Source: Candidatus Dojkabacteria bacterium (lineage in GTDB: Bacteria; Patescibacteriota; Dojkabacteria; B142; OLB20). Taken from it: a DNA stretch of 64,000 nt. The stretch is from positions 287,559-351,558 of the forward strand of contig CP129475.1 in assembly GCA_030583785.1 (NCBI GenBank), in the 5' to 3' direction. Under the pieces are notes generated by a model that saw only the letters and a list, made by a program, of their open reading frames with translations, made no database searches and was not told the DNA's origin. Of this stretch, positions 1 through 64,000 are shown in pieces. Both the position numbers and the translations under genes were made by a program. Positions within the stretch are counted from its first letter, which is position 1. The number at the start of each line of letters is the position of its first letter.

Positions 1-380
1 TGCATCAAGTCGTATGCTCGTAACAAACCATAAAGCCCGGACACTATTCGCACCGAACTTTGCAGATGTTGTCTTTGCTTTTCGCTATATTCTTTTGGTG
101 ATAATTTTTGGTAAACATCGCCCGCATATAGAAGAACAGCCGGCACACTATTTTGCTGATTATGATCCAGTTCCCAGTCAATAAATCTTTCGTAATTTAG
201 TTCAGCAATTTTCGGGCTGACTGACATAACCTTCGCCAAGTCAGTAACTCCAAGCTTGCGGATTGCTTTGACCAGTTCAAAGGCCTGTTTAAGAAACATG
301 GGTTGTGTTGACCCACCATCAGGCAGATAGGAGCTAATTTCAGTATATGAGACATCGTTGAGCCGTTTGGCAGGAGTCAT
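1..380 (-). CDS. yaaA: YaaA-family (DUF328/UPF0246) peroxide-stress protein; 3' end runs off the window
   Basis: Reverse-complement translation from the ATG at 380..378 gives MTPAKRLNDVSYTEI...AGDVYQKLSPKEYSEKQRQHLQSSVRIVSGLYGLLRAYDLM. This aligns closely with E. coli YaaA (…FKGDVYTGL…QHLRMLSGLYGVLRPLDLM). Not in the supplied ORF track because it is truncated by the window edge. Confidence 0.75.
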   Translation of the reverse strand, partial: MTPAKRLNDVSYTEISSYLPDGGSTQPMFLKQAFELVKAIRKLGVTDLAKVMSVSPKIAELNYERFIDWELDHNQQNSVPAVLLYAGDVYQKLSPKEYSEKQRQHLQSSVRIVSGLYGLLRAYDLM

Positions 381-500
381 AATGATTAGCATGAGTTTGA
401 GCAATAAAGTAATTGAGACAATTACATCATAGCAGGGAAACAGAATTGGAATACAATACTTCATCCAATTCTGCTAGAATAGCATTGCATTAACGCAACA

Positions 501-2276
501 ATGAAGAACATCGCTAGAATCATAAAACTTGCAAGACCGCTGTACAGACTCACATTTATTTTAAGTGTGCTTATTGTGATTGGTGCATTAATGCAACTTG
601 TTGCACCTGTTCTTTCAAAATTCATAGTTGACGAAATTGTCGTTCAAATCCAAACTGGCGAAGGTAGACTACAAACTCTATACATTCTTATTGCAGCGAG
701 TTTTACAATTTCCTTGATCTCAACTGCAATAACATCAATTACCAATAGGCTAGGCGACCACTTTGCCGGCCGTCTGCAAAAATTCTTAACAGAAACTTTT
801 TATGCCAAAATCTTGGCGCTTCCACAAAGCTATTTTGATTCAGAACTATCCGGAAGAATCATTAATCAGCTGAGCAGAGGTATACTTACAATAAAAGGAT
901 TTGCAAATACATCAACCAATTTTATTCTGCCGACACTCCTACAAAGTGTCTTAACAGTAGGTATTTTGGCATACTTTAGTCCTCCGATTGCCTTCTTTGT
1001 GTTTCTATTGTTTCCCATCTACCTGTATATAAGTAATATCTCCGCACGCAAATGGGGCAAAGAAGAAGTTAAGAAAAATAAATTAGAAGACCTTGGCAGG
1101 GGCCGAATACAAGAAGTAATCAGCAATATGAAGCTTGTTAAGTCTGCAAATATGCAACTCAACGAGTACAAATACATCCAAGATAACCAAGGAAGCATTA
1201 ATCAGATTTATGCCAAGCAAAGCGGAACATTTCACCGATATGACTTTGTCCGCAACCTAAGCTTAATAATTATCGTCCTGATTGTAAATCTGCTTGTGTT
1301 TAACGATGCATTCAATTCTGTTTTGTCTGTGGGAGATATGGTGTTAATCATTCAGCTTGTGATTAATGCGCAAATGCCATTATTTGCAATGTCGTTTATT
1401 CTGACACAGTTACAAACCGCAGAAAGTGGATCCAAAGAATTCTTTGAAATACTTTCTCTAAAAGAAAGCGAAAGCTTCATCAACAAAGACGACAAGTTTG
1501 TAAAGATAGATAGACCAAGCATTGAGTTTAAAAATGTTTCTTTCACTTACGATCAATCAGATATTGAAACGCTTCATGATGTTAACTTTGCAATTAAACC
1601 CGGTGAAAAAGTTGCTCTAGTCGGTCATAGTGGCGCCGGAAAATCAACAGTAATTAATCTGTTATTAAGATTCTACGAACCTTCCAAGGGTAAGATTCTT
1701 ATCAATAATACCGACTATACTAGCTTTTCTGTGCAAGATATCAGAAACAACATATCACTCGTCTTTCAGGAAAATGAGCTGTTCTCATCTACAGTAAGAC
1801 ACAATGTCATGTATGGTCACCCAAATGCCACAGAAGAAGAAGTAATATCTGCTCTCAAAAAAGCTAATGCCTATGAGTTCGTTCAAAACCTTGCAGGCGG
1901 ATTAGATGCAGAAATTGGTGAGAAAGGAATTAAACTTTCCGGTGGCCAAAAGCAACGACTTCAGATTGCAAGAGCTATTCTGGCAGATTCGCCAATACTG
2001 ATTTTAGACGAAGCCACAAGCAGCCTTGATTCAAAATCTGAACAACTAGTTCAAGAAGCTATGGAACGGCTAATGCGCGAAAAACTAGTAATCATCATTG
2101 CCCACCGATTTTCAACAATACAAAATGTCGACAAAATAATTGTAATTGATAAAGGTAGGATTGCAGACAGTGGATCACCGCAGGATCTTGCAGATAAACA
2201 AGGTATTTACTCAGAGCTATTACAATATCAATTAGAAGGCAACAAAAAACTGCTCAAAAACTTTGAAATATTCTAA
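501..2276 (+). CDS. ABC transporter, fused permease/ATP-binding (type I exporter, MsbA/LmrA-like half-transporter)
   Basis: N-terminal 6-TM region. Walker A GHSGAGKST, ABC signature LSGGQKQR, Walker B ILILDEATS, H-loop IIAHR. Confidence 0.85.
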   Translation: MKNIARIIKLARPLYRLTFILSVLIVIGALMQLVAPVLSKFIVDEIVVQIQTGEGRLQTLYILIAASFTISLISTAITSITNRLGDHFAGRLQKFLTETFYAKILALPQSYFDSELSGRIINQLSRGILTIKGFANTSTNFILPTLLQSVLTVGILAYFSPPIAFFVFLLFPIYLYISNISARKWGKEEVKKNKLEDLGRGRIQEVISNMKLVKSANMQLNEYKYIQDNQGSINQIYAKQSGTFHRYDFVRNLSLIIIVLIVNLLVFNDAFNSVLSVGDMVLIIQLVINAQMPLFAMSFILTQLQTAESGSKEFFEILSLKESESFINKDDKFVKIDRPSIEFKNVSFTYDQSDIETLHDVNFAIKPGEKVALVGHSGAGKSTVINLLLRFYEPSKGKILINNTDYTSFSVQDIRNNISLVFQENELFSSTVRHNVMYGHPNATEEEVISALKKANAYEFVQNLAGGLDAEIGEKGIKLSGGQKQRLQIARAILADSPILILDEATSSLDSKSEQLVQEAMERLMREKLVIIIAHRFSTIQNVDKIIVIDKGRIADSGSPQDLADKQGIYSELLQYQLEGNKKLLKNFEIF

Positions 2277-3633
2277 AGATAATCTTAAATCAAAGATTGC
2301 GTACTTTATCAAGAATTACTGGTTACTATCGACCAGAGCAGTCGATAAGCCTATTGCAAGATTTGCCGACTTCTTTAGATTAGTGATAATTCCTTCGTTT
2401 GCTTTTCTAATCCTATCTGCTGTTCTTGGAATTACGGTTGGTGCAATAATCAACAGTTACTCATCGATCATTCGTTTTGCGGGCACTGTTTATTCCCAAG
2501 AAGGACAAAATGAGACGGACTTTATTAGCGGTAAAGAATATACGATTGGCGAGACTGGGGTACTTCAAATCAAGGATAAGCGATTTAACCTGATTATTTC
2601 TCTTCCTGCTGAATTTCAAATTTCGGAAGAAGCGGTATCAATCAACTCAGAATATGTAATCTTAGATTCCAAATCAGATTTTACATTTCGATTTAGTGAC
2701 AGAACTCTAAACATAAACAAAGGGGCGCTTGTATTTTACCTGCAAAAAGATAGTGAATTTCATGTCCTTAGCGGAAAATTGCAAATCTCGACAGATGCCG
2801 GAATCGAGCCGGGGAAGTACTTAGCATTCAATGATTTAGAAGAGAGTTCAAAAAACACGGATAGAGCAGTTTTTCAAAGTATTAGCAAAGAATTCTATGA
2901 TTTACTACTAGCAGAAAAACTGCTCCCGCTTGAATTGTCTGATTTAAAACCCCCAGTTATTGAACTCGTTAGTCCGTCTGGAAACAGCATCGATCAGCAG
3001 ACAATCACTGTTAGCATTAAGACTGAAACAGAGGCGATAGTTCTAATTAACGGCTCAAATGCTACTGCCAACGACGAAGGCTTATTTTCTAAAGAGATTC
3101 AGCTGAAAGAAGGGGAAAACGAGATCAAGGTAGAGGCTGTGGATACTTGGGGAAACAAAGCAGAGCTTATCAGAAACATTACCTATACAAAACTTGTCGT
3201 TACACCACAACCAAGCGCTAATACAGGAGACATAGATACCGAACCCAGAACCTTTCAAGCGCCGACTTGTAACCAATCAGACTTTAACGCCAAGCTACTG
3301 TGCTTGATTAACAACCATCGAAGTGCCAATGGCAAAAAGGCACTATCTTCCGACAGCAAACTAAATCAAACTGCACAAAGTCACTCACAATGGATGAACT
3401 CGACTGGGAATCTTTCCCATACTGGCGAAAACGGCTCGACACCTGTTGAAAGATGTCAGCAGAACGGAACTAGTTGTAATGCAGAGAATATTGCTTATAA
3501 CAGTGCAATTACAGCCGATAAAATATTTCAACAATGGAAGAACAGTCCGGGACATAATCAAAACATGCTTGGCAATTTCAGTTTTATCGGCATTGGTAGA
3601 AGCGGCGGATACGCTACAACCGTTTTTCGATAA
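2263..3633 (+). CDS. Membrane-anchored secreted protein with C-terminal CAP/SCP/PR-1-like domain
   Basis: N-terminal TM helix. C-terminal region has CAP-domain-like motifs (HRSANG...QSHSQWM...HTGENG...NIAYN...WKNSPGHNQNML). Overlaps the upstream ABC exporter stop by 14 nt. Confidence 0.5.
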   Translation: MKYSKDNLKSKIAYFIKNYWLLSTRAVDKPIARFADFFRLVIIPSFAFLILSAVLGITVGAIINSYSSIIRFAGTVYSQEGQNETDFISGKEYTIGETGVLQIKDKRFNLIISLPAEFQISEEAVSINSEYVILDSKSDFTFRFSDRTLNINKGALVFYLQKDSEFHVLSGKLQISTDAGIEPGKYLAFNDLEESSKNTDRAVFQSISKEFYDLLLAEKLLPLELSDLKPPVIELVSPSGNSIDQQTITVSIKTETEAIVLINGSNATANDEGLFSKEIQLKEGENEIKVEAVDTWGNKAELIRNITYTKLVVTPQPSANTGDIDTEPRTFQAPTCNQSDFNAKLLCLINNHRSANGKKALSSDSKLNQTAQSHSQWMNSTGNLSHTGENGSTPVERCQQNGTSCNAENIAYNSAITADKIFQQWKNSPGHNQNMLGNFSFIGIGRSGGYATTVFR

Positions 3634-3675
3634 TCTTTGACTAAATGGTAATTTTAAATTAAATTAGATATAAAC

Positions 3676-4584
3676 ATGCCCATCAAAATTTCTTTAAAAT
3701 TTGTAGTCTCTGTTCTGGTCTTACTAGCCATTTTCGGATCGGGATATTATCTGATAACGAACAGATCAACTTCAGAGTCGCTACCTGAACAATCGATATC
3801 TAAAGCAGAAGTTCGAGATATTCAAGCGCTGGTAGAAGTCGACAGCAACATCGCCGCCGCAAGAGAATACGAGCTTTTCATTCCCAATAACGCCAAAATC
3901 ACAAAAGTAAATAAACAAATTAATGATACTGTGCTTGAAGGCGACATTATTCTTGAATATGAAATGACTTCGATTACTAACGCGAAAACAACTACAAAAG
4001 TTGAAGCACCCTTTGCAAGCAAGATCGTCAAATTTGAAGCAAAAGAAAATGAAATCTGGCTTAGTTCCTTAACTCCTGCTTTCAAACTTGTTGAAGAGAA
4101 CAAATATATAATTAAAGCCACAATCAACGAGATCGACATTCTTCAAATAAAACCAGAACAAAATGTAGATATCGTCTTTCCTGCAATTTCAAGAAACGAG
4201 GTATTTAAAGGCAAAGTTGTAAATGTAGGCTCTTATCCAGAAGGAACAACTGGTGTCATTTCTTATCTAGTCGAAGTCGAACCGCTTGAAGTACCAGACA
4301 CTATTCTTATCGGAATGTCTGCTGAACTATCAATCATCACAGATAGCAAAGAAAATGTTCTTTCCATACTAGAGAATAATCTTATCGAAAAAGGAGATAG
4401 TTATTTCGTAAAGAAAATTAATTATCAAAACACTGACAAAACCGAATTCGAGATAGTCGAACAAGAAGTGACAATTGGACTGAGAACAAATCGCTTTGTA
4501 GAAGTTTTATCAGGACTTAAAGAAAATGACGAAATAGTCTCTCCCAATTTTACAACTACACGATCATTCTCTTTCTTTAACTAA
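3676..4584 (+). CDS. HlyD/MacA-family periplasmic adaptor (membrane fusion protein)
   Basis: Single N-terminal TM, then a beta-rich lipoyl-like and barrel region. Lies immediately upstream of the MacB-like ATPase and FtsX-like permease. Confidence 0.55.
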   Translation: MPIKISLKFVVSVLVLLAIFGSGYYLITNRSTSESLPEQSISKAEVRDIQALVEVDSNIAAAREYELFIPNNAKITKVNKQINDTVLEGDIILEYEMTSITNAKTTTKVEAPFASKIVKFEAKENEIWLSSLTPAFKLVEENKYIIKATINEIDILQIKPEQNVDIVFPAISRNEVFKGKVVNVGSYPEGTTGVISYLVEVEPLEVPDTILIGMSAELSIITDSKENVLSILENNLIEKGDSYFVKKINYQNTDKTEFEIVEQEVTIGLRTNRFVEVLSGLKENDEIVSPNFTTTRSFSFFN

Positions 4585-5340
4585 ATGCCAAAAGCAATAC
4601 TGCTCTCGAAAAAAGATAAGAATAAGAATTCTACATCACCCTTGCAGCAGATAAGTGTAGATGACGACTCTGCAGAACTAATCAAGTTAATCAACATCAC
4701 TAAAACTTATAACCTTGGAAAACCTAATGCCTTTGCCGCACTTAAAGGCATTACACTCGAAATAAGCAAAGGTACATTCACAGCTATTATGGGACCTTCA
4801 GGATCAGGAAAAAGCAGCCTTATGAACATTCTTGGAGCACTTGATGTTCCGACTTCTGGTACGTATTTAGTCAACGGAAAAGAGGTCAATTCACTTAGCG
4901 ATTCTCAACTGGCAGATTTTCGAAATAAAACAGTAGGATTTATTTTCCAACAATACAATTTACTACCAAGACTTACTGTTGCAGAGAATGTCTTGCTACC
5001 GACTTTGTATGGATCAATAAGTAATCCTTTAGATAAGATGGAAGAGCTTCTTAGCAAAGTTGGACTTCAAGATAAAATAAATAACAAGCCGAACCAGCTT
5101 TCGGGAGGAGAAATGCAACGAGTTGCAATCGCCAGAGCCTTAATGATGAATCCAAGCATAATTATGGCAGACGAACCTACAGGAAATCTTGATACACGCA
5201 CATCAGTAGAAATAATGAATCTATTTAACGAAATTCACAAAGAGGGCAATACCATAATCTTAATTACCCATGAAGATGATATTGCAGCGCACGCAGAAAC
5301 CACAATAAATATTCGTGATGGATTGATTCTAAATGAATAA
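4585..5340 (+). CDS. ABC transporter ATP-binding protein (MacB/LolD-like)
   Basis: Walker [11 protein letters not shown]-loop, signature [15 protein letters not shown], Walker [13 protein letters not shown]. Confidence 0.85.
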
Positions 5341-6553
5341 TATATTTTCTACAATAATAATCTCTTTAAGATCCTTGATGGCTAACAAAGCCAGATCATT
5401 GCTAACGATTCTGGGGATAATAATCGGAATTGCTGCTGTGATCTCATTGCTCTCAGTAGGACAGGGAGCCCAACAGGCAATATTAGAAGAGATTCAAAGT
5501 ATTGGCTCAAACACGATTAATGTTATTCCGGTTAGTGGCGGAGTCAATTTTCAAAATCCCAATAGCTTTAGATCGGCAAGCCAGAGCAGACTAGATAGAA
5601 GACTTGCTGATTTATTTGCTGACGAAGTTAGATTCTCCACAATAACAGCAGTTGCCACCGAAAACAGTCGGGTATTTCCTATAAGCTATCGCTCAAACAC
5701 AAAATCACTGAATGTAAATGGAGTTAATAGCGACTATTTTCAGGTTAGACAGCTAATAGTCTCTAAAGGAAGGATTTTCAATGAAGACGATGATCGCTCG
5801 TATCGAAAAGTTGCAGTTCTTGGCAACGAAGCTGCGATAAACCTATTTGGTGAGAGTGATGCCGTCTCCAACAAAATTCTCATTGAGGGTCAATTCTACG
5901 ATGTAATTGGTGTATTAGAAGCAAAGAATCCTCAACTCGACAGCGATGTATTTATTCCTTCTCAAACCGCTTCTTCATTTTTAATTGGAAGTGCTGATTA
6001 TTCAAGAATGGTTATTCAAATAGATAAAGAAAGTAATGTTTCTGCTTCAGCCTTGCAAATTGAAGGCGAACTTCGCAAGTTTTATAAGACTAGTGGCTCC
6101 GAAGAAGACCCATTTTTTGTCATAACTTCGCAAGACATTCAAGACCTGACATCTTCAATTACAAATATATTTACAAGTTTACTTGCCAGCATTGCAGCAA
6201 TCTCATTAATTGTCGGAGGGATAGGAATCATGAACATAATGCTTGTTACTGTCAGCGAGCGAACAAGAGAGATAGGACTTCGTAAAGCACTTGGTGCCAA
6301 GAGATCGGCCATTCTCAGTCAATTTCTGATTGAAGCTGTCATTCTTACTTTTATAGGGGGAGTTATTGGAATAATACTTGGAATTGGTTTAGGTTTCATT
6401 CTTGCAAGCTTAAGCGGGATCTCACTTTTGGTAACTGCCGATGCCATAATACTTGCAGCATCAGTTTCAGTTATCATCGGGATCATATTTGGATATTATC
6501 CGGCACAACGGGCATCTAAGCTCAATCCAATTGATGCGCTTCGAAGCGAATAG
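5333..6553 (+). CDS. ABC transporter permease, FtsX/MacB-type (4 TM with large extracytoplasmic loop)
   Basis: N-terminal TM, about 230-aa extracytoplasmic domain, three C-terminal TMs. FtsX-like motif region (ERTREIGLRKALGA). 8-nt overlap with the upstream ATPase. Confidence 0.8.
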   Translation: MNNIFSTIIISLRSLMANKARSLLTILGIIIGIAAVISLLSVGQGAQQAILEEIQSIGSNTINVIPVSGGVNFQNPNSFRSASQSRLDRRLADLFADEVRFSTITAVATENSRVFPISYRSNTKSLNVNGVNSDYFQVRQLIVSKGRIFNEDDDRSYRKVAVLGNEAAINLFGESDAVSNKILIEGQFYDVIGVLEAKNPQLDSDVFIPSQTASSFLIGSADYSRMVIQIDKESNVSASALQIEGELRKFYKTSGSEEDPFFVITSQDIQDLTSSITNIFTSLLASIAAISLIVGGIGIMNIMLVTVSERTREIGLRKALGAKRSAILSQFLIEAVILTFIGGVIGIILGIGLGFILASLSGISLLVTADAIILAASVSVIIGIIFGYYPAQRASKLNPIDALRSE

Positions 6554-6554
6554 C

Positions 6555-7040
6555 TTAATTGAAATCTATCCTGTACTTTGTTGCCTCTCGGTAATATCCA
6601 TTAAATTCCAAAGCAATATCAGAAGTGTCTGAATCGATTGGAAGCCAAAAGGCAATTACTCCCTGACAGGATTCGTTAATGTAAATCTCTTTAACAGGCA
6701 AATCTTCTATTAAGAGATTGTTTGGAAGATACTCTGCTTGAGTAAAGTCGGATTCACCGATACCTATTGTGAAGAACGAAGAAGAACAGGGGAAGTAATT
6801 ATTAGAAAGATTAACAATCTCTAATTCAAATAGCACGAGTTGCAGATCGTCATCTGTATCTACTGCAGTTGCATAACGATTTACTTTAATAAGTGCAGAT
6901 AAATCCTGCAATCTAACCTCTGCTTCTGATCCTGAGGAATCTATCCATTCTGGAGTGAGCATTTCAATTTCTTTCTCGAATGAGCAGCCAGTCATTAACA
7001 AGAACAGAATGCCAGTTATTAGGAGTTTTAGTTTTAACAT
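6555..7040 (-). CDS. Predicted lipoprotein, unknown function
   Basis: Signal peptide with lipobox-like LLMTGC. No recognisable domain. Confidence 0.45.
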   Translation of the reverse strand: MLKLKLLITGILFLLMTGCSFEKEIEMLTPEWIDSSGSEAEVRLQDLSALIKVNRYATAVDTDDDLQLVLFELEIVNLSNNYFPCSSSFFTIGIGESDFTQAEYLPNNLLIEDLPVKEIYINESCQGVIAFWLPIDSDTSDIALEFNGYYREATKYRIDFN

Positions 7041-7049
7041 ACTGTATTT

Positions 7050-8180
7050 TTAAACTAGTAGCTTGCCGTCTTTGAGCACAACCTTATCATCTATATAGGC
7101 TGTGGAGCCTTTTAGTCTCATGTCTTTAACAATATCCCAATGGATTAGAGATTTATTGCCATTGACAGGAGCTCCGCCTCGTTTTTCAACATATGATCTT
7201 CCAAGTGCCATATGAATTGTTCCGCCAATCTTTTCATCAAAAAGAGTATCTTTTAGAGCTTTAGTGATATTGTAATTGGCGCCAAAAGCAAATTCTCCTA
7301 CAAATCTAGAACCGGCGTCTGTAGCAAGGATATCATCTAAATGCTTTTGACCTTTATCTGCTTGTGCCTTAATAACTTTTCCTTTGCTAAACTCAAGATA
7401 GATCCCCTGCATTTCTTTACCTGAATAAATTGTCGGCATGTCAAAATAAATCGGGCCTTCAAGGGTGTTTTTATTGGGAGCCAAGAAGACTTCACCGTCG
7501 GGAATGTTTCTTTGGCCATTGCATAACTTTGCTAGTCGCCCTTCGATGCCAATTGTTAAATCAGTATTCTTTCCGACAAGTTTAACTATTGAGCCTTTAT
7601 CCATTAGCTTTTCGAGTTTTTTAAGCTGAACACCCATAGCCTTATAGTCAACAATACATGCCTGGTAAAAAAATTCTTTCAACCAATCAAAGCTAACTCC
7701 GGCATGTTTTGCCATATCTTCTGTCGGATAACTAGTTAAGATCCAACGATCAGAATCAATTATCTTGTCGAAAATTGGTCTGATTTGATTCATTCTTTTT
7801 GTTATTCGTTGTTGTGCAACATCTGCAAATTCGGTCTTGTTGAAATTGGAAGTTATTCTTACATAAGCGTCGGCCCAATTTGCAAGCGAATCAATAACAT
7901 CTAAAGGTATATGAGCGGCTTGCTTATCTGATCCTTGCGTTAACAGCGAGTGGTTAAGCCCAGAGTAGGAAGCTCGATTAATATAGAAATTTGTAATGCT
8001 TTCGATTAATGGATTGGCACCTCTTTTAATAGCCTCTAAGTAGACAGCCTGAATGAGCGTGTTTGAGATGTGTTCTGAAACCGAAATAAGGACATTTTCA
8101 CCTGCCTTAAGACGCAAGGAATGGTCTAAAAAGATTTGGGCAAGTTCGAAGTCCTCTTTACTAGGAGTATTATTATGCAT
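7050..8180 (-). CDS. Aminopeptidase, M29 (AmpS/PepS/aminopeptidase T) family
   Basis: Length and N-terminal pattern (FELAQIFLDHSLRLKAGENVLIS...AVYLEAIKRGANP) match thermophilic-metalloprotease M29 aminopeptidases. Confidence 0.6.
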   Translation of the reverse strand: MHNNTPSKEDFELAQIFLDHSLRLKAGENVLISVSEHISNTLIQAVYLEAIKRGANPLIESITNFYINRASYSGLNHSLLTQGSDKQAAHIPLDVIDSLANWADAYVRITSNFNKTEFADVAQQRITKRMNQIRPIFDKIIDSDRWILTSYPTEDMAKHAGVSFDWLKEFFYQACIVDYKAMGVQLKKLEKLMDKGSIVKLVGKNTDLTIGIEGRLAKLCNGQRNIPDGEVFLAPNKNTLEGPIYFDMPTIYSGKEMQGIYLEFSKGKVIKAQADKGQKHLDDILATDAGSRFVGEFAFGANYNITKALKDTLFDEKIGGTIHMALGRSYVEKRGGAPVNGNKSLIHWDIVKDMRLKGSTAYIDDKVVLKDGKLLV

Positions 8181-8227
8181 ATCTTTGTTTATATATTTGA
8201 ATAGTGTATCAGAATTTGCTAAGTAAC

Positions 8228-9262
8228 TCAGATACCAATCTTTCTAGCTGAGTTTTTCTTATTTTCTCGATCAGCAAGCTGACCGCAGGCAGCGTTAACA
8301 TCGTCACCCATAGTTACTCTCACTGTAGTGTGTATTCCTGCATCCGAAAGTAGATTCTTAAATCTGGCAATGTTTGAATTTGGAGAACGAAGATAATCTA
8401 CTTCGGCAATAGGGTTATAAGGTATTAGGTTAACATGTGCCAATCTTCTCTTAAGTAGTTTTATTAACTGAAGTGCATGTTCATGCTGGTCATTAATGTT
8501 TTTTATCAATACATACTCATAGCTAACCCTTTTATTAGTAATGGATACAAATTCATCTAGTGCTTCCATAAGCATTGGCAGTGGAAAAATTTTTGCAACC
8601 GGCATAAGTTTAGCGCGCAGTTCTTGATTTGGTGCGTGCAGACTGATTGCCAATCTACCTAAGTATCCACTTTGGATTAGCGTTTTTAATTGAGGAATAT
8701 AACCTGATGTTGAAACAGTAAGCCGTCTTTTGCCTAAGCCTAGTTTTCCTGGATCAGTTAGGATATTGATAGACTCCATAACATTACCGAGATTAAGTAA
8801 CGGTTCACCCATACCCATATAGACAACATTGGTAACTGTTTTTGCATCTTTTTTTAAAAAGCGTTGAAAATGCATGACCTGGTCAATAATCTCTCGTGAA
8901 GTAAGGTTGCCGCCAAAGCCCATTTTGCCAGTAGCGCAAAAGCTGCAATTAACAGGACAGCCAACCATACTACTTACACAAACTGTGTTTCTACCGTCTT
9001 GATGTTGCATAAGAACGGTTTCAATGCGTTGACCGTCTTCCCTTTTAAAAAGTACTTTTACGGTGTTGCCGTCTTTTGATGTTAGCTCTTTGTCGATTTT
9101 TAATACGGAAAATTTTTCTGATTTAGAGAGATTCTCTCTTAGTGCTGCAGGCCAATTTGTAATCTCGTCAAAAGAGTTTACCGCTGACTTATAGAACTGT
9201 TCGTTGAACTGTTTGAGTCTAAAAGCAGGCAATTTATTTGTACTTGCAAATTCATCTATCAT
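8228..9262 (-). CDS. rlmN: Radical-SAM 23S rRNA (adenine2503-C2)/tRNA methyltransferase RlmN
   Basis: CVSSMVGCPVNCSFCATG radical-SAM CxxxCxxC within an RlmN/Cfr-type context. Length 344 aa. Confidence 0.8.
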   Translation of the reverse strand: MIDEFASTNKLPAFRLKQFNEQFYKSAVNSFDEITNWPAALRENLSKSEKFSVLKIDKELTSKDGNTVKVLFKREDGQRIETVLMQHQDGRNTVCVSSMVGCPVNCSFCATGKMGFGGNLTSREIIDQVMHFQRFLKKDAKTVTNVVYMGMGEPLLNLGNVMESINILTDPGKLGLGKRRLTVSTSGYIPQLKTLIQSGYLGRLAISLHAPNQELRAKLMPVAKIFPLPMLMEALDEFVSITNKRVSYEYVLIKNINDQHEHALQLIKLLKRRLAHVNLIPYNPIAEVDYLRSPNSNIARFKNLLSDAGIHTTVRVTMGDDVNAACGQLADRENKKNSARKIGI

Positions 9263-9324
9263 AGTGTCATTATACCTTATAGATAGCTGTTTTCTTAGTT
9301 ACTATATCTTACTATCGAACCAGT

Positions 9325-10665
9325 ATGTCGCCTGAGAATATTAAAGAACTAAATAAGAAACCTTTGCTCGTAGGTGGCCCTGTTATTTATTTAATGTCCA
9401 AAGATATAAGGGTAAAGAACAATCCATCTTTAATGTATGCTCAAAGATTAGCGCTAGAAAACAAACTAGAATTAAAGGTGTATTTCAATTTATATGCAGA
9501 TTTATCAGTTCGTTCTTACCAGCATTTCGCTTTTATGATTAAGGGAATTGAAGAGGTAAGTGTAAAGTTAGCGAAACTTAACATCCCATTGGTCGTATCA
9601 ACTAGTAGCGAGAAGGATTTCTTAACAGAACTTAGGAAAAATAAACCATGTATCCTAATTCTAGATCACTCTTCTTTAAAACACGCCAGAAAAAAGCAAC
9701 AAAGAGTTGCCGAAAGACTTGATTGCAAGGTTGTTACATGTGATGGGCGAAATATTATACCCGTCTGGTATTTGTCCGACAAAGAGGAACATTCTGCACG
9801 GACTATAAGACCCAAAATCAACAAACTTCTACCATTATTCATATACAAGAACAAAATTCCAGCTTTTCATTCCTATAATAAGCAAGGCGATAAAAATTTA
9901 ATAAATTGCAACAAATTATTAGCAAAGGTAAAAGCCAAACATCTTTCTGACTATAAACCGCAGATAATTCCGGGTGAAGATGCTGCTTTAGATGTCCTTG
10001 GTCGCTTTGTCAATCTAAAGTTAGATAATTACCAAGAAACAAGGAGCGATCCAACCAAGGAGTCCACTTCGTTGTTAAGCGCCTATTTACATTTCGGAAT
10101 GATTTCTCCACTTACTATTTACAGCGCAGTTAAAGATATGGACAACAACGCTGCGTTTATCGAAGAACTTGTTGTTAGAAGGGAACTTGCTGATAATTAT
10201 TGTTACAATAATCATAATTACGATAATCTTAAGGGTGCAAAAGATTGGGCACAAAAAACTTTAATAAAACATCTAAGTGACAGGCGCGAATTTGTTTATG
10301 AGCTTCAAGAATTTGAATCTGCATCTACTCATGACAAGGCATGGAATGCAGCTCAAACACAAATGCTGCGAACCGGCTTTATGCATGGCTATATGAGAAT
10401 GTATTGGTGTAAAAAAATACTAGAGTGGAGTAGTAGCGCAGAAACTGCAATCCAAACTGCGATCTATTTAAATGATAAGTATCAACTTGATGGACTTGAT
10501 AGTAACGGATATACCGGAATAATGTGGAGCATAGCAGGCATACATGATAGGCCCTGGTTTGAAAGAGAAGTATACGGCAGCATTCGCTACATGAACTTTA
10601 ACGGACTAAAGCGCAAATTTAATATTGATTCTTATATTTCCAAATGGCTTCCAAAACAATCTTAA
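9325..10665 (+). CDS. phr: Deoxyribodipyrimidine photolyase, class II (CPD photolyase)
   Basis: Strong match to class II photolyases: NDPTKESTSLLSAYLHFGMIS, HDKAWNAAQTQMLRTGFMHGYMRMYWCKKILEWS, LDGLDSNGYTGIMWSIAGIHDRPWFEREVYGSIRYMNFNGLKRKF. Confidence 0.85.
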   Translation: MSPENIKELNKKPLLVGGPVIYLMSKDIRVKNNPSLMYAQRLALENKLELKVYFNLYADLSVRSYQHFAFMIKGIEEVSVKLAKLNIPLVVSTSSEKDFLTELRKNKPCILILDHSSLKHARKKQQRVAERLDCKVVTCDGRNIIPVWYLSDKEEHSARTIRPKINKLLPLFIYKNKIPAFHSYNKQGDKNLINCNKLLAKVKAKHLSDYKPQIIPGEDAALDVLGRFVNLKLDNYQETRSDPTKESTSLLSAYLHFGMISPLTIYSAVKDMDNNAAFIEELVVRRELADNYCYNNHNYDNLKGAKDWAQKTLIKHLSDRREFVYELQEFESASTHDKAWNAAQTQMLRTGFMHGYMRMYWCKKILEWSSSAETAIQTAIYLNDKYQLDGLDSNGYTGIMWSIAGIHDRPWFEREVYGSIRYMNFNGLKRKFNIDSYISKWLPKQS

Positions 10666-11510
10666 TTCTAGGGGGATCGGGCTTTGTAGGCAGTGCTATG
10701 GTTCAAGAACTGGCTTCTGCTAAAAAACGCATCTACGCGTTAATAAATAAAACGCCGATTAGTAATAAACTCGTTCATTCAATAAGTGCAAATATTAATG
10801 ATCCTGCAGATCTTCTTAGCAAGTTTTCTGATAAAAATATTGACACTGTTATCTATTCAATTGGTCTACTAAAAGAATCTAAACAAAACAAATTTTCTGA
10901 CTTTCACTTTAAATGGCTTAGAAATGCAGTTTTTCTTGCTGAGCAGATTAATGCAAAAAGATTCATACTAATTAGTGCAAACGGTATCGATGCTTCCCCA
11001 GCTAGCTACAGCCTGACAAAACTTCAAGGAGAGCAGGAGCTGAAAAAGTCTACACTAAATTGGACGATTTTGAGACCATCATTAATTATCGGCGAATCAA
11101 CAAAATTCAGCTTTCTATCGCTACTTAAGCAATTGACTTGTTTTCCAATTGTTCCGGTAATTGCAAATACTAAACCTATACAACCTGTTCTGCTTTCAGA
11201 CTTAACCCGTGCTTTAGTATCGATTCTCGAAAATCAAGCATCGACAAGGAGAACATATTGCATCTGTGGCCCTCAAAAATATTCTTTCTCGGGCCTAATG
11301 TTTGCTTACCTGCAAGCAAAGAACATCAACCGATTAATAGTCCCAATTCCCAACCCATTCTTTTTGGCATTGAGTAGTATCCTGCAAAATCTTCCTTTAT
11401 TTCCAGCATCAAGAGAGCAGATACAAATGCTAATTGACGGTAACTCTTGCGACGACAATACAATTTGGGAAGCGACTGGTATTAAGCCTAAAGATGTATT
11501 CACAAATTAA
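10644..11510 (+). CDS. NAD(P)-binding Rossmann protein, atypical SDR / NmrA / complex-I NDUFA9-like epimerase family
   Basis: N-terminal ILILGGSGFVGSAMV dinucleotide-binding motif. 22-nt overlap with the photolyase gene end. Confidence 0.65.
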   Translation: MASKTILILGGSGFVGSAMVQELASAKKRIYALINKTPISNKLVHSISANINDPADLLSKFSDKNIDTVIYSIGLLKESKQNKFSDFHFKWLRNAVFLAEQINAKRFILISANGIDASPASYSLTKLQGEQELKKSTLNWTILRPSLIIGESTKFSFLSLLKQLTCFPIVPVIANTKPIQPVLLSDLTRALVSILENQASTRRTYCICGPQKYSFSGLMFAYLQAKNINRLIVPIPNPFFLALSSILQNLPLFPASREQIQMLIDGNSCDDNTIWEATGIKPKDVFTN

Positions 11511-11553
11511 TGTGACCTTCTAAAAACAGAGTCGTTTTATTTTCTATTTTAGT

Positions 11554-12354
11554 ATGCAAAGTAAAAAGCTGCTTATGTGTCCTCCCAATTATTTTCGGAT
11601 CGATTACGAAATTAACCCTTGGATGCACAAAGAAAATAATGTTGTGAGTCAATCTGCTTTTAGTCAGTTTAATAGTTTAGTCGAGGCATATAAAAAGATA
11701 AATATCCCAATCAGCATGATCGATGCAGACCCGGAACTCCCCGATATGGTCTACTCTGCAAACTATGGATTTGTTCAAGACAACATTTTTATTGCCTCTA
11801 ACTTTCGCTATGAACAACGAAGGGCCGAATCCACACTCGCTTCAAAATATTTTGCAAAAAGAAACTTTGAGATTGCCCGAATTAATCCATCGATTTACTA
11901 TGAAGGAGAGGGAGATCATCTAAAAATTGGTGGAGTTCATTACATGGGTTACGGTAAGCGCACATCAATTAAGGCAGCTAAGGAGTTAAGTTCTATTCTT
12001 AACGAAGAAATTATTCCTCTCGAACTAGTTAATCCATATTTCTACCACCTAGATACAGCGCTTGGGCCGTTGAATGAAAATACAATAATCGTAAACAAGA
12101 ACTCATTTTCTCCAGAAGGTTTATCTATTCTTAATGAACGATTTACAGATATAATCTATACAAATGAAGAAGACAACAGAGTAATGGCTCCCAATCTGCT
12201 TGCTTGGGGAAAAGATGTTGTCATGGCAGAGGGGATCTCGAGTGATCTCGAAGAAGCAGTTACAGAAAGAGGATTCACAGTGCATAAAGTTCTCATGACA
12301 GAATTCTTGAAAGGTGGGGGTAGTATTAAGTGCTTAAGTTTAAGAATAAACTAA
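11554..12354 (+). CDS. Amidinotransferase-superfamily protein (DDAH/arginine-deiminase-like)
   Basis: About 266 aa; C-terminal GGGSIKCLSL with the conserved catalytic-Cys position typical of the DDAH/ADI pentein fold. Family-level call only. Confidence 0.45.
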   Translation: MQSKKLLMCPPNYFRIDYEINPWMHKENNVVSQSAFSQFNSLVEAYKKINIPISMIDADPELPDMVYSANYGFVQDNIFIASNFRYEQRRAESTLASKYFAKRNFEIARINPSIYYEGEGDHLKIGGVHYMGYGKRTSIKAAKELSSILNEEIIPLELVNPYFYHLDTALGPLNENTIIVNKNSFSPEGLSILNERFTDIIYTNEEDNRVMAPNLLAWGKDVVMAEGISSDLEEAVTERGFTVHKVLMTEFLKGGGSIKCLSLRIN

Positions 12355-13530
12355 ATGAAATACAGATTCTCAAAGAACACTGATATCAAACCGTCTGCAA
12401 CGGTGGCACTTAACTCAATGGTTGCCGATCTTAAGCGATCCGGAAAACAAATATACAATCTAGGAATCGGAGAGGCACAAGTTGCACCACATTCGCAAAT
12501 TGTAACTGCAGTTGAAAATGCCATTGAAACCGGAAAGACTCTATACCCACCCGTAAAAGGTTATCCAGAACTGCTTGATCTCGCCTGTGTTTGGCATCAA
12601 GAAAACTATGAATCGAATTATACACGCGAGAATACAATAATTACCCCCGGTGGTAAGGCAGCTATCTCAATGGCACTGCAATCTTTTCTAGATCCTGGTG
12701 ATGAAGTCATTATCTTTTCGCCACACTGGGTGTCGTATCCAGAAATGGTAAAACTTTGCGGTGCTAAACCAGTTATTATTAAGACTGACCCAAAAAGTAA
12801 CTGGAGCATAGATTTTGATTCCTTAGAAGCAAAAACAACCAACAAGGCAAAGATGTTAATCATCAACAACTGTGCCAACCCTACAGGAAAAATCTATTCA
12901 CCCGCAGAACTACTCAAAATAGCAGAGCATGCAAAGAAACATGATCTAATAGTTATCTCTGATGAGGTCTACAGTAGTCTTACCTATAGCGATTCGGAAT
13001 ACTTATCTCTATCTTCCTTTGATGATATTCGTGAGAGATTAATTATTATTCAAAGTTTTTCAAAGCATTTTGCTTTGACAGGTTTAAGAGTTGGAATCGC
13101 GTTTGCAGATCCATTAGTCATTAAAAGAATGGAGTTAATTCAAAATCAATCCACAAGTGGAACAGCTTCATTAAGCCAATTTGCTGCAATAGCAGCGTTG
13201 AAGAACGCCAAAACAATTCAAGATACGATTAGGCAAACACTTTTAGATCGCATGAATCTTCTTGTAAGTCTGTTAAATAAAGCTTTCGATGCAAATATTT
13301 CAAAAGCCGAAGGTGGACTTTATTTATTTGTTCCTGTAAAAACTTTTACGAATAAAGAACTTTCTGATTTACAATTTTGCGAATTTGCTCTTAATGCAGC
13401 CAATGTTGCTTTAGTTGCCGGAAGCGCTTTTGGACAAGAAAATTATGTTCGATTATCTTTTGGAGTATCGGAATTTGAAATCGAGAGCGCAGTAAACAGT
13501 TTAGCAACGGCAATTAAAAAGCATGAATAA
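12355..13530 (+). CDS. Class I/II PLP-dependent aminotransferase (aspartate aminotransferase family)
   Basis: SFSKHFALTGLRVG PLP-lysine motif. Length 391 aa. Starts 1 nt after the upstream stop. Confidence 0.8.
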   Translation: MKYRFSKNTDIKPSATVALNSMVADLKRSGKQIYNLGIGEAQVAPHSQIVTAVENAIETGKTLYPPVKGYPELLDLACVWHQENYESNYTRENTIITPGGKAAISMALQSFLDPGDEVIIFSPHWVSYPEMVKLCGAKPVIIKTDPKSNWSIDFDSLEAKTTNKAKMLIINNCANPTGKIYSPAELLKIAEHAKKHDLIVISDEVYSSLTYSDSEYLSLSSFDDIRERLIIIQSFSKHFALTGLRVGIAFADPLVIKRMELIQNQSTSGTASLSQFAAIAALKNAKTIQDTIRQTLLDRMNLLVSLLNKAFDANISKAEGGLYLFVPVKTFTNKELSDLQFCEFALNAANVALVAGSAFGQENYVRLSFGVSEFEIESAVNSLATAIKKHE

Positions 13531-13807
13531 CGATCATATTTTCCCAGAAGATAGTTTAGACTTTCATGACCAGGGGAAATTGTCTCCATATGACATAGAA
13601 GTTATGACAAATAGGTTTATCGAGGATTGTTATATTAAGGGATTCTCTACAATTGAGATTATTACGGGAGTAGGGTATCGTTCAGAAAAAGGTCCGGTAG
13701 TTAAACCATTAGTGCTCAAACTAATCAAAAACAATCAACATGTAAAATCATTTAAAACTCATCCTTTTAAGGGCGAAGGATCCCTGTTAATCTATCTGAA
13801 AGAATAG
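13523..13807 (+). CDS. Smr-domain protein
   Basis: LDFHD...IEIITGVGYRSEKGPVVKPLVLKLI resembles Smr (LDLHG...IIHGKG...L). 8-nt overlap with the aminotransferase. Confidence 0.5.
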   Translation: MNNDHIFPEDSLDFHDQGKLSPYDIEVMTNRFIEDCYIKGFSTIEIITGVGYRSEKGPVVKPLVLKLIKNNQHVKSFKTHPFKGEGSLLIYLKE

Positions 13808-13842
13808 AATCTGTGCTATATTAAGCAAAATGTATAATCAAC

Positions 13843-14010
13843 ATGAATAAATCCAGCATTGATGAAAAGAAGCAAATGTATATTGTTGTAGCAATTCTTT
13901 TGTCGTTGCTAATTACTTGTTGTTTATGCTGCATCGTCTGCACTCTACCTAGCATTTGGTTAAACCAAGAAATTGGCGGTCTTGGTAACCCTTATCTATT
14001 TTGGCCATAA
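13843..14010 (+). CDS. Small (55 aa) Cys-rich membrane peptide, hypothetical
   Basis: ORF MNKSSIDEKKQMYIVVAILLSLLITCCLCCIVCTLPSIWLNQEIGGLGNPYLFWP in an otherwise unexplained 228-nt gap. One TM helix. Not in the supplied track because it is under 60 aa. Confidence 0.25.
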   Translation: MNKSSIDEKKQMYIVVAILLSLLITCCLCCIVCTLPSIWLNQEIGGLGNPYLFWP

Positions 14011-14035
14011 AAATCATTAGTTATTTATAAAAGTT

Positions 14036-14479
14036 ATGTATAAAAAAATTCTTTTAGTAATTCTGCCCTTAATTGTTTTAACAGGTTGTATCGAAAAGGT
14101 TGATAATCAGGGAAATGTGATTACTCCCGTTCCGACGCTGGTTGCAGTAAGCGAAAACTTAATTATTGAAGATGTTGTTGTTGGAGAAGGACCGATTGCA
14201 CTCCCAGGAAACACGGTAACTGTTCATTATGTAGGTACGCTTACAGACGGAACACAATTCGATAGCTCCATAGATAGAGAGCAACCGTTTTCGTTTGTCC
14301 TTGGCAAAGGAAATGTCATTCCAGGATGGGACCAAGGTGTCCAAGGAATGCAGGTCGGAGGAAAACGCAAACTCACCATACCGGCAGAACTTGCCTACGG
14401 CGAATCTGGCCAAGGAACTATCATCCCACCAAACGCCACATTAGAATTTGAAGTCGAAATGCTTGGAATAGCTAATTAA
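14036..14479 (+). CDS. FKBP-type peptidyl-prolyl cis-trans isomerase, lipoprotein
   Basis: Lipobox LTGC. FKBP domain motifs [61 protein letters not shown]. Confidence 0.85.
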
Positions 14480-14909
14480 CTTTTGATACAGGCTCTCCTT
14501 CAAGCAGAACATTGATTACAGCCTGACTTGATACTTGTATGCTTCCAGAAAACTTTTTCTGGGCAAGAACTTGTGTACAAATTTCGCCACTATCCTTAGT
14601 GCTAATATTCATTGTCACGACTTCGGGCATGCTTTCTTGTACCGTAGTATCAACCACAACATCATGACAAGGTGTTGGCGTTGTAACTGTTCCATAGTAA
14701 TAGAAGAGGCCATCTGCATAAGAAAATTCAACTTCAAATGGCATATCCTCAGATTCAGCAACATATTTTGCTACAACTTCAAAAGGAGGTTTTGTAGGTT
14801 CAACAAAGTTACCATTGTCTGGGGATGGACCAGATGATTTATCATCAGCAGGCATACAAGCCGTTACGGTAAACAACATTACTAAAGTCAAAAGAAGGAT
14901 TCTCTTCAT
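14472..14909 (-). CDS. Predicted lipoprotein, unknown function
   Basis: Signal peptide with TVTAC lipobox. Converges on and overlaps the FKBP gene by 8 nt. Confidence 0.45.
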
Positions 14910-15012
14910 AATTATTCAAAATAAAGTTAACTATTTCTATGATAAGCACTTGCCGAGATTACTGCAACAAGTTTCAAGTTTTGTTAAGATGAACATGTAT
15001 TAATAATGATGT

Positions 15013-17470
15013 ATGAAGATTGAAGGTTTAACACAAAGGCAGGCCGATGAATTACTAGTCAAGCACGGGGCAAATATCTTAAAAGAACCAGAAACATATG
15101 GTCCAATAAAAATCCTGCTTGATCAATTAAAAAGTCCGTTGATATTTGTCCTTTTTATTGCTGTAGCACTATCTTTCTCTCTCGGTGAATATATCGACAC
15201 AGTATTCATTATGATTGTTATCCTAATAAATACATCACTTGGCTTCTTTCAGGAATACAAAGCACAAAATATCCTTAAAACACTTAAAAAGAAAGTATCA
15301 AAAAAAATTAAAGTCATCAGAGACGGACAAACACAAATTATTGACTATACGTTACTTGTTCCAGGCGACACAATTCTTTTGCATGCAGGGCTCAAAGTTC
15401 CAGGAGATGCGATCATAATTGAAGAAAGCGAACTATTGGTTGATGAATCTATTCTTACAGGCGAATCTCATCCAGTCGAAAAATCAGTCGGCGATACTCA
15501 GCTTCGACAAGAAGAGATTAAAGGTATTCATAAAGTGTTTATGGGTTCTACTGTTGTAGAAGGTTATGGCTATGCTAAAGTTTATGCCACATCTGATAAA
15601 ACGCAATTCGGTAAAATCGCAGAATCACTTGAAGATAAGTTCGACCCTCCAACACCAATTAGGCTAGAACTGCAAAGACTAAGTAAGCTAGTCATTCTAA
15701 TTGTGATATTTATTACTGGTTTTGTAGGTATACTAGGCATCTTAAGAAACATGCCTCTAGACGATGTTATCTTGACATCAGTTTCTCTTGCCGGTGGGGA
15801 TTATTCCAGAATCTCTCCATATAGCCCTTACAGTTACTCTTGCCCTAGGCATGAATAGGATTATGAAGAAAAAAGCCATAGTTAAAAACCTTCCTGCTGC
15901 AGAAACGCTTGGTTCAGTAGATGTTCTGGGTATAGATAAAACAGGAACCCTCACAGAGGGAAAAATGAGCGTGGTTGGCAGCGAATACACAGATCGAGAA
16001 AGAGGGCTATATGCACTTGCAATCTGTAATAACGAATCAAATTTTATTGACCATGCTCTTGGTAGTTATTTAAACAATGAAAAAGGAAAAGGATTTATAC
16101 CAGATGCCAGATCAGATAGGGTTCGTTTTTACCCCTTTTCTTCACAAACAAAATATACAGGAGCATTTAATGGTCACGAATTATTCGCAGTAGGTGCTCC
16201 GGAAATCATCTTATCGTTCTGTACAAATACAGATCGTGACTGGCAGGCAATTTTTTCTGAGCAAGCCAAAGCCGGTAACCGCATGATAGCCATTGCTGCC
16301 AGAAACACATCAGAAAATGAGAACATCGATAGAAACAGCCTAAAGAACATGGACTTTGTCGGTTTAGTAATTCTTCAAGACCCGGTTCGAAAATCAGTAG
16401 TTGAATCTTTAGCAAAGATCATTTCATCAGGAGTAGAAATCAAAGTAATCACCGGAGACCTTAAAGAGACAAGCCTAAAGGTATTACAGACAATAAATTT
16501 TGATTTAGACGAAAACGAAATTATTTCTGGTTCTCAGCTTAGAGAACTAACAAACTCAAATATGTTAGACGAGGCGATTCGTAGATGTAAATTGTTTTAT
16601 AGAACAACCCCAGACCAGAAACTCGACATTGTCAAAAGTCTTCAAAAACAAGGCTTGAGTGTTGGCATGATGGGCGATGGAGTTAATGATTCACCGGCTA
16701 TTAAACATGCCGAAATTGGCATTTCGGTTGATAATGGGACAGACCTCACAAAAGAAATTGCAGATGTAGTCCTACTAGATTCCAACTTTTCTACAATAGT
16801 GGCTTCAATCGAAGAGGGTAGAAATATCACCAAGAATCTGCGTAAGATATTCGTCAAACTTTTAGCAGACTCTTTCACAGAAGCTGTCCTTATAGTCATG
16901 AGCTTACTTGCAGGCTTTCCACTGCCACTTCTCCCACTACAGATACTTTGGATCAATATGATCGTAAACGGCATTAGTGGACTTGCTCTCAGTTTTGAAC
17001 CTTCGAATCCAAACTTGCTAAGCCAAAAACCAAAAGGTAAAAAATCTTCGGCGTTTGATCCATTTTTGATCTCTGCAATTATTGCCATCAGCTTAGTAAC
17101 AGATGTAGTATTCTTCTTACTCTATGCGTTCATGATTGGTAGCAATTACGATTATGAAGCCGCCAGAACAGTCATCTTTATTGGTGTTGCCTTAACATCG
17201 CTTCTGTTTATATTCCCTGCAAAAACTATTGATACAGGTATCTTCAAAGAACCTTTGTTTAACAACAAGGTATTAAATTTTACATTCCTTATAAGCCTTC
17301 TCTTGGTGATTGCTCCTGTTTATAATCCGTTTCTGCAAAATCTACTTGGAACGGTTGAACTCAATGTAGCTGAATGGTTTGTAATTATTGTGCTATGTAT
17401 ATTTAATCTTGCAGCAGTTGAAATCTTTAAACCATTCCTGCACAAGATACGAGACAGATCTAACTCGTAA
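15013..17470 (+). pseudogene. P-type cation-transporting ATPase (Ca2+/Mg2+ type), interrupted by a +1 frameshift near 15790-15793
   Basis: ORF 15013..15858 (frame 1) and ORF 15788..17470 (frame 2) together make one P-type ATPase (DKTGTLT, KVITGD, MGDGVNDSPAIK). The frames switch at tctcttgccGgtggggattatt. Deleting one nt restores the conserved ...SLAVGIIPESL... motif. Confidence 0.75.
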
Positions 17471-17521
17471 TCTTTATTTTCTGCATCCAATCGGTTAAAC
17501 TCATACACATAGGAAATAGAA

Positions 17522-19279
17522 ATGGAAAACAGATATGTATTTAAAGTTGCTGGAGCTGCAGGTCAAGGTATAAAAACCGCAGGGCTAGTGATCGCAAAAT
17601 CTCTAAAACGAGCCGGATACTATACTTTCGGATATACTGAATACCCATCACTTATCCGTGGCGGTCATAATGTTTTCCAAATAGATGTCTCGACAGATCC
17701 GATCTATTCCCCTTCACAAAAGCTCAACTTATTGTTAGCACTTAACGAAGAATCAATTGCCCTTCATGTCGACGAACTAGACGAGAAATCCGTAGTGATA
17801 TACGATTCAGGAGCATTCACGATAAAAGAAGCTGTTAAATCGGCATTGGATGCAAAGTCTGCACAAAGTTATGGAATTCCTCTGCTTACGCTCGCCAAAG
17901 GAACTGGTGGGACAGCAATTATGAAGAACACCGTCAGCTTAGGATCAGTTTGGAAAATCCTAGGACTAGATTTATCGATATTACAAACCGTAATTGCCGA
18001 ACTATTCAACAAGTCCGAAGAGATAATAGAACTCAATAAAAAATGCGCACAAATCGGTTATGACAACACAAAACCAGAAGATGATCACAAACTGTTCAAG
18101 GACTGTATTGGATGTAATACAAACGATCTTGATAACGATCTTATTATTGCAGGAAACGAAGCCCTCGCCTTAGGAGCAATTGCCGGAGGTGTCAGGCTAT
18201 ATTCTAGCTATCCAATGACACCAGCCAGTTCAATTTTAACTTTTCTTGCAGAAGAGGGGACAAAATACGGAATGGTTGTGAAACAAGCAGAAGACGAAAT
18301 TACTGCCGTGAATATGGTTGTTGGAGCTAACCATGGGGGTACAAGAGCTCTTTGTGCTACTAGCGGAGGAGGCTTTGACCTTATGACAGAGGCTATATCT
18401 CTTGCTGGAATTACCGAAACTCCTTTACCAATTGTACTTGGACAAAGACCCGGACCAGCTACAGGAGTCCCTACCTGGACAGCACAAGGCGATCTTAACC
18501 TAGCACTATACGGAGGACATGGTGAATATCCCCGCTTTGTTGTTGCTCCGGGCGATACCACAGAGGCTTTTCAACTAATACAAGTATTACTAAACACTTC
18601 TGAACAGTTGCAAATCCCTGCCATTCTGCTTACAGATAAACTACTTGGTGAAAGCTTTTATACAACTCCAAGCTTCAGTGAATCCATACCTATAAACAGG
18701 GGAGAACTTATACCAGACGAAGATTGCGAGAAATATGCGGAAGAGCTTCGATACAAGTTCACCGAAACAGGAATATCTCCTAGATGGCTCCCCGGAAGCA
18801 AAGGTGCAACATACCTTACAAACAGTGACGAGCACACACCAAAGGGATACTCAACAGAAGATGCAAACGAAATAAAGGCCATGGTAGAAAAACGAGCAAA
18901 GAAATATGCCACACTAGCAGATATGATTCCTGAGGCAAATATTTTCGGAGCTAGCGAAGATATAGATATAGCTATACTTGCCTGGGGTAGTACTAAGGGA
19001 GTGCTTATGGATCTTCTTAGCCTTACAGATCAAAGAATATGCGTTATCCATTATAATTTCATCTGGCCACTAAAAACTCAGAGAGCATTAGATATGATTA
19101 ATAAAGCAAAATATGCTTTCAGTGTTGAAGGAAATCTTGATTCTCAATTCACAAAAATCTTCGAAGCAGAAAGTGGAATAAAAATCTTAGATAAGATGAC
19201 AAAATATGATGGTCGACCCATTTATATTGAAGAACTTCTAGAGAAAATATCTCAAATTTCAGATAACCAAAATGGCTGA
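17522..19279 (+). CDS. 2-oxoacid:ferredoxin oxidoreductase alpha subunit (fused gamma+alpha domains, KorA/OFOR-alpha)
   Basis: N-terminal gamma-like domain (GAAGQGIKTAG) followed by an alpha domain. Size of about 585 aa matches two-subunit OFORs of Sulfolobus type. Confidence 0.75.
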   Translation: MENRYVFKVAGAAGQGIKTAGLVIAKSLKRAGYYTFGYTEYPSLIRGGHNVFQIDVSTDPIYSPSQKLNLLLALNEESIALHVDELDEKSVVIYDSGAFTIKEAVKSALDAKSAQSYGIPLLTLAKGTGGTAIMKNTVSLGSVWKILGLDLSILQTVIAELFNKSEEIIELNKKCAQIGYDNTKPEDDHKLFKDCIGCNTNDLDNDLIIAGNEALALGAIAGGVRLYSSYPMTPASSILTFLAEEGTKYGMVVKQAEDEITAVNMVVGANHGGTRALCATSGGGFDLMTEAISLAGITETPLPIVLGQRPGPATGVPTWTAQGDLNLALYGGHGEYPRFVVAPGDTTEAFQLIQVLLNTSEQLQIPAILLTDKLLGESFYTTPSFSESIPINRGELIPDEDCEKYAEELRYKFTETGISPRWLPGSKGATYLTNSDEHTPKGYSTEDANEIKAMVEKRAKKYATLADMIPEANIFGASEDIDIAILAWGSTKGVLMDLLSLTDQRICVIHYNFIWPLKTQRALDMINKAKYAFSVEGNLDSQFTKIFEAESGIKILDKMTKYDGRPIYIEELLEKISQISDNQNG

Positions 19280-20135
19280 ATTAAAAGACTACAATAGTCC
19301 GATACTTCCTACCTGGTGTCCAGGTTGTGGAGACTTTGCTATCTGGAGCGCTCTAAAACAGGCTTTAGTTGCCGAGGGATTTGGACCAAAAGATATTTGC
19401 CTTTGTTTTGATATTGGATGTAATGGCAATATGGCAGATAAGATTAATGCCTATGCTTTTAAAGGTCTTCATGGCAGGGTGATTCCAACGGCAAGCGGTA
19501 TCCACTTGGCAAACAAAGGACTTCCAGTAATTGCAATAGCAGGTGATGGAGGCACTTTCGACGAAGGTATGCAACACTTTGTTCATGCTATCCGAAGTAA
19601 CTACAATGTTACATTTATTGTTCACAACAACTGCGATTTTGGATTAACCACAGGTCAAGCAACTCCAACAACTTGGGAAGGACAGAAAATGAATTCAGCT
19701 CCACATGGAGTTGTTGAAAAAAGACTTAATCCTATTAAACTGGCACTCAGTCTGGGTGCTGATTTTGTTGCCAGAGGATTCACCGGCAATCTGCAACAGC
19801 TTGTAAAACTACTGCAGGCAGGCATCCGCCATAATGGATTTTCTTATGTTGATATTCTGCAACATTGTCCAACCTACAATCATTTTCAAGACCATATTTG
19901 GCTTTCTGAAAGAGTCTATGATATTGAAACTAAACCAGATTACAAGAACGATCGGGATTATGCATATTCAATCTCTGAAATCAGTGAAGATGGTGTTGCT
20001 ACAGGTATTTTATTCCAAAACGAAGCATCAACCAGCTACCTAGACAAACTCAGTTATCGTTCTGCCTATCAGACTTCTCTAAAAGATGAAGTTAAAAACT
20101 ACGAAATCAATGAATCCTTAAAAATGTTTCGATAA
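19272..20135 (+). CDS. 2-oxoacid:ferredoxin oxidoreductase beta subunit (TPP-binding)
   Basis: CPGCGD N-terminal motif and GDGG...N TPP-binding fold. 8-nt overlap with the alpha subunit. Confidence 0.8.
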   Translation: MAELKDYNSPILPTWCPGCGDFAIWSALKQALVAEGFGPKDICLCFDIGCNGNMADKINAYAFKGLHGRVIPTASGIHLANKGLPVIAIAGDGGTFDEGMQHFVHAIRSNYNVTFIVHNNCDFGLTTGQATPTTWEGQKMNSAPHGVVEKRLNPIKLALSLGADFVARGFTGNLQQLVKLLQAGIRHNGFSYVDILQHCPTYNHFQDHIWLSERVYDIETKPDYKNDRDYAYSISEISEDGVATGILFQNEASTSYLDKLSYRSAYQTSLKDEVKNYEINESLKMFR

Positions 20136-20141
20136 ACTAAG

Positions 20142-21038
20142 ATGAACAGCATTATTGAAATCTCAAATTTCTCGAAATCCTTTGGCAAACAAAAAGCTGT
20201 TTCTGATCTTAGCTTTGAAGTCGGTAAGGGAGAGATATTCGCATTTCTAGGTACTAACGGCTCTGGTAAAACAACTACTATTCGCTGTCTTCTTAGCATT
20301 TACCAACCAGACAAAGGTGAAATGCTTATCTATGGGCAAAAGTATAATTTTGAACTTAGCAAAAACATTGGTTACCTTCCAGAAGAGCGGGGAATATATA
20401 CACGGGTCGGTGTTATGGAATTGTTTATGTATTTTGGCAGCTTACGAGGTATCCCTCAAAAAGAAACGAAAGATAATGCACTTAATTATCTAGAAAGGGT
20501 TGGACTCATAGAACATAAAGATAAACAAATATCGCAGCTAAGTTCTGGAATGCAACAAAAGGTTCAGCTCGGACTGGCACTTCAACACAGCCCTCAGCTG
20601 TTAATACTTGACGAGCCTTTCAAAGGACTTGACCCGATCAACAGACAATTATTTATTGACCTGTTTCGAGAACTGCGCCAACAGGGAACAACAATTCTTT
20701 ATAGCACTCATGTTATCGATGAAGCACAAAAATTAACTGACAGATTAGTAATTATTGATAAAGGAAAAAGCAAAGCCTATGGTTCAACCAAAGAAGTGCG
20801 TAAATCTCAAGGTAGCGAGAATATGCACCTCAGTTTTATTGGAGAACTACCTAAGAATCCCAAATTATTCAAATCTACTCAAACCAACAGGACTGCCGAA
20901 CTTATTCCGGTTAAAGGAGTAAAACCGACCACAATCTTAAAGTATCTAATCGACAATAACCTAGAAATAATAAACTATTCACTTGATTATCCAAGTCTTA
21001 ACGAAGTATTTATTTCTCTCACAAATAGCAATGAATAA
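20142..21038 (+). CDS. ABC transporter ATP-binding protein (ABC-2 family)
   Basis: Walker A GTNGSGKTT, signature LSSGMQQKVQLGLAL, Walker B LILDEPFKGLD. Confidence 0.85.
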   Translation: MNSIIEISNFSKSFGKQKAVSDLSFEVGKGEIFAFLGTNGSGKTTTIRCLLSIYQPDKGEMLIYGQKYNFELSKNIGYLPEERGIYTRVGVMELFMYFGSLRGIPQKETKDNALNYLERVGLIEHKDKQISQLSSGMQQKVQLGLALQHSPQLLILDEPFKGLDPINRQLFIDLFRELRQQGTTILYSTHVIDEAQKLTDRLVIIDKGKSKAYGSTKEVRKSQGSENMHLSFIGELPKNPKLFKSTQTNRTAELIPVKGVKPTTILKYLIDNNLEIINYSLDYPSLNEVFISLTNSNE

Positions 21039-22251
21039 GCTTTTTGTCGTTGCAAAATATGAGTATTTAAAAACCATTAAGCGCAAAGCTTTCTGGTTCG
21101 CGACTCTATTTACGCCGGTACTCATCGGGCTACTAATGGTTATTTCGACCATAAGTAGCATTGAGGGATCAAAAAAACTCGAAGAGCTTAACGAAGAGAT
21201 TAACCAAATAACAGTTGTCGACGAAGCAACTATCATAAATGAGAATCTTTATAACGAAATACTAGATTCCGAACAAAATCTAGATGCAGCACTTGATAGA
21301 CTGCAGAAAAATGAAACTGATATAGTACTGTATTTTCCAGATAATATTCTAGAAACAAATAGCTACAAAATATTTACCAACAACGATGAACTGTTTCAAA
21401 CACTAGGCTATTCAACCTATGGCAGCAGTTTAATTAATCAAAGTGCCTTAATAACAGTCAACGATCCACAACTCATCTCTTTGCTAACGCAAAACTTTGA
21501 ACCCGAAACAATTGTCGTTAGAGATAATGGAGTCCAAGATAACATCGGTCTTGAAAGGCTAATCATACCTGGATTTTCTATGCTGATCTTCTTTCTGAGT
21601 GTCTTTATATCCGGACAATACATGCTACAGAGCGTCGCCGAAGAAAAAGAGAATAGAATGATTGAAAACCTTCTTTCAATTGTCAGTGCAAGATCGCTTA
21701 TTTTCGGTAAGTTGCTTGGACTTAGCGGAGCAGTATTTACTCAACTAGCACTCTGGGCATCACTTAGTATCTTATTCTTAGCAATCGGAAATTCAGAATC
21801 AATCAGTTCAGCTATCAGCATAAGTTCACTTCCTTGGCAAACAGTTCCTATCAATCTTGTCTTTATTCTTCTAGGGTTTCTCTTCTTTGCCGCTGTCATG
21901 ACAGGAGTCGGAGGAGTCGGGACAAGCTACAAAGACAGCCAGAGTTTGTCATCAATATTCGTAATTCTTTCCGTACTTCCAATCTACTTTATTACCATCT
22001 TAATTAGTGATCCGAATGGAGTTGTCGCACAAATCGCAAGCTACTTTCCGTTTACATCAGCCATGATGTTTGTACTTAGAAATTCGATCAGTGAACTATC
22101 CGCTTTGGAAATTCTAGTAGGAGTCACGATCAATATTATATATGTGCTGATTGCCGGAGTACTTGCAGAAAAACTATTCAAACTCGGTGCAATTATGTAT
22201 AACCGCAAACCAAAAATTGGGGAAATTCTTCATGTATTAAAAAGCAACTAA
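21031..22251 (+). CDS. ABC-2 family transporter permease
   Basis: Six predicted TMs with a large N-terminal extracytoplasmic loop. The likely start is the ATG at 21031 (MNKLFVV...), not the track's upstream 20983. Confidence 0.6.
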   Translation: MNKLFVVAKYEYLKTIKRKAFWFATLFTPVLIGLLMVISTISSIEGSKKLEELNEEINQITVVDEATIINENLYNEILDSEQNLDAALDRLQKNETDIVLYFPDNILETNSYKIFTNNDELFQTLGYSTYGSSLINQSALITVNDPQLISLLTQNFEPETIVVRDNGVQDNIGLERLIIPGFSMLIFFLSVFISGQYMLQSVAEEKENRMIENLLSIVSARSLIFGKLLGLSGAVFTQLALWASLSILFLAIGNSESISSAISISSLPWQTVPINLVFILLGFLFFAAVMTGVGGVGTSYKDSQSLSSIFVILSVLPIYFITILISDPNGVVAQIASYFPFTSAMMFVLRNSISELSALEILVGVTINIIYVLIAGVLAEKLFKLGAIMYNRKPKIGEILHVLKSN

Positions 22252-22260
22252 ATAAGTTGC

Positions 22261-24375
22261 CTAAACAAAAATTTTTATATCAGCCGCATAAATTCCATCA
22301 GGACTAATAAAAAGAGGATTGATGTCGAGTTGTTGAATATTCGAGTTTTCTTTTACAAGCTTAGACAGCGAAAGCAGTATCTCTATTGTTGTATCTATGT
22401 CGTATTTCTTACCTCTATAACCTTCAATGATCCTACCGATTTTTGTAGATGTAATTAAATCTTTAGCAATTTTTCTATTGATAGGTAAGATTCTGAGAGC
22501 TGCATCCTTATATAGTTCCGCATAAATTCCACCTGCTCCAAAAAGAAGTATGTGGCCGAATCCATGTCCTTTAAGGTATTTCTTTCCCTTTATTGTCTTA
22601 GTAATCCCGCCATCATTTTTTACTCCAATTATCACTTCTAATTTATCGGCAATAAAAGGTTGAACTTCATAGAGCGTTCCATCTAGTCGATTAGAGTCAA
22701 TAATACCTTGTAACTGTCTAACTTGCGCTTCAAGTTCGTAATCATTTTTTATATTCAATCTAACAGCTTTTAGCTCTGTTTTATGGATAAGCGCCGCATG
22801 TGATAGTTTAACTACCAACGGATAAGGCAAATTTTTAGAGTCCAAGAGCAATTCCTTTTTAGAATTATAAAAACGACTTTCTAAAATCGGAATTCCATAA
22901 TCCTTAAATAATTGCTGACTTACAGACAGAGGAATCATTCCTTGAGGATCTTCGCTAACTAAGTTTGGATTAATTTTTGTTAAATTATTTTTTTTGATAT
23001 TTACTTTGTCGATTTTCTTATGTTTTGTCCAATTGTAAACTTTGCCTAAAGCCTCAGCGGCATCGTTGGGAAAAGCAAAATGGGGTATCTCAGCCTTATT
23101 TAGAAAATCAACTGCTTCTTTGATGCTTTCTCCTCCTAGAAATGTGGCAACTACAGTCTTTTTATTTTTATCGGCAATCTCGTTGATATATTTAGCCGTC
23201 AAGAGGGACTCCGTAACTCGTTGAGGAGTCAGAACTACGACAATATTATCAATTTCTTTATCTTTAGCTACAATCTCTAGAACACTTCTATATCTTTCTG
23301 CTAATGCATCACCAAGTAAATCAACAGGGTTTTGCGTGCTCGCTTCTTCTGGAAGGATCCTTTCTAGTTTCTTCTGCAAAGCAGTTGAGAAGGGGACAAC
23401 ATTTAGTCCGTTATTTACCAAATCATCAACAGTCTGAATCCCAACACCACCTGCATTTGTTATTACTGCAGTATTCTTACCAGATGGCAGTGGCTGCCAG
23501 GATATAAGCTTAGTAATATTAAAAAGACTTTCAATTGTCTTGACTCTAATACATCCAGAATCATTTAGTGCTTGATCAATAATTAAGTCATCACCGGCTA
23601 TTGATCCTGTATGCGAGGCCATGGCTTTCTTCGCACCTTCGCTTATTCCGGGCTTAAGGATAATAATTGGCTTAATACCTTTTAGCTTGTTGGCTTGTCG
23701 GATAAATTCTCTTCCATCTCGAAAATCTTCGAGGTACATTAAAATCGTACTGACATTACTATCATTGGAAAATTCTTCGAGTAGCGTATTCTCGTTGATA
23801 CTTATCTTATTACCGATAGAGACAAAGTAGCCAAGCCCGATTCCGTTTCTGGCAGACCAATCTAAAAATGCCGTTCCCATTGCACCAGATTGCGAAACAT
23901 AGGCAATGCTACCTTTTTTGGCTGGAGTTTGGGTGAATGTAGCATCGATCGGTAAATGAGTGTTTATAAATCCTAGACAATTAGGTCCCGTCACCTTAAT
24001 ACCGAATCTATTAGCTGCTTGCTTAACTTCTTCTTCGAGAGCAAACCCAGCATCTCCAATTTCGGCAAATCCGGCGCTAATAATCACAGCATGTTTTACA
24101 CCTTTCATGCCGCAATCATTAACTGCCTCAAGTACAAATCTTGCAGGAATAGCAATTATGGCCAGATCAACTTTTTCTGAAATATCTAGAACGCTTTTAT
24201 AACTCCTTAGTCCAAGAATCTTATTTGCATTTGGATTTACCGGAAACAATCTCCCCTTATACCCAGAGTTGATGATATTTTGAAGAATGACAGTACCAAT
24301 TTTTTCGTTATCTCTTGACGCTCCTATAACAGCAACTGCTGAAGGAGAGTAGAGATTTGACTTTGATTGGGGCAT
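22261..24375 (-). CDS. ADP-forming acetyl-CoA synthetase (NDP-forming acyl-CoA synthetase), fused alpha/beta
   Basis: N-terminal CoA-binding domain (AVIGASRDNEKIGTVILQN...), succinyl-CoA-synthetase-like flavodoxin and ligase-CoA domains, C-terminal ATP-grasp. 704 aa. Confidence 0.75.
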   Translation of the reverse strand: MPQSKSNLYSPSAVAVIGASRDNEKIGTVILQNIINSGYKGRLFPVNPNANKILGLRSYKSVLDISEKVDLAIIAIPARFVLEAVNDCGMKGVKHAVIISAGFAEIGDAGFALEEEVKQAANRFGIKVTGPNCLGFINTHLPIDATFTQTPAKKGSIAYVSQSGAMGTAFLDWSARNGIGLGYFVSIGNKISINENTLLEEFSNDSNVSTILMYLEDFRDGREFIRQANKLKGIKPIIILKPGISEGAKKAMASHTGSIAGDDLIIDQALNDSGCIRVKTIESLFNITKLISWQPLPSGKNTAVITNAGGVGIQTVDDLVNNGLNVVPFSTALQKKLERILPEEASTQNPVDLLGDALAERYRSVLEIVAKDKEIDNIVVVLTPQRVTESLLTAKYINEIADKNKKTVVATFLGGESIKEAVDFLNKAEIPHFAFPNDAAEALGKVYNWTKHKKIDKVNIKKNNLTKINPNLVSEDPQGMIPLSVSQQLFKDYGIPILESRFYNSKKELLLDSKNLPYPLVVKLSHAALIHKTELKAVRLNIKNDYELEAQVRQLQGIIDSNRLDGTLYEVQPFIADKLEVIIGVKNDGGITKTIKGKKYLKGHGFGHILLFGAGGIYAELYKDAALRILPINRKIAKDLITSTKIGRIIEGYRGKKYDIDTTIEILLSLSKLVKENSNIQQLDINPLFISPDGIYAADIKIFV

Positions 24376-25127
24376 TAATTATTCATTCGCAAGGAATTAA
24401 TAATAGCTGCTGAAATGCTGTTTACCTTGCCAGTGATATAAACAAAATAATCTGCATCTGCTGTAGCTGATGTTGTAAATTGGACAACTGCATTATCTGC
24501 AATCACGCACATCTCTTTACCCATGGCATCAAAAGAACATGTGGCAGGATAATACTGACTAAGTACCACTTCGTTGCCAGACAAGTAGCCTACGATGGGC
24601 CTTCTGATTACCTGTTGCAAGGGGATATAGTTTGAACTTGTTGATACTACAACTGCCGTATTACTTCCGTTTTCTGCAAGCACGATCGTATAGCAATCGT
24701 CAGTTTGTCCGGAAGCACATTCTTTTGTACCCGAAACCGAAACATTCCATTTTTCAGGGTGTCTGAAAGTTATCTGATACTGTTCGTCTTTAAATACTGT
24801 CCAACCCGAGGTATCGACTGCAAGAATATCTTCTAGGCTTGGATAATTGGAATTGGAATCGAGCTTATCAACCGGTTGGTCAAAGTATCTTTGAAGACTA
24901 TCAAGGACATTTGCTTTGAGCGAGAAACTGCTGTGCAGATCCTGAAAACCAACAAAAGATTGAACACTAACCATAACTGCAGTTAATGTAAAACCTGCAA
25001 TAATTCCAAATAAAATGCTTCTTGTATGAAGGATAGGGTTATAAACAGATATTTTCTTTTTCATAAGTTTATTTATCTTGAGTATTTTCTTCTTGCAAGA
25101 GCAATAATGTTTTATAGCTATATTCAT
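24375..25127 (-). CDS. Membrane-anchored hypothetical protein
   Basis: N-terminal signal-anchor. An alternative start at the internal MKKKISVYNP (about 25064) is plausible. No recognisable domain. Confidence 0.4.
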   Translation of the reverse strand: MNIAIKHYCSCKKKILKINKLMKKKISVYNPILHTRSILFGIIAGFTLTAVMVSVQSFVGFQDLHSSFSLKANVLDSLQRYFDQPVDKLDSNSNYPSLEDILAVDTSGWTVFKDEQYQITFRHPEKWNVSVSGTKECASGQTDDCYTIVLAENGSNTAVVVSTSSNYIPLQQVIRRPIVGYLSGNEVVLSQYYPATCSFDAMGKEMCVIADNAVVQFTTSATADADYFVYITGKVNSISAAIINSLRMNN

Positions 25128-25329
25128 TTAGCTGTTGCAAAGAGTTGAATATGAGAACACTTACAAAAAGTGAAGCAACTACCATCCCAATTACTAACCC
25201 CAGAAAAAACTGCTCTGGTATGATAATTGGTAAATCTTGAAGTGCTGTATTTTTATCTTGGTTTTTCACAGGATTAGATTGCTATACATACAGCATAACT
25301 CATTACCAGGAAGATGAGAAGATTATTAA

Positions 25330-25881
25330 CTAGGATTTCCAGATTATCTCGTCGCAATCACTAAGCTTATTGGTATAGCGAGCAAGGGCGAATAGCCAGT
25401 CAGACAAACGATTGAGATAAGAACTTATGACTTCAGGATTAGACAGCGAGTCGATTTTATCTGCATAAACTAGTCGTTCTGCCCTTCGACAAACCGACCG
25501 AGCAATAAATAATTTTGCTGACACTTTTGATCCACCGGGGAGAATAAAGTTCTTTAGCTCAGGAGTATTTTCAACCCAATTATCAATTTCTTTTTCAAGC
25601 TCCTGGACTTTAGATTTTTTCAGTTGAGGAATCTTGTCATAGTATTTTGATTCTTTGGGAGTGGCAACCATGGAACCTAAAACAAAAAGGTCTGCTTGCA
25701 CCCTTAGCAGAACTTCCTTAATATCCTGATAATCCTTAACTAGTAATAAAATTTCTCCCAGATGTGCATTGAGTTCATCAATAGTTCCTATCAAATCAAA
25801 TAACGGATGGGACTTGGGTAGCCTTTCTCCTCCAAACAGTCCACTCGTGCCTTTATCTCCTGTTTTTGTATAAAGTTTCAT
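25330..25881 (-). CDS. ATP:cob(I)alamin adenosyltransferase, PduO type
   Basis: N-terminal MKLYTKTGDKGTSGLFGGERLPKSHPLFDLIGTIDELNAHLG is the characteristic PduO/MMAB start. Confidence 0.75.
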   Translation of the reverse strand: MKLYTKTGDKGTSGLFGGERLPKSHPLFDLIGTIDELNAHLGEILLLVKDYQDIKEVLLRVQADLFVLGSMVATPKESKYYDKIPQLKKSKVQELEKEIDNWVENTPELKNFILPGGSKVSAKLFIARSVCRRAERLVYADKIDSLSNPEVISSYLNRLSDWLFALARYTNKLSDCDEIIWKS

Positions 25882-25891
25882 ATTTTTTTGC

Positions 25892-26848
25892 TTATGAAGT
25901 TTTTGCAGTCAGAAATTCTAGCTTATCTGCTAGTTGTTGTATGGAATTATCATCAATAATACTGGTAATGACAATTTCCTTTTTTAAAGATTTCAATGAA
26001 TTTAATGCTCTCTGAATATCGTCTGCACTGACTTCGTCTGCTTTTGTTAGCACTATTAATTCTGTTTTTTTATTCAATTCCGGATTAATCTTAAGAACTT
26101 CTTTAGATATTTTTTTATAGTCCTGCAAGACATCTTCTGAAGTAAGACTAATACAATGCATCAATACTTTAGCGTTATTGATATGCTTAGTATACTTCCT
26201 GCCAAGCCCCTTACCTTCGGCACTTCCCTCAATTAGACCCGGAAGATCAAGCATAAGTAGCTTACGCACAACTCCAAAATTAGGTTGCAGAGTTGTAAAT
26301 GGGTAATCTGCAACTTTAGCTTGTGATTGAGTGAGAATATTTAAGATGCTTGTTTTACCAGCGTTTGGTAAGCCTATCAGTATAATATCAGATATTATTT
26401 GTAGACTTAAGAAAGCTTTAAGATCTTCTCCTTTCTTTCCTGAAGTGCTCATGCGCAGTGTCTTGCGTTGGCCTCGGCGAAAAACGAAATTGCCAAGTCC
26501 GCCTATTCCTCCTTTACACAATTTAAGCAACTGACCATTTTCTTGTACTTTGCCGAGAAGATTTCCGTCCAGGTCAAAAACTTCTGTTACTAACGGAACC
26601 TTAACGATCAAATCCTTGCCGTTTTTTCCATAGCTTCTTTCTGCTCCTCCGGGCAGTCCATCACCTGCACTATAAAGTTTATCTTTATCAAATTTACTTA
26701 AATCAAGCAGCTGATTTTCCCCAAGTAGATAAACATCTCCACCACTTCCTCCGTTTCCACCTGAGGGTTTTTTATCACGACCGAATGTGACAGCACCATT
26801 GCCGCCATTACCAGCTTTAAAATCGACACGGACTTTATCAATGAACAT
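25892..26848 (-). CDS. obg: GTPase Obg/CgtA
   Basis: Gly-rich Obg fold (GNGGNGAVTFGR, GGNGGSGGDV) plus G domain (GLPNAGKTSILN, DLPGLIEG, TKAD). Confidence 0.9.
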   Translation of the reverse strand: MFIDKVRVDFKAGNGGNGAVTFGRDKKPSGGNGGSGGDVYLLGENQLLDLSKFDKDKLYSAGDGLPGGAERSYGKNGKDLIVKVPLVTEVFDLDGNLLGKVQENGQLLKLCKGGIGGLGNFVFRRGQRKTLRMSTSGKKGEDLKAFLSLQIISDIILIGLPNAGKTSILNILTQSQAKVADYPFTTLQPNFGVVRKLLMLDLPGLIEGSAEGKGLGRKYTKHINNAKVLMHCISLTSEDVLQDYKKISKEVLKINPELNKKTELIVLTKADEVSADDIQRALNSLKSLKKEIVITSIIDDNSIQQLADKLEFLTAKTS

Positions 26849-26865
26849 GTTGTATTAGTTTTTAA

Positions 26866-28062
26866 TCAAAAGGGGAGGCTTCCTCCGGAGGCAAGTAAAA
26901 CACCTGCCAGAAAGAGAATTATACCAACAACAAGCACCAATCCAATAATTAGTACCAGATTTTTATTACCTGAAGGTGTTGGTACTGGAGCTGGATCAGG
27001 AATTGGGGGCAAACTATCTACAATATTTAAGTTTTTATTTTCAACAGGTGAAGCCATTTCTTGAACCATTTGTGGTGCTTCTGGCATATTACCCATAGGA
27101 GATTCGACTTGTGGAAGGCCCTCTCTGGCAAGCAACGCTTCTGATCCCAGTGTCGGAGCTTCAAATGTCGTCACAGGCTGTTCCATTGCTGGTGGTTGTT
27201 GCATTTCTTGCTCCTGTTGCATTACAGATGCTTGTGGCATTTCTGTAGTTGGTACAACTGGAGAAACTGCTGGAGTCTCTTGGGTTAAGAAATCGAAATC
27301 TTGGCTTAAAATTGGTGAATCAGGTTGAGAGCTGGTATCAGAAACAGCCGGTGTTGCTGGTGGAGTCTGAATTGGATCGACAGGAGTTGTAGCCGTTGTA
27401 AACACACTTGCTGACTGGACTGATTCAGTTGGCATACTAGATTCCGCGGTCATTACAGTATTTGTCGGCATAGCAGTATCCATAGGCATAGCAGCAGTAT
27501 CTGCAGACATAGCTGGTTCAATGGGCAAAACTGGTTCAATTTTTGTTTCGACTGGCATTGCAGTAGAAGTATCTGCAGGTATAGCTGGTTCAACAGATAA
27601 AGCCAATTCTTCTACGGACGAACCCGTAAGAGAGGATGGCATCTGCATATCATTTGTTGGAAGTTCATTAACAACAGGTTCAGGTGTTACCGGAACCGCG
27701 GCAGAAACATCTACTGGTAAAGATACAGCAGGTGTATTAACACCAGCCTGCATAGGCTGATCAAAATCTGGTCCAGGTGTCTCAATCACTCCTGAACTTA
27801 CAGGCGCTACCGGTTCATCTTCTATTACAGCTTTTACAGGAGTATCAGTTATTAATGGCGGATTACTATTTGGCATACTTTGATCTACAGGTGATTGTGC
27901 TGGAGCTGGAGTAGTTGGAACAACAGTATTACTAGGTTGACCTGTTAATGGTGTCGCTGGGTTTTGTGGTGACATTGGATTAAATTGATTATCATTTGTT
28001 GTTGCCATAGCTCTTTGATTACAAATATTAATTTCAGTTTTGCACAGCACAAAAAAAAACAC
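26866..28062 (-). CDS. Pro/Thr/Ser-rich low-complexity protein with a single C-terminal TM (tail-anchored), hypothetical
   Basis: No N-terminal signal peptide. Long P/T/M-rich repetitive region. C-terminal LVLIIGLVLVVGIILFLAGVLLASG helix. The true start may be the internal MATTNDNQ. Confidence 0.5.
   Translation of the reverse strand: MFFFVLCKTEINICNQRAMATTNDNQFNPMSPQNPATPLTGQPSNTVVPTTPAPAQSPVDQSMPNSNPPLITDTPVKAVIEDEPVAPVSSGVIETPGPDFDQPMQAGVNTPAVSLPVDVSAAVPVTPEPVVNELPTNDMQMPSSLTGSSVEELALSVEPAIPADTSTAMPVETKIEPVLPIEPAMSADTAAMPMDTAMPTNTVMTAESSMPTESVQSASVFTTATTPVDPIQTPPATPAVSDTSSQPDSPILSQDFDFLTQETPAVSPVVPTTEMPQASVMQQEQEMQQPPAMEQPVTTFEAPTLGSEALLAREGLPQVESPMGNMPEAPQMVQEMASPVENKNLNIVDSLPPIPDPAPVPTPSGNKNLVLIIGLVLVVGIILFLAGVLLASGGSLPF
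27490..27620. repeat. Imperfect tandem duplication of about 61 nt inside the Pro/Thr-rich gene
   Basis: gcagtatctgcagacatagctggttcaa (27514-27541) recurs as gaagtatctgcaggtatagctggttcaa (27575-27602). It encodes repeated MPxDTA-like peptide units. Confidence 0.4.
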
Positions 28063-28104
28063 AAATAATCAAGCTTTGTCTTTCATTCCAATCAAGACAA
28101 TAAA

Positions 28105-28113
28105 TGTTATAAT
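28105..28113 (+). promoter_or_regulatory. Candidate extended -10 promoter (TGtTATAAT) for the giant-protein operon
   Basis: Perfect TATAAT at 28108-28113 preceded by TGn, 21 nt upstream of the ATG at 28135. Sits in a 72-nt divergent intergenic region. Confidence 0.35.
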
Positions 28114-28134
28114 CTACAAAGATTTGCACAATCA

Positions 28135-31100
28135 ATGACTGCACCAAAAAATCCGGAAACACCAAAGCCAGAAAGCATAGTGATCGCTCCTGACTTTGCA
28201 AAGCCAGAAGAAAAAAGAGATGAACCTCTTCCGGCAAGTGTTGCAGCAGACGACGAACAAACAAATCGAGAGAGAGCTTTAGCTGAAGCACAAAAGAAGA
28301 AGCTCGAACAACTTATTGCCGAAACAAGAAAGCCTAAACCAAATCTCAAACCTACCAAAGACACATCTGCAACTACTCAAGAATTACAAAGATATGCCGA
28401 CAGCGAAATACAAAAAGCTAAGTTAGAGAGTGATGCCGTTTTGAAGGCTATACAGGCAGAAGAAGAAATTGTAGCCAACGCACTAGAAAACATTATTGAC
28501 TTCCCTGGTTCAGGAACTGAAGTCGATCCAGCTGATTATCAAAGGCAAATTGATGAGCTTGGTTTTCAAGAAGCCGAACTTACAAAAAATCAAAAAATAA
28601 AAGTTAATGGGGCCCTTGCTAAAGCATCTGGTATAGAAGCTGAACTTATAAAGGCACATGGCAAAAGCACTGACCCAGGACTTATTGCAATCTTACTACA
28701 CCCAATCAAGAAAAGACTTGTAGCCCTAGCCATCTTTTTTGCAGGCAAAAATCTTAGTCGCGAAAGAAAGATAAGATTATTAAAAAGTGCGGGCTTTTCT
28801 AAAGAAGAGATAATCGCAAAGGTTGGCGACTTTGCAGAAGCGGATACAGAAGAACAGATAGATCAACCAGATTCTGAATTAGTTGAGCAAATTGAAGACA
28901 ATGGTCAAACTCCAGAAGATACTCCTAATACTCAGTCTCCAAGCGAGATTGTATCTTCTCTAAAAAAAAGACGAGAGCAGATACGAGAACAAGTCAGAAG
29001 TAGAAAACCCGAGCCGTTTAGTCCCCAAGAAGGTAATATTACAAAACAAGCAATTAGTTCTGCAGAAGCATATCTAGGTGAATACCCTGAACTGCACGAA
29101 GGATTTAAGTCATGGAAAGCAAAAATCGAAGAAGCAAACGAACAAATATTTGATCACCTTGCCCTAGCAGGGTCTTATGACCCAGCAAGTTTTGTTGAGA
29201 TCGGTGGAGGCTTCATTCCCGGACAGGATCCGGAGCAGACCGAACAAATGTCAAGCGAACAGGCAATTAAAACAAAAATTGCAGAAACATATAAACAATT
29301 CTTTCCAAACGACGAAATCGACACAATTGTTGATACCTATTTAAATGAAGTATCCAGTGCAGAAGACACAGCTAATGAGAGTCCTGTTTACAGACGCATC
29401 GGCTTTGAAATGAGAGCCATGGCCGAACTGCTTATTGCCAAAGATCGAAAGAACAAAGAATACGCAAGAATCTACTATGCTGCCGCTATGCAGGCTATGA
29501 ATTCAGAAGATACTGCAACCAGACTCTTACAAAAAAACGACGAAGGAATTTACGAAAACGATCTATTTGCAGTGCTCGGGCAAGAACCAGTCCTTTCTGA
29601 TGAAGCACAAGAATTTGCAGATCAAAGACTCAAAGATTTTATTCTTGCTGATCTAATTACAGATAATCAGGCTTTGGCAGAAGCAAGTAGACTCTTCGGT
29701 GCCAACTTTGAGCTTCATATAGGCGGAAGCGGTCCAATTATTATCACCGACCAAGAGACAATCCAACGGCTGGCTTCTCTTACTTCTTCGGGACAAATAG
29801 ATGAAGCTAGAGCAGCAGAGCTTGGAATTGACGGATTGACAATTAAAGGAACGGTGATTGCTACCAGAGACACATTGCCTCACGAAATGCTGCATCTCGA
29901 AAATGCCGCAATCAGATACCAAGAGAAACAGGCAAAACAGCTTCGAATACAAACGATCATCTCAAAAGAATTAGACAAGTTAGATGTTTCAATCAACAAC
30001 AGATCGCAAGCGATACAATTAATCACAGAATCGTATTTTGAATCTGGACTGGATGCCGAATCAATAAACGCCAAACTTAGCGAAGAGGGATTTCAAGACG
30101 AGCAGCTTGCAAATTATGTTAAATCACTTGTAGCTAAAGAAACCAGGGCAGGAAAGCTACTGAATTACTATAAAGAAATATCTAGGCCGCCTTTGTCCGA
30201 AGAGCTTGCAGCAACGATGCTATCTTCTGCATCAGGAGTTGAAATAAAACCGATCAATGCTGCCCAAATTGGAATTAATCCAGAAAAGATAGGTCAAGAG
30301 GGGATTAGTGAACAAGAGATGGTTATTATTACACTTATTAATGCTTACAACGAAGCTGCCGCAAAAGCACTAAATGACGACAAATTCAGAACTGAAGTAT
30401 TTAAGCCGAACCTTGAGATCTTTACATATCTGCTTTCACGAAAAAAAGATATGACTTTTGTGCAGTTGCGAAGATTCTTAGGTGAAGGTCCTTTAGCATC
30501 ACTTACTGCAGAATTATTTCCTAATCTATTCGCACAAGAACAAACCAAACAAGAAAATGGCAAATACTCTACAGCTAACATTCAGGCAATTATTCTTAAC
30601 AGGCTAACAAGTATTCCCAACTTTGCATCACTTACAGAAGAACAAAAACAAGAGTTGATTGCTATTGAAACAGAGCTTCTAATTGGCGATCAGTCTAATT
30701 ATCTTGATATCAATGGCATATCCTTCAATAAAGGTAGTATGTACTCTGGACTTCAGAAGAAGTTTATGACTAATCGAAAATATAACCCGGCCGCGGTGAA
30801 AGGGAGCAGAGGTGAGGTTGGTTTATGGTACTCGTTTTTTGGCAACCGAGCAACAATAGCAGAAGACACCAGACCTTTTGGATACTTCACTCCATTTGCC
30901 AGTTCTATGAAAATGAATGAAGCCTTTGGGGCATATGTTGTGCGAGGATTTCAAAAGGTAGCTGGCAAAAAATGGGGATCAAGAATTGCAGGAACCTTCG
31001 GTTTCCACGACGCCTTCGGGGCCGATCCAATAGGCAAAGGACTAGGTGGGCAGCTGTCTACGCTATGGCCATTTAGTGTAATCAGAGAGAAATATATTAA

Positions 31101-32991
31101 AAAAATCGACGCAGTCGATAAAACTTACATGGAAAGACTTACCTCTGCCAGAATAGCTGATACAGTTGCACAACATTCGGCATCAATTATTGGAGAACTA
31201 GGAAAAGAATCAAGTCAGGTAGTATTAATACTCGAATCAATAGGAGGTTTTAAGCAAGAAGCTCAAGGCTACGAGAATTCATTACGAGACTTCAGAGAAC
31301 CAGATGAACATAGATTTAATCGGGTCTTTTCAAAGTCCATGAATCTCCCGCCAAGTGATTTAAGAGAAAATTGGCTTGCTAATGACTCCATAATGGGCAG
31401 AGATATGGACGACCTTATTACTGAAGGTCACGAACTTTTTCTGCGCAAGGGGCAAATGTCAGATAACCTTAAAGAACTTATCGTTGCTCTTGTTCCAAAG
31501 GTAGAGAAGGATAACCCGAAAAGAAATGAGCGAATGAAGAAAAAAATTTATGGAATAGAATATGACTTAAAAGAACAATTTGAAAAGATTGCTAATGCAA
31601 TGATGACGGCCGATTTAGCTGAATTCAACAAAGCAAAAGTTGGAACAGCAGTTCCACTAGGCACAGTAATAAGGCATTACACGATCGAGGATCTAATCAA
31701 CGCTGTAGATCAAGCCGAAGCCGATCTTGATGATCCAGACAAATTAACAGACTGGCCACATGTGCGTGTGAAGATAGGAGAATCTACCGAATTATACGAA
31801 ATCGACCTTATAAAAGAATTCGTCAAGTACTTTTACAGTGCCAAGGCAGCAAAAGTAATCGAATTTGGCGTATACGGACAAAAAGCAGTAAAAGCAGAGA
31901 AGGCTCTAGCTACGAGTGTATTTACTGTTCCACTTGGCTTTAAAGACAACTCGTCGACAAACAACCAAGAAACAAAATCAATAGCCGGAATGTATCCAGA
32001 ATCATTCAGTCTGATGGAGACGCAAGAATATGACTATAGCAAAACACCTCCGACAACAATAGGGACTCCTATTGACAACAAGGCCGCACTAAAAATGACA
32101 GACCAAGATATCGAAAGTCTTCAGGCAAGAGGATATGTACTAATTAAACATCCTGATGACCCTACTAGAATCCTTCGCATTGAATTTTCTGATAAACAGA
32201 GAAGACACTTAAGTATGGTGAATTTTGTTGAGTATGACCAAGATGTAAAAATCATGAAGCAGACTCCTCAAGGGTTTATTACTCCACTCGCACCTGTAGA
32301 TGCTGCCACTGAAGATAGAAACAATTTTCTGTTTGGTCATATGGAATATGATACCGCTACTGGCAAACCATTAACTACATTTACCACCGAAAGAACAGAG
32401 AAATTAGTCGGGAAAGTCCCGATTGCAATAAGGGACGATATAGATAATAAAAATAGAGGATTAGGAATTTATTTCGAATATCTTCAAAAGCTGATGCAGA
32501 CAACAGAACTTGCAGAAGTCACTAGAAAGAGGGCGAAATTCTGGGCATTTATTACAAAAGTAAACAAGGTTATACGCTGGGGTGTTTATAGCGGTGTTGC
32601 TTTAGGACTAACAGTTTATCCGCCTTTATTGTCACTATCTCTACTTAGTCCAAATGTGTTCATCTCTGTAGTACTTTGGGATTGGTTTATGTCAAAATAT
32701 CTTGATCGCTCCCGAGACGGTTGGAAAGGTCGAAACGGAATTGCAGAAGAAACAGCTCAAAAACTCGAAGGGATGCGTAATACTTTTGAGCAATGCAGAA
32801 ATGGTCAAACTTTACCAACTGATACTCTCAACATGTTAGCTGCTTATACAAAAAACATCGAGAAAATGTGGGAAGATGTTATGGAGAAGTTCGAAAAGCT
32901 ATACAAATATAAACCTAACATGACACAAGAAGTCAGTTCGGCCGTTTTTGATTATTCTAGAGCTTTTATGAAAATGAATACTGATATGTAA
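28135..32991 (+). CDS. Giant protein (1618 aa), hypothetical; no signal peptide, one hydrophobic segment near the C-terminus
   Basis: Uninterrupted 4.86-kb ORF with ordinary codon composition. Acidic coiled-coil-rich N-terminus. HEMLH (HExxH) at 29881-29895. Predicted TM at about 32570-32690. First gene of a translationally coupled six-gene cluster. Confidence 0.6.
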   Translation: MTAPKNPETPKPESIVIAPDFAKPEEKRDEPLPASVAADDEQTNRERALAEAQKKKLEQLIAETRKPKPNLKPTKDTSATTQELQRYADSEIQKAKLESDAVLKAIQAEEEIVANALENIIDFPGSGTEVDPADYQRQIDELGFQEAELTKNQKIKVNGALAKASGIEAELIKAHGKSTDPGLIAILLHPIKKRLVALAIFFAGKNLSRERKIRLLKSAGFSKEEIIAKVGDFAEADTEEQIDQPDSELVEQIEDNGQTPEDTPNTQSPSEIVSSLKKRREQIREQVRSRKPEPFSPQEGNITKQAISSAEAYLGEYPELHEGFKSWKAKIEEANEQIFDHLALAGSYDPASFVEIGGGFIPGQDPEQTEQMSSEQAIKTKIAETYKQFFPNDEIDTIVDTYLNEVSSAEDTANESPVYRRIGFEMRAMAELLIAKDRKNKEYARIYYAAAMQAMNSEDTATRLLQKNDEGIYENDLFAVLGQEPVLSDEAQEFADQRLKDFILADLITDNQALAEASRLFGANFELHIGGSGPIIITDQETIQRLASLTSSGQIDEARAAELGIDGLTIKGTVIATRDTLPHEMLHLENAAIRYQEKQAKQLRIQTIISKELDKLDVSINNRSQAIQLITESYFESGLDAESINAKLSEEGFQDEQLANYVKSLVAKETRAGKLLNYYKEISRPPLSEELAATMLSSASGVEIKPINAAQIGINPEKIGQEGISEQEMVIITLINAYNEAAAKALNDDKFRTEVFKPNLEIFTYLLSRKKDMTFVQLRRFLGEGPLASLTAELFPNLFAQEQTKQENGKYSTANIQAIILNRLTSIPNFASLTEEQKQELIAIETELLIGDQSNYLDINGISFNKGSMYSGLQKKFMTNRKYNPAAVKGSRGEVGLWYSFFGNRATIAEDTRPFGYFTPFASSMKMNEAFGAYVVRGFQKVAGKKWGSRIAGTFGFHDAFGADPIGKGLGGQLSTLWPFSVIREKYIKKIDAVDKTYMERLTSARIADTVAQHSASIIGELGKESSQVVLILESIGGFKQEAQGYENSLRDFREPDEHRFNRVFSKSMNLPPSDLRENWLANDSIMGRDMDDLITEGHELFLRKGQMSDNLKELIVALVPKVEKDNPKRNERMKKKIYGIEYDLKEQFEKIANAMMTADLAEFNKAKVGTAVPLGTVIRHYTIEDLINAVDQAEADLDDPDKLTDWPHVRVKIGESTELYEIDLIKEFVKYFYSAKAAKVIEFGVYGQKAVKAEKALATSVFTVPLGFKDNSSTNNQETKSIAGMYPESFSLMETQEYDYSKTPPTTIGTPIDNKAALKMTDQDIESLQARGYVLIKHPDDPTRILRIEFSDKQRRHLSMVNFVEYDQDVKIMKQTPQGFITPLAPVDAATEDRNNFLFGHMEYDTATGKPLTTFTTERTEKLVGKVPIAIRDDIDNKNRGLGIYFEYLQKLMQTTELAEVTRKRAKFWAFITKVNKVIRWGVYSGVALGLTVYPPLLSLSLLSPNVFISVVLWDWFMSKYLDRSRDGWKGRNGIAEETAQKLEGMRNTFEQCRNGQTLPTDTLNMLAAYTKNIEKMWEDVMEKFEKLYKYKPNMTQEVSSAVFDYSRAFMKMNTDM

Positions 32992-32993
32992 TT

Positions 32994-33470
32994 ATGTTAC
33001 TAATATTCGATCCTAGAATAGAAGAATTAATGATTAAACACTTGGGTTTCAACGAACTCAGGCTTGTTGATATGAAACGAACTTATCGTGAAGCCTTAGA
33101 AAAGATTCAAGTTGACGAACTTTTTCAATATATTGAAGAAAATAACCTAGAAGAAGAATCTCAATTTATTGATAGTTTGTGTGAAGATACAGATGACAGA
33201 AGCAAACAGGTAGAAAATCTTGAAAGGCTCTATACCTATATTTTCGAATGTAACATTAAGCATCCACAGTATCGTGATCGAGTAGAGCAAAAAATTAGAA
33301 AAATTAACCAAGATTTAATCGATACTCTGTTCGACAATCTGCCAGCAGAAGCTATGGCAGAGATAGCGGCTATGTTTGTTGATGACATTAACATTATGCT
33401 GACAATAAAAAAAGCTAATCCAAGTTTCGAATTACCAGACAGATTAAACCAATTCGTCGACTCCAAATAG
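32994..33470 (+). CDS. Small acidic cytoplasmic protein, hypothetical
   Basis: ATG 3 nt after the giant ORF stop. 158 aa, strongly acidic, no TM. Confidence 0.45.
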   Translation: MLLIFDPRIEELMIKHLGFNELRLVDMKRTYREALEKIQVDELFQYIEENNLEEESQFIDSLCEDTDDRSKQVENLERLYTYIFECNIKHPQYRDRVEQKIRKINQDLIDTLFDNLPAEAMAEIAAMFVDDINIMLTIKKANPSFELPDRLNQFVDSK

Positions 33471-33501
33471 TTGCCATCGCTAATTATTCTTTCTATACTG
33501 A

Positions 33502-35004
33502 TTGTATTCAGATTTTATCTGCGTGCGTATGCATAAACTTGCTCATTCATTGCTTAAACCATTAAAAGGATTCAGAAAGGTTAATCCTGCATGGTTTCTA
33601 ATCTCTCTGTTAACTGTTGTCTTTCTTTTCACTAATGCATATAGAGTCGAGGCTGCGACTGCATACGATAACTGGGCCGGAGCAACTAGCCTTAGACCAA
33701 ATGCGCTCTATGGAACATTAACTGCTCTAAAAGTTCAGATCGATTGTACAGACGCAGATGGCAACTTTATCTGTCAAAACGAAGGAGCAACAGCATCGGC
33801 AATGGGTAATGTCACCGGAATCATCGCTTCAATGTATGAAAGTAGACCTTCAAGTGCAATCATCTGGGCACAAGATCAAGTCAACATGATTGCCGGCTAT
33901 GATTCAATTCTTGTTCAAGCCCAAGATACAACCTATTCACCTGGTATTGGATTCGAACTCATGCGACCTATCCTTGGTTTCTGGACCTGGGCCAGAAATA
34001 TTGCTTATTCATTCTTCATAATAATTCTAATTATTGTTGCTTTCCTAATCCTGTTTAGACAGCAACTAGGTGGACAGACTATGGTTACAATTGCAAACTC
34101 TCTACCATCAATATTAGTTTCTTTAGCTTTAGTAACCTTTAGTTATCCACTGTCTGCAATTTTCATAGATATTATTACGGTGGGGACCAATTTTACTTTT
34201 AGTGTAATGGTAGGTGCCGAAGGTTCACCTGGTTTTGAGTATTTTGACCAAAACCAGAAAAGTGAATTACAGCCAGACGACCCCAAAACCAGTATCTGGG
34301 GTGTGTGGGAAGCGACACAATGGAATACATGCGTTGGTAGTAATGCCGACAGTTGTGGTGTTAATAGACTTATTCCAGACTTGCCAGAAACAAATATGTC
34401 ATGGATAGCTGAAAGCATTCGACTTCTCGTTCCAGCAGGTGGAGAAGGTAACCCTACAAATATTCTTGTGAGTCTTTTAATCGCAATAACAGCCCTTGGA
34501 GCAGCGTTTAAACTAATGCTTGCCCTGCTAAACAACTATATAATTCTCACCACATTTCCGATATTTTCTCCGTTTGTTTTCTTAACAGCCGCAATACCTA
34601 GTGGTGGCGGGCCAATAAGTCCTGTAATCTCAAATTATTTCAAAATGCTTCTTGCATCAGCGCTAGTTTTTATTGCCATTTATGCAATTTTGCTATTCTT
34701 AATCGTTCTATCAGTATCCTTCGACCAAGAATTTAGCGGTGCCGGAAACGCAGTCTGGCAGCCACCACTTCTTGGCTATTCTGATGCAGCGGTTGGTGGA
34801 GGATTATTCAAAACAATTACTGTATTCGGAATATTTCTGTACTTGCCTTCAATTCCAGATTTAATTAAAGATAATCTAGGTGTAGCCAAAGGTAATGTAT
34901 TCTTCGAAACTATGTTTAGAAGAACCAATGAGTCAGCAAAATTCACTGCCGGTGCTGTAACCGGACTCGGAAGAAAGCTGAATGTCTTTGGTAATCCTGG
35001 CTAA
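33502..35004 (+). CDS. Polytopic membrane protein with signal peptide, Cys-containing extracytoplasmic N-domain and 6 TMs (VirB6/TrbL-like topology)
   Basis: Signal peptide ending ...AYRVEA|ATA. About 130-aa mature N-domain with two Cys pairs. Hydrophobic helices at about aa 160-185, 200-228, 305-330, 340-360, 375-400 and 425-445. A second Cys-containing loop (WNTCVGSNADSCGV). Confidence 0.5.
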   Translation: MYSDFICVRMHKLAHSLLKPLKGFRKVNPAWFLISLLTVVFLFTNAYRVEAATAYDNWAGATSLRPNALYGTLTALKVQIDCTDADGNFICQNEGATASAMGNVTGIIASMYESRPSSAIIWAQDQVNMIAGYDSILVQAQDTTYSPGIGFELMRPILGFWTWARNIAYSFFIIILIIVAFLILFRQQLGGQTMVTIANSLPSILVSLALVTFSYPLSAIFIDIITVGTNFTFSVMVGAEGSPGFEYFDQNQKSELQPDDPKTSIWGVWEATQWNTCVGSNADSCGVNRLIPDLPETNMSWIAESIRLLVPAGGEGNPTNILVSLLIAITALGAAFKLMLALLNNYIILTTFPIFSPFVFLTAAIPSGGGPISPVISNYFKMLLASALVFIAIYAILLFLIVLSVSFDQEFSGAGNAVWQPPLLGYSDAAVGGGLFKTITVFGIFLYLPSIPDLIKDNLGVAKGNVFFETMFRRTNESAKFTAGAVTGLGRKLNVFGNPG

Positions 35005-35010
35005 TAACCA

Positions 35011-36198
35011 ATGACATCTACAATTAATAACTCAGAAGAAATACTTAAGATTAATAAATCCATTTTTGAATTGGAGAATTTTTTCGTTGCAAATCTTGGA
35101 CCGCAGATACTTGATTACATATTTCTTTTTAGTAAAGAAGAAAGTCAAACCATCAAATTTGAACAAGTAACTGAAGAAGTATCCAAGGCAATGACTAGAT
35201 TCGTTGAACTTGTTAAACAATTGATGAACCTGCTCGAAGTTGAAGATGCAACCCCAACAGATGGAGGACTTAGCGAGAAATTTATTGACAGTATGCACGA
35301 CCTCTATCTACTTCGTTTTATCGAAGCAAAGAAGCAGTATGCAGACTACCAACTGGTAAGAGTCCCTACAAATACGGAACTAAGAATTCTTGATTTAATT
35401 CCTACAAAAGATGAAGATCTCAAGATTCTTCCCACTGCCATAAATATACAGCTCCCAGATATTTTTATCGTCGATGAAATGGGCAACTTAGATGTTGCCG
35501 CATCAATCCAACTAGAGGATTCTTATCATAAAATCGCCAGCTACTTAAGTACCATTGCCGAGATACCTAACCTGAAAGAACAAATGATTCAAGACTTAGC
35601 AGATATTACAATCTTCGAAAATGCTCCCAGTCTGCTTAGAAACGAACTACTTGATATTAGTGAAATGTTACTCACTTTAACTGTTAACTACTTCGCTGCC
35701 AGGGTGTATGGATATCTTTCCAGAGGGCAGTCTGTAAAAGAGGCAAAAACAAATGTACTTGCGTATTATAAAATGAACAGTATTGGGGCAGGCTCTGAGT
35801 TCCCTGAAAGCTTAAAGGATTTAGAAGAATCGATTGACGAGATATTAGACGAAGAACTTGAATCAATCACTGCACTTTATCCCGAAACAAGAGTCGCCTT
35901 AAAAGAAGATTATAAAGAACTATTATTATTCTATATTCATGATGCACTAATCATTCCCGAGAACTTTTATAAGATTGTCTACCGAGACTTAAAGGATTAT
36001 CAGGAAAATGATGAAAAATACAACATTCTTATTGACCTTTACCTGTTGCTTGAAGAAGGGCAAATGATTCCATTGCCTTCAGAGACATATAATATTGACT
36101 TAACCCAAGAAGCAAGAACTCTAATATTCAATGCTGTAACTGGTGGCCTTGAGAACCCAAACTTTACATTAATTGACTATTTGTCAGAAGTATCTTAA
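35011..36198 (+). CDS. Acidic cytoplasmic protein, hypothetical
   Basis: 395 aa, Glu/Asp/Leu-rich, no TM. Start 7 nt after the upstream stop. Confidence 0.45.
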   Translation: MTSTINNSEEILKINKSIFELENFFVANLGPQILDYIFLFSKEESQTIKFEQVTEEVSKAMTRFVELVKQLMNLLEVEDATPTDGGLSEKFIDSMHDLYLLRFIEAKKQYADYQLVRVPTNTELRILDLIPTKDEDLKILPTAINIQLPDIFIVDEMGNLDVAASIQLEDSYHKIASYLSTIAEIPNLKEQMIQDLADITIFENAPSLLRNELLDISEMLLTLTVNYFAARVYGYLSRGQSVKEAKTNVLAYYKMNSIGAGSEFPESLKDLEESIDEILDEELESITALYPETRVALKEDYKELLLFYIHDALIIPENFYKIVYRDLKDYQENDEKYNILIDLYLLLEEGQMIPLPSETYNIDLTQEARTLIFNAVTGGLENPNFTLIDYLSEVS

Positions 36199-37160
36199 TG
36201 CAAAAGGACGAAAGATTTGGCATAGTAGCCTTAACAACAACTGAACTTTCAGATCTGATTTCGAGCTGGAAATCTGTTAAGGATAAAAAGCCTATGGCTC
36301 CGGGTGATGCAGATAAATTGGTCGAAATATTAGAAAAGATCAGTAGTGAATTCGATAGTAAAAAAATTCCAGAGAAGACTGAAGTCCCACTCGCTCTAAT
36401 GGCACAAATGATTAGCGAAGATCCTAAACTTGTTCTATCGGCAATTAATCGCATTAACAGTTACATCTATTTACCCGAATCAAATAATGCAGTTGATCTA
36501 CAGGTTATAGAAAAGATTTATGCAACCTGGCAACAAAGAAAGGCTCAATTAGAAATGAAGGGTATTCTTCGTGTAACAGGAGCCCAAGATGAAATTCAAA
36601 TCACAGAATGGGAGAACACACTAATCTCAATGATTAACAAGGGAAGACAGAATAAATCAGTCTCTGGTGGTCAGAGTTCATATATTATTCCAACAAGCAT
36701 AGAAAACAGAGCTCTGAACATCATAAACTCTGTTAACAATGTTAACCTTAACGAGATTCGCACACCTATCAACTACGCAATGCTTGGACAAATTTTCAGT
36801 CGCAGAGATGCACTAACAAGTGAACTTAGAATACAGAACGCCAGGCTTGAAAGAAATTTTAAAAAGATTCGAATGAATGTATCGATGCATAGTGATCTGA
36901 AGAATATAATCATGGGTTCATCTATTAGGATTGAACAGATTCAAGGCAAAATGGAAGAGATGAAAAAACTTGATCCACAAGCTTTTGTAAACAATCCTGC
37001 ATTCTTACAGTTAAGGCAAGAGTTGCTTGGTCTTGAAAAGGACTTGAATGAGAGCAAACAACCACAACTTGAGGCTTTAATCAAAGAAGCAGAAGATCTT
37101 GAAAAAGAGAGAAAGTTAATATCAGATAAAATAATAGAAATTCAAAAGAAACTTCGCTAA
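36198..37160 (+). CDS. Coiled-coil protein, hypothetical
   Basis: Start overlaps the upstream stop (TAATG). C-terminal half has heptad-like K/E/L-rich coiled coil. Confidence 0.45.
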   Translation: MQKDERFGIVALTTTELSDLISSWKSVKDKKPMAPGDADKLVEILEKISSEFDSKKIPEKTEVPLALMAQMISEDPKLVLSAINRINSYIYLPESNNAVDLQVIEKIYATWQQRKAQLEMKGILRVTGAQDEIQITEWENTLISMINKGRQNKSVSGGQSSYIIPTSIENRALNIINSVNNVNLNEIRTPINYAMLGQIFSRRDALTSELRIQNARLERNFKKIRMNVSMHSDLKNIIMGSSIRIEQIQGKMEEMKKLDPQAFVNNPAFLQLRQELLGLEKDLNESKQPQLEALIKEAEDLEKERKLISDKIIEIQKKLR

Positions 37161-40081
37161 TGGCAACAGCAGGAAACAACGAAAATATTAATGTATACAA
37201 GTACTTCTTTGACCTTGAGCCAGAGATCCGTGAGATCGAATCTCAACTTAGGGTCATGGAAAATGACATCAAAGGATATAAAAATGATTGTCGAAACACA
37301 TTAAAACTAGTTCTTAGCACTTTAAGAAAAGCAAACTCTGTAACAAGGAACGATTCCTTCACTGCCGACGACGAAAGGATTGAAGCAGAGCTTAACGAAG
37401 AGTCAGAAGATCAGCAAAATCAAAGTCAGCAACAGACACCTACAAGCCAACAACCTCAACCTGAGCCCCAACCTGAACGACCTACGAGTTTCAAGGAAAG
37501 ATTTCGTGCCGAACTTAGAGGAGGAAAAGTCAATCCATTCATTAAAGCCGAGTACGATAATAAGGTTGTCAGAATGCAAAGAGCTCTTCGTAAAGGAGAC
37601 TATCTTGGACTACTGCTTGACCCAGATGTGCTTCCATGGACTCCACAAAGAAGGGCTAACAAAAAAATAATGGATGAATCGTGGCGTGTAGTTCGACAAA
37701 TTCCAAAAGAAGCAGCTAAGAGTGCGGGCGCCTTTGTATTAAAAGCCGCAATATCCGGAGGAAGCTATATTGGTGGCAAAGGCAAATCCGGAGTTCAAAG
37801 GGCAGCAGGGTTTGTATACAGGAATAGTAGTTTTGTACAGGAAAAAACCGAGTGGCTAAAGAAGCAATCAAAAAGTGTAAAAAGAACTCTTCGAAAGAAC
37901 ACAAAGGTTAGACTTGCTGCAACCAGAAGGGCTGCAGAAAGAAAACGCAAGAAAGATAAGCATGCTCTGCAAAAATTCCTGCTTGAAGGAACTCTTAGGT
38001 TCGCAAAAGATTTTGTCTTAGACAAAATCAACCAGTTAAGCGAGGCTGGCCAAAAACTCTATCGCGGAGTGAGGCAGGTTACTCACAATCGCTTCGTAAA
38101 TTCTCAGGTTGGAAAGAGTATAATCAACTCAAATACTGCCAAAAATATAAAAGTTGGATTAGAAACTTTTAAGAATACAGACACATATCGCAGTATAGCT
38201 TCCAGAACAAGCGCGGTAATCAATAACACCCCAGAAGCATTAAGAGCTACAGGCAGAAACATTGTTAGGGTAGGTGATTCAGTTAGAAACTCAAGAGCAG
38301 TTCGTTGGTCACAAGCTGGTATTTCAACTGGCGCAAAAGCGGTTGTCAAACCAGTCGAACTAGTTATTAAAAATAGATCAGCAATCTGGAACGGAGCTCG
38401 GGCCACAGCCAGAGGTGTCGTATCAGTAGGTAAAGCTGCTCCAAGAGGAGCAATGTCAGGTCTAGCCATGAGCCTCGTTACTCAAAATATTGCAGCTGGA
38501 GTGGCTTTCGGTCTAGCAGCAACTGCCGTGGGAAGTGTAGCAGCTTATAGCACCTCTAACGCAACCAGAGGACTTAAGAATGCAATGGGCGATTGGGATA
38601 ATTCCGCATTTGGAAAGAATCGGATATCTCCAGAAGCACAACAAAGAATTATCAATCGCGGAAATGTATATTCTAATGCCACCAGAGCTTTCCGAGCCTT
38701 AGATGCGGGAACGACTGTTGCTTCACTTGGAGCAATAGCTGCAACCGTTCTTGGAGGCAACCCCTTACTTGCAGCAGGATTTGGTTTTGCTGCCGGTGCA
38801 GGTGGCAGATTCCTTATTGATCGCTTTGTTGGGAACAGAGTAGCTCAGTATATGCAGGGTAATACAAGCGGTCTTCTGAACAAGATTGCTCACTTACCAA
38901 GTGGAGCTCTTCTAAATCAAGCAGTAAGTAGTCAATGGCTCGGGGAACAAATTCGCCTGTTAAGATCGGATTACGATAACGACCTAGGTAGATACCTTCA
39001 GGACAACTTTACCTTGACCGGAGGCGGTGGCATGCAAACTTTCACAGTCATTACAAATTATATCGGAGCAGCCAGCTACATTTCTGGGATTCACGCCGGA
39101 ACCAACGCACTTCTTTCAAGATATGGCAGCAGCGTTGCAATGGAATTCGCAAATAGGGGAATCGAAGGTAGTTTAGAACGAATCGGCTTAGGATTATCCA
39201 AGGGAGTTTCAAGTACTGGCTTTACCTGGAGGGGAGCACTTGGTTCTGTCGCCAATATCATCAAACAGCCATTTAGATTTATTGCCAGTGGGCCGTTATC
39301 GTTAACGAATCCAATAACGCTAGGAGCAACAGTTGGAGGGGTAGTAGGGACAGTTCTTGCAACTGCACTTGGCTTTGGTGGTCCGGCAGCACTTGCAGCA
39401 GGCGGTATCGGTGGGATAGCCGGTGCTGTCGCAGGAGCCTCTGCAGCCGGTGCACTTATTGGAGCTGCAACTTTAGGAACTGTCACTGCAGGAATAGGTA
39501 TAGGTATAGGTGCTGCCGTTGGAAGCTTCATCGGAACATTGTTTGGCTCGTATATTGGCAGCCTAGCTGATCGAACAGTAAATAGTGTCCTTGAAGGTTT
39601 TACAAATAGGGTGATAGGGCTATTCAACGGAGTAATGGCACTATTCAACTTAATGAAGATGCTTAGAAACGGGATTAATCCAGAAGATGCTCTCGGATTT
39701 CTTATGGCTTTCGGTATGTTGTTCACAATTATCTCCAGAAACTGGGAGCAGGGTGGAGAAGCGGTCTTTATTGAACAAGAGAATATTAAACAAGGCTACG
39801 AATCGATCGAGGAACCAAGGCAAGCTTACAAACTCGATCATTACAATATCAGTCTGATCAATACTAACGAACAATGGACTCCAGAAAGAATCCGTATCTT
39901 AATGGATTCACTTGCACAAACACAATCTGATGATTTTGAGAATGGAGATAGAAACATCCTCCTAGCAATTGGCCGAGAAGAATCTGTTGAAGTCGACGGT
40001 AATCTATTAATCTATATAGATCCAAACACATTTACCGGTAATTACAGAAACGAACCGATTCTCAGCTTTAACAATCTGTAA
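37160..40081 (+). CDS. Large basic protein (973 aa) with N-terminal coiled coil, Lys/Arg-rich region and Gly/Ala-zipper multi-TM block (tape-measure-like architecture)
   Basis: TAATG start/stop overlap with the coiled-coil gene. QQPQPEPQPE low-complexity linker. Poly-basic stretch (RKNTKVRLAATRRAAERKRKKDKH). Small-residue-rich middle. Hydrophobic GxxxG/AxxxA-rich block (about 39290-39600; ...GGIGGIAGAVAGASAAGALIGAATLGTVTAGIGIGIGAAVGSFIGTLFG...) plus two more helices. Confidence 0.55.
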   Translation: MATAGNNENINVYKYFFDLEPEIREIESQLRVMENDIKGYKNDCRNTLKLVLSTLRKANSVTRNDSFTADDERIEAELNEESEDQQNQSQQQTPTSQQPQPEPQPERPTSFKERFRAELRGGKVNPFIKAEYDNKVVRMQRALRKGDYLGLLLDPDVLPWTPQRRANKKIMDESWRVVRQIPKEAAKSAGAFVLKAAISGGSYIGGKGKSGVQRAAGFVYRNSSFVQEKTEWLKKQSKSVKRTLRKNTKVRLAATRRAAERKRKKDKHALQKFLLEGTLRFAKDFVLDKINQLSEAGQKLYRGVRQVTHNRFVNSQVGKSIINSNTAKNIKVGLETFKNTDTYRSIASRTSAVINNTPEALRATGRNIVRVGDSVRNSRAVRWSQAGISTGAKAVVKPVELVIKNRSAIWNGARATARGVVSVGKAAPRGAMSGLAMSLVTQNIAAGVAFGLAATAVGSVAAYSTSNATRGLKNAMGDWDNSAFGKNRISPEAQQRIINRGNVYSNATRAFRALDAGTTVASLGAIAATVLGGNPLLAAGFGFAAGAGGRFLIDRFVGNRVAQYMQGNTSGLLNKIAHLPSGALLNQAVSSQWLGEQIRLLRSDYDNDLGRYLQDNFTLTGGGGMQTFTVITNYIGAASYISGIHAGTNALLSRYGSSVAMEFANRGIEGSLERIGLGLSKGVSSTGFTWRGALGSVANIIKQPFRFIASGPLSLTNPITLGATVGGVVGTVLATALGFGGPAALAAGGIGGIAGAVAGASAAGALIGAATLGTVTAGIGIGIGAAVGSFIGTLFGSYIGSLADRTVNSVLEGFTNRVIGLFNGVMALFNLMKMLRNGINPEDALGFLMAFGMLFTIISRNWEQGGEAVFIEQENIKQGYESIEEPRQAYKLDHYNISLINTNEQWTPERIRILMDSLAQTQSDDFENGDRNILLAIGREESVEVDGNLLIYIDPNTFTGNYRNEPILSFNNL

Positions 40082-40092
40082 GATAAGAGGAT

Positions 40093-42018
40093 TTATTCTT
40101 GATTCTCGTTTTGACTTGCTATTCCATAACTTCCGTATGGATTGGCACTTTCAGCAGTTTTATTATCATAATCCAAAGATGAACCCTGTGGCACCACAGG
40201 CTTACTATCGCTAGCACTATCTGTGTTTTTTAGCCAGTCGGGGATTTCGTCATCGTTATAGATTGCTGGGGCAGCAACCTTCATCTCTTGAACGGGTTCC
40301 TGTTTACTAATAAAAGGGTCTTCGTACTCACCTATAGTCTGTGTTCCGATACTTGGCTCATACACTTCTGGTGTTGCATAAGTTGTTGTCTGGTCTGGCA
40401 TAACAATGGTTGTCTCTGAATATGGAATATCGGGATTAGGTACCAATGGCTGTGAATTATCTGTGTAAGTTACTGATCCATAGTCTGTAGCAATATCTGA
40501 AGAGCTTCTTCTGTTGCGAATTAGAAGTATATATAACATCCAAGGTACAACGATTAATAATAAGCCACAACAAAGGATTAACAATATAACTTGCGTCAAT
40601 TCAGCGCCCAGAAAAGAGAAAATATTTGCAGGATAAGAATCTGGATTACTATCTGGCATACTGTCTGGGAAAGAATCTGGTTCTGACTCGCCTGTATAAA
40701 AGAACCATTCTCTAACAGAGAACTTTCCGGCAGAATCAGTTACTCGAATTTGTATCTTGTGTCTTCCGTCGGCCAGATCTTCCGCAGGTTGACATTCTAG
40801 CTTTTCATCGGCAAAATCACATACTGTAAGTTTTTCTTCGTCAAGGAGAACTTCTATGCCTTCTTGCAACAATTCAGCATTTGTGGATGGTTTGATCGTA
40901 ACTGTGATTATTGGTTTTTTAAGAAGTGTCCTTTCTTCTTCTTGAGGAGATATTATTGTGATTAGTGGCGCTTCTTCTCCTGTATCTGAAGTAGAAATTG
41001 TTACATCAAACAGTTCGCTGATCTTTTCAATAGTTTTTCCCTCATTATTTGTCGCGATTATCCTTAATAAATACTTACCAGTCTCTACACCTTGCAGATT
41101 CCAGTCATAACTTGTTGTGCTACCGTTAAGATTAGCGATTTGAACCCAATTTTTACCTTCGTCCTTTGAATACGATAACAAAATGGAAGTCGGATTAAAC
41201 CTTTCAATATTCCAAGATAACTTATTGTTGTTTTTAGTAATAACGGTATCTTTTCCGGGAACAACAAAATTAATTGCTGCAGGCGGTAGATCGGGTTCGG
41301 TAACATTAAGAGTAAAAAACTGTTTGACTACACCTCCAAAACCATCGGATACAGTTATTGTAATTGGATAGGAACCAGCCGTAGTAATAGTTTTTTCTGT
41401 ATATATTAGTCCTGTATCTCTATTCATGTACAAGAAGAAATCTCCACCTTTATCTATTACATATGTGAGTTTATGGCCATCAGGATCTGTTGCCTGAACT
41501 TGATATGTAAAGTCTTCACCGACTTTAATTGATGAATTCGGAGGTTGAGAATTAATAACAGGAGGCCTATTGGTATTTCCAACGGCTACAGTATGTTTAT
41601 CGCAAAGTGAATAAAAATTATTGGGAAGTTCACGAAAAGTTGCACATATCCTTACACAGTAGAAACCATCTGGAATTGAACTTCTATTTTGTATGGGACC
41701 ATCAGTATCCCAGAGGTCTGTAAAGTAAGCTCCGTTTGCGCTGGCAGTTTTTGAACCCGATGCTATTGTCCCAAAATATGGACCATTAACTGAACAAGCA
41801 GAACTGAAAAGATCGATCTGGTAGGGTATGTCTGCTTTATCGACCTCTTTAAGAAAATATCGAACCTGTGAAATACCAGTGACAACAGCGTTATTTATAG
41901 GTGATGCAATATAAACTTCATCGTTGCCCTTTGTTACTGCGTACACCGGTGAACCCGAAACAAGCATAAAAAATGCGACAAGAGTCAGACCGATAATTTT
42001 TTTATATTGATTATTCAT
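40093..42018 (-). CDS. Type-I membrane surface protein with Ig/cadherin-like (dystroglycan-type) domain(s)
   Basis: N-terminal signal peptide. PPVINSQPPNSSIKVGEDFTYQVQATDPDGHKLTYVI...ITITVSDGFGG is a putative-Ig/cadherin-like repeat. More beta-rich domains follow. TM (ILLILCCGLLLIVVPWMLYILLI) and an about 110-aa cytoplasmic tail. Confidence 0.6.
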   Translation of the reverse strand: MNNQYKKIIGLTLVAFFMLVSGSPVYAVTKGNDEVYIASPINNAVVTGISQVRYFLKEVDKADIPYQIDLFSSACSVNGPYFGTIASGSKTASANGAYFTDLWDTDGPIQNRSSIPDGFYCVRICATFRELPNNFYSLCDKHTVAVGNTNRPPVINSQPPNSSIKVGEDFTYQVQATDPDGHKLTYVIDKGGDFFLYMNRDTGLIYTEKTITTAGSYPITITVSDGFGGVVKQFFTLNVTEPDLPPAAINFVVPGKDTVITKNNNKLSWNIERFNPTSILLSYSKDEGKNWVQIANLNGSTTSYDWNLQGVETGKYLLRIIATNNEGKTIEKISELFDVTISTSDTGEEAPLITIISPQEEERTLLKKPIITVTIKPSTNAELLQEGIEVLLDEEKLTVCDFADEKLECQPAEDLADGRHKIQIRVTDSAGKFSVREWFFYTGESEPDSFPDSMPDSNPDSYPANIFSFLGAELTQVILLILCCGLLLIVVPWMLYILLIRNRRSSSDIATDYGSVTYTDNSQPLVPNPDIPYSETTIVMPDQTTTYATPEVYEPSIGTQTIGEYEDPFISKQEPVQEMKVAAPAIYNDDEIPDWLKNTDSASDSKPVVPQGSSLDYDNKTAESANPYGSYGIASQNENQE

Positions 42019-43333
42019 TTTGGTTTAGTATTTGCTGAGCTGCTTCAAATGTTGCCTGACCTGACAAAACTTTGCGAAACTCTTCTTTCATAATATCTCC
42101 ATCCTTCATTGACCAAGTAACAGCTCGCGACATTGCTTGCACATAAGGACCAAGTAGCTCAGTTGATCTTTGGTCAGATAGTATCTCACCGGACATGTTT
42201 TGCCGTGGATAAATTATTCCGATTGGTCTGCCGTTTTCTTTAATTGTTTGATCAAGCAGGCGCAGTTGCTCTGGTTGTGAGATGAAATTTATAAAATCCC
42301 AGGCGATCTGTGAGTTTCTGCTATCTGAAGATACTGTTTGTCCCCAGTAACTGGCCCAATATTTTGTTTCTGTATCGCTAAGACTTCCAAGTTGAGGCAG
42401 CGGTGCCACTCCAAAGTTTAATCCCAAGTTGTATTCTTGATTATAGTTAATAATGTCTATTAACCTCCAACTTGGAGCTGCAAACATAGCCAGTTTCTTT
42501 TCGAGAAAAGAAGCAATATCTAACTTCATTGATGCACTCCAAGATACAGTACTACCGCTAACAAACCTCTTATAGGTAGACAAAGCCTCTTCAGATTTTG
42601 CTTTGTTTGCAGGATCAGCAAATACTGCAACACCATTTTGATCACTCATGGTGACCCCATTTTGGATCATGAATACATTTAGCATCTCTGTTGCAAATTG
42701 AGCATTACCTTCTGCTGCTGCAAATCCTCCGCTGATCATTCTGTTTGAATTGTCATACTTGGTAAGATTGGTCGCCATTCGTGAGAATTCGAGCCAGTCA
42801 TCACTCGGAAAAGTATAAGCACCTTCAAGAAGCTTATCTTTATTGTAAATAATAGCTAAGGCATCTACATACAATGGCAAGGCAAGAACTCCGTCATAGG
42901 CAAAATCTGAAAGTACAACGGGGTATAAAGCCCCTGTTGTATCTGCCGTAACAATAGTGGTTGGTGCCTTGCTAATCTTATCTTCATAAGCCCGACCCCA
43001 AGTGTTATGGATCGTAAATATATCTGGCGTTGTAAGAGGATTACCATCATTAAGAACTGTATCTAATTCTGACCGATAACCCGATACTCCATTTCTGACA
43101 CCTCGTTGATCGTATTGAATAGTTACATTAGGATTTCTAGCAGTATAGGCATCGATTAATGGTTTAACATTTTCATATGGTTCAAATAGGTTCCACCAAA
43201 TCAGGATGGTATTTTCAGGTTGTGAAGTCGGTACAGGGGTGACAGATCCAGTATCTGGAGAAGTACAAGCACTAAGAAATACTAGCGCAAGCAATGATAA
43301 TGCAATTGTTTTGACTCTAATCATGTTCATCAA
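42011..43333 (-). CDS. ABC transporter extracellular solute-binding lipoprotein (family 1, sugar/oligosaccharide type)
   Basis: Lipobox LSAC, length 440 aa. Overall pattern of cluster-D SBPs. No cognate permease or ATPase adjacent. Confidence 0.55.
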   Translation of the reverse strand: MMNMIRVKTIALSLLALVFLSACTSPDTGSVTPVPTSQPENTILIWWNLFEPYENVKPLIDAYTARNPNVTIQYDQRGVRNGVSGYRSELDTVLNDGNPLTTPDIFTIHNTWGRAYEDKISKAPTTIVTADTTGALYPVVLSDFAYDGVLALPLYVDALAIIYNKDKLLEGAYTFPSDDWLEFSRMATNLTKYDNSNRMISGGFAAAEGNAQFATEMLNVFMIQNGVTMSDQNGVAVFADPANKAKSEEALSTYKRFVSGSTVSWSASMKLDIASFLEKKLAMFAAPSWRLIDIINYNQEYNLGLNFGVAPLPQLGSLSDTETKYWASYWGQTVSSDSRNSQIAWDFINFISQPEQLRLLDQTIKENGRPIGIIYPRQNMSGEILSDQRSTELLGPYVQAMSRAVTWSMKDGDIMKEEFRKVLSGQATFEAAQQILNQNE

Positions 43334-44631
43334 TCTTCATTGTATTGTAAATTTACATTGCTTACCAATCTATCTTTTACTTTTACAGCAAAAGCGATCC
43401 AGGTTTGTCCACGGTTTAGCTCGATTGGATTCTCGTTTTCGTCAAAATACTTTGTTCTGCAAGTCCTGCAATCTTTCTGCCAATAACCTTCGATTACTTT
43501 CCCGTCGCGAAATATCTGCACACGATCTTTACCGATCATGTCGATAATTATCCTGCCATGTCCATCGTTTGCATCACCATAATTATGCCATTCAACTACT
43601 ACATTTTTTGGTGATATCTGCATTCCGCTTTGTAGATCAATATCTTCTTTACCAGCAATATATCGTTTGTAAGAATTTGACTGTTTATCATATGCAAATT
43701 CTGCCTGGAAATTACTGCCATTTGCCTTGAGAGTCATGAAATCTATTGTTAATTTTGAAAAATCACCTCTGTCTACAAAGTCGTCGTCGTATTTGAAAGA
43801 AAGTGGCTCTAATTTAGATGAACCCAGTTGCCACTTATTGGTTTTACCTAATCTTTCTACCTCTGGATTAATTAGCTTAAAGCCAGTGTACATGGCGTGA
43901 ACAGAGCCTGCAGTGCGAACTTTGGCAGGATCTCTATACCTCGTTGCTGCAGTTTGAATATTCTTAATTCCGAATTTTCTAATTGCGCCTCTAGCGTCGG
44001 CCTGTTCACGATAAGTTTCCCAAGGGGCATCATCGTAGCCGGCTTGTCCTTCGTGCAATATGATTGCGTCTGCATATTCAGATGTGAACATAATCATATA
44101 GTACCTAAGACTTCTTATCGGACCGACTTTTTCGACTTCTTGATTGGAATAATAGATCGGGACATAACGGGTTATACCACCCTCAGCCAAGAATTCTCCT
44201 ACTACATCAGCGTAGGTTAATCCATGTTGACTCCTGGCAGCTGGATAATTATTAATCGTTATTGCAACAGGATGCCTTGTTAGAAGTTCATCATACTGAG
44301 TTTTAGTAATCATGGTTCCATTAATAGGGTTTTCTGAATCTCGAATCTCTAAAGGTTTAGAGATTAGCTGTTTCTCGTAAGAATACTCGAGAACTGGGAT
44401 AGAAGTTACCAGTTTATAATCAGTATTCAATTTGTCGATATTTGGCTTTCTTAAAAAGTCTGATAATAATGCAAAAGAGAAGAATACTAAGAGAAATAAC
44501 CCAACAGCAGGTATTAGTTTTGTCAGTAACATTGACTTAATGTTTGAACTGACAGTCTTTTTACCGCCGATCTTATGATTTTTGATAGTTCCTCGTACTC
44601 GGAACTTGTCACTTTCTTCAAAGTTGTTCAT
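43330..44631 (-). CDS. Membrane-anchored extracytoplasmic protein, possibly DUF3048 (YerB-like)
   Basis: N-terminal TM anchor. ADVVGEFLAEGGITRY resembles the DUF3048 N-domain motif. Weak call. Confidence 0.35.
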   Translation of the reverse strand: MNNFEESDKFRVRGTIKNHKIGGKKTVSSNIKSMLLTKLIPAVGLFLLVFFSFALLSDFLRKPNIDKLNTDYKLVTSIPVLEYSYEKQLISKPLEIRDSENPINGTMITKTQYDELLTRHPVAITINNYPAARSQHGLTYADVVGEFLAEGGITRYVPIYYSNQEVEKVGPIRSLRYYMIMFTSEYADAIILHEGQAGYDDAPWETYREQADARGAIRKFGIKNIQTAATRYRDPAKVRTAGSVHAMYTGFKLINPEVERLGKTNKWQLGSSKLEPLSFKYDDDFVDRGDFSKLTIDFMTLKANGSNFQAEFAYDKQSNSYKRYIAGKEDIDLQSGMQISPKNVVVEWHNYGDANDGHGRIIIDMIGKDRVQIFRDGKVIEGYWQKDCRTCRTKYFDENENPIELNRGQTWIAFAVKVKDRLVSNVNLQYNED

Positions 44632-44688
44632 AATAAATATAATACAATTTGTCTCAGATCATTTCTACCTATTAATACTAATAAGTTA

Positions 44689-45909
44689 GTGGCTTCATCA
44701 CTTAGTAAATCCACAGATCTCGCCAGAAAATTCATTATCTTTTTCATAGTATTTGTTATAGTCGTATTTGTATTTGATGCCTTCTTACAGCTCCTAACAC
44801 CAAGTACAACGCCTCCATCAGGAATCGACATCTCAAGCACTGGCTATCTGCCTGCTGATAACTTATTCGGACAGCTACCCAAACAACCAATTACCGCGAT
44901 TCCGATTTCTCCTGATACAAGGGCTGAATATGCCTTAACCAGCATTCTGCCTAGCTTTCCTCAGGTGGCAAATGTTTACAAATTACTTAGACCTGCAGAA
45001 ACCTTTGGAAGCGTTCCGAGAGCAATAAATGCAGCTAACAGATTAGGCTTTGAAGGAGAATCGTTTAGAAATACCTCAGAGAATGTTCTCTTTTGGGGGA
45101 CAAATAATAATACACGCACACTTACCTACAATAAAGTCATTGAGGATTGGATTTACAATGTCGACACACTTAAGGATCCAATAGGCAATCTGCCTAATAA
45201 GAATCTTGAACTTGATAAAAATTTTTATCAGTTAAGAGCAGGTTCTTTAATGAATCAACTTGGACTTGGGGACAATTACTTTAATCAGGCAAACTCAAGG
45301 GTGGATTTCGTGAACAGAAATGTAGAAGGACAATTGTCTCCAGTATTAAGAGCTATAGATGCCCGCTATGTCCGAATTGCTTTATATAAGACTATCGAAT
45401 CTGCATCTCTACGAGAAAACTATAAACCAGAGGAAAATGACGATAATCCATCTCAAACAATTTTGTCCGACATAAGGAAACAATCATACATCGAGGCACC
45501 TGCTGTATTCCTTATCCAGGGGAAAGGTGACAAGCCTACTGAAGACATCATTCAGTTCAAGCATAGACAATTTGATATAGGCGAAAGAGCTGTTTATGTC
45601 ACAATTACAGCAGAACAGGCATGGAATAGAATACAGGCAAATCAAGGTTACCTTTACTGGTTAAGACCTCAAGATAAGAATCCTTTCACTAGCTCAGAAA
45701 GTGTTAGAGTCACCAGATTCGATGCTCTTCCAGAAAAAACTAAAATAATATATATTGAACCAGATTCTTGGGAAGCCAATATTCCATCCACTCAATTTCT
45801 TCAGCCATACTATATGTTTGAAGGTATAGCTAAACTTGAAGACGGAAGAGAGGCTGAGTTTGCTTTCGTTATCGAAGCATTGGCTGCAGGAAACTATTTA
45901 ACTGAATAA
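44689..45909 (+). CDS. Membrane-anchored secreted protein, hypothetical
   Basis: The track start at 44575 would overlap the divergent gene by 57 nt. An in-frame GTG at 44689 gives a short cytoplasmic N-terminus then the TM IIFFIVFVIVVFVF. Confidence 0.45.
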   Translation: MASSLSKSTDLARKFIIFFIVFVIVVFVFDAFLQLLTPSTTPPSGIDISSTGYLPADNLFGQLPKQPITAIPISPDTRAEYALTSILPSFPQVANVYKLLRPAETFGSVPRAINAANRLGFEGESFRNTSENVLFWGTNNNTRTLTYNKVIEDWIYNVDTLKDPIGNLPNKNLELDKNFYQLRAGSLMNQLGLGDNYFNQANSRVDFVNRNVEGQLSPVLRAIDARYVRIALYKTIESASLRENYKPEENDDNPSQTILSDIRKQSYIEAPAVFLIQGKGDKPTEDIIQFKHRQFDIGERAVYVTITAEQAWNRIQANQGYLYWLRPQDKNPFTSSESVRVTRFDALPEKTKIIYIEPDSWEANIPSTQFLQPYYMFEGIAKLEDGREAEFAFVIEALAAGNYLTE

Positions 45910-45956
45910 GAAATATTAATCTGCCCCGATTATTTATTAGACACCCTCACTTTAAT

Positions 45957-47633
45957 ATGAAAAAGCAACCTGTGAAGTATATTTTTATTTCAGGTGGAGT
46001 ACTGTCTGGACTTGGAAAGGGAGTATGCGCATCAAGCCTAGGCATATTATTACAAAAAAGAGGTTTTAAAGTAGGTGTGATTAAGTGCGAAACATATCTA
46101 AATGTTGATTCAGGAACAATCAATCCTATCGAACACGGAGATCCTTTTCTATGTGAAGACGGACTTGAAGCAGACATGGATCTAGGCACATATGAAAGAT
46201 TTTTGGACATAGAGGTGGGGCGCAAAAATTTTCTGACAATGGGAATGGTCTATCAAACTATCATCCAGAAAGAACGATCTATGGGATACGAAGGGAAGAC
46301 CGTCGACGCTATTCCGCACATTCCAGAAGAAATTATAAAAAATATTAAGAACGCAGGTGAAGGAAACGACATTTGTATCGTAGAACTGGGAGGGACAGTA
46401 GGTGAATATCAAAATATATTCAACATCGAAGCTGCCAGGATTATGAAACTGAACCATCCTGCAGATGTTATACATGTGCACCTCAGCTATGTACCAGTTC
46501 CCAAACACCTAGGGGAACCAAAGACAAAACCTACTCAACTTTCGATTCGACTCCTTAACAGTGCAGGAATCCAACCTGAATTTCTTGTGGTTAGAAGCGA
46601 AGTAGAAATTGATCGTAAACGAAGAGACAAATTGGCAATTAACTGTAATGTCAATCGTGACAACATAATCAACAACCCAGACCTAGATAATATTTACGAG
46701 CTTCCCGGAGTATTTAGAGATCAGGAGTTTCATAAAAAGGTGATGTCTATATTGAATTTAAAGCCAAAAAAGAAAAGAACCGACCTGCGTGATTGGCAGC
46801 TACTGGTAAAAAGAGTCAAATCAAAATTCGACAAAGAAATTACTGTCGCAATAGCCGGAAAATACTTTGCTACAGGCGATTACGAGCTACCGGACTCTTA
46901 TATCTCGCTGATTCATGCTATAAAACATGCCTGCTGGTATAACAAAATTGATCTCAATCTAAAATTCATCAATACAGAGGAGATTGAGAATAGAGGTATA
47001 GGTATGTTATCACAGCTTAAACCCGACGGAATTATTGTACCCATAGGTTGGGGGAAAAGAGGCGTCGAAGGAAAAATATCTGCAATCGAACTTGCACGAA
47101 CAAATAAAATTCCTTACCTTGGTTTATGCTATGGTATGCAACTTGCAGCTGTTGAGTATGCAAGAAATGTATGTGGTCTAAAAGACGCTCATACAGAAGA
47201 AGTTGATCCTTCCACACAAAACCCAATTATTCATAGCATTCCTTTTAACAGCAAATATCAAACGATAAAAGGAGAGGGTGTCTCGATGAGGCTAGGAGCA
47301 TTCGATTGCGTAATCAAAAAGGGCAGCCTTGCAGAAATGATATACAATAAACACAATGGCTGGAAGGATAAAAGGAGACTTATCGTCTCAGAGCGACATA
47401 GACACAGATTTGAATTTAACAATGATTACCGCTCTAGGCTTGAGAATCAAGGATTTATAGTATCAGGTGCTTCACCTGACGACTTTTTTGTAGAAATGAT
47501 TGAACTTGATCAAAAAGAACATCCGTTCTTCTTCGCAACCCAAGCTCATCCTGAATACAAATCTAGACCTCTAAATCCTCACCCGATCTTTCTAGAATTT
47601 ACGAAGGCTGCTTTAAAAAACAAAGCCTTATAG
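45957..47633 (+). CDS. pyrG: CTP synthase
   Basis: N-terminal synthase domain (ISGGVLSGLGKGVCASSLG, HGDPF..DGLEADMDLGTYERF). C-terminal glutamine amidotransferase with GLCYGMQ catalytic Cys and HPEY. Confidence 0.9.
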   Translation: MKKQPVKYIFISGGVLSGLGKGVCASSLGILLQKRGFKVGVIKCETYLNVDSGTINPIEHGDPFLCEDGLEADMDLGTYERFLDIEVGRKNFLTMGMVYQTIIQKERSMGYEGKTVDAIPHIPEEIIKNIKNAGEGNDICIVELGGTVGEYQNIFNIEAARIMKLNHPADVIHVHLSYVPVPKHLGEPKTKPTQLSIRLLNSAGIQPEFLVVRSEVEIDRKRRDKLAINCNVNRDNIINNPDLDNIYELPGVFRDQEFHKKVMSILNLKPKKKRTDLRDWQLLVKRVKSKFDKEITVAIAGKYFATGDYELPDSYISLIHAIKHACWYNKIDLNLKFINTEEIENRGIGMLSQLKPDGIIVPIGWGKRGVEGKISAIELARTNKIPYLGLCYGMQLAAVEYARNVCGLKDAHTEEVDPSTQNPIIHSIPFNSKYQTIKGEGVSMRLGAFDCVIKKGSLAEMIYNKHNGWKDKRRLIVSERHRHRFEFNNDYRSRLENQGFIVSGASPDDFFVEMIELDQKEHPFFFATQAHPEYKSRPLNPHPIFLEFTKAALKNKAL

Positions 47634-48319
47634 AATCTAGCTATAGGCTACACAAGAAACAATCACTGCGTAAACTCAGTTCTATCCAGAACATATGTCG
47701 CTATATTTTAGATGTACCGATCATATTCCGAAACCTATCCCTGCGTATTATTATAACAATAACAAACTTACATCTGTACAATTTTTATTAGTCTTTCAAA
47801 AAACTTAATATGTAGGCACAATTTGATGTGCAAGTTATATCTATCATTAACTCATGTGAATACACATTTATGTTGTATTAATTTATACAATACATTAACT
47901 CAACATCCTAAGAGTGACGCAACCATCACCACATACCTTCCACAAGATGCCGCGATTCACGATACGAAAATTATTATCAATTCATGTACCAATTTAACTG
48001 AGTATCGACCATTTAGCTAGAGAGCAAAACATCTAAATAATCCGAATAAATACAACTTAAGTATTAGGGGACACCTATTATCAATGATGCCATACTAGAA
48101 TATTTTAAAGTATTAGTTGTGTTTCGAATCGATTATTAGCCGATAATAACTAAACAGATTAATTTTGAGTACATTAAAAATTGAGTAAATACTTAATCTT
48201 GTATATTCGTTAGCGTATACTAAATGTGAGCTATTAATTTTCTTATGATTAAATAATTAGAAAAATTAATTAGTTGAAATCGTTGTTAGACAAAAGAATT
48301 AAGCAACAAGGTTCGTGAA

Positions 48320-50200
48320 ATGGCAAAAATTAAGAGTCAATCAAATAATCGGGTCAACTATTTTGCACTTGCTGTTCTCTTATTCCTTACATTTTCAATT
48401 CCATTAACACTTGTAGCAATTAATCTTGGCTTTAACCCATTTACAAGAGCGAACCAAACACTTCCTCCTAAAGAAGTTGTTGTAGCAAACATCACAGATT
48501 CTGGAGCAACGATAGCATTCATTACAGATGAACCAGTTTCTGCAATAATTAATTACGGGGTAGTCGAGAACCAGTTGAATAAAGTCGTTTCTGACAAACG
48601 AGACCTTTCAAGTGGGCTAACGGGTGATTATAGGACTCACTATTTTGAGCTTGCTGGATTAACACCAAATACAGTTTATTATTTTACTCCTGTTATTGTT
48701 GACACGGCTTATAAGAACGGAGCAGTACCCTTTACCTTTAAAACCCTTTCTGCAACGGAGGATCCGACCATACCTTTACCAAAATACGGCAGTGTTAATC
48801 CCCCGACAGCCGGCGCATTAGTTTACGCACATATCATATCTAAACAAGGATCAAATTCATCAACTGCTTCAGCTATAACAGCAGACAATGGTACTTATAC
48901 TTTCGATGTGGGGGTAATGCGCGACTCTGCTGGTAAACCTCTAGACCCAGCAGGACTAGAACTACTTATTGTAGCTGTTGACAACGAACTAGGTAGAGGA
49001 GGAAAAACATTTCCCTCAGAACAACAACCCGGCAGCATCGCAGTTGCAAAAGGCAACCAGATAATCTATGCAAACGAACTGAAAGAGATTTCCCAAGCTA
49101 CAACAACAACACCGACTCAAACTGCAGTTCCAACAGGAACTAATCAGCCAACTACTACTCCAACAACAGCTCCAAATCCAACACTAGATCAAAGATCAAG
49201 ACAGATACTGACATCACCAGACAGGGCGGAATCTACGGATCTTGCAGAACCAACTTCTCCTGCAAATATCTTTGTTAGCAATATTGATCAAAGTGGCTTC
49301 AATGTCAACTGGACAACCTCTTCAAAAACTACGGGGACCATTTATCTTCAAGAAAGCAATACGGTTTATAAAGACATTCGTGATATAAACGAAAGCCAGA
49401 CTCGCTATACCCATTCAGTTAGAGTAATCACGAGTAACTTTCAGGCAGGTGAAATAATAAATTTCACTATTGAAGTTAACGGCCAAAGGGTAGAAAGCTC
49501 CAGTTATCAATATCTTATCCCTTCGATTCCCTCTACATCAGCGCCAACCTTGACAATAAACGGAACAAGGACCAATACACATACAGAAACTGACACATCT
49601 GATTACATAGTCGCCAGTAAGTTAAGGTCAACCGATAGCGAGTCAACATTCAAGACCACGGTAGCAAATGCAAACTGGTCAATAGAAGCAGGGGATAGCT
49701 TACTGATTACTGATCAATCGTCTGTCGACTTCTTTCCTGCCGATTCTTCTACTAATACGACTATAACGGCATACGGGGAGTTCAATTCCAGAGATGGAAA
49801 GAATTCGTCAGCCTTAGAGCAGGTTCAGGTTCTTATGCAACCCAAATTAGCAATTACTAATCCAGCTCCAAATCAGAGCTATAATAACCTTTCAGAGATT
49901 TCAGGTATTGCCAGACCGAGTTCTGGGATAAAAATTAATCTAAACGGAAGAGAATATACTACTGCCTCAGATACAAAAGGTAATTGGGTAGTTCGCAACA
50001 TCGGTTTAATCGCTGGCACAAACACTTTGACTGCCACAGACGGAGAATCTCAACTGACTTTTCGATTTAACTTCACACTAAACCAACTACCAGATACTAG
50101 CCTTGAAAACTGGCAACCAGTATTATTTGGCGTAATACTTATTGTTTCTGGTATATTGCTTCGCAGATATAGAAATATTAATTATCGCTCAACCCAATAA
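48320..50200 (+). CDS. Surface protein with FN3-like domains, Thr/Pro-rich linker and C-terminal TM anchor
   Basis: N-terminal TM or signal. Two fibronectin-III/purple-acid-phosphatase-N-like beta domains (…ANITDSGATIAFITDEPV…YYFTPV; …NIDQSGFNVNWTT…). TTTTPTQTAVPTGTNQPTTTPTTAPNPT linker. C-terminal hydrophobic helix plus RRYRN. Confidence 0.5.
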   Translation: MAKIKSQSNNRVNYFALAVLLFLTFSIPLTLVAINLGFNPFTRANQTLPPKEVVVANITDSGATIAFITDEPVSAIINYGVVENQLNKVVSDKRDLSSGLTGDYRTHYFELAGLTPNTVYYFTPVIVDTAYKNGAVPFTFKTLSATEDPTIPLPKYGSVNPPTAGALVYAHIISKQGSNSSTASAITADNGTYTFDVGVMRDSAGKPLDPAGLELLIVAVDNELGRGGKTFPSEQQPGSIAVAKGNQIIYANELKEISQATTTTPTQTAVPTGTNQPTTTPTTAPNPTLDQRSRQILTSPDRAESTDLAEPTSPANIFVSNIDQSGFNVNWTTSSKTTGTIYLQESNTVYKDIRDINESQTRYTHSVRVITSNFQAGEIINFTIEVNGQRVESSSYQYLIPSIPSTSAPTLTINGTRTNTHTETDTSDYIVASKLRSTDSESTFKTTVANANWSIEAGDSLLITDQSSVDFFPADSSTNTTITAYGEFNSRDGKNSSALEQVQVLMQPKLAITNPAPNQSYNNLSEISGIARPSSGIKINLNGREYTTASDTKGNWVVRNIGLIAGTNTLTATDGESQLTFRFNFTLNQLPDTSLENWQPVLFGVILIVSGILLRRYRNINYRSTQ

Positions 50201-51133
50201 ATGAAAACATTCTTACAAGGAGCCGTTATGGGTATTGCCGAATTGATTCCGGGAATCAGCGGGTCCACACTAGCTCTGACAATGGGAATTTATGATGAGT
50301 TTGTTCTACTTCTTCATCAAATAGCAACTGTTCCAAAAATCCTGCTATTAATAATTTTGCGAAAGGAACAGTGGAAAAGTCTAAAAACTTTGTTAAAAGA
50401 AATAAACTTTCGTTTTGCAATCTTGTTAATTGCGGGGACAGGTGTCTCGATTCTGTTATTTGCTAATGTCCTTAGTTATCTCCTGCATAATCATCCGCAA
50501 TATATCTATGCCGCCTTCTGCGGAATCATTATTGCCTCATTAATCATACCTTACAGGGCTTTAGATAAGCCAAGCTGGAAAGAAATTACAATCGTAATTT
50601 TTAGCTTTTTGGTGATGTTTCTTGCTTTTGGTCTTACTCCTCCAAAAAATGAAAACCCTTCGTATACAATCATGTTTATAGGAGGCATCTTTGGAATTAC
50701 AGGTCTGTTTCTCCCAGGTGTCAGCGGTTCATTTATTCTACTGATTATGGGGATTTACACCTATGTCATAGAAACCGTCAAAAGCATCGCAACCTTAAGC
50801 ATTAAAACCAGTGACCTCTCCAACTTTCTCGTTTTTATCTTGGGACTTGCCTCAGGTTTTATAATTTCGGCAAAGTTATTACGCTATTTGTTAAAGCATC
50901 AATACCGAAATCTGATGGCTTTTGTTGCAGGACTTTTGATTGCTTCAATTCGTGTGCTTTGGCCATTTCTTAGAATAGAAGGGGAGGAAACTATCAAGGT
51001 ACTGCCTCATCAAGTTGATCTACAATTGTTGTTTGCAATAACTTTAATTGCGCTACTTGCTGGAACCATAACACTTGCAGTAGCAAGAAACTCTCACAAC
51101 GATAATGCTTCGCTTAGTGAAGCTAGTAGATAG
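50201..51133 (+). CDS. DUF368-family integral membrane protein
   Basis: Duplicated motif ELIPGISGST / LPGVSGSFIL, characteristic of COG2035/DUF368. About 8 TMs. Confidence 0.55.
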   Translation: MKTFLQGAVMGIAELIPGISGSTLALTMGIYDEFVLLLHQIATVPKILLLIILRKEQWKSLKTLLKEINFRFAILLIAGTGVSILLFANVLSYLLHNHPQYIYAAFCGIIIASLIIPYRALDKPSWKEITIVIFSFLVMFLAFGLTPPKNENPSYTIMFIGGIFGITGLFLPGVSGSFILLIMGIYTYVIETVKSIATLSIKTSDLSNFLVFILGLASGFIISAKLLRYLLKHQYRNLMAFVAGLLIASIRVLWPFLRIEGEETIKVLPHQVDLQLLFAITLIALLAGTITLAVARNSHNDNASLSEASR

Positions 51134-52446
51134 AATGAACCCGAAATAACAATTAGATCATCCTTATTGGCCTCCTTTCTTGCCAGTTTAAGTGCCTTCA
51201 AGGGCTCTTTAACTATTTCTGTTTCGACATCGGGTAATACATCCAGAATCATATTGGCAATCTCTTGTGCAGGAACTGAAGCGATCTCAATATCCTGCTT
51301 GGTCAAGAATTCAGATATAAATATCTTTTTTAGAGGTATCTTTAAAACTGAAAGCTGCTTTAATGCTCTATGGGCCCGATCTTTATCTCTGCCAGCCTTA
51401 AAGCCCACAATAAAAATCAACTTTTTAAGTCCTTGGATCTGATTAATTGAATCTACTAATGCTTTCATTTTATCTTCATTATGAGCAACATCTCCTATTA
51501 TTAAAGGATTATTTTCCACAATTTGTAATCTCCCTTTAATTATTGTTTGGCTTAGTGCATTAATTATGGCTTTAATATCCACTTTCCTATTCATCTTCTC
51601 TTGCCAAGATATGGCAGCGGTTATTGCAAGAGATGCATTTTCAAGTTGATGCCTTCCAAGTTGTGGCAGATTTACTTCGAATTCATAATCTTTGAAGCTG
51701 AAAAATCCTTTAGAACCATTAATATCAATGATGTTTTGATTAATACTCATATCTTTGCCTAGAATAAGGCAATTTGCAGACTGATCCATACAATACGACT
51801 TAATTATTTTAAGGGCAGAGGCCTGCTTTACACCCGTTATGCATGTAGCATTTTGTTTAACAATCTGAACCTTATCTGAAATTATTTCTTCTATTGTCTC
51901 TCCAAGAAATTCAGTGTGATCAAGCCCAACTGAAGTAATTATTGCGATAGAGGCTTGAACAACATTTGTTGGATCTAGTTTTCCACCAAGTCCGACCTCG
52001 AGTGCAACCACATCAACTTTGTTATCTACAAAATAGAGCAGCGCCATAGCCAAAAGAAATTCGAAATAGGTTAGGGTAATTCCCTGTTTATCTTTGGGGA
52101 AGAACTGATCATGAGCCGTCTTTACCTTGTTAAAGTAAGTATTAAAGTTGTCTTCGCTTATTTGTTTATTATCAATATTTATTCTCTCACAAACACTTTC
52201 AATATGGGGGGAGAGAAAGGACCCTACCTTATATCCCAAACCTGTGAGAATCGAACTGGTATATGTGGTTGTCGAGCCTTTTCCCGAAGTACCGCCTATG
52301 TGAATGAATTCCAGTCTTTCCTGAGGATTCCCCAAGTGCTCCAAGAAGCCCTTGATTCTCTCAAGATCGTAGCCTTTTATCATTATCGAACGAGTCGTGT
52401 AGTACTCGAGTTCTTTGAGCGTATTTGTGAACGCCTTGGATTTCAT
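51094..52446 (-). CDS. folC: Folylpolyglutamate synthase / dihydrofolate synthase (Mur ligase family)
   Basis: LEHLGNPQERLEFIHIGGTSGKGST P-loop region typical of FolC. The likely start is MKSKAFT at 52446, not the track's 52479. Its 3' end overlaps the convergent DUF368 gene by 40 nt. Confidence 0.7.
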   Translation of the reverse strand: MKSKAFTNTLKELEYYTTRSIMIKGYDLERIKGFLEHLGNPQERLEFIHIGGTSGKGSTTTYTSSILTGLGYKVGSFLSPHIESVCERINIDNKQISEDNFNTYFNKVKTAHDQFFPKDKQGITLTYFEFLLAMALLYFVDNKVDVVALEVGLGGKLDPTNVVQASIAIITSVGLDHTEFLGETIEEIISDKVQIVKQNATCITGVKQASALKIIKSYCMDQSANCLILGKDMSINQNIIDINGSKGFFSFKDYEFEVNLPQLGRHQLENASLAITAAISWQEKMNRKVDIKAIINALSQTIIKGRLQIVENNPLIIGDVAHNEDKMKALVDSINQIQGLKKLIFIVGFKAGRDKDRAHRALKQLSVLKIPLKKIFISEFLTKQDIEIASVPAQEIANMILDVLPDVETEIVKEPLKALKLARKEANKDDLIVISGSFYLLASLSEALSL

Positions 52447-52537
52447 TGTTTTTAAGCAAATAATTATGTAAACTCTCAATTATTATATCGTTTGAGACTA
52501 TACCAGAAAGATATTAACTATTACGATATTTAGTCTT

Positions 52538-54481
52538 ATGAATTCTAAAGAAATACGAAGCCGGTTTTTTAAGTTTATGACTTCTCCACCAAGAAATCAT
52601 AAAGTAATCGAGAATGTTTCTCTAGTTCCAGTAAACGACCCTACAATCCTATTTACGAACTCGGGAATGTTTCCTTTGGTGCCTTATCTTCTTGGCGAGA
52701 CTCATCCTCTCGGCACCAGACTTACAAATTTTCAAAGGTGCCTGCGAACATCACTTGAAGAGATAGAAGAAATCGGCGACAACAGACACACCCTTATGTT
52801 TGAAATGATGGGGAACTGGTCGCTTGGAGACTACTTCAAGAAAGAACAAATCAATAATGTTTTAAAACTATATGTCGAAGAATTTGGACTTGATGTAAAC
52901 AGAATTTTCGTCACTGTTTTCGCAGGAGACGACGATGCTCCAAGAGACGACGAGTCAATCAAGTATTGGCAAGAAGCATTTGCTAAATACGGAGTAACTG
53001 CAGAATTTTCAGAAGATATCCACGATCTACCTAATATCAAGAATGCAGGTAGTACCCACGCAGCAAGAATATTTCCGTATCCAAAATCAAAAAACTGGTG
53101 GCAAAGAGGCAACGCTGTAGGCGAACTTGGTGGACCAGATACAGAAATGTTCTACGACAGAGGAGTGGCCGAAAACGAAGTCTCCCCTGAAGAAGAACAT
53201 GTAAATTCTGACAGTGGCAGATTCATCGAAATTGGTAATAGTGTCTTTATACAATACAAATTAAACGAGAGTCTTAAATGGGAAGAGATTTCACAAAAAA
53301 ATGTGGACTTTGGCGGAGGCTTTGAAAGAGTTGTAATGTTGGCACAAAACAAAGAGGACATTTTCGAAACAGATCTATTTACACCAATCATATCCTCTCT
53401 CGAAGACCTTACAGGATTAAGATACAAAGATAGAAAGGCTATAGATCAGACTAGACAAAATTCGATAACAAAAAGTTTCAGAATCATTGCCGATCATATC
53501 AGAGGTTCAGTCTTTATCCTTGGAGACGGCGTCAAGCCTGCCAATAAAGACCAGGGTTACATCTTAAGAAGTCTGATTCGTAGAATGGTAAGAAGGGCAA
53601 GAATGATAGATCTTACAGATTTGTTTACTGCAAAGATTGCAGAAAAAGTAATCGATTTCTATGCAGAAGACTATCCCCATCTTATAGAAGAAAAAGCAAC
53701 GATACTAAATGAACTAGAAAAAGAAGAAGTTAAGTTTGCCAAAACACTCGAAAAAGGATTAAAGGAGCTGCAAAAATTTACAGGCAGAGGTATTAGTATC
53801 GACGGAAAAACAGCCTTCTTTATATACGAGACTTACGGATTCCCTATAGAAATGATCATTGAAGAAATAAAAAGTGAAGAAATCAATGATTCCGGAGATC
53901 TCACACCTGAAGATATCTCAAAAATAATTGCAGATTTTAATAAAGAACAAGAAAGTCACCGAGCAAACAGCAGAGCAGGGGCAGAGCAAAAGTTTAAAGG
54001 TGGACTGGCGGATCATTCCAAAGAAACAACGGCTTTGCATACCGCACATCACTTGCTTCTAGCTGCTCTACAAAAAGTTCTCGGTAAACATGTTAAGCAA
54101 CGAGGAAGCAATATTACAGCAGACAGGCTAAGAATTGACTTCTCTCATAACGATAAACTTACAAATGACGAAATCTCTGCTGTTGAAGAATTAGTTAACG
54201 AAGTAATGCGCAAAAGTTATGTAGTCGAAAAACAGATTATGCCCAAGGCAAAAGCAGAAGAAATTGGTGCCGAAATGGAGTTTGGTCAAAAATACGGAGA
54301 TCTTGTAAATGTATATTTTATTAAGGATCCAAAAGATCAGTCCATATTTTCGGCAGAGTTTTGTGGAGGTCCGCATGTAGAAAATACCAATGAACTGACA
54401 AAATTTGGCGTATTTCGTATATTAAAAGAAGAAAGTAACGGATCTGGAGTTCGCAGAATTAAAGCTACAATAAGCAAATAA
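52538..54481 (+). CDS. alaS: Alanyl-tRNA synthetase, short form lacking the C-terminal C-Ala domain
   Basis: N-terminal VPVNDPTILFTNSGMFPLVPYLLG class-II AlaRS motifs. Editing-domain HxxxH (HTAHHLLLAAL) and C..GGPHV near the C-terminus. 647 aa against about 870 aa for canonical AlaRS. Confidence 0.85.
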   Translation: MNSKEIRSRFFKFMTSPPRNHKVIENVSLVPVNDPTILFTNSGMFPLVPYLLGETHPLGTRLTNFQRCLRTSLEEIEEIGDNRHTLMFEMMGNWSLGDYFKKEQINNVLKLYVEEFGLDVNRIFVTVFAGDDDAPRDDESIKYWQEAFAKYGVTAEFSEDIHDLPNIKNAGSTHAARIFPYPKSKNWWQRGNAVGELGGPDTEMFYDRGVAENEVSPEEEHVNSDSGRFIEIGNSVFIQYKLNESLKWEEISQKNVDFGGGFERVVMLAQNKEDIFETDLFTPIISSLEDLTGLRYKDRKAIDQTRQNSITKSFRIIADHIRGSVFILGDGVKPANKDQGYILRSLIRRMVRRARMIDLTDLFTAKIAEKVIDFYAEDYPHLIEEKATILNELEKEEVKFAKTLEKGLKELQKFTGRGISIDGKTAFFIYETYGFPIEMIIEEIKSEEINDSGDLTPEDISKIIADFNKEQESHRANSRAGAEQKFKGGLADHSKETTALHTAHHLLLAALQKVLGKHVKQRGSNITADRLRIDFSHNDKLTNDEISAVEELVNEVMRKSYVVEKQIMPKAKAEEIGAEMEFGQKYGDLVNVYFIKDPKDQSIFSAEFCGGPHVENTNELTKFGVFRILKEESNGSGVRRIKATISK

Positions 54482-55077
54482 TGAAGAATTTCACAAAAAA
54501 GGATTTCATTAGAAAAGCAATGCATGTTTCTTTTGGAACAATTCTCCTTTTTCTCTTCTATTACAATATTCTTGAACTTTGGCATTTTCTAGTTCTCTGG
54601 CTTGTAGGCTTCTCTTTTTCTGTAGGTTTAAAACTAGGTCTTAACGCAGGTTTTATCGGAAGAGCAATTCAAGACCTGGATAAAGACGATTTTATGCCAG
54701 CTCAAGGAATGCTTTATTATTATTCAACTTTCTTATTCTTAGTCTTTCTACAAAACCATTACGGATTAGACAAAGACTTTATTCTGCACTCGTTTTTGGT
54801 CTTAATGTTTGCTGATCCAGCTTCCTTCATTGCAGGGAAAGGTTTTGGCAAGACAAAACTACCTTTTCACAGTAAAAAAACAATTCTCGGCACTGCAACA
54901 GGAATGCTAGTAGCAGTTGTAGTTAGTCTCTTATTTGTCAGTCCCATAATTGCTATAGTGATTGGCGTGCTTTCAATGACAATGGATGTAATCGATGTAA
55001 AAATTGGCAATCTGGAAATCGATGATAATTTCTTGATACCTAGTGCTGTCTTTGTTCTAAGATTACTTTTGCTCTAA
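54481..55077 (+). CDS. Small polytopic membrane protein, hypothetical
   Basis: Start overlaps the alaS stop (TAATG). About 6 TMs. No confident family assignment. Confidence 0.35.
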   Translation: MKNFTKKDFIRKAMHVSFGTILLFLFYYNILELWHFLVLWLVGFSFSVGLKLGLNAGFIGRAIQDLDKDDFMPAQGMLYYYSTFLFLVFLQNHYGLDKDFILHSFLVLMFADPASFIAGKGFGKTKLPFHSKKTILGTATGMLVAVVVSLLFVSPIIAIVIGVLSMTMDVIDVKIGNLEIDDNFLIPSAVFVLRLLLL

Positions 55078-55082
55078 CAGCC

Positions 55083-56138
55083 TTGACAAGCAATTCATTT
55101 GAAAAAGAAATAAAGCCACTTGAACTTAAAAAGGACTATCCGTTAGCAAAACATACAACCTGGAAGGTTGGAGGACCTGCCGAATATTTTGTAGAAGTCA
55201 AAACCAAGCAAGATCTTATCAAAAGTATAATTGCTGCCAGAAAAGCTGACATTGCGGTAACAATAATTGGCTGGGGAAGCAATATTCTTGTCTCTGATAA
55301 AGGTATTAAAGGACTAGTAATTAAAAACAGTTATTCAGAAATTAATATTCTGGAGGAGTGCTCTTATTCCCCCGACAAAACAAACTACGCTCGCTTGAAA
55401 CAAGTTGATTCTAGCCAATACTATTCATTTACAGACATTGACTACATAGAAGAAACCTCAGTTGCAAGAAAAGTGAATATATCTAGTGGCACCCCCTTAC
55501 CTTTAACAATAAACACATTAATCAGACAAGGGATAACAGGTCTTCAATGGTTCTCCGGGATACCGGGGACAATAGGAGGTGCTGTCTATAACAACATTCA
55601 TGGAGGCTCTCACTTTATTGCTGAATTTGTAAGTAGAGTAGAGGTATTAGACGAAAATAATAATCTAACATGGATAGACAAAGAGCAACTTGATTTTGCC
55701 TACGATTACTCAATTTTTCAGACAAATACTAATTACATAGTCAGTGTAGAGTTTTGCTTTCCTATCGGAGATAAAGACAAAGCACTAGCTGCTTCAACAG
55801 AATGGGCAAGGAAAAAGAGCCTGCAGCCCTCAAATTCTGCAGGTTGTACATATCAAAACATTACCGAAACAGAGCAAGAAAAACTTGGATTGGAATCAAA
55901 TAGCTGGGGCTACATTATAGATAAAATACTTGGCCTAAAGGGTAAGCAAATTGGTCAGGCAAAAATATCTGACAAGCACGCAGCCTTTATAGAAACATAT
56001 CCTGGCGCCACTTCAGAAGATGTAATCAAGGTGATGGAGCTGATAGCATCAACTTCTAAAGAAAAACTGGGTATTATTCCACACCCGGAAATATTCTTTT
56101 TAGGATTCAACGACGACGAACTCAAGCATATTAAGTAG
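55083..56138 (+). CDS. murB: UDP-N-acetylenolpyruvoylglucosamine reductase
   Basis: FAD-binding N-terminal region KHTTWKVGGPAEYFVEVKT...IGWGSNILVSDKG and MurB C-terminal domain. Confidence 0.75.
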   Translation: MTSNSFEKEIKPLELKKDYPLAKHTTWKVGGPAEYFVEVKTKQDLIKSIIAARKADIAVTIIGWGSNILVSDKGIKGLVIKNSYSEINILEECSYSPDKTNYARLKQVDSSQYYSFTDIDYIEETSVARKVNISSGTPLPLTINTLIRQGITGLQWFSGIPGTIGGAVYNNIHGGSHFIAEFVSRVEVLDENNNLTWIDKEQLDFAYDYSIFQTNTNYIVSVEFCFPIGDKDKALAASTEWARKKSLQPSNSAGCTYQNITETEQEKLGLESNSWGYIIDKILGLKGKQIGQAKISDKHAAFIETYPGATSEDVIKVMELIASTSKEKLGIIPHPEIFFLGFNDDELKHIK

Positions 56139-56250
56139 TTTGATTAAACCACCATACAAGGCCCGTATACAGTCACAAGTCTTATAGTTCACAATGGGCC
56201 GTCAATGAGACACCCTATAGTACACAGCTGTTGCAAATCTAATATATAGC

Positions 56251-56547
56251 GTGATAATATGTACAACATTCACCGACAATGTCGGACTTATTGTGAAATA
56301 TAAGAAATCTACAAAAATTGCAGTTAGGTTAGAACCAAGAGAGAAGCAACTTCTCTTTTATTTTGCTACTCGACTTGGCTTATCTCCATCTGCACTAGTT
56401 AGAAACCAGATAAAAACAATGCTCAACGAACTTGAAGAAAGGGTATCAGATGCCCATTTCTTGAATATCACAAATATTACTGCTCTTCAGGGACCTACAT
56501 ACACTCAAGAGGAAATCGAAAAACTTTTCGAAATAGAAAATGACTGA
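56251..56547 (+). CDS. Ribbon-helix-helix (CopG/Arc-like) antitoxin candidate
   Basis: KIAVRLEPREKQLLFYFATRLGLSPSALVRNQI is the RHH beta-strand plus two helices. Start uncertain (GTG at 56251 or GTG at 56293). Overlaps the downstream toxin gene by 8 nt. Confidence 0.5.
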   Translation: MIICTTFTDNVGLIVKYKKSTKIAVRLEPREKQLLFYFATRLGLSPSALVRNQIKTMLNELEERVSDAHFLNITNITALQGPTYTQEEIEKLFEIEND

Positions 56548-56803
56548 AATCATTTATACTTCAAAAGCTAAGGACGACCTAGCAAGAATTCATTGGAAAA
56601 CCAGACAAAGAATCATTAATAGCCTGTCGTGTGTTTATGGACAAGATCCAACAACAAAGGGATTCAAGAATCTATCAGGAACGGATTTACTTAAAATGAA
56701 AGTAGAGGATCATATAATCATCGGCAAAATCGAAGCCTCCGAACTCAACATAATCACCGTTCAGAGGTATAAACAAATACGATTTCCAGAACCTACTAAT
56801 TGA
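56540..56803 (+). CDS. RelE/ParE-family toxin candidate
   Basis: 87 aa. Pattern IIYTSKAKDDLARI...RIINSL...KNLSG...LKMKVEDHIIIGKIEASELNIITVQRYKQI matches the RelE/ParE fold consensus (…RVGDYRIIY.I…V.IL.I.HRK). Confidence 0.55.
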   Translation: MTEIIYTSKAKDDLARIHWKTRQRIINSLSCVYGQDPTTKGFKNLSGTDLLKMKVEDHIIIGKIEASELNIITVQRYKQIRFPEPTN

Positions 56804-57044
56804 CGAAATCAGCAATCACCCTAGTAAGCCAAACATTTTCATCCCCTTCGTCGTACTTATCGACACTTGACCAAAGATAAACAAGGAAATCGTCAATACT
56901 TTGCTCAGAACCAATCAACCTTTGCCAATCAGCTCTGCTATGCATCAAAATATAACAAATTATATTCTGCATTTAGCATTATTAATATATATTGATTATA
57001 CCATCGATTATACGACAAGGCAAGACAATATGCTATACTGAGCC

Positions 57045-58052
57045 ATGATACCAAAGAGACAACCAATGGATAATCGCAATCAAATGATAAGCGAATATCA
57101 TAACTATCGTCGCCCGTTGTTGTTATTACTGATAATCATTACTATCTGCACAATAGCAATTATTCCAGCAATTAAGATCACTACCAAAGAAAACTCAAAC
57201 GAAGAAACTAACAAAGAAGAGGCTTTCACAATTAACATTAACGCAGAAAACATCCCCACATTAAGCTATGGTCATTATGCACTCTGGAGCATTAACGAGA
57301 ATAATGATTACAACCTAATAAAAAGGTTCAACAGTTTAAACGGCAAACTAATTGGTCTGAACGGAGAAGCGTTTAACCAACTGCCTCTAGCAACAGACGA
57401 ATTACCCGTAAGACTAGAAGTATCTATCGAAAAAGAAGGGGACAGAGACATGACTCCTAACGATATTTCGTTCATGTCAGCTCCAGTCACAAATAACTAC
57501 AGTGAATTAAAATTCTTAGAGTTAGAACTAACAGATATTTCTGGTTCATATATTCTTGCAACACCAACAGACGGAAACTCAGAAATCAACGAACTTAGTG
57601 GAATCTGGTTTGTAAGAGCCGACGATAAATCTCCGTCGTTATTTTTACCAAGGATTAGTAGTCCAAAGTGGATCTACCAAACACGCTTACTAGCAGGACA
57701 AGTCAGCCTCGATTTAGGACGATTTGCAAGCCCGATGGAACCAGACGATTCTGGGAAATATTCTTTCACAAATTTCTCCGGATATAATGCACCAGGTGAA
57801 GATATATTCGTTGATACACCAGAGCCGATAGAACCGCCAATCAACCTAGCTAACGGGAGCTATCAGGTTATTGTATCTCTTGAGCCATCTATTCTTAACG
57901 ACTACGGCTACACCAGAAACCCATTTATCGCTTTATTGAAGGGCGAAATCGAGCTAGGTAGCGGTCCAAATAATAACTTAAACTTAACTGATGTATACTT
58001 ACAACCAATAATAACTATCAGACTTGAACGGAATGAAGAACAACAAAATTAA
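57045..58052 (+). CDS. Membrane-anchored extracytoplasmic protein, hypothetical
   Basis: N-terminal signal-anchor (LLLLLIIITICTIAIIPAI). No recognisable domain. Confidence 0.45.
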   Translation: MIPKRQPMDNRNQMISEYHNYRRPLLLLLIIITICTIAIIPAIKITTKENSNEETNKEEAFTININAENIPTLSYGHYALWSINENNDYNLIKRFNSLNGKLIGLNGEAFNQLPLATDELPVRLEVSIEKEGDRDMTPNDISFMSAPVTNNYSELKFLELELTDISGSYILATPTDGNSEINELSGIWFVRADDKSPSLFLPRISSPKWIYQTRLLAGQVSLDLGRFASPMEPDDSGKYSFTNFSGYNAPGEDIFVDTPEPIEPPINLANGSYQVIVSLEPSILNDYGYTRNPFIALLKGEIELGSGPNNNLNLTDVYLQPIITIRLERNEEQQN

Positions 58053-59823
58053 AATTCTTGAATATGACATCATCAATAAAATTGCCGCCGGAGAAGTCAT
58101 CGAACGGCCTGCCTCGGTTATCAAAGAAGCTATAGAAAACTCTCTTGATGCGGGAGCGGACAAACTAGAAATAACCCTAGAGAACGGCGGATTGAATCTA
58201 ATAGAAATAAAAGACAATGGTAGTGGAATGGACGAGGATGATGCAAAGCTAGCTTTCGTTCAACATGCGACCTCAAAAATCACTGCCATCGAAGACCTCA
58301 ATAATATTCATACACTTGGCTTTAGAGGAGAAGCACTGGCAAGTATCGCCAGTATCTCACAAAGCTCCATACACACCTATGATTCGAACTCTGAACCATT
58401 ACTTGTCAAATCAATTAATTCAAAGGTTACCGTAGAGCCGGCAGCAGCAAGAAGCCGCGGAACAACACTGACTGTTCGAAACATATTCCATAATGTACCA
58501 GCCCGAAAAAAGTTCATGCGTTCCGAAAAAACAGAACTGAGAAACTGCCTAGACACGATAATATCGTCTGCTTTAGCAAATCCCAAAGCGACGTATTCTG
58601 TAACAAACAATGGTCGAACTATTCTTGATTTGAAGTCTACAAAAAGTTACCTTACTCGAACTGCAGATATCTTCAAATTTGACAAAGAAAGTTTAATTCA
58701 ACTCTCTTATGACGGTCCCGAAATCAATATTTATGGCTATATCGGACACCCATCTCTGGCAAGAACTTCTTCCAACTATCAATATATCTATGTTAACAAC
58801 AGACCCGTTACCGACAAACTGCTTAATAAGGCGGTAAAAGATGGTTTTCAGAGCTCAATTTCCAAAGAGATGCGACCCTGTTATTTCATCTTTATCGAAA
58901 TTGCCTCAACCGAGGTAGATGTTAATGTGCATCCGAGAAAATCCGAAGTTAGATTTGCAAATCCGGGACTTGTATTTCTAAGACTGAAAAATGCGGTAGC
59001 CGGAACGCTGGAACAGAGACTTAAAAAACAACTATCAGAAAGAATCAATTCAACATCTGTGGTTAATCCTATTAGAGATTTAGAGCATAAGAACTACCAG
59101 AATAGCAGAAATTTGCATACCAGAGCAGAATCCAGAAGTATTGATGAACAAAGTATCCAAAAGAGCCTTCAATTCACTAAGGAACTGTTATCTTTTGAAC
59201 CGACAAAGTTAGAGGTTAAAAATTTTGAACAAACAGAATTTTTGTCTTACTACATTCAAGTTTTTTCTACCTATATTATTACCCAAAGAGGGGATAAGCT
59301 ACTATTGATAGACCAACACGCAGCCGACGAGAGGATTAAATACGAACAATTTTTTAAATCTCTCAAAAACGATGACGAAGTTATTAGTTCACAAGATTTA
59401 CTTGTGCCGATAGAACTAGAATTGACAGACAGCGAATTGATTTCTATCGAAGAACAAAAAGCAGTAATAGAAAAGTTAGGCTTTAAAATCGAAAGATTAA
59501 GTTCAAAATCTTGGCAACTGACGGCTTACCCGGTATTACTTGGAAATCTTGACTTTGAGTCTCTACTTAGAGAGATCATCTCTCAAATCGAAGAGACTCC
59601 CGAAGCGGGGAGTCAGGCTTACACTCAGCATCTAGAAAAAGTTGTTGCAACTATGGCCTGCCATGGGAGTATCCGTGCTGGACAACAACTTCATAGTAGC
59701 GAAATCGAAAAACTGATTAATGACTTGTTCAACTGTGAACTTCCTTACTCATGCCCTCATGGTAGACCAATTATCTGGGAACTTTCAAAAGAAGACCTAG
59801 AGAAGCAATTCAAAAGAAGATGA
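58024..59823 (+). CDS. mutL: DNA mismatch repair protein MutL
   Basis: GHKL ATPase N-terminus (IINKIAAGEVIERPASVIKEAIENSLDAGADKLEI, DNGSGM, GFRGEAL). C-terminal dimerisation domain. Confidence 0.9.
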   Translation: MNGMKNNKIKILEYDIINKIAAGEVIERPASVIKEAIENSLDAGADKLEITLENGGLNLIEIKDNGSGMDEDDAKLAFVQHATSKITAIEDLNNIHTLGFRGEALASIASISQSSIHTYDSNSEPLLVKSINSKVTVEPAAARSRGTTLTVRNIFHNVPARKKFMRSEKTELRNCLDTIISSALANPKATYSVTNNGRTILDLKSTKSYLTRTADIFKFDKESLIQLSYDGPEINIYGYIGHPSLARTSSNYQYIYVNNRPVTDKLLNKAVKDGFQSSISKEMRPCYFIFIEIASTEVDVNVHPRKSEVRFANPGLVFLRLKNAVAGTLEQRLKKQLSERINSTSVVNPIRDLEHKNYQNSRNLHTRAESRSIDEQSIQKSLQFTKELLSFEPTKLEVKNFEQTEFLSYYIQVFSTYIITQRGDKLLLIDQHAADERIKYEQFFKSLKNDDEVISSQDLLVPIELELTDSELISIEEQKAVIEKLGFKIERLSSKSWQLTAYPVLLGNLDFESLLREIISQIEETPEAGSQAYTQHLEKVVATMACHGSIRAGQQLHSSEIEKLINDLFNCELPYSCPHGRPIIWELSKEDLEKQFKRR

Positions 59824-60323
59824 CGAAGCGACAATTTACAATAATTGCAATCTGTCTAGCTATTATTCTAATTTTTCTTTGGAATCCACTTGCAAAAGAA
59901 TTCTTGCCAACAGATAACCATTCAACTAACAACTGGTCTAGAAGAGAACTACCTTTTAATACCAGCGCCTATTTCGAAAGCAATCCCCTGATGATCTTCA
60001 ATCTTGAAATAGCCCGCACCGAAAGAGAGAGGGCAGATGGCCTTATGTTCGTAGAAGAAATCAACGACAACCAAGGCATGTTATTTGTTTTCGAAGAAGA
60101 AAACCCTAGAAGTTTTTGGATGAAAAATACATATATTTCATTAGATATACTTTTTCTAGATAAAGATTTACGGGTAGTGAAAATAATCGAGAATCTTGAA
60201 CCTTTAAGAGAATGGCCCTACTATAATTCTGACTTTCCAGCAAAATATGCACTTGAATTAAAGGCAGGTGCAGTTGAGAAAAATTCAATAGAAATTGGAG
60301 ACGAACTATATGTAAAATTCTAG
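59820..60323 (+). CDS. DUF192 (COG1430) domain protein with N-terminal signal/TM
   Basis: ...RADGLMFVEEINDNQGMLFVFEE...WMKNTYISLDILFLDKD..V is the DUF192 core. 4-nt overlap with the mutL stop. Confidence 0.6.
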   Translation: MTKRQFTIIAICLAIILIFLWNPLAKEFLPTDNHSTNNWSRRELPFNTSAYFESNPLMIFNLEIARTERERADGLMFVEEINDNQGMLFVFEEENPRSFWMKNTYISLDILFLDKDLRVVKIIENLEPLREWPYYNSDFPAKYALELKAGAVEKNSIEIGDELYVKF

Positions 60324-60545
60324 GAAAAAATTTATACATTTTCTATAGAAAATTTTTGCATCTAACTCAAAAACCCATACTTGTGTCCGAATCGTACCAC
60401 ACAACAAGGCGTCCCGACTGCATAAAATATTTATACAATAACAAATATTTATTATTCAATACTTGACTTAGATTATTTGTATCTGCTAAATTGTAAATAC
60501 AATTAAATACAGCAAAAGGCAGTAAAAATAGTTAAAAGTGCAAGC

Positions 60546-60578
60546 AAAGATACTCCGCAAGGGGTATCTTTGTTTTTA
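60546..60578 (+). terminator. Rho-independent terminator (11-bp stem, GCAA tetraloop, U-tract)
   Basis: AAAGATACTCC-GCAA-GGGGTATCTTT followed by GTTTTTAT. Confidence 0.5.
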
Positions 60579-60656
60579 TAAACATTATCTTCCTAACTTT
60601 TCTGGACAGTTTATTGGCTTCACGAATATAATTAGCTTACTTATTATCATCTAAGC

Positions 60657-61256
60657 ATGAGTTCCTACTTAGTTCCAACAGTAATCGAAAAGTCCAGAGA
60701 AGGTGAGAGAGCCTACGATATTTATTCAAGACTACTTAAAGATAGAATAATTTTTCTTGGAAGCGGAATCGATGACCAAGTGGCAAACGCAGTTATTGCT
60801 CAACTTTTGTTTTTAGCGAAAGAAGATTCAGAAAAAGATATCACAATGTATATCAATTCACCCGGCGGAGTGATTTATTCGGGACTGGCAATACTAGATA
60901 CCATGAATTATGTTAAACCAGATATCCGAACGGTGGCAATTGGAACAGCAGCATCTTTCGGTACCGTAATCCTCTCGGCCGGAACTAAAGGCAAAAGATT
61001 TGCGCTACCAAATACAATGGTCCACATGCATCAACCCCTGGTATCAGGGGGGATTGGCGGTCAAGCAAGTGATATCGAGATCGAGGCCAGAGAGATTCTG
61101 CGGCTAAAGGATTTGCTTACCAAGATTTTGGCTGAAAACACAGGTCAATCTTATGATCAAATCACCAAAGACAGCGACAGAGATAAACACATGACTGCAG
61201 CCGAAGCCTTAAAATACGGCTTGATAGACAAGATTATTACGAAGAAAGAGGTATAG
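60657..61256 (+). CDS. clpP: ATP-dependent Clp protease proteolytic subunit
   Basis: ...[21 protein letters not shown]...[14 protein letters not shown]...MVHMHQPL... with the Ser/His catalytic positions. Confidence 0.9.
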
Positions 61257-61311
61257 CTTTATTTTAAAAATAAAGCTATTATTCACTTATATTATTTTAT
61301 TTTTTCTGCTG

Positions 61312-61836
61312 ATGAAGAAATACATCGACAAAGAGATTGTAATGAAAGTCTCTGTCGTATCGGGTGTCGTAGCTGTCGCCCAAGGAGTCATGAATCTACT
61401 TGTAGCTCTGATTCCGTTCTTAGTCTTCTTAAGCTGTTTTGTCTCTCCATTGCTTTGCATTATTGGATTGGCGATCCCTGCATGGGCAGCTTATTATGTC
61501 ACCAAGAAAAAAGGCTACAATAAAGAAACAATTGCAGATGCACTAATTGCATCAGCACTTGTAGGAGCTGTTACTGGTCTAGTTTCATCAGTGATTGCTG
61601 TAATATTTAGTGTTATTTCCACTGTAGCTGGTATCGGTTCAACAGCTGCTATGTCATCTCTTTCAGGAGTAGGACTAGATAGCGTTGATGTAGCTACCGG
61701 AGCAGGCGCTGGAATCCTCGGAACACTAATTTGCTCACCAATAACAATAATTGGTGGCATGCTTGTTTCCGCAGTTGTTGCTGCAGTCTTTGGAGCATTA
61801 TTTGCCTTACTCAAAGATCCTTCTAAAAAAGCCTAA
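61312..61836 (+). CDS. Small-residue-rich polytopic membrane protein, hypothetical
   Basis: Four predicted TMs rich in G/A/S/V. No assignable family. Confidence 0.4.
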   Translation: MKKYIDKEIVMKVSVVSGVVAVAQGVMNLLVALIPFLVFLSCFVSPLLCIIGLAIPAWAAYYVTKKKGYNKETIADALIASALVGAVTGLVSSVIAVIFSVISTVAGIGSTAAMSSLSGVGLDSVDVATGAGAGILGTLICSPITIIGGMLVSAVVAAVFGALFALLKDPSKKA

Positions 61837-61862
61837 TAGGCTTAATAAATAGCAACTTTAAA

Positions 61863-61888
61863 CAGTCCTGATTTCAGGACTGTTTTTT
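61863..61888 (+). terminator. Rho-independent terminator
   Basis: CAGTCCTGA-TT-TCAGGACTG 9-bp perfect stem followed by TTTTTT. 27 nt after the preceding stop. Confidence 0.6.
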
Positions 61889-61956
61889 GTTATAATCAGT
61901 TTATTCAAAAGTCAGAAAAAGATTTGCGCCTTTGTGTTATTATTGTTAGCTAAATA

Positions 61957-62033
61957 GGGTAGTTAGCTCAACTGGTTAGAGCATTCGCTTGACGTGCGAA
62001 AGGTTATAGGTTCGAGTCCTATACTACCCACCA
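61957..62033 (+). tRNA. tRNA-Val (anticodon GAC), genomically encoded CCA
   Basis: Manual fold: acceptor GGGTAGT/ACTACCC, D-arm GCTC-AACTGGTTA-GAGC, anticodon arm TTCGC-TTGACGT-GCGAA, variable AGGTT, T-arm ATAGG-TTCGAGT-CCTAT, discriminator A, CCA. Confidence 0.85.
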
Positions 62034-62037
62034 ATTT

Positions 62038-63777
62038 ATGAATATCGATCAAACTCCTTCAAAATTAGAGACTGTTAGGCATAGTTTCGCCCATGTGTTG
62101 GCTCAGGCTGTGCTTAGATTATTTCCAGATGCAAAAATGGGAATCGGTCCAGCAATTGAAGATGGTTTCTACTATGATTTTGAATTCTCAGAAGCAATTA
62201 GCAAAGAGACTCTGCCTCAAATCGAAGCAGAAATGAAAAACATCATTGCAGAAGAACTGTCTTTTAAACAAATACTAATACCCAGAGAACAAGCCTTCGA
62301 CACGCTTCTGCATCTCGGACAAATATACAAAACTGAACTACTTCAGCAGGTACCAGACGAAAGCATCAGTTTTTACAAAACCGGAGAAGAATTCATAGAT
62401 TTATGTAGAGGGCCTCATGTTAATGACACGGGGCAGTTAAAAATATTCAAATTAGTATCTATACAATCTACACACTGGCTAGGAGACGAAAGCAGACCTG
62501 CAATGCAAAGAATAAGAGGTGTTGCCTTCGAAAAAAAGAACGAACTAGAAGCTTGGTTAAAATCTGAAGAAGAAAAAAAACTTCGTGACCACCGAGTACT
62601 TGGTAAAAGTTTAAATATATTCTACGACGACAAAATTCAAGGTCATGGAATGCCTGTTCTTCTTCACAACGGTACTATCCTTAAAAAAAATCTGCGCACT
62701 TGGTTTGAAAACATGCTTATAAAAAACGACTACCAGCTGATAACATCTTCGGAATTCATAAAAGAAACGACACTTCATACTAATCGCTACCTTGACTATA
62801 ATAGATTCGCTTTCCTTCCTCAGTTTCAGGTTGGATCAGACTTATACCGCCTCAGAATAGATCCAATCAGTCAAATAGGGAACATCTTCCGTCAGAAGAA
62901 AAGAAGTTATAAGGAATTGCCACTTAGAATTAGCGAATTTGCTTCCTGCTATTCCAATGTTGATGAAAAAGAGCTCCATGGACTCATTAAATGCAGACAC
63001 TTCACAAGAGATTCACATACCAGCTTTGTTTCAAAAGAACAGACAATACCAGAAGTCAGAAGAATTATTTCGTTAATGGTTGATGTAGTTAAAAGATTTG
63101 ATTTGCATGATTATCGCTTCGTAATCGGGACACCAAAATACTCTGCCACAGACAACTACCTTGGTAACGAACAAGACTGGCGCGATGCCATGTATATTAT
63201 CGAAAAAAGCCTATCCGAAAGTAAAATTCTTGCCCGTCCCCAAGAGGGCGAGGCTCAATTCAACGGACCGACTCTACAAATTAGAGCGCGAGATATTTTC
63301 AAGAGAGACTGGAAGATCGCAGAGTTAGTTGTAGACCTGACAACACAAAAGATATCAAATAATCGTTTCATTAACTCAGAAAACGAAGAAGAGATACCGA
63401 TTGCTATCCACCATAGTTTCATAGGATCCCTAGAAAGATTTATTGGAATACTAATAGAACAATATGCCGGTGCTTTTCCGGCCTGGATGGCGCCAACTCA
63501 GGTATATATTATCCCAATATCAAGTAAACATTTATCATACTCCAAGCAAGTCCTTGAAAGGCTAGAAACACTTGGCATAAGGGCAAAACTCGATGCGAGA
63601 GATGAAACTATGCAAGCAAAAATCAGAGAGGCTGGACTTCAAAAGATACCATACATGTTGATTATTGGTGATAAAGAAGAAAAAACACAGTCTGTATCGG
63701 TACGGCCTAGAAGTGGACAAGATCTTGGACTTATGCGAACCGAAGAATTTGCAGATATTGTCTTCAGTGAGAGATAA
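62038..63777 (+). CDS. thrS: Threonyl-tRNA synthetase lacking the N-terminal TGS/N1 domain
   Basis: Begins at the N2 editing domain (RHSFAHVLAQAV..., DLCRGPHV). Class-II catalytic core and C-terminal anticodon-binding domain present. 579 aa. Confidence 0.9.
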   Translation: MNIDQTPSKLETVRHSFAHVLAQAVLRLFPDAKMGIGPAIEDGFYYDFEFSEAISKETLPQIEAEMKNIIAEELSFKQILIPREQAFDTLLHLGQIYKTELLQQVPDESISFYKTGEEFIDLCRGPHVNDTGQLKIFKLVSIQSTHWLGDESRPAMQRIRGVAFEKKNELEAWLKSEEEKKLRDHRVLGKSLNIFYDDKIQGHGMPVLLHNGTILKKNLRTWFENMLIKNDYQLITSSEFIKETTLHTNRYLDYNRFAFLPQFQVGSDLYRLRIDPISQIGNIFRQKKRSYKELPLRISEFASCYSNVDEKELHGLIKCRHFTRDSHTSFVSKEQTIPEVRRIISLMVDVVKRFDLHDYRFVIGTPKYSATDNYLGNEQDWRDAMYIIEKSLSESKILARPQEGEAQFNGPTLQIRARDIFKRDWKIAELVVDLTTQKISNNRFINSENEEEIPIAIHHSFIGSLERFIGILIEQYAGAFPAWMAPTQVYIIPISSKHLSYSKQVLERLETLGIRAKLDARDETMQAKIREAGLQKIPYMLIIGDKEEKTQSVSVRPRSGQDLGLMRTEEFADIVFSER

Positions 63778-63893
63778 TAGCAATTCGTGCAAATTTATTG
63801 AATTAATAAGTAATTTCTGATATTATCAACTCTCGTAAGGGTTATTTCTTAGCTTATTTCGTAATATACACAGGTAATTATCGCAGACAATTT

Positions 63894-64000
63894 GAGGCTA
63901 AGCGCGAACCGCGCTTTAATAGAAACGAGTTTATTAAAGCCCCAAAGCTGTTTGTTATTGATGAAAACGGAAATCAGCTGGGAGTGCTAGATAGGCAAAA
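63894..64000 (+). CDS. infC: Translation initiation factor IF-3, N-terminal fragment (continues past the window); non-AUG start
   Basis: The frame open from 63840 encodes ...RQREPRFNRNEFIKAPKLFVIDENGNQLGVLDRQ. This matches the IF3 N-terminus ([28 protein letters not shown]). No in-frame ATG exists. An in-frame TTG at 63894 is the best start candidate; ATT/ATA are alternatives. Confidence 0.55.

Follow-up and report, generated by a model that had tools for sequence, protein, structure and literature searches.

The question raised by positions 28135-40081 of this DNA is what kind of apparatus is encoded by six tightly coupled genes, the first of which specifies a giant protein. The window analyzed here is the whole stretch of 64 kb, part of the 1.17-Mb genome of a Ca. 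Dojkabacteria (WS6) bacterium, an ultrasmall member of the CPR. The original prediction had seen in the cluster an envelope-associated rather than a metabolic machine of a probable episymbiont; the CPR origin (Ca. Dojkabacteria) is correct and the envelope-associated nature is supported. The reading that we favor, at a probability of roughly 0.55, is that this Dojkabacteria-only chromosomal operon encodes a VirB6-type subunit of the patescibacterial T4SS together with five partners found in this lineage only.

Layout and inheritance of the operon

The region 28135-40081 carries six consecutive ORFs on the plus strand (1618, 158, 500, 395, 320 and 973 aa), designated G1 to G6. They are listed here with their flanking genes and with a promoter-like site.

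26866-28062, minus strand: Pro/Thr-rich tail-anchored protein, flank
28135-32991, plus strand: G1, giant protein, 1618 aa, pI 5.2
32994-33470, plus strand: G2, small acidic soluble protein, 158 aa, pI 4.6
33471-33499, plus strand: promoter-like site TTGCCA-17-TATACT, filling the G2-G3 gap, 10/12 consensus
33502-35004, plus strand: G3, polytopic membrane protein of VirB6 type, 500 aa, TTG start, pI 5.2
35011-36198, plus strand: G4, acidic soluble protein, 395 aa, pI 4.3
36198-37160, plus strand: G5, coiled-coil-like protein, 320 aa, pI 8.5
37160-40081, plus strand: G6, basic polytopic protein, 973 aa, pI 9.9
40093-42018, minus strand: signal-peptide Ig-like protein (He_PIG, Big_13), flank

The same-strand arrangement with gaps of -1 to +31 nt and two TAATG stop/start overlaps, as originally described, was confirmed: the successive junctions from G1-G2 to G5-G6 measure +2, +31, +6, -1 and -1 nt, and the start of G5 overlaps the stop of G4. 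The -1 or overlapping starts of G4, G5 and G6 are kept in relatives. Both the operon structure and its tight coupling are borne out. The two flanking surface proteins, one Pro/Thr-rich and tail-anchored and the other Ig-like, are also as they had been described. For G3 (QY330_01560, WKZ28276.1), NCBI places the start at the ATG at 33529, giving a protein of 491 aa, and this is likely the true start. The gap in front of G3 is the widest operon junction in relatives as well (31-101 nt), and the promoter-like site that fills it is the tied-best consensus match within 27500-40600. Because matches in the promoter scan as a whole were no commoner than in shuffles, we take this site as a possible internal promoter and just a lead. 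An Rfam scan of the window returned a single tRNA, distant from the operon.

The same gene order, which the original prediction had proposed to look for in related genomes, recurs in at least 15 independent Dojkabacteria genomes or assemblies with protein identities of 15-50%, and is thus due neither to chance nor to an assembly artefact. The operon occupies one fixed housekeeping site, where the flanking genes (PduO, Obg, Ig-like, SBP and DUF3048) are identical across genomes. That these flanks are identical despite 15-50% identity in the operon proteins indicates vertical inheritance. Loci contain either all of G1, G2, G4, G5 and G6 or none of them, and G3 persists without these five. No relatives of these five proteins were detectable outside the operon-bearing Dojkabacteria lineage.

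Profile scans against Pfam, PHROG and NCBIfam gave nothing significant for any of the six proteins, nor did PDB sequence-profile searches with the G1, G2, G3, G4 and G6 families, and none of the six proteins contains a Walker A motif. VirB4, VirD4, VirB3, pilin, capsid, portal, terminase, integrase and relaxase genes are absent across the 64-kb window, as are DUF87, AAA_10 and TraG-type proteins, and no pilin-like small ORFs were found in it. The statement that ATPase, pilin and phage genes are missing from the cluster and its vicinity thus holds throughout the 64 kb.

G3 as a diverged VirB6

By fold and by genomic context, G3 is a diverged VirB6. Its hydropathy profile contains 6-8 hydrophobic segments, above the minimum of five hydrophobic helices expected of a polytopic VirB6-type protein, and its structural model has long helices at residues 146-229 and 309-483. 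The fold is VirB6/DotA-like and similar to solved VirB6-class subunits: TrwI of plasmid R388 (PDB 7o3v) and DotA of Legionella Dot/Icm (PDB 9ngy) are likewise polytopic, hydrophobic, multi-helix proteins, at a sequence identity to G3 of 7-9%. The link to the TrbL family at sequence level is only transitive. Pfam TrbL (PF04610) did not match the G3 of the window at E<=1; only one of the 53 members of the G3 family, P0048, is hit and comes close to the threshold (E 2.9e-5, 24.4 bits against a cut-off of 25.9). G3 in turn is connected to P0048 at E ~1e-14 and to L005, the locus of P0048, at ~6e-19 by BLAST.

Distant G3 homologs occur in six independent T4SS loci (L003, L005, L024, L025, L028 and L029) with a stereotyped order of VirB2-like pilin array, large protein and G3 homolog; two of these loci, L003 and L028, additionally carry PrgI/VirB3, TraC-like and VirB4 genes. 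The location of G3 homologs directly after VirB2-like pilin genes fits the role of pilin-recruiting platform that has been proposed for VirB6 (PMC12857230). Variants of the locus at the same chromosomal site (L004 and L023) have a TrwB/VirD4-like ATPase adjoining a long G3, and a reduced form of the locus consists of a long VirB6 and a small TM protein adjoining VirD4. The long G3 (~800 aa; L004, L022 and L023) combines a VirB6-like N-terminal half with a hydrophilic basic C-terminal extension of ~280 aa, an architecture that matches the extended VirB6 of monoderm MPF-FA systems (TcpH/ConG type, 700-900 aa; PMC12857230). In contrast, the G3 of the window is the short 500-aa form, and the extra functions of an extended VirB6 may here be carried by separate operon genes; no similarity was detected between G1, G2, G4, G5 or G6 and the C-terminal extension of the long G3.

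A signal-anchor at the N-terminus and an extracytoplasmic loop with Cys set G3 apart from the VirB6/TrbL family. Its gene in Dojkabacteria moreover lies away from those of VirB4, VirB3 and pilins, in the company of five unrelated partners, and no other T4SS genes were found within +/-10 kb of G3 in any canonical six-gene locus. Patescibacterial T4SS loci have been defined around virB4 (VirB4, TrsD, PrgI, VirB6 and pilin arrays; PMC12102498); of these components the operon shares the VirB6-like gene only, and its giant G1 with the HExxH, the acidic G2 and G4, the coiled-coil G5 and the Gly-zipper protein G6 have no counterpart there. There are also points of likeness to these systems: they belong to the same phylum, are chromosomal and relaxase-free, typically have their T4CP gene remote from virB4 and have a presumed epibiotic role (PMC12102498), and the place of VirB6 in them is taken by G3 homologs.

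The VirB6/TrbL-like character originally ascribed to the 500-aa protein is therefore backed by its fold and by the T4SS context of its homologs. The opinion that the cluster corresponds to no characterised system has to be given up, because G3 is a member of the VirB6 family in the MPF-FATA-derived T4SS already known from Patescibacteria (PMC12102498), and the cluster is no orphan.

The five partners of G3

Four features of the partner proteins matter for what follows.

29881..29895, plus strand: HExxH motif of G1, H583-E-M-L-H587, candidate zinc-binding/catalytic site
30202..30204, plus strand: nearly invariant E690 of G1, on the helix with the conserved 'EE[LFI]'
32581..32697, plus strand: hydrophobic hairpin of G1, residues ~1483-1521, predicted membrane anchor from hydropathy
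39314..39559, plus strand: glycine-zipper TM block of G6, residues ~719-800, from hydropathy and invariant glycines

G1 is always the first gene of the operon, and a search among 1.84 billion representatives returned only 15 matches to it. In the protein, an acidic coiled N-terminal third is followed by a segment containing the HExxH motif and by a conserved C-terminal half, with a hydrophobic hairpin close to the C-terminal end. It is naturally split in OLB20 (767 + 1025 aa) and in L002 (350 + 1476 aa). Conservation within G1 is highest at the hairpin, where P1496, P1506, W1530 and R1533 are nearly invariant, and this region aligns weakly but co-linearly to divergent giants.

The conserved HExxH of the giant protein had been missed by the original prediction and is a new finding of this analysis. 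In the G1 alignment E584 is invariant and H583 and H587 are nearly so, and these are the top-conserved columns of all 1618 residues. Out of 12 full-length G1 representatives, 11 contain exactly one HExxH, the exception (P0077) being a doubtful match, and each of the three divergent giants found at the same position in the operon also has exactly one, when composition would lead one to expect 0.01-0.08 per protein. All the full-length giants examined that reside in the operon thus carry the motif. In an AF2 model of the G1 segment the motif begins a long helix right after a four-stranded sheet: strands 107-118 and 148-157 of the model are followed by helix 162-196, which opens with HExxH, and E271 of the model, equivalent to E690 of G1, lies within helix 268-281. 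E690 is a candidate third metal ligand. Residues ~520-720 of G1 present, in this order along the chain, the HExxH helix after a beta-sheet and a downstream candidate for the third ligand expected of a zincin.

Polyvalent proteins, giants delivered by conjugative T4SS or by phages, are known to contain zincin-like domains (Iyer et al. 2017, PMC5512222). G1 resembles the MPTase domains of these polyvalent proteins in having one HExxH in a very large T4SS-linked protein, and in its succession of beta-sheet, HExxH helix, variable insert and later helix with a conserved Glu. In contrast to them, the G1 segment matched no zincin by sequence profile or by fold, and ArdC-N, SNF2, methylase and other domains of polyvalent proteins are absent from G1, which is chromosomal and membrane-anchored. 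A peptidase or zincin fold of G1 is therefore not confirmed by fold searches.

The G2 family was found at 15 loci, always between G1 and G3, and the G4 family also at 15 loci; no known homolog of either was found with Pfam, PHROG, NCBIfam or PDB profiles. A comparison of G4 with a TraC-like protein gave 9.4 bits and was dismissed. G5 is the fastest-evolving member of the operon: homology between its positional orthologs was not detectable (hhalign P 0.25), and L002 and L018-L020 do not have it as a gene of its own.

G6, whose family was found at 13 loci or more, starts with a coiled-coil and Lys/Arg-rich region, continues with a Gly/Ala-zipper membrane block and ends in a small domain. The zipper block (~719-800) is as originally described, and its G751, G755 and G759 (GxxxGxxxG) are invariant. 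The VirB6-likeness ascribed to the same protein is not sustained and belongs to the 500-aa protein instead, and the proposed resemblance to tape-measure proteins has no PHROG, Pfam or PDB support. The likeness between G6 and a Gly-zipper protein encoded after VirB4 (P 1.5e-4) is barely above a reversed-sequence control (2.6e-3) and may for this reason be compositional. No kinship was detectable between G1, G2, G4, G5 or G6 and the genes of canonical CPR T4SS loci.

Energy supply and possible roles

Among T4SS, that of Patescibacteria alone has been reported as indispensable to the bacterium that carries it, as shown in one Saccharibacterium, and the function of T4SS in CPR bacteria has been described as completely unknown (PMC11665869, PMC12857230). 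Quinonero-Coronel et al. 2025 (PMC12102498) cite it as essential in Southlakia epibionticum. In Table S1 of the same study and in a preprint, genomes of the GTDB class Dojkabacteria are reported as VirB4-positive. The lack of an ATPase, which the original prediction had held against a T4SS, consequently loses its force: Dojkabacteria are reported as VirB4-positive, T4CP genes of CPR are usually remote from virB4 (PMC12102498), and a sister variant of the operon adjoins a VirD4-like gene. As the 64-kb window itself encodes no ATPase, it is from the literature on other Dojkabacteria that we derive an energy supply in trans, which is likely because published surveys report VirB4 in this class. 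Operon-bearing genomes may also have a second VirB6 paralog beside virB4.

If the operon indeed combines a T4SS subunit with lineage-specific partners, G3 would form a platform or protochannel, possibly pentameric, in the cytoplasmic membrane. The glycine-zipper protein G6 and the hairpin-anchored G1 would dock on or beside it, and the acidic G2 and G4 and the coiled-coil G5 could act as cytoplasmic adaptors or chaperones. VirB4 and/or VirD4 from other parts of the genome would provide energy in trans. In G1, the HExxH domain would be a zinc-dependent peptidase acting on G1 itself, on a partner or on the host, like the metallopeptidase domains of T4SS-delivered polyvalent proteins. The assembly as a whole would serve contact or exchange with a host in an epibiotic way of life.

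The best surviving alternative, possible but on balance unlikely, is an autonomous envelope machine with a co-opted VirB6-like scaffold. This would be a host-contact, adhesion or channel complex that works without VirB4 and VirD4, either powered by the proton-motive force or as a passive conduit made of a G3 platform and a G6 glycine-zipper pore. Such independence would agree with the location of the operon at a conserved housekeeping site, physically away from all other T4SS genes, with five of the six proteins being unrelated to canonical CPR T4SS loci, with the lack of a pilin array before G3, unlike the other CPR loci examined, and with the secreted or surface proteins on both flanks. However, the variant at the same site keeps a VirD4-like ATPase next to G3, the G3 family elsewhere always lies inside a T4SS locus, and no VirB6-family protein is known to work without T4SS ATPases (PMC12857230). 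A further and doubtful reading is that a T4SS core has been rebuilt into a distinct apparatus, pilus-less or with its ATPases in trans only, composed of a VirB6 platform, a glycine-zipper channel, a tethered giant zinc protease and two acidic adaptors.

We give still less weight to an effector-delivery cassette, in which G1, and possibly G6, would be T4SS substrates and not structural parts. G1 would then be a giant effector with an autoprocessing or host-targeting zincin, G2 and G4 acidic secretion chaperones or adaptors, G6 a glycine-zipper pore-former in the host membrane, and G3 the channel subunit engaged by the cargo. Very acidic small proteins (pI 4.3-4.6) beside a giant one do resemble chaperone-effector pairs, the HExxH in a giant protein parallels the T4SS-delivered polyvalent proteins, G1, G5 and G6 diverge fast as host-interaction proteins do, and glycine zippers are typical of channel-forming proteins. 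Yet the hairpin of G1, being conserved and the best-conserved region of the protein, suits a resident membrane protein better than cargo, the zincin fold is unconfirmed, and single-copy chromosomal vertical inheritance is unlike that of polymorphic effector arsenals.

A prophage tail module or conjugative-element remnant, with G6 as tape-measure and G1 as tail fibre or polyvalent protein, is effectively refuted, even if the Gly-rich TM helices and length of G6 recall tape-measure proteins and VirB6 is ancestrally a conjugation gene: none of the six proteins has a PHROG match, G3 has no relatives in 50,697 phage records, 72,556 plasmids or IMG/VR contigs, the window lacks integrase, relaxase, capsid, portal and terminase, GC equals the background except at the Gly-rich block of G6 (locally up to 0.45), and the operon is vertically inherited at a chromosomal position, with its flanks, that is fixed across the class.

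The favored reading, a T4SS subunit with co-inherited partners, places a diverged VirB6-like gene in Dojkabacteria, when the published CPR survey found VirB6 scarce, very diverged or poorly detected in several classes (PMC12102498). Should the five partners be just lineage-specific accessories, the gain would be one of incremental annotation. As it stands, the operon offers five co-inherited candidate partners or substrates of the T4SS, one of them with a testable catalytic motif, and its six-gene, reduced and canonical (pilin array, VirB6, VirB4) forms provide a natural comparison for the role of VirB6 in monoderm episymbionts. If the reading of a rebuilt core were true, CPR bacteria would have in this operon a machine for host interaction or feeding of a new architectural class, with five extra parts that have no homologs elsewhere.

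Layout and inheritance of the operon

The six genes lie exactly at the coordinates claimed in the original prediction, and all are on the + strand.

Genes of the operon (window positions)
28135-32991, + strand: G1, ORF of 1618 aa
32994-33470, + strand: G2, ORF of 158 aa
33502-35004, + strand: G3, ORF of 500 aa
35011-36198, + strand: G4, ORF of 395 aa
36198-37160, + strand: G5, ORF of 320 aa
37160-40081, + strand: G6, ORF of 973 aa

Their junctions measure +2, +31, +6, -1 and -1 nt and include two TAATG overlaps, a tight co-transcription geometry. Across loci the G2-G3 gap is the largest junction in every case (31-101 nt) and the start-stop overlaps at G4/G5 and G5/G6 are conserved. A promoter-like match, tied for best of the region, fills this gap in the window (33471-33499); since the scan was not enriched over shuffles, it is only a lead. 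From G1 to G6 the pI values are 5.2, 4.6, 5.2, 4.3, 8.5 and 9.9. G3 is polytopic, G1 has a hydrophobic hairpin close to residue 1500 and G6 a hydrophobic Gly/Ala-rich block (residues ~719-800). None of the six proteins contains a Walker A motif or matched Pfam, PHROGs or NCBIfam. GC content equals the background of 0.38 but reaches 0.45 across the Gly/Ala-rich part of G6, where an antisense ORF of 211 aa (39091-39726, - strand) has a Pro/Ala-rich translation mirroring the GGN/GCN codons of the glycine-zipper block; both are almost certainly compositional artefacts. The coding strand of G1 (28001-32000) shows a very strong AT skew of +0.19 to +0.27 versus ~0.05-0.15 elsewhere because of its Lys/Glu/Asn/Gln-rich composition.

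The operon is flanked by housekeeping genes, with ADP-forming acetyl-CoA synthetase, PduO-type adenosyltransferase, Obg and a Pro/Thr-rich tail-anchored protein on the left and a signal-peptide Ig-like protein, a solute-binding protein (SBP), DUF3048 and CTP synthase on the right. VirB4, VirD4, pilin and phage genes are absent from the whole 64-kb window. Elsewhere in the window two overlapping ORFs on the + strand share a P-type cation ATPase between them, one of 281 aa (15013-15858; Cation_ATPase_N and E1-E2_ATPase) and one of 560 aa (15788-17470; Hydrolase and Cation_ATPase_C), which could reflect a frameshift, a pseudogene, a programmed shift or a sequencing error. An overlapping pair of small ORFs (56251-56803, + strand) resembles a type II toxin-antitoxin, with weak matches below the Pfam cut-offs to a ribbon-helix-helix NikA-like family (98 aa, E 3e-4) and a ParE toxin (87 aa, E 3e-3). 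A DDAH/arginine-deiminase-superfamily protein of 266 aa (11554-12354, + strand) may have to do with ATP generation from arginine, which has been discussed in other Patescibacteria (CPR; PMC11665869). Probable further surface or secreted proteins are a 456-aa protein with CAP (cysteine-rich secretory) and glucodextranase-B-like domains (2263-3633, + strand) and a 626-aa protein with weak, sub-threshold FN3 and purple-acid-phosphatase-N-like matches (48320-50200, + strand).

G3 is identical to a protein encoded on a 1.17-Mb contig of a Candidatus Dojkabacteria (WS6) genome. Homologous loci came from look-ups of exact proteins and from a single scan of the GTDB species representatives, and were compared by local iterative HMM searches and gene maps. 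The same operon occupies the same chromosomal site in at least 15 Dojkabacteria genomes, in the order PduO/Obg, a variable minus-strand gene, G1-G6, then Ig-like, SBP and DUF3048 genes. Protein lengths range over 1250-2300 (G1), ~140-160 (G2), 500-610 (G3), ~375-430 (G4), ~320-400 (G5) and 830-1290 aa (G6). Protein identities for these co-inherited genes are only 15-50%, which argues for old vertical inheritance and not for a recent insertion. Several Dojkabacteria-type loci carry the label 'uncultured Candidatus Saccharibacteria'. We ruled out that the giant G1 ORF is an assembly artefact because it is unbroken in many independent assemblies. Two lineages have a divided G1, each with its own break point: OLB20 (767 + 1025 aa, in two separate assemblies) and locus L002 (350 + 1476 aa).

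G3 and the patescibacterial type IV secretion system

G3 has the fold and family of VirB6 and is very probably a diverged subunit of this type, a reading backed independently by fold, context and sequence. The cluster is not the uncharacterised system first supposed; the patescibacterial T4SS and its VirB6 have been described before (PMC12102498; Southlakia epibionticum work cited there). T4SS-type loci of other CPR lineages house six distant G3 homologs. Five lie after arrays of 4-8 PF18895 VirB2-like pilin genes; in three of these five a large protein separates array and G3 homolog, and in four of the five a large protein encoded on the opposite strand comes after the homolog. The sixth, in L005, has just one pilin gene in its vicinity. 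In L003 and L028 PrgI/VirB3, TraC-like and VirB4 genes lie downstream. These arrangements agree with the published patescibacterial T4SS (PMC12102498). One of the six homologs, P0048, reached E 2.9e-5 against Pfam TrbL (24.4 bits, cut-off 25.9) and G3 of the window did not match this model, so the TrbL sequence link is transitive and sub-threshold. In UniRef the orthologs from OLB20 and OLB21 bear the name 'TrbL/VirB6'. Of note, one contig (L024, CAZFNL010000029.1) labelled 'uncultured Gammaproteobacteria bacterium' has a CPR-type pilin array and a G3 homolog in near synteny with L025, a contig of Patescibacteria, and was probably binned wrongly.

The predicted lack of an ATPase holds for the window and, within +/-10 kb, for every canonical six-gene locus. 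The same chromosomal site can carry a reduced variant (L004, L022, L023 and partial L021). It encodes a long G3 of ~800 aa, whose C-terminus bears a basic extension of ~280 aa, and a small single-TM protein of ~190 aa. In L004 and L023 a TrwB/VirD4-like ATPase, a coupling protein (T4CP)-like protein of 839-957 aa, is encoded directly ahead of PduO and the long G3; it is absent within 10 kb of canonical loci.

Genes of the reduced variant (locus positions)
L004 6686-9205, L023 3230-6103: T4CP-like protein with DUF8128, weak DUF87 and TrwB_AAD_bind domains
L004 12389-12985, L022 9437-9910, L023 9176-9742: gene after the long G3, 157-198 aa

In the latter protein an N-terminus rich in Arg, Gly, Ala and Ser precedes one or two TM helices and a short tail. 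By composition the protein recalls a miniature G6, and its matches to the G6 profile are insignificant. GTDB-class Dojkabacteria genomes are listed as VirB4-positive (Table S1, PMC12102498), the preprint of that survey counts Dojkabacteria among the T4SS-bearing lineages, and CPR T4CP genes mostly lie far from virB4 (PMC12102498). Energising of the operon in trans is therefore plausible.

The five partner proteins

At the level of detectable similarity, G1, G2, G4, G5 and G6 are confined to the lineage. An exhaustive HMMER search of 1.84 billion representatives with G1 residues 420-1618 returned only 15 proteins (E<=1e-3), and the two most divergent of those looked up both lay within the same operon. 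Almost every canonical locus has the G2, G4 and G6 families; in the deepest branches G1 and G5 pass beyond detectable similarity, though positional equivalents persist there. No significant similarity linked the five proteins to the extension of the long G3 or to any gene next to the G3 homologs embedded in T4SS loci. The five are present or absent as a block and G3 persists without them, which argues that they form one functional module dependent on G3.

The most conserved feature of G6 is an invariant GxxxGxxxG (G751, G755, G759). In canonical CPR T4SS loci the large protein encoded right after virB4 (L003 18838-21516; L028 18174-20714; 846-892 aa, no Pfam match) shares its architecture, in which a Gly/Ala-zipper TM block comes after a charged N-terminal region; there are five GxxxGxxxG motifs in the L003 protein. 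Profile-profile comparison of G6 with the L003 protein gave P 1.5e-4 versus 2.6e-3 for the reversed-sequence control, a score barely above the control that leaves homology unproven.

In G1 the most conserved columns of all 1618 residues are H583, E584 and H587 ('LPHEMLHLE'), in a region otherwise barely alignable. Exactly one HExxH occurs in 11 of the 12 full-length representatives (0.01-0.08 expected from composition), the exception, P0077, being a doubtful multi-stretch match, and exactly one in each divergent positional giant (L002, L018, L019); the whole of G1 contains 16 histidines. In a model of residues 420-800 (pLDDT 76.6, pTM 0.70) a four-stranded sheet runs directly into a long helix starting with HExxH, and a later helix, past a variable insert, carries the nearly invariant E690 ('EE[LFI]' motif). 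This layout is that of a zincin/gluzincin, as described for the metallopeptidase domains in giant polyvalent proteins that T4SS or phages deliver (PMC5512222). We put forward as a hypothesis that G1 may be a zinc-dependent hydrolase, an active zincin; fold searches gave no confirmation of a peptidase fold.

Possible function of the operon

We favour, with a probability of about 0.55, a reading in which the operon acts with the Dojkabacteria T4SS. Beyond the family of G3, we infer that G3 would be a membrane platform or protochannel, with G6 and the hairpin-anchored G1 as membrane partners, the acidic G2 and G4 and the coiled-coil G5 as cytoplasmic adaptors or chaperones, and VirB4/VirD4 supplied in trans; the assembly would serve host interaction. 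An autonomous envelope machine derived from VirB6 appears unlikely, and an effector cassette with G1 and G6 as substrates slightly more so. We reject a remnant of a phage or mobile element, since PHROGs gave no match, the phage, plasmid and viral collections contained no relatives and the operon keeps a fixed chromosomal site.

The literature searched contained nothing on a Dojkabacteria/WS6 VirB6 or the cluster, and no description of this detached operon of Dojkabacteria, of the five families of partner proteins, of the conserved-HExxH giant or of the reduced VirD4-adjacent form. The operon is relevant to CPR and T4SS specialists because it offers proteins that may be partners or substrates of a functionally uncharacterised machine.

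What the first reader, a model, noticed from the sequence alone, without database searches (positions are those of the whole stretch)
33502..35004. VirB6/TrbL-like topology in the 500-aa membrane protein of the operon
Features seen directly: a cleavable signal peptide (…NAYRVEA|ATAYD), an about 130-aa extracytoplasmic domain with two Cys pairs (CTDADGNFIC), six hydrophobic helices, and a second Cys-containing outside loop (CVGSNADSC). This arrangement is the hallmark topology of VirB6/TrbL/TcpH-type inner-membrane channel components of conjugation-like systems. No cognate VirB4 ATPase is nearby, so either the partner is encoded elsewhere or the fold has been recruited to a different apparatus.
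Basis: partly seen in the sequence, partly recalled or inferred. Interest (0 to 1): 0.6.

Follow-up and report, generated by a model that had tools for sequence, protein, structure and literature searches.

The report
Divergent VirB6-like protein in Dojkabacteria operon
The 491-aa membrane protein is real and belongs to a very large, unnamed family of Patescibacteria proteins whose other members sit inside type IV secretion gene clusters; it is probably a remote VirB6 relative, but here it lies in a Dojkabacteria-specific six-gene operon of unknown proteins with no secretion ATPase.

Summary
The window is chromosome of a Candidatus Dojkabacteria (WS6, Patescibacteria) bacterium. The ORF is real, but it probably starts at ATG 33529 (491 aa).

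There is one Cys pair per outside region, not two in the N-domain. AlphaFold gives five long helices, not six.

Direct tests against VirB6/TrbL fail:
- The protein has no Pfam hit.
- One of about 138 relatives reaches TrbL, below threshold.
- hhalign against the TrwI family and against TcpH gives under 1% probability.

Indirect evidence favours remote VirB6 kinship:
- The five best Foldseek PDB hits are all TrwI/VirB6 chains, though weak (E 0.05).
- UniRef names two orthologues TrbL/VirB6.
- All seven distant relatives whose loci were read lie in Patescibacteria T4SS clusters; five show VirB4 and six show VirB2-like pilin genes.

The target's own clade is different. In nine loci it keeps a conserved operon: a giant HExxH protein, a ~150-aa protein, the target, a ~390-aa protein, and a ~900-aa Gly-rich membrane protein. 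None of these loci shows a VirB4, pilin or PrgI gene within 10 kb.

Verdict: a probable VirB6-like paralogue in a lineage-specific module. This is a new variant of a known kind, of moderate interest.

The parts
28135..32991 (+). op1: 1618-aa giant, mostly hydrophilic acidic protein. It has no signal peptide and a hydrophobic hairpin near the C-terminus (about aa 1496-1540). First gene of the operon.
   Evidence: ORF. No Pfam, NCBIfam, PHROGs or PDB hit. Orthologues occupy the same position in L004/L015, L011, L013, L014, L016 and L017.
29881..29895 (+). HExxH motif (HEMLH, aa 583-587) inside op1; a candidate zinc-metallopeptidase site.
   Evidence: Conserved as HEVEH, HEIRH, HEIMH, HELGH and HELGH in all orthologues that cover the region, although the flanks are only about 20% identical.
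32994..33470 (+). op2: 158-aa acidic soluble protein, always immediately upstream of the target.
33471..33499 (+). Promoter-like site TTGCCA-17-TATACT in the 58-bp op2-op3 spacer. This is a consensus match only.
   Evidence: 10 of 12 matches; the region as a whole has fewer such sites than shuffles.
33529..35004 (+). op3, the target: 491-aa VirB6-like polytopic membrane protein. The mechanical ORF starts at TTG 33502.
33529..33654 (+). Signal peptide or signal anchor, with predicted cleavage VEA|A.
33655..33978 (+). N-terminal extracytoplasmic domain of about 108 aa. It carries the C82/C91 pair (not conserved) and the conserved PASxIxWAxDQ and YxPGxG motifs.
33979..34215 (+). Helices 1 and 2: the first membrane hairpin with its short cytoplasmic turn FRQQLGGQ. 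It contains the family-invariant residues P193, Y206 and D214 (491-aa numbering).
34216..34455 (+). Central extracytoplasmic loop of about 80 aa, with the LQPDDP motif and the C277/C285 pair.
34456..34875 (+). Helices 3-5. They include the invariant PF-x7-P motif (IFSPFVFLTAAIP) and the outside PPLLGY turn.
   Evidence: hhalign repeatedly aligns this motif to TrwI and TcpH, without significance.
34876..35001 (+). Basic C-terminal tail (7 K/R), predicted cytoplasmic.
35011..36198 (+). op4: 395-aa very acidic soluble protein (net charge -39), always immediately downstream of the target.
36198..37160 (+). op5: 320-aa charged protein, probably coiled-coil. Its start and stop codons overlap the neighbouring genes. 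Poorly conserved; an orthologue is seen only in OLB20.
37160..40081 (+). op6: 973-aa protein with a charged/basic N-half, Gly/Ala-rich hydrophobic segments (aa 444-462 and 719-797) and a C-terminal domain. Last gene of the operon; the next gene is convergent.
   Evidence: The only weak resemblance is to the membrane protein after virB4 in T4SS clusters (BLAST E 0.004; hhalign probability 16.7%).

Best explanation
**What it is.** The gene encodes a remote, probably true homologue of VirB6/TrbL. It belongs to a very large Patescibacteria-wide family of ~500-aa polytopic membrane proteins, and the distant members read here lie in that phylum's monoderm-type (MPF-FATA-like) type IV secretion clusters.

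**Predicted layout (inferred).**
- A cleaved signal peptide.
- An outward-facing N-domain.
- Five hydrophobic helices.
- An ~80-aa outward central loop, braced by a disulfide.
- A basic cytoplasmic tail.

**Likely role (inferred).** By analogy with TrwI/VirB6 it most likely oligomerises into a platform or proto-channel at the cytoplasmic membrane.

**The Dojkabacteria case.** In Dojkabacteria this particular lineage is a separate paralogous clade. It is locked into a conserved, tightly coupled operon with lineage-specific partners:
- a giant HExxH protein;
- two acidic soluble proteins;
- a coiled-coil protein;
- a Gly-rich membrane protein.

The operon has no pilins, no VirB3/PrgI and no VirB4. 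It therefore probably works as the membrane core of a specialised envelope module that derives from, or is accessory to, the T4SS. Its energy would come in trans from a VirB4 or coupling-protein ATPase encoded elsewhere, or it needs none.

**Shown versus inferred.**
- Shown: family membership, conservation of the operon, and the gene context of relatives.
- Inferred: VirB6 homology, oligomeric state and function.
For: **Family.**
- The A1 profile finds 6,711 cluster representatives at E<=1e-3 and 2,826 at E<=1e-30, matched over full length.

**Link to T4SS.**
- All seven distant members read lie in T4SS clusters: P0056/L005, P0054/L006, P0053/L023, P0044/L024, P0042/L025, P0048/L001 and L022.
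- Layout where the locus shows it: a large secreted protein, then the family member, then a large cytoplasmic protein on the opposite strand.
- PF18895 pilin genes are seen in six loci, five of them as arrays.
- PrgI, a TraC-like protein and VirB4 (DUF87/AAA_10/P-loop_TraG) appear in four or five loci.
- Sources.

**Link to VirB6.**
- The top five Foldseek PDB hits are all TrwI/VirB6 chains.
- For the T4SS-cluster member P0053, the same chains have the best TM-scores, 0.40-0.43.
- P0048 hits PF04610 at 24.4 bits, E 2.9e-5. It is firmly inside the family, at 1e-40 to 1e-51 to many members.
- UniRef names P0002 and P0059 TrbL/VirB6.
- The predicted topology (N-out, five spans, large central outside loop, C-in) is as I recall for A. 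tumefaciens VirB6.
- About 40 long relatives carry a hydrophilic C-terminal extension, like the 'extended VirB6' proteins described in PMC12857230.

**Separate clade and operon.**
- An NJ tree separates operon-type plus long variants from T4SS-type plus 'third-type' members.
- Gene order is conserved in L004/L015, L007, L008, L011, L013, L014, L016 and L017, and the chromosomal neighbours where visible (L004/L015, L007, L008).
- A second paralogue lineage is widespread in Dojkabacteria.

**Literature (PMC12102498).**
- VirB4 is present in 2,417 of 3,035 Patescibacteria genomes.
- 176 of 480 detected VirB6 homologues are not encoded near virB4.
- Two Dojkabacteria genomes are listed as VirB4-positive.
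- Sources.
Against: **Sequence tests for VirB6/TrbL are negative.**
- No Pfam hit for the target.
- 0 of 83 further relatives hit TrbL at E<=0.01.
- hhalign gives under 1% probability against the TrwI family and against TcpH.
- No PDB sequence hit.

**Structural similarity is below the usual significance levels.**
- E 0.05, TM 0.25/0.37, rmsd about 10 A.
- For the T4SS-cluster member P0053 the E-value is about 3.

**The operon itself offers no T4SS support.**
- None of the five operon partners resembles any T4SS-cluster protein, even by profile-profile comparison.

**Untested or ambiguous points.**
- Whether this genome carries virB4, or a second family paralogue, could not be checked.
- T4SS clusters also hold a second multi-span protein after virB4, which could be the 'real' VirB6 analogue.
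Confidence: 0.5

Rival explanations
1. It is simply the ordinary VirB6 subunit of a dispersed Dojkabacteria T4SS. It works with VirB4, PrgI and pilins encoded elsewhere in the chromosome. The operon neighbours are accessory proteins, or substrates of that same machine, rather than a separate apparatus.
For: - In Patescibacteria, 176 of 480 detected VirB6 homologues are not near virB4, and coupling-protein genes are usually far from it (PMC12102498).
- Dojkabacteria genomes are listed as VirB4-positive.
- In L009 a T4CP-like ATPase (TrwB_AAD_bind/DUF87) lies 0.8 kb from a long variant in the same syntenic spot.
- The other Dojkabacteria paralogue cluster (L021) also lacks VirB4, so T4SS genes seem scattered in this class.
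Against: - The operon-type clade is separate from all T4SS-cluster members in the tree. Dojkabacteria have another paralogue lineage that groups with the T4SS type.
- The tight, conserved coupling to five lineage-specific genes suggests its own complex.
- One T4CP neighbour among about a dozen loci is roughly what chance gives.
Confidence: 0.25
2. The family is not homologous to VirB6. It is a Patescibacteria-specific membrane protein that merely shares an all-helical multi-span shape. It is associated with T4SS clusters in some lineages as a different component.
For: - All profile tests are negative.
- Foldseek E-values are 0.05 to 3, with TM below 0.45.
- Helical membrane bundles give spurious low-level matches.
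- The single sub-threshold TrbL hit comes from about 138 sequences scanned.
Against: - The best structural matches are specifically VirB6 chains in two independent models. All other hits have TM <=0.2.
- The expected number of chance Pfam hits of that strength across 138 sequences is about 0.004, and the hit fell on the one family predicted beforehand.
- hhalign picks the same PF-x7-P helix in TrwI and in TcpH.
- The family member is a multi-span, VirB6-sized protein in every T4SS cluster read.
Confidence: 0.2
3. It is a solute transporter or permease unrelated to secretion.
For: It is a multi-span membrane protein. A solute-binding protein gene lies in the conserved downstream neighbourhood.
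Against: - No match to any transporter family in Pfam or NCBIfam.
- No internal repeat typical of transporters was noticed (not formally tested).
- Large disulfide-bearing outside domains.
- The SBP gene is convergent and belongs to another transcription unit.
- Relatives sit in T4SS clusters.
Confidence: 0.03

Closest known systems
TrwI/VirB6 of plasmid R388 (PDB 7O3V, 8RT9, 8RTD); Pfam PF04610 TrbL/VirB6
   Same: - Closest solved fold by Foldseek: the top five hits.
- Multi-helix hydrophobic protein with a cytoplasmic basic C-tail.
- A proline-flanked helix motif (PF-x7-P against GPLF-x7-P) in the same relative position.
   Different: - No significant sequence or profile similarity.
- 491 aa against 342 aa.
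- It has an added signal peptide, a ~108-aa N-terminal outside domain and an ~80-aa Cys-bearing central loop.
- It is not next to VirB2/3/4/5.
The VirB6-position protein of Patescibacteria T4SS clusters (system described in PMC12102498; essential in Ca. Southlakia epibionticum according to that paper and PMC12857230)
   Same: Same protein family by direct sequence search (phmmer E 1e-9 to 1e-21). It shares the invariant G141, P193, Y206, D214 and P348.
   Different: - Those members are flanked by VirB2-like pilin arrays and, in most loci, PrgI, a TraC-like protein and VirB4.
- The target clade has none of these within 10 kb. It has its own five partner genes instead.
- I did not verify that this family is the same protein the published surveys called VirB6.
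Extended VirB6 proteins of monoderm systems (TcpH of pCW3, ConG of ICEBs1)
   Same: A hydrophobic multi-helix core plus additional hydrophilic domains. Long (760-920 aa) relatives of the target carry a ~300-aa C-terminal extension.
   Different: - hhalign against TcpH gives probability 0.5-0.6%.
- TcpH is encoded beside TcpF (VirB4) and TcpG (a hydrolase).
- The target's extra domains are extracytoplasmic and N-terminal or central.

Membership tests
Pfam PF04610 TrbL/VirB6 | Score at or above the gathering threshold of the family HMM (25.9 bits) | tested here: not met
   - The target has no hit at E<=1.
- Orthologues P0002 and P0059 have none.
- Only P0048 hits, at 24.4 bits.
- 0 of 83 further relatives hit at E<=0.01.
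VirB6 superfamily (broad sense) | Profile-profile similarity to bona fide VirB6 (TrwI family) or to TcpH | tested here: not met
   hhalign probabilities are 0.2-0.7%. Only a short PF-x7-P helix is repeatedly aligned.
VirB6 superfamily (broad sense) | Fold similarity to a solved VirB6 | tested here: inconclusive
   - The five best PDB hits are all TrwI chains, but with E 0.05-0.4, TM 0.23-0.25 (by query) / 0.33-0.37 (by target) and rmsd about 10 A.
- The P0053 model gives TM 0.40-0.43 and E about 3.
VirB6 superfamily (broad sense) | Polytopic protein with about 5-6 hydrophobic helices, a large central outside loop and a cytoplasmic C-terminus | tested here: met
   Hydropathy, charge distribution and the AF2 helices agree. 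This feature is not specific to VirB6.
VirB6 superfamily (broad sense) | Pentameric assembly contacting VirB5/VirB2 or the translocon | not testable with these tools
   No multimer prediction or experiment was available.
Patescibacteria MPF-FATA-like T4SS gene cluster | VirB4 ATPase encoded nearby (within about 20 genes) | tested here: not met
   - No VirB4/AAA_10/DUF87 protein in the 64-kb window.
- No Walker A motif in the operon.
- None within 10 kb in nine orthologous loci.
Patescibacteria MPF-FATA-like T4SS gene cluster | VirB2-like pilin array (PF18895), PrgI/VirB3-like and TraC/TrsD-like genes adjacent | tested here: not met
   Absent from the window operon and its orthologous loci. Present around distant family members.
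Unnamed Patescibacteria ~500-aa membrane protein family (this work) | Full-length HMM match, with invariant G141, P193, Y206, D214 and P348 plus the PPLLGY turn | tested here: met
Dojkabacteria-type operon | Gene order giant protein, ~150 aa, target, ~390 aa, ~850-1300-aa Gly-rich membrane protein | tested here: met
   Window and L004/L015, L007, L008, L011, L013, L014, L016 and L017.

The most novel reading that the evidence does not exclude
The Dojkabacteria operon encodes a previously undescribed envelope machine that has no ATPase of its own. It would be built around a duplicated VirB6-like platform and a giant membrane-anchored HExxH metallopeptidase-like protein. It would work independently of the T4SS, for example as a host-contact or effector-processing device of an epibiotic bacterium.
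Probability: 0.2. Interest if true: 0.7.

Novelty: new variant of a known kind. Interest (0 to 1): 0.42.

Why it matters
**The Patescibacteria T4SS.**
- Patescibacteria depend on host cells. Their T4SS is reported as the first T4SS essential for its bearer's survival (PMC12857230).
- Published HMM surveys detected only 480 VirB6 homologues against 2,474 VirB4 proteins. They found VirB6 scarce or absent in some classes and attributed this to extreme divergence (PMC12102498).
- The family defined here has more than 6,700 cluster representatives. It has no Pfam model, and its distant members read here sit in T4SS clusters.
- It is therefore a good candidate for that 'missing' subunit. This would give a handle for annotating it across the phylum.

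**The Dojkabacteria operon.**
- This clade shows that the same membrane core has been placed in a completely different, conserved gene set.
- That makes the operon a concrete candidate for a T4SS-derived or T4SS-accessory module. Its partners, including a giant HExxH protein, are entirely uncharacterised.

Tried and rejected
**Family and profile searches on the six operon proteins: nothing.**
- Pfam, NCBIfam and PHROGs.
- Five PDB sequence searches with op1, op4 and op6 and with the A1 and A8 profiles.
- PDB sequence searches with A7 and P0048 gave only chance hits.

**Direct VirB6 comparisons: all under 1% probability.**
- hhalign of the target family against a 40-sequence TrwI alignment, in several sub-alignments.
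- hhalign against pCW3 TcpH.

**Operon partners against T4SS-cluster proteins.**
- Iterated HMM searches and hhalign against every protein type in T4SS-type and 'third-type' loci found no relation.
- The best result was op6 against the post-VirB4 membrane protein: probability 16.7% over 23 columns.

**Other negative checks.**
- The C-terminal extensions of the long variants resemble none of the partners.
- tblastn against 72,556 plasmids gave no match.

- Searching for a second paralogue or virB4 in this same genome, by looking for hits on the 1,172,464-bp contig. None was among the 120 hits listed.
- The genome-contig scan needed a narrow alignment and returned only 12 loci.

**Readings rejected.**
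- Phage tape-measure or defence-system readings of the operon: no PHROGs hits (PADLOC was not run), and the position is a conserved, syntenic chromosomal site.
- A mobile-element origin: the flanks are housekeeping genes, GC is uniform at about 38%, and synteny is conserved.
Full report
**Source and setting**

The window is a chromosomal segment of a Candidatus Dojkabacteria (WS6, Patescibacteria/CPR) bacterium.
- The target protein is 100% identical to QY330_01560 (WKZ28276.1), which is found on a 1,172,464-bp contig.
- GC content is uniform at about 38%.
- The flanks are housekeeping genes: Obg, cobalamin adenosyltransferase, ADP-forming acetyl-CoA synthetase, CTP synthase, Mur ligase, AlaRS, MutL and ThrRS.

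The target is the third gene of a tightly packed plus-strand operon spanning 28135-40081.

| Gene | Size (aa) |
|---|---|
| op1 | 1618 |
| op2 | 158 |
| op3 (target) | 491 |
| op4 | 395 |
| op5 | 320 |
| op6 | 973 |

Several neighbouring genes in the operon share overlapping stop and start codons.

**Check of the observation**

*Start codon.* The ORF is real, but the likely start is ATG 33529 rather than TTG 33502.
- NCBI calls the protein at 491 aa.
- Homologue N-termini align from M10.
- A promoter-like site at 33471-33499 lies just upstream.

*Signal peptide.* A cleavable signal peptide is plausible. The n-region is basic, the h-region is about 17 residues, and the site is VEA|A. Homologues have equivalent small residues.

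- The N-terminal outside domain is about 108 aa and has one Cys pair, not two. That pair is not conserved.
- The CVGSNADSC pair is conserved in 26-28 of 32 close relatives.
- Hydropathy gives about seven segments. AlphaFold2 (pLDDT 75.7, helices above 90) gives five long helices plus a basic C-terminal helix.
- Charge distribution fits N-out, five spans, an ~80-aa central outside loop and C-in.

*ATPases.* No VirB4 or VirD4 is encoded in the window, and no Walker A motif occurs in the operon.

**Direct test of the TrbL/VirB6 idea**

The sequence-based tests are negative.
- The target has no Pfam hit at all at E<=1, and no meaningful NCBIfam hit.
- Of 55 homologues only one, P0048, touches PF04610: 24.4 bits against a cut-off of 25.9, E 2.9e-5, over profile positions 74-206.
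- None of 83 further representatives hits TrbL at E<=0.01.
- I built a 40-sequence TrwI/VirB6 alignment from R388. hhalign against the target family gives 0.2-0.7% probability.
- hhalign against pCW3 TcpH gives 0.5-0.6%.
- PDB sequence searches are empty or show only chance hits.

One weak regularity stands out. hhalign repeatedly picks the same helix:
- target: IFSPFVFLTAAIP, where P348 is invariant in 129 representatives;
- TcpH: LLLPFIMLIAIVP;
- TrwI: GLGPLFILALIWQP.

**Indirect evidence for VirB6 kinship**

- *Structure.* Foldseek of the AF2 model against 350,542 PDB chains puts five TrwI/VirB6 chains of the R388 T4SS in the first five places (E 0.05-0.4, prob up to 0.97, TM normalised by target about 0.37). 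No other hit has comparable TM.
- *Second model.* A model of P0053, a family member that lies inside a T4SS cluster, again gives VirB6 chains the best TM (0.40-0.43), although E is about 3.
- *Existing names.* UniRef already names the orthologues from WS6 OLB20 and OLB21 'TrbL/VirB6 plasmid conjugal transfer protein'.
- *P0048.* It is firmly inside the family, at E 1e-40 to 1e-51 to many members.

**The family and its genomic contexts**

A profile of 55 homologues finds 6,711 cluster representatives at E<=1e-3 and 2,826 at E<=1e-30, matched over full length. This is a large family with no Pfam model.

*T4SS-cluster context.* I read the locus of seven distant members, each at phmmer or BLAST E 1e-9 to 1e-21 to the target. 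All seven lie in the Patescibacteria type of T4SS cluster. The recurring layout, where the locus shows it, is:
1. an array of five to eight PF18895 (VirB2-like) pilin genes (five loci; L001 shows one pilin gene);
2. a large secreted protein;
3. the family member;
4. a large cytoplasmic protein on the opposite strand;
5. PrgI/VirB3-like, TraC-like and VirB4 (DUF87/AAA_10/P-loop_TraG) genes, seen in four or five loci;
6. a multi-span protein with a weak CHAP match (three or four loci).

It matches the system described by Quinonero-Coronel et al. 2025 (PMC12102498) and reviewed in PMC12857230.

*Operon-type context.* The target's own clade is different.
- In L004/L015 (OLB20), L007, L008, L011, L013, L014, L016 and L017 the order is conserved: giant protein, ~150 aa, target, ~390 aa, large Gly-rich membrane protein.
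- Where the precomputed neighbours are visible (L004/L015, L007, L008), the chromosomal neighbours are conserved too: cobalamin adenosyltransferase upstream (L004/L015, L007), and an Ig-domain or large unannotated protein plus a solute-binding protein downstream (with DUF3048 in L004/L015 and L007).
- None of these loci shows a VirB4, pilin or PrgI gene within 10 kb.

*Other contexts.*
- Long variants of 760-920 aa carry a hydrophilic C-terminal extension and occupy the same spot alone (L009, L026). In L009 a T4CP-like ATPase lies 0.8 kb away.
- A 'third type' (L018-L021, including Dojkabacteria UBA2259) sits with an fn3 protein, an M23-like 915-aa protein and an SH3 protein. It too lacks VirB4. 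It is widespread in Dojkabacteria.

*Tree.* A rough NJ tree puts operon-type plus long variants in one clade and T4SS-type plus third-type in the other. The class therefore holds two paralogue lineages. I could not show both in one genome.

**The partner proteins**

- None has a hit in Pfam, NCBIfam, PHROGs or the PDB.
- None relates to any protein of the T4SS-type or third-type loci, by iterated HMM or by hhalign.
- The best result is a 23-column match of op6 to the post-VirB4 membrane protein, at 16.7% probability.
- op1, op2, op4 and op5 lack signal peptides and are acidic or coiled. op1 and op6 carry hydrophobic anchors.
- op1 has an HExxH motif that is conserved in all six orthologues covering the region.

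**Interpretation**

The protein is most likely a remote VirB6-like membrane platform. I put VirB6 homology at roughly 0.7. I put membership of a T4SS-associated family at about 0.85 or more.

In Dojkabacteria this lineage has been fixed in a lineage-specific operon without its own ATPase. Two readings remain open, and both need whole-genome data to separate:
- it serves a dispersed T4SS in trans;
- it forms a separate apparatus.

The topology observation is largely right. 'Hallmark' is too strong, and the PF04610 test fails. Context and fold nonetheless point to the VirB6 world.

**Novelty**

The protein kind is known: there is an automated TrbL/VirB6 name, and the Patescibacteria T4SS has been published. 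Two things appear to be undescribed:
- the recognition that a family of more than 6,700 cluster representatives, invisible to Pfam, has members sitting inside Patescibacteria T4SS clusters;
- the conserved VirB4-less Dojkabacteria operon.

I rate this a new variant of a known kind, with interest 0.42.

Noticed in passing
window 29881-29895 (op1 aa 583-587): An HExxH motif (HEMLH) in the 1618-aa first gene of the operon. It is conserved as HEVEH, HEIRH, HEIMH or HELGH in all six orthologues that cover the region, despite about 20% flanking identity. It may be a zincin-like metallopeptidase site in a giant membrane-anchored protein. No Pfam or PDB match.
   Followed up: partly
window 15013-15858 and 15788-17470: A P-type cation ATPase is split into two overlapping ORFs. 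The first holds Cation_ATPase_N plus E1-E2_ATPase; the second holds Hydrolase plus Cation_ATPase_C. This could be a frameshift, a pseudogene or an assembly error.
   Followed up: no
window 33471-33499: A sigma-70-like TTGCCA-17-TATACT (10 of 12 matches) sits in the 58-bp spacer before the target gene. It may be an internal promoter, and it argues for the ATG 33529 start.
   Followed up: partly
window 40093-44631 (minus strand): The convergent trio He_PIG/Big_13 Ig-domain protein, solute-binding protein and DUF3048 protein, or at least a large (often Ig-domain) protein plus the solute-binding protein, is conserved downstream of the operon or of its long-variant equivalent in L004, L007, L008, L009 and L026. 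This may be a functionally linked surface module.
   Followed up: partly
window 26866-28062 (minus strand): A divergently transcribed 398-aa protein: acidic (net charge -37), with a Pro/Thr/Gln-rich N-terminus and a single C-terminal hydrophobic anchor. It has no Pfam hit. Only its C-terminal ~110 aa are conserved in OLB20 (L004).
   Followed up: partly
window 39091-39726 (minus strand): A 211-aa antisense ORF lies inside op6, over the Gly/Ala-rich, GC-richer (45%) segment. It is very likely a compositional artefact, not a gene.
   Followed up: no
L021 6148-16094; L018 6091-15888: A second family paralogue sits in a different conserved cluster: a small protein, an fn3/Pur_ac_phosph_N protein, a ~440-aa protein, the paralogue, a ~910-aa protein (its L018 orthologue has a weak M23-like C-terminal match), a ~330-aa protein, and an SH3_3 protein. 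L021 is Dojkabacteria UBA2259; L018 is an unclassified bacterium. The cluster is flanked by housekeeping genes and has no VirB4.
   Followed up: partly
L009 6686-9205: An 839-aa T4CP-like ATPase (DUF8128, DUF87, TrwB_AAD_bind) is encoded 0.8 kb from a 793-aa long variant of the family, in the Dojkabacteria-type syntenic spot.
   Followed up: no
L005, L006, L023, L024, L025 (T4SS-type loci): In Patescibacteria T4SS clusters the family member is bracketed by two unannotated proteins. One is a large secreted protein (786-1160 aa, with a signal peptide). The other is a large cytoplasmic protein (867-1153 aa, on the opposite strand). Both evolve fast and have no Pfam hits.
   Followed up: partly

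Follow-up and report, generated by a model that had tools for sequence, protein, structure and literature searches.

The last gene of a six-gene cassette (g1 to g6) in a 64-kb stretch of Candidatus Dojkabacteria DNA, hereafter the window, encodes a basic protein, g6, that carries a block of conserved glycine-zipper helices. Our preferred, though still tentative, explanation places g6 in the cytoplasmic membrane, as an integral subunit of a VirB6-associated envelope complex that is specific to Dojkabacteria and encoded by g1–g6. The protein is identical to WKZ28279.1 / QY330_01575, a 'hypothetical protein' of Ca. Dojkabacteria, and gave no Pfam, NCBIfam, PHROG or PDB match (PHROG at E ≤ 0.1; Pfam hits at E ≤ 1 were unrelated noise). 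Candidatus Dojkabacteria are ultrasmall CPR bacteria, and CPR/Patescibacteria are believed to lead an attached life on other bacteria; to our knowledge, little is understood of the means by which they penetrate or draw on the host envelope. The features of the cassette and of g6 are collected in Table 1.

Table 1. Features of the cassette and of g6, in window coordinates
Feature	Position (nt)	Strand	Residues of g6	Description
g1	28135..32991	+		1618-aa acidic giant, opens the cassette; semi-conserved HExxH at aa 583
g2	32994..33470	+		158-aa acidic soluble protein
g3	33529..35004	+		491-aa polytopic membrane protein, VirB6/TrbL-like; alternative TTG start at 33502 gives 500 aa
g4	35011..36198	+		395-aa acidic soluble protein; best-conserved soluble cassette member
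g5	36198..37160	+		320-aa soluble, probably coiled-coil protein
g6	37160..40081	+		973-aa basic glycine-zipper protein, pI 9.93
Probable N-terminal coiled coil	37199..37345	+	14–62	acidic segment
Lys/Arg-rich region	37487..38449	+	110–430	helical
First hydrophobic segment	38489..38551	+	444–464	IAAGVAFGLAATAVGSVAA; AF2 helix 444–470
Conserved hairpin	38696..38806	+	513–549	Gly/Ala-rich helix, GGNP turn, helix
Conserved core	38807..39109	+	550–650	non-hydrophobic; motif IP..(10)..N.W...Q.......Y.GN.G.YL..N
Glycine-zipper block	39311..39559	+	718–800	
Zipper helix A			718–740	G722/726/730/738 (A734 between 730 and 738)
G-G-P turn			740–742	between zipper helices A and B
Zipper helix B			743–762	A747/G751/G755/G759; variable loop before helix C
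Zipper helix C			777–800	G778/792/796/800
Post-zipper region	39560..39739	+	801–860	family motif G-S-x-F-D-K, then two more hydrophobic helices, 816–836 and 844–860
C-terminal domain	39824..40024	+	889–955	small, conserved, alpha/beta; pLDDT ~80–86

The first-pass annotation had placed a glycine-zipper transmembrane block at 39290–39600 in a 973-aa basic protein, and the 71-residue string that it quoted is indeed found there, as residues 726–796 of g6 (nt 39335–39547). The 83-residue block holds 12 GxxxG motifs, where 5000 shuffles of the same 83 residues give 6.4 ± 1.8 (P = 0.004), and 23 small-xxx-small-xxx-small motifs, where the same shuffles give 12.4 ± 2.9 (P = 0.0002). When the whole protein was shuffled, the best 83-aa window held at most 8 and 13 of these motifs, respectively. 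Thus, the i,i+4 spacing goes beyond what composition alone gives. In a 25-member alignment, glycine is present in 76–100% of the sequences at positions 726, 730, 738, 741, 747, 751, 755, 759, 778, 796 and 800, and interleaved with these are columns in which I/L/V/F/M make up at least 76%. Position 747 is alanine in the window protein itself.

AlphaFold2 (AF2) places helices at 718–736, 742–770 and 777–837, with a pLDDT of ~63–72 over the zipper, and the block has a net charge near zero, no D or E, and no charged or polar repeats. It has the tandem small-xxx-Gly pattern, on one face of hydrophobic helices and conserved in relatives, by which a glycine zipper is recognised, the term denoting a structural motif and not a homologous family. 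The Pfam glycine-zipper models PF13488, PF13436, PF13441 and PF05433 did not match g6 at E ≤ 1; PF13488 was touched by one of the 25 relatives (E = 0.0063, below the curated cut-off). The periodic hydrophobicity of residues 718–800, their conservation and their AF2 model all support a block of glycine-zipper hydrophobic helices that are predicted to pack tightly. In the AF2 model, the three zipper helices are followed by two more hydrophobic ones, up to residue 860.

The remainder of the protein fits the layout first proposed for it. A coiled coil at the N-terminus is indicated by a heptad a/d hydrophobic occupancy of 0.71 in residues 14–62, compared with 0.20 elsewhere, and by a single long AF2 helix at 13–65 (low pLDDT). 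The Lys/Arg-rich segment said to precede the zipper is evident from a net charge of +49 over residues 101–500, and residues 110–430 are probably cytoplasmic. The best-modelled part is 513–549 (pLDDT 79–86), in which G532 is nearly invariant. Over its full length, the AF2 model has a mean pLDDT of 54.7 and a pTM of 0.34, and is all-helical up to residue 865. The family motif after the zipper reads SLAD in the window protein. A signal peptide was found in no member of the family, and the hydrophobic segments are marginal for Sec-type insertion (crude Hessa sums of +1.9 to +4.9 kcal/mol, compared with −5.7 kcal/mol for the best transmembrane segment of g3 by the same crude sum), a pattern commoner in proteins whose membrane insertion follows their synthesis.

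When 1.84 billion representatives were scanned exhaustively with HMMER, only 37 relatives of g6 were returned. The protein belongs to an unnamed family of membrane proteins that is rare and was seen only in Candidatus Dojkabacteria. The relatives share a C-terminal core of ~500 aa, while their N-terminal halves vary: the Lys/Arg-rich region differs in length and content, two relatives (P0081 and P0070) have J-domains with the HPD motif there, and three (P0057, P0054 and P0052) have Ig-like He_PIG/Cadherin domains, with no signal peptide. Ahead of the C-terminal domain, and after the last hydrophobic helix, 16 of 25 relatives have a C-x4-11-C pair, which in 14 of these comprises the only two cysteines of the protein; the pair is missing from g6 itself. 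In two loci (L013 and L017) there is no separate g5, and the start of a long g6 resembles g5 (hhalign E = 1.6e-4 and 3.1e-4); g5 is apparently fused to g6 in some relatives.

The gene had been described as the last of its operon in a non-phage context, and both points were confirmed. The g6 ATG overlaps the stop codon of g5 (TAATG), which couples the two genes; g5 is likewise translationally coupled to g4. The co-directional series ends with g6, and a convergent gene for a 641-aa Ig-domain protein has its stop 11 nt downstream, leaving no room for a small ORF after g6. The flanks in the window are housekeeping genes (Obg, ADP-forming acetyl-CoA synthetase, CTP synthase and AlaRS). The order g1-g2-g3-g4-g5-g6, or those parts of it present on the contig, recurs in all nine related loci, and wherever flanks are visible the chromosomal neighbours are the same as well: Obg upstream and, downstream, the convergent Ig protein, a solute-binding protein (SBP), DUF3048 and CTP synthase. 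Every g6 relative with a readable context lies in the same cassette at the same chromosomal position, and this synteny among housekeeping genes holds down to ~20% identity. The fixed gene order and fixed neighbours point to vertical inheritance of one functional unit.

Within the cassette, g3 is a candidate divergent VirB6 on three lines of evidence: its fold, the loci of its homologues and a UniRef name. It has an N-terminal anchor and about six strongly hydrophobic helices (AF2 pTM 0.66; transmembrane core pLDDT 80–94), and so fits the plan of a polytopic inner-membrane VirB6/TrbL protein, with at least five transmembrane helices and a large extracytoplasmic loop. When its model was searched against 350,542 PDB chains, ranks 1–3 and 5 were R388 TrwI/VirB6 chains (prob 0.94 for 8rtd_L, 0.82 for 8rt9_F, 0.51 and 0.80), and the TrwI/VirB6 chains among the top matches include four of 7o3v; these fold matches are below significance (E = 0.16–0.5, TM 0.21–0.42). 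A g3 profile matched nothing among the PDB sequences, and Pfam TrbL (TrbL_4) was touched by one of 34 g3 relatives (E = 0.005). The UniRef name of the OLB20 orthologue is TrbL/VirB6. Two distant homologues, P0015 and P0048 (HMMER E = 1e-25 and 1e-9; local search 5e-33 and 6.5e-17), lie in CPR loci with T4SS_pilin (VirB2-pilin) arrays, PrgI, and TraC-like and AAA_10/DUF87 VirB4-type ATPases. The g6 family is not present in these two loci, and the T4SS link therefore comes from g3 alone.

In the membrane-subunit explanation that we favour, g3 would form the centre of the complex. Residues 1–430 of g6, that is the acidic coiled coil and the Lys/Arg-rich half, would lie in the cytoplasm with the soluble partners g4 and g5, while residues 440–973, which are conserved, would sit in the membrane by means of several helix-turn-helix hairpins of marginal hydrophobicity, with the small C-terminal domain probably outside the cell. 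The zippers would allow backbone-to-backbone packing of helices, within one chain or between protomers, and this packing may build an oligomeric bundle or channel that works alongside g3. The clues to an internal N-terminus are the J-domains and g5-like starts of relatives and the strongly basic stretch directly before the first hydrophobic segment; the clue to an external C-terminus is the cysteine pair. The He_PIG domains of three relatives, which have no signal peptide, fit badly with a cytoplasmic N-terminus. Also counted against this explanation are the marginal hydrophobicity, the lack of T4SS genes nearby, the non-significant fold match of g3, the poor full-length AF2 model and the absence of g6 from the pilin/VirB4 loci. 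The earlier suggestion of a pore- or channel-forming secretion component gains support from the VirB6-like protein in the operon. For g6 itself, we infer the topology, the oligomerisation and the specific role, as well as a possible function as a channel and a possible connection to a T4SS powered by VirB4.

It is possible, though we consider it unlikely, that g6 is instead an exported translocator or pore former, a substrate and not a resident part of the machine. It would then be kept soluble by the acidic g2, g4 and g5 and passed through the VirB6-like channel, and its zipper helices would insert in the envelope of the host bacterium that carries the Dojkabacteria cell, to form a conduit. 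In function this would resemble the tape measure of a phage, the tip that VirB5 makes on a T4SS stalk or the glycine-zipper pore-forming effectors. The lack of a signal peptide throughout the family, the marginal character of every hydrophobic segment and the presence in relatives of Ig-like domains that are normally extracellular would all be explained, and the small acidic soluble proteins of the operon could be chaperones. The weak match of phrog_28 to the zipper block of P0063 (E = 2e-6) and the tape measures at the top of the BFVD matches are in keeping with it, as are the documented membrane-permeabilising glycine-zipper effectors, e.g. TelE (PMC10434224), and the T4SS-like pili reported to reach toward the host in a cultured Microgenomatia strain (bioRxiv 10.64898/2026.06.21.733656). 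However, the J-domains and the apparent g5 fusion speak for an N-terminal half that remains stably in the cytoplasm, no ATPase for powering export is encoded nearby, and the tape-measure signals are all non-significant or limited to a compositionally biased block. Unlike typical toxins, g6 is also single-copy, syntenic and vertically inherited, with no immunity-like gene downstream.

A somewhat more doubtful proposal is that the cassette encodes a lineage-specific envelope complex unrelated to secretion, whether membrane-organising, at the cell surface or associated with division. The VirB6 resemblance of g3 would be ancient or coincidental, and g6 would be a scaffold whose zippers stabilise a helical bundle. 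The fixed position among housekeeping genes, the lack of a T4SS ATPase or pilin nearby and the sub-threshold fold and sequence matches of g3 to VirB6 are all consistent with this, and the conserved convergent neighbours (Ig-domain membrane protein, solute-binding protein and DUF3048) suggest an envelope or uptake neighbourhood. Against it, both the occurrence of g3 homologues in genuine pilin/PrgI/VirB4 loci and the concentration of VirB6 chains at the head of the fold search are difficult to explain by chance.

The most elaborate version of export is a speculation to which we give little weight. The cassette would be a Dojkabacteria-specific offshoot of the CPR T4SS, with g6 leaving through the VirB6-like channel and its zipper hairpins forming a host-membrane conduit that supplies host material to an episymbiont of reduced metabolism. 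Here g2, g4 and g5 would be cytoplasmic chaperones or adaptors, g1 a co-delivered HExxH enzyme, and g6 the equivalent, in a cell, of the tape measure of a phage or of a VirB5 tip.

The first-pass annotation had also raised a tape-measure role, and this did not survive. That g6 is a phage tail tape-measure protein, or a prophage or tailocin remnant, is very improbable, even though it is long and all-helical with hydrophobic Gly-rich segments. Membership of this class was rejected on the absence of tail genes and of phage, plasmid or viral-contig relatives. No tape-measure profile matched g6 (Pfam, including PF10145 and PF06791, at E ≤ 1; PHROG at E ≤ 0.1), and the other five operon proteins had no PHROG match with a structural annotation. 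By tblastn, g6 found nothing in 50,697 phage records (E ≤ 0.01) or in 72,556 plasmids; pattern scans of IMG/VR viral contigs with two query sets also found no relative, a weaker negative than that of tblastn because such scans are narrow. Weak PHROG tape-measure matches do occur in three of the 25 relatives (phrog_167, best 3.3e-5; phrog_28, 2.1e-6), of which the mapped phrog_28 match (P0063, 574–738) covers the Gly-zipper/hydrophobic block only. The top BFVD fold matches of g6 carry tape-measure or minor-tail-protein annotations, but at E = 0.011–1, prob ≤ 0.30, TM ~0.08 and rmsd 30–50 Å, from a model of low mean confidence. The locus, moreover, is syntenic among housekeeping genes across distant relatives. 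The resemblance is loose, and the tape-measure label should not be given to g6. Finally, the 25% Gly and 20% Ala of residues 701–800 might suggest low-complexity sequence that lies outside the membrane, as in a Gly-rich surface fibre or a disordered linker, but this is barely credible given the conserved hydrophobic columns between the glycines, the spacing in excess of composition-matched shuffles, the lack of acidic residues and of charged or polar repeats, and AF2 helices modelled here with better confidence than in the surrounding regions.

The locus offers a candidate divergent VirB6 with five fixed partner genes, all unannotated, and the conserved glycine-zipper hairpins of g6 are elements of a type from which oligomeric membrane pores are made. 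Should the cassette prove to be a host-interface machine, it would provide a defined, class-wide gene set for testing; should it prove a lineage-specific membrane scaffold and no more, it would join the many other orphan CPR membrane families. In the sole genetically tractable CPR lineage, epibiotic growth cannot proceed without T4SS-like genes (summarised in PMC12102498). According to the same paper, few or no VirB6 homologues occur in Microgenomatia and Gracilibacteria; Dojkabacteria go unmentioned in its main text.

Several known systems share features with g6. The Pfam glycine-zipper domains (PF13488, PF13436, PF13441 and PF05433 '2TM glycine zipper', SlyB-like) have the same helix–tight turn–helix with Gly at i,i+4, but are short outer-membrane lipoproteins of diderms, whereas g6 is a CPR protein of ~1000 aa. 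Tape measures (PF10145, PF06791; PHROG 28, 167) are likewise long, mostly alpha-helical and basic, with Gly/Ala-rich hydrophobic segments; g6 differs in its conserved globular C-terminal domain, its conserved non-hydrophobic core and its chromosomal, vertically inherited locus.

Tandem glycine-zipper motifs are known to drive oligomeric pore formation, and pore formers of this kind include T6SS Tse4/Ssp6 and the N-terminus of VacA. TelE, a membrane-permeabilising T7SS LXG effector with a glycine zipper (PMC10434224), and effectors of its type resemble g6 in their tandem GxxxG/AxxxG motifs, marginally hydrophobic helices and lack of a Sec signal. TelE/Tse4-type effectors are, however, small or equipped with a recognisable delivery domain (LXG, PAAR or Rhs); an immunity gene adjoins theirs, and they are frequently mobile or variable. 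In contrast, g6 has no Pfam domain, these delivery domains included, and no adjacent immunity gene was found; a convergent gene lies downstream, and the locus is fixed in the lineage.

VirB5, in the T4SS stalk, has hydrophobic helices and a proposed contact with the target membrane; g6 is four to five times larger. Compared with a T4SS, genes for an ATPase, pilin, VirB3 and VirB8 were not found in the cassette or elsewhere in the window, g6 was not found in the pilin/VirB4 loci examined, and homology of g6 to any named T4SS component was not detected by Pfam, PHROG, NCBIfam or further searches. The likeness to the VirB6/TrbL translocon (R388 TrwI–TrwJ stalk; monoderm MPF-FATA; Patescibacteria T4SS, PMC12102498) lies in the best, though non-significant, PDB fold matches of g3 and in the loci of its distant homologues, and g6, as a membrane protein co-transcribed with g3, would adjoin the VirB6-like channel.

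Within g6, the 83 residues of the hydrophobic Gly/Ala block hold 12 GxxxG patterns, compared with 6.4 ± 1.8 in shuffles of the same residues (P = 0.004), and 23 small-xxx-small-xxx-small patterns, compared with 12.4 ± 2.9 (P = 0.0002). Shuffles of the whole protein stay far below both observed counts. In an alignment of 25 family members, the Gly columns at positions 726, 730, 738, 741, 747, 751, 755, 759, 778, 796 and 800 are 76–100% conserved, and the alternating columns between them are at least 76% aliphatic or aromatic. Thus, the glycine-zipper block that the first-pass annotation described in this basic 973-aa protein is indeed present. So are its probable N-terminal coiled coil, seen as an acidic segment with heptad character at aa 14–62, and its long basic segment (net charge +49 over aa 101–500). 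The gene was also correctly placed at the end of its operon. It closes a dense run of genes on one strand, its start codon shares TAATG with the stop codon of g5, and a convergent gene has its 3' end only 11 nt further on.

The AF2 model of g6, built from the family alignment, is globally poor (pLDDT 54.7, pTM 0.34). It is locally better over residues 470–570 (71–86), 590–640, the zipper (63–72) and the C-terminal domain (about 80–86), and is helical throughout up to residue 865. Given the conservation and these predicted helices, a Gly-rich non-membrane fibre, which the first-pass annotation had named along with a housekeeping membrane family as evidence against its reading, is effectively excluded; no assignment to such a family was obtained. 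The GC content at 38–40 kb is 0.45 against about 0.38 elsewhere in the window. An antisense ORF at 39091–39726 (−; 211 aa, with a Pro/Ala/Thr-rich translation) overlaps the zipper region; it is most likely a shadow ORF arising from the GGN/GCN codon run and not a gene, and the same run of Gly/Ala codons probably explains the rise in GC.

Features of the cassette, of the g6 protein and of a split ATPase gene in the window
Feature	Position (nt)	Strand	Position in g6 (aa)	Description
P-type ATPase ORF 1	15013-15858	+		Cation_ATPase_N + E1-E2_ATPase
P-type ATPase ORF 2	15788-17470	+		Hydrolase + Cation_ATPase_C
g1	28135-32991	+		1618 aa, acidic
g2	32994-33470	+		158 aa, acidic
g3	33529-35004	+		491 aa, polytopic
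g4	35011-36198	+		395 aa, acidic, soluble
g5	36198-37160	+		320 aa, helical, probably coiled coil
g6	37160-40081	+		973 aa, pI 9.93
First hydrophobic segment			444-464	g6 core; alignment
Hairpin			513-549	g6 core, well-conserved Gly/Ala-rich helix, GGNP turn, helix; alignment
Conserved non-hydrophobic stretch			550-650	g6 core, IP...N.W...Q...Y.GN.G.YL..N; alignment
Zipper block (whole hydrophobic Gly/Ala block)	39311-39559	+	718-800	g6 core; alignment
Zipper string quoted in the first-pass annotation	39335-39547	+	726-796	inside g6
G-S-x-F-D-K motif				g6 core, between zipper block and 816-860 helices; alignment
Two further hydrophobic helices			816-860	g6 core; alignment
Small alpha/beta domain			889-955	g6 core; alignment

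The g6 protein is identical to the database entry WKZ28279.1, a ‘hypothetical protein’ (QY330_01575) encoded on a Candidatus Dojkabacteria (WS6, CPR/Patescibacteria) contig of 1.17 Mb. Neither g6 nor any of the five genes upstream matched Pfam, PHROGs or NCBIfam. A word-indexed homologue search with g6, in which Gly/Ala-rich words probably swamped the candidate list, returned the near-identical cluster only, and the same kind of search with the alignment minus the zipper gave no match. When 1.84 billion cluster representatives were scanned exhaustively with HMMER, 37 proteins reached E ≤ 1e-3 and only two E ≤ 1e-30. By these searches, the proteins form a small orphan family, unannotated and without a match to any curated model. 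Because a two-sequence search of GTDB genomes recovered WS6 OLB20 alone, its taxonomic spread is taken here from synteny and source names rather than from a genome-wide census. In the alignment, the N-terminal half varies between members, and the conserved core comprises about 500 aa in the C-terminal part. Sequence searches of the PDB, whether run with g6 itself or with the profile of its family, picked up nothing beyond low-complexity noise from the N-terminal region, and profile searches with g3, g4 and g5 gave no match. With the full g6 model, uninformative at its pLDDT, Foldseek against the PDB returned generic polytopic transporters only (E ≥ 0.1).

The cassette g1–g6 has the same gene order, or the part of it that lies on the contig, in nine readable related loci (L006, L007, L010 and L012–L017). 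In the WS6 OLB20 locus (L006), the g6 protein is 37% identical to that of the window over its full length. Several loci also share their flanks, with Obg and acetyl-CoA synthetase upstream and, downstream, a convergent He_PIG Ig-domain membrane protein, a solute-binding protein, DUF3048 and CTP synthase. Synteny of the cassette persists down to about 20% g6 identity. Conserved order and flanks at such divergence point to a vertically inherited chromosomal unit of the lineage, and not to a mobile or phage element.

Several further observations concern the cassette and its surroundings. The g1 protein has no Pfam match and carries HEMLH at aa 583 (about nt 29881–29895). An HExxH in similar context (…G[VL]TI.G.[VI]I…HE[LM].H…[AL][LI]R[QY]) recurs in the g1 orthologues of L006 (HELGH), L007 (HELSH) and L010 (HELFH), not in that of L015, and may be a minimal zincin metallopeptidase site. 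In WS6 OLB20, g1 is split into two ORFs (752 + 1025 aa) just past the HExxH. Divergently upstream of g1, at 26866–28062 (−), lies a gene for a 398-aa protein that matches no Pfam model, is rich in Pro, Thr, Ser and Ala and has one TM segment, at its C-terminus; similar-sized genes (404 and 379 aa) hold the same position in L006 and L007. At the other end, a convergent trio at 40093–44631 (−) adjoins g6, encoding a 641-aa He_PIG/Big_13 Ig-domain membrane protein, SBP_bac_1/8 and DUF3048. The full trio is present in L006, L007, L012 and L014, and the SBP gene alone in L010. The best sigma-70-like match in the operon region falls in the g2–g3 gap at 33471–33499 (+) (TTGCCA, 17 nt, TATACT; 10/12), a weak hint that g3–g6 might also be transcribed from an internal promoter there; promoter-like sites in the region are rarer than in shuffles. 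Elsewhere in the window, a P-type cation ATPase at 15013–17470 (+) consists of two overlapping ORFs, which suggests a frameshift, a pseudogene or an assembly error.

Among the neighbours of g6, the polytopic protein g3 has 48 detectable homologues. The UniRef name of its OLB20 orthologue is ‘TrbL/VirB6 plasmid conjugal transfer protein’. Direct support from Pfam is slight, with TrbL_4 matching one of 34 g3 relatives (E = 0.005). Its distant homologues P0015 and P0048 lie in CPR loci with 5–11 T4SS_pilin (VirB2-like) genes, PrgI, a TraC-like gene and an AAA_10/DUF87/P-loop_TraG ATPase, the gene set described for the Patescibacteria T4SS (PMC12102498). When the AF2 model of g3 (pTM 0.66) was searched against 350,542 PDB chains, the top matches were to R388 TrwI/VirB6 (8rtd_L, prob 0.94; 8rt9_F, 0.82; 7o3v chains G, J, I and H), at E values of 0.16–2.9, which are not significant, and TM-scores of 0.2–0.4. 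Since the homologue loci and the fold match agree independently with the UniRef name, we regard g3 as VirB6-like with moderate confidence. VirB6 homologues are described as scarce or absent in Microgenomatia and Gracilibacteria, ‘suggesting extreme sequence divergence’ (PMC12102498), and neither Dojkabacteria nor WS6 turned up in a term search of the main text of that survey. The missing VirB6 homologues may include the g3 family.

The 64-kb window holds no VirB4, pilin or other T4SS gene. Conversely, the other five cassette genes, g6 included, were not found in the pilin/VirB4 loci of P0015 and P0048, and no g6 analogue turned up there in searches with phmmer or the family HMM, in hhalign comparisons with the neighbours of 799 and 816 aa, or when the loci were scanned for zipper density. 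In those loci (L008 4817–7571 and L009 1–4108), five and at least 11 T4SS_pilin genes, respectively, precede a gene for an unannotated protein of about 800 aa whose single TM segment is N-terminal. The VirB6-like gene comes directly after it in L008, and two opposite-strand genes lie between them in L009. L008 also has a HEPN/HepT–nucleotidyltransferase toxin–antitoxin run between its pilin module and its PrgI/VirB4 module.

As regards topology, signal peptides and early TM segments are absent from all family members, and in each of them strongly basic sequence immediately precedes the first hydrophobic segment. In two relatives, the N-terminal region includes a J-domain with its HPD motif (P0081, HPD at 616; P0070, HPD at 116), which speaks for a cytoplasmic N-terminal half. 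In L013 (2–5263) and L017 (3–5258), a separate g5 is missing: g4 directly precedes a g6 of unusual length (1561 and 1425 aa, respectively), whose first 80–150 residues can be aligned with the beginning of the g5 profile (hhalign E 3.1e-4 and 1.6e-4), so that the two proteins look like g5–g6 fusions. Since g5 has no TM segment, such a fusion would place the g6 N-terminus in the cytoplasm and tie g5 functionally to g6. At the other end, between the last hydrophobic helix and the C-terminal domain (about 39740–39820 in the window, aa 861–888), 16 of the 25 members have a C-x4-11-C pair; in 14 of these 16, proteins of 620–1560 aa, it comprises the sole two cysteines. The g6 of the window, that of OLB20 and a few others do not have it. 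This suggests a disulfide, or a metal site, lost in one sub-lineage; a disulfide would put the C-terminus outside, and an extracytoplasmic C-terminus is suggested.

The zipper and its conservation, the orphan status of the family, the invariant operon and the VirB6-like g3 are observed; the functional steps of the reading that we tentatively prefer, at somewhat less than an even chance, are inferred. Here, g6 would reside in the membrane as an integral subunit of a lineage-specific envelope complex associated with VirB6, with its N-terminus inside and its zipper hairpins packing helices or oligomerising into a bundle or channel. Two features pull against an N-in, C-out topology. The hydrophobic segments of g6 are marginal (position-independent Hessa sums of +1.9 to +4.9 kcal/mol; the best helices of g3 score −5.7 and −4.9), and He_PIG/Cadherin Ig-like domains without an export signal occur in the N-terminal region of P0057 (aa 71–418), P0054 (298–385) and P0052 (345–399). 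These domains resemble the Ig domain encoded by the convergent gene next to g6. Both J-domains and Ig domains are confined to the variable N-termini of a few members; they serve as topology clues, and neither was accepted as a family feature. The main alternative, though somewhat unlikely, is that g6 is exported and inserts into the host membrane, where it would work much as a tape measure, a VirB5 tip or a glycine-zipper effector does. The putative secretion link of g6 rests on one neighbour, g3, and an envelope scaffold with no link to secretion is, in our rough estimation, a rather unlikely third reading.

A phage tape measure, one of the two roles suggested in the first-pass annotation, was rejected and, as a prophage gene, is effectively excluded. 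There is no Pfam or PHROG profile match to g6 and no tail gene nearby, tblastn against 50,697 phage and 72,556 plasmid records gave no match, and pattern scans of limited reach showed no relative among viral contigs; the locus is, moreover, fixed in the chromosome between housekeeping genes. Three of the 25 relatives do have weak PHROG tape-measure matches, of which the one mapped, P0063 574–738 against phrog_28 (E = 2e-6), spans the zipper and the following hydrophobic helices, and the best BFVD fold matches of g6 are tape measure or minor tail proteins (E 0.011–1, TM about 0.08). This resemblance fits shared composition and architecture, with long helices and Gly-rich hydrophobic segments, rather than homology.

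Orphan membrane proteins are numerous in CPR genomes. In a class without cultured members, g6 is a candidate component of the host interface that is well defined and can be tested. Its exported form would be likened to the glycine-zipper effector TelE (PMC10434224). Glycine-zipper helices and VirB6-centred machines are both kinds already known, and novel transmembrane families adjoining virB6 have been noted, in general terms, in Patescibacteria (PMC10849945).
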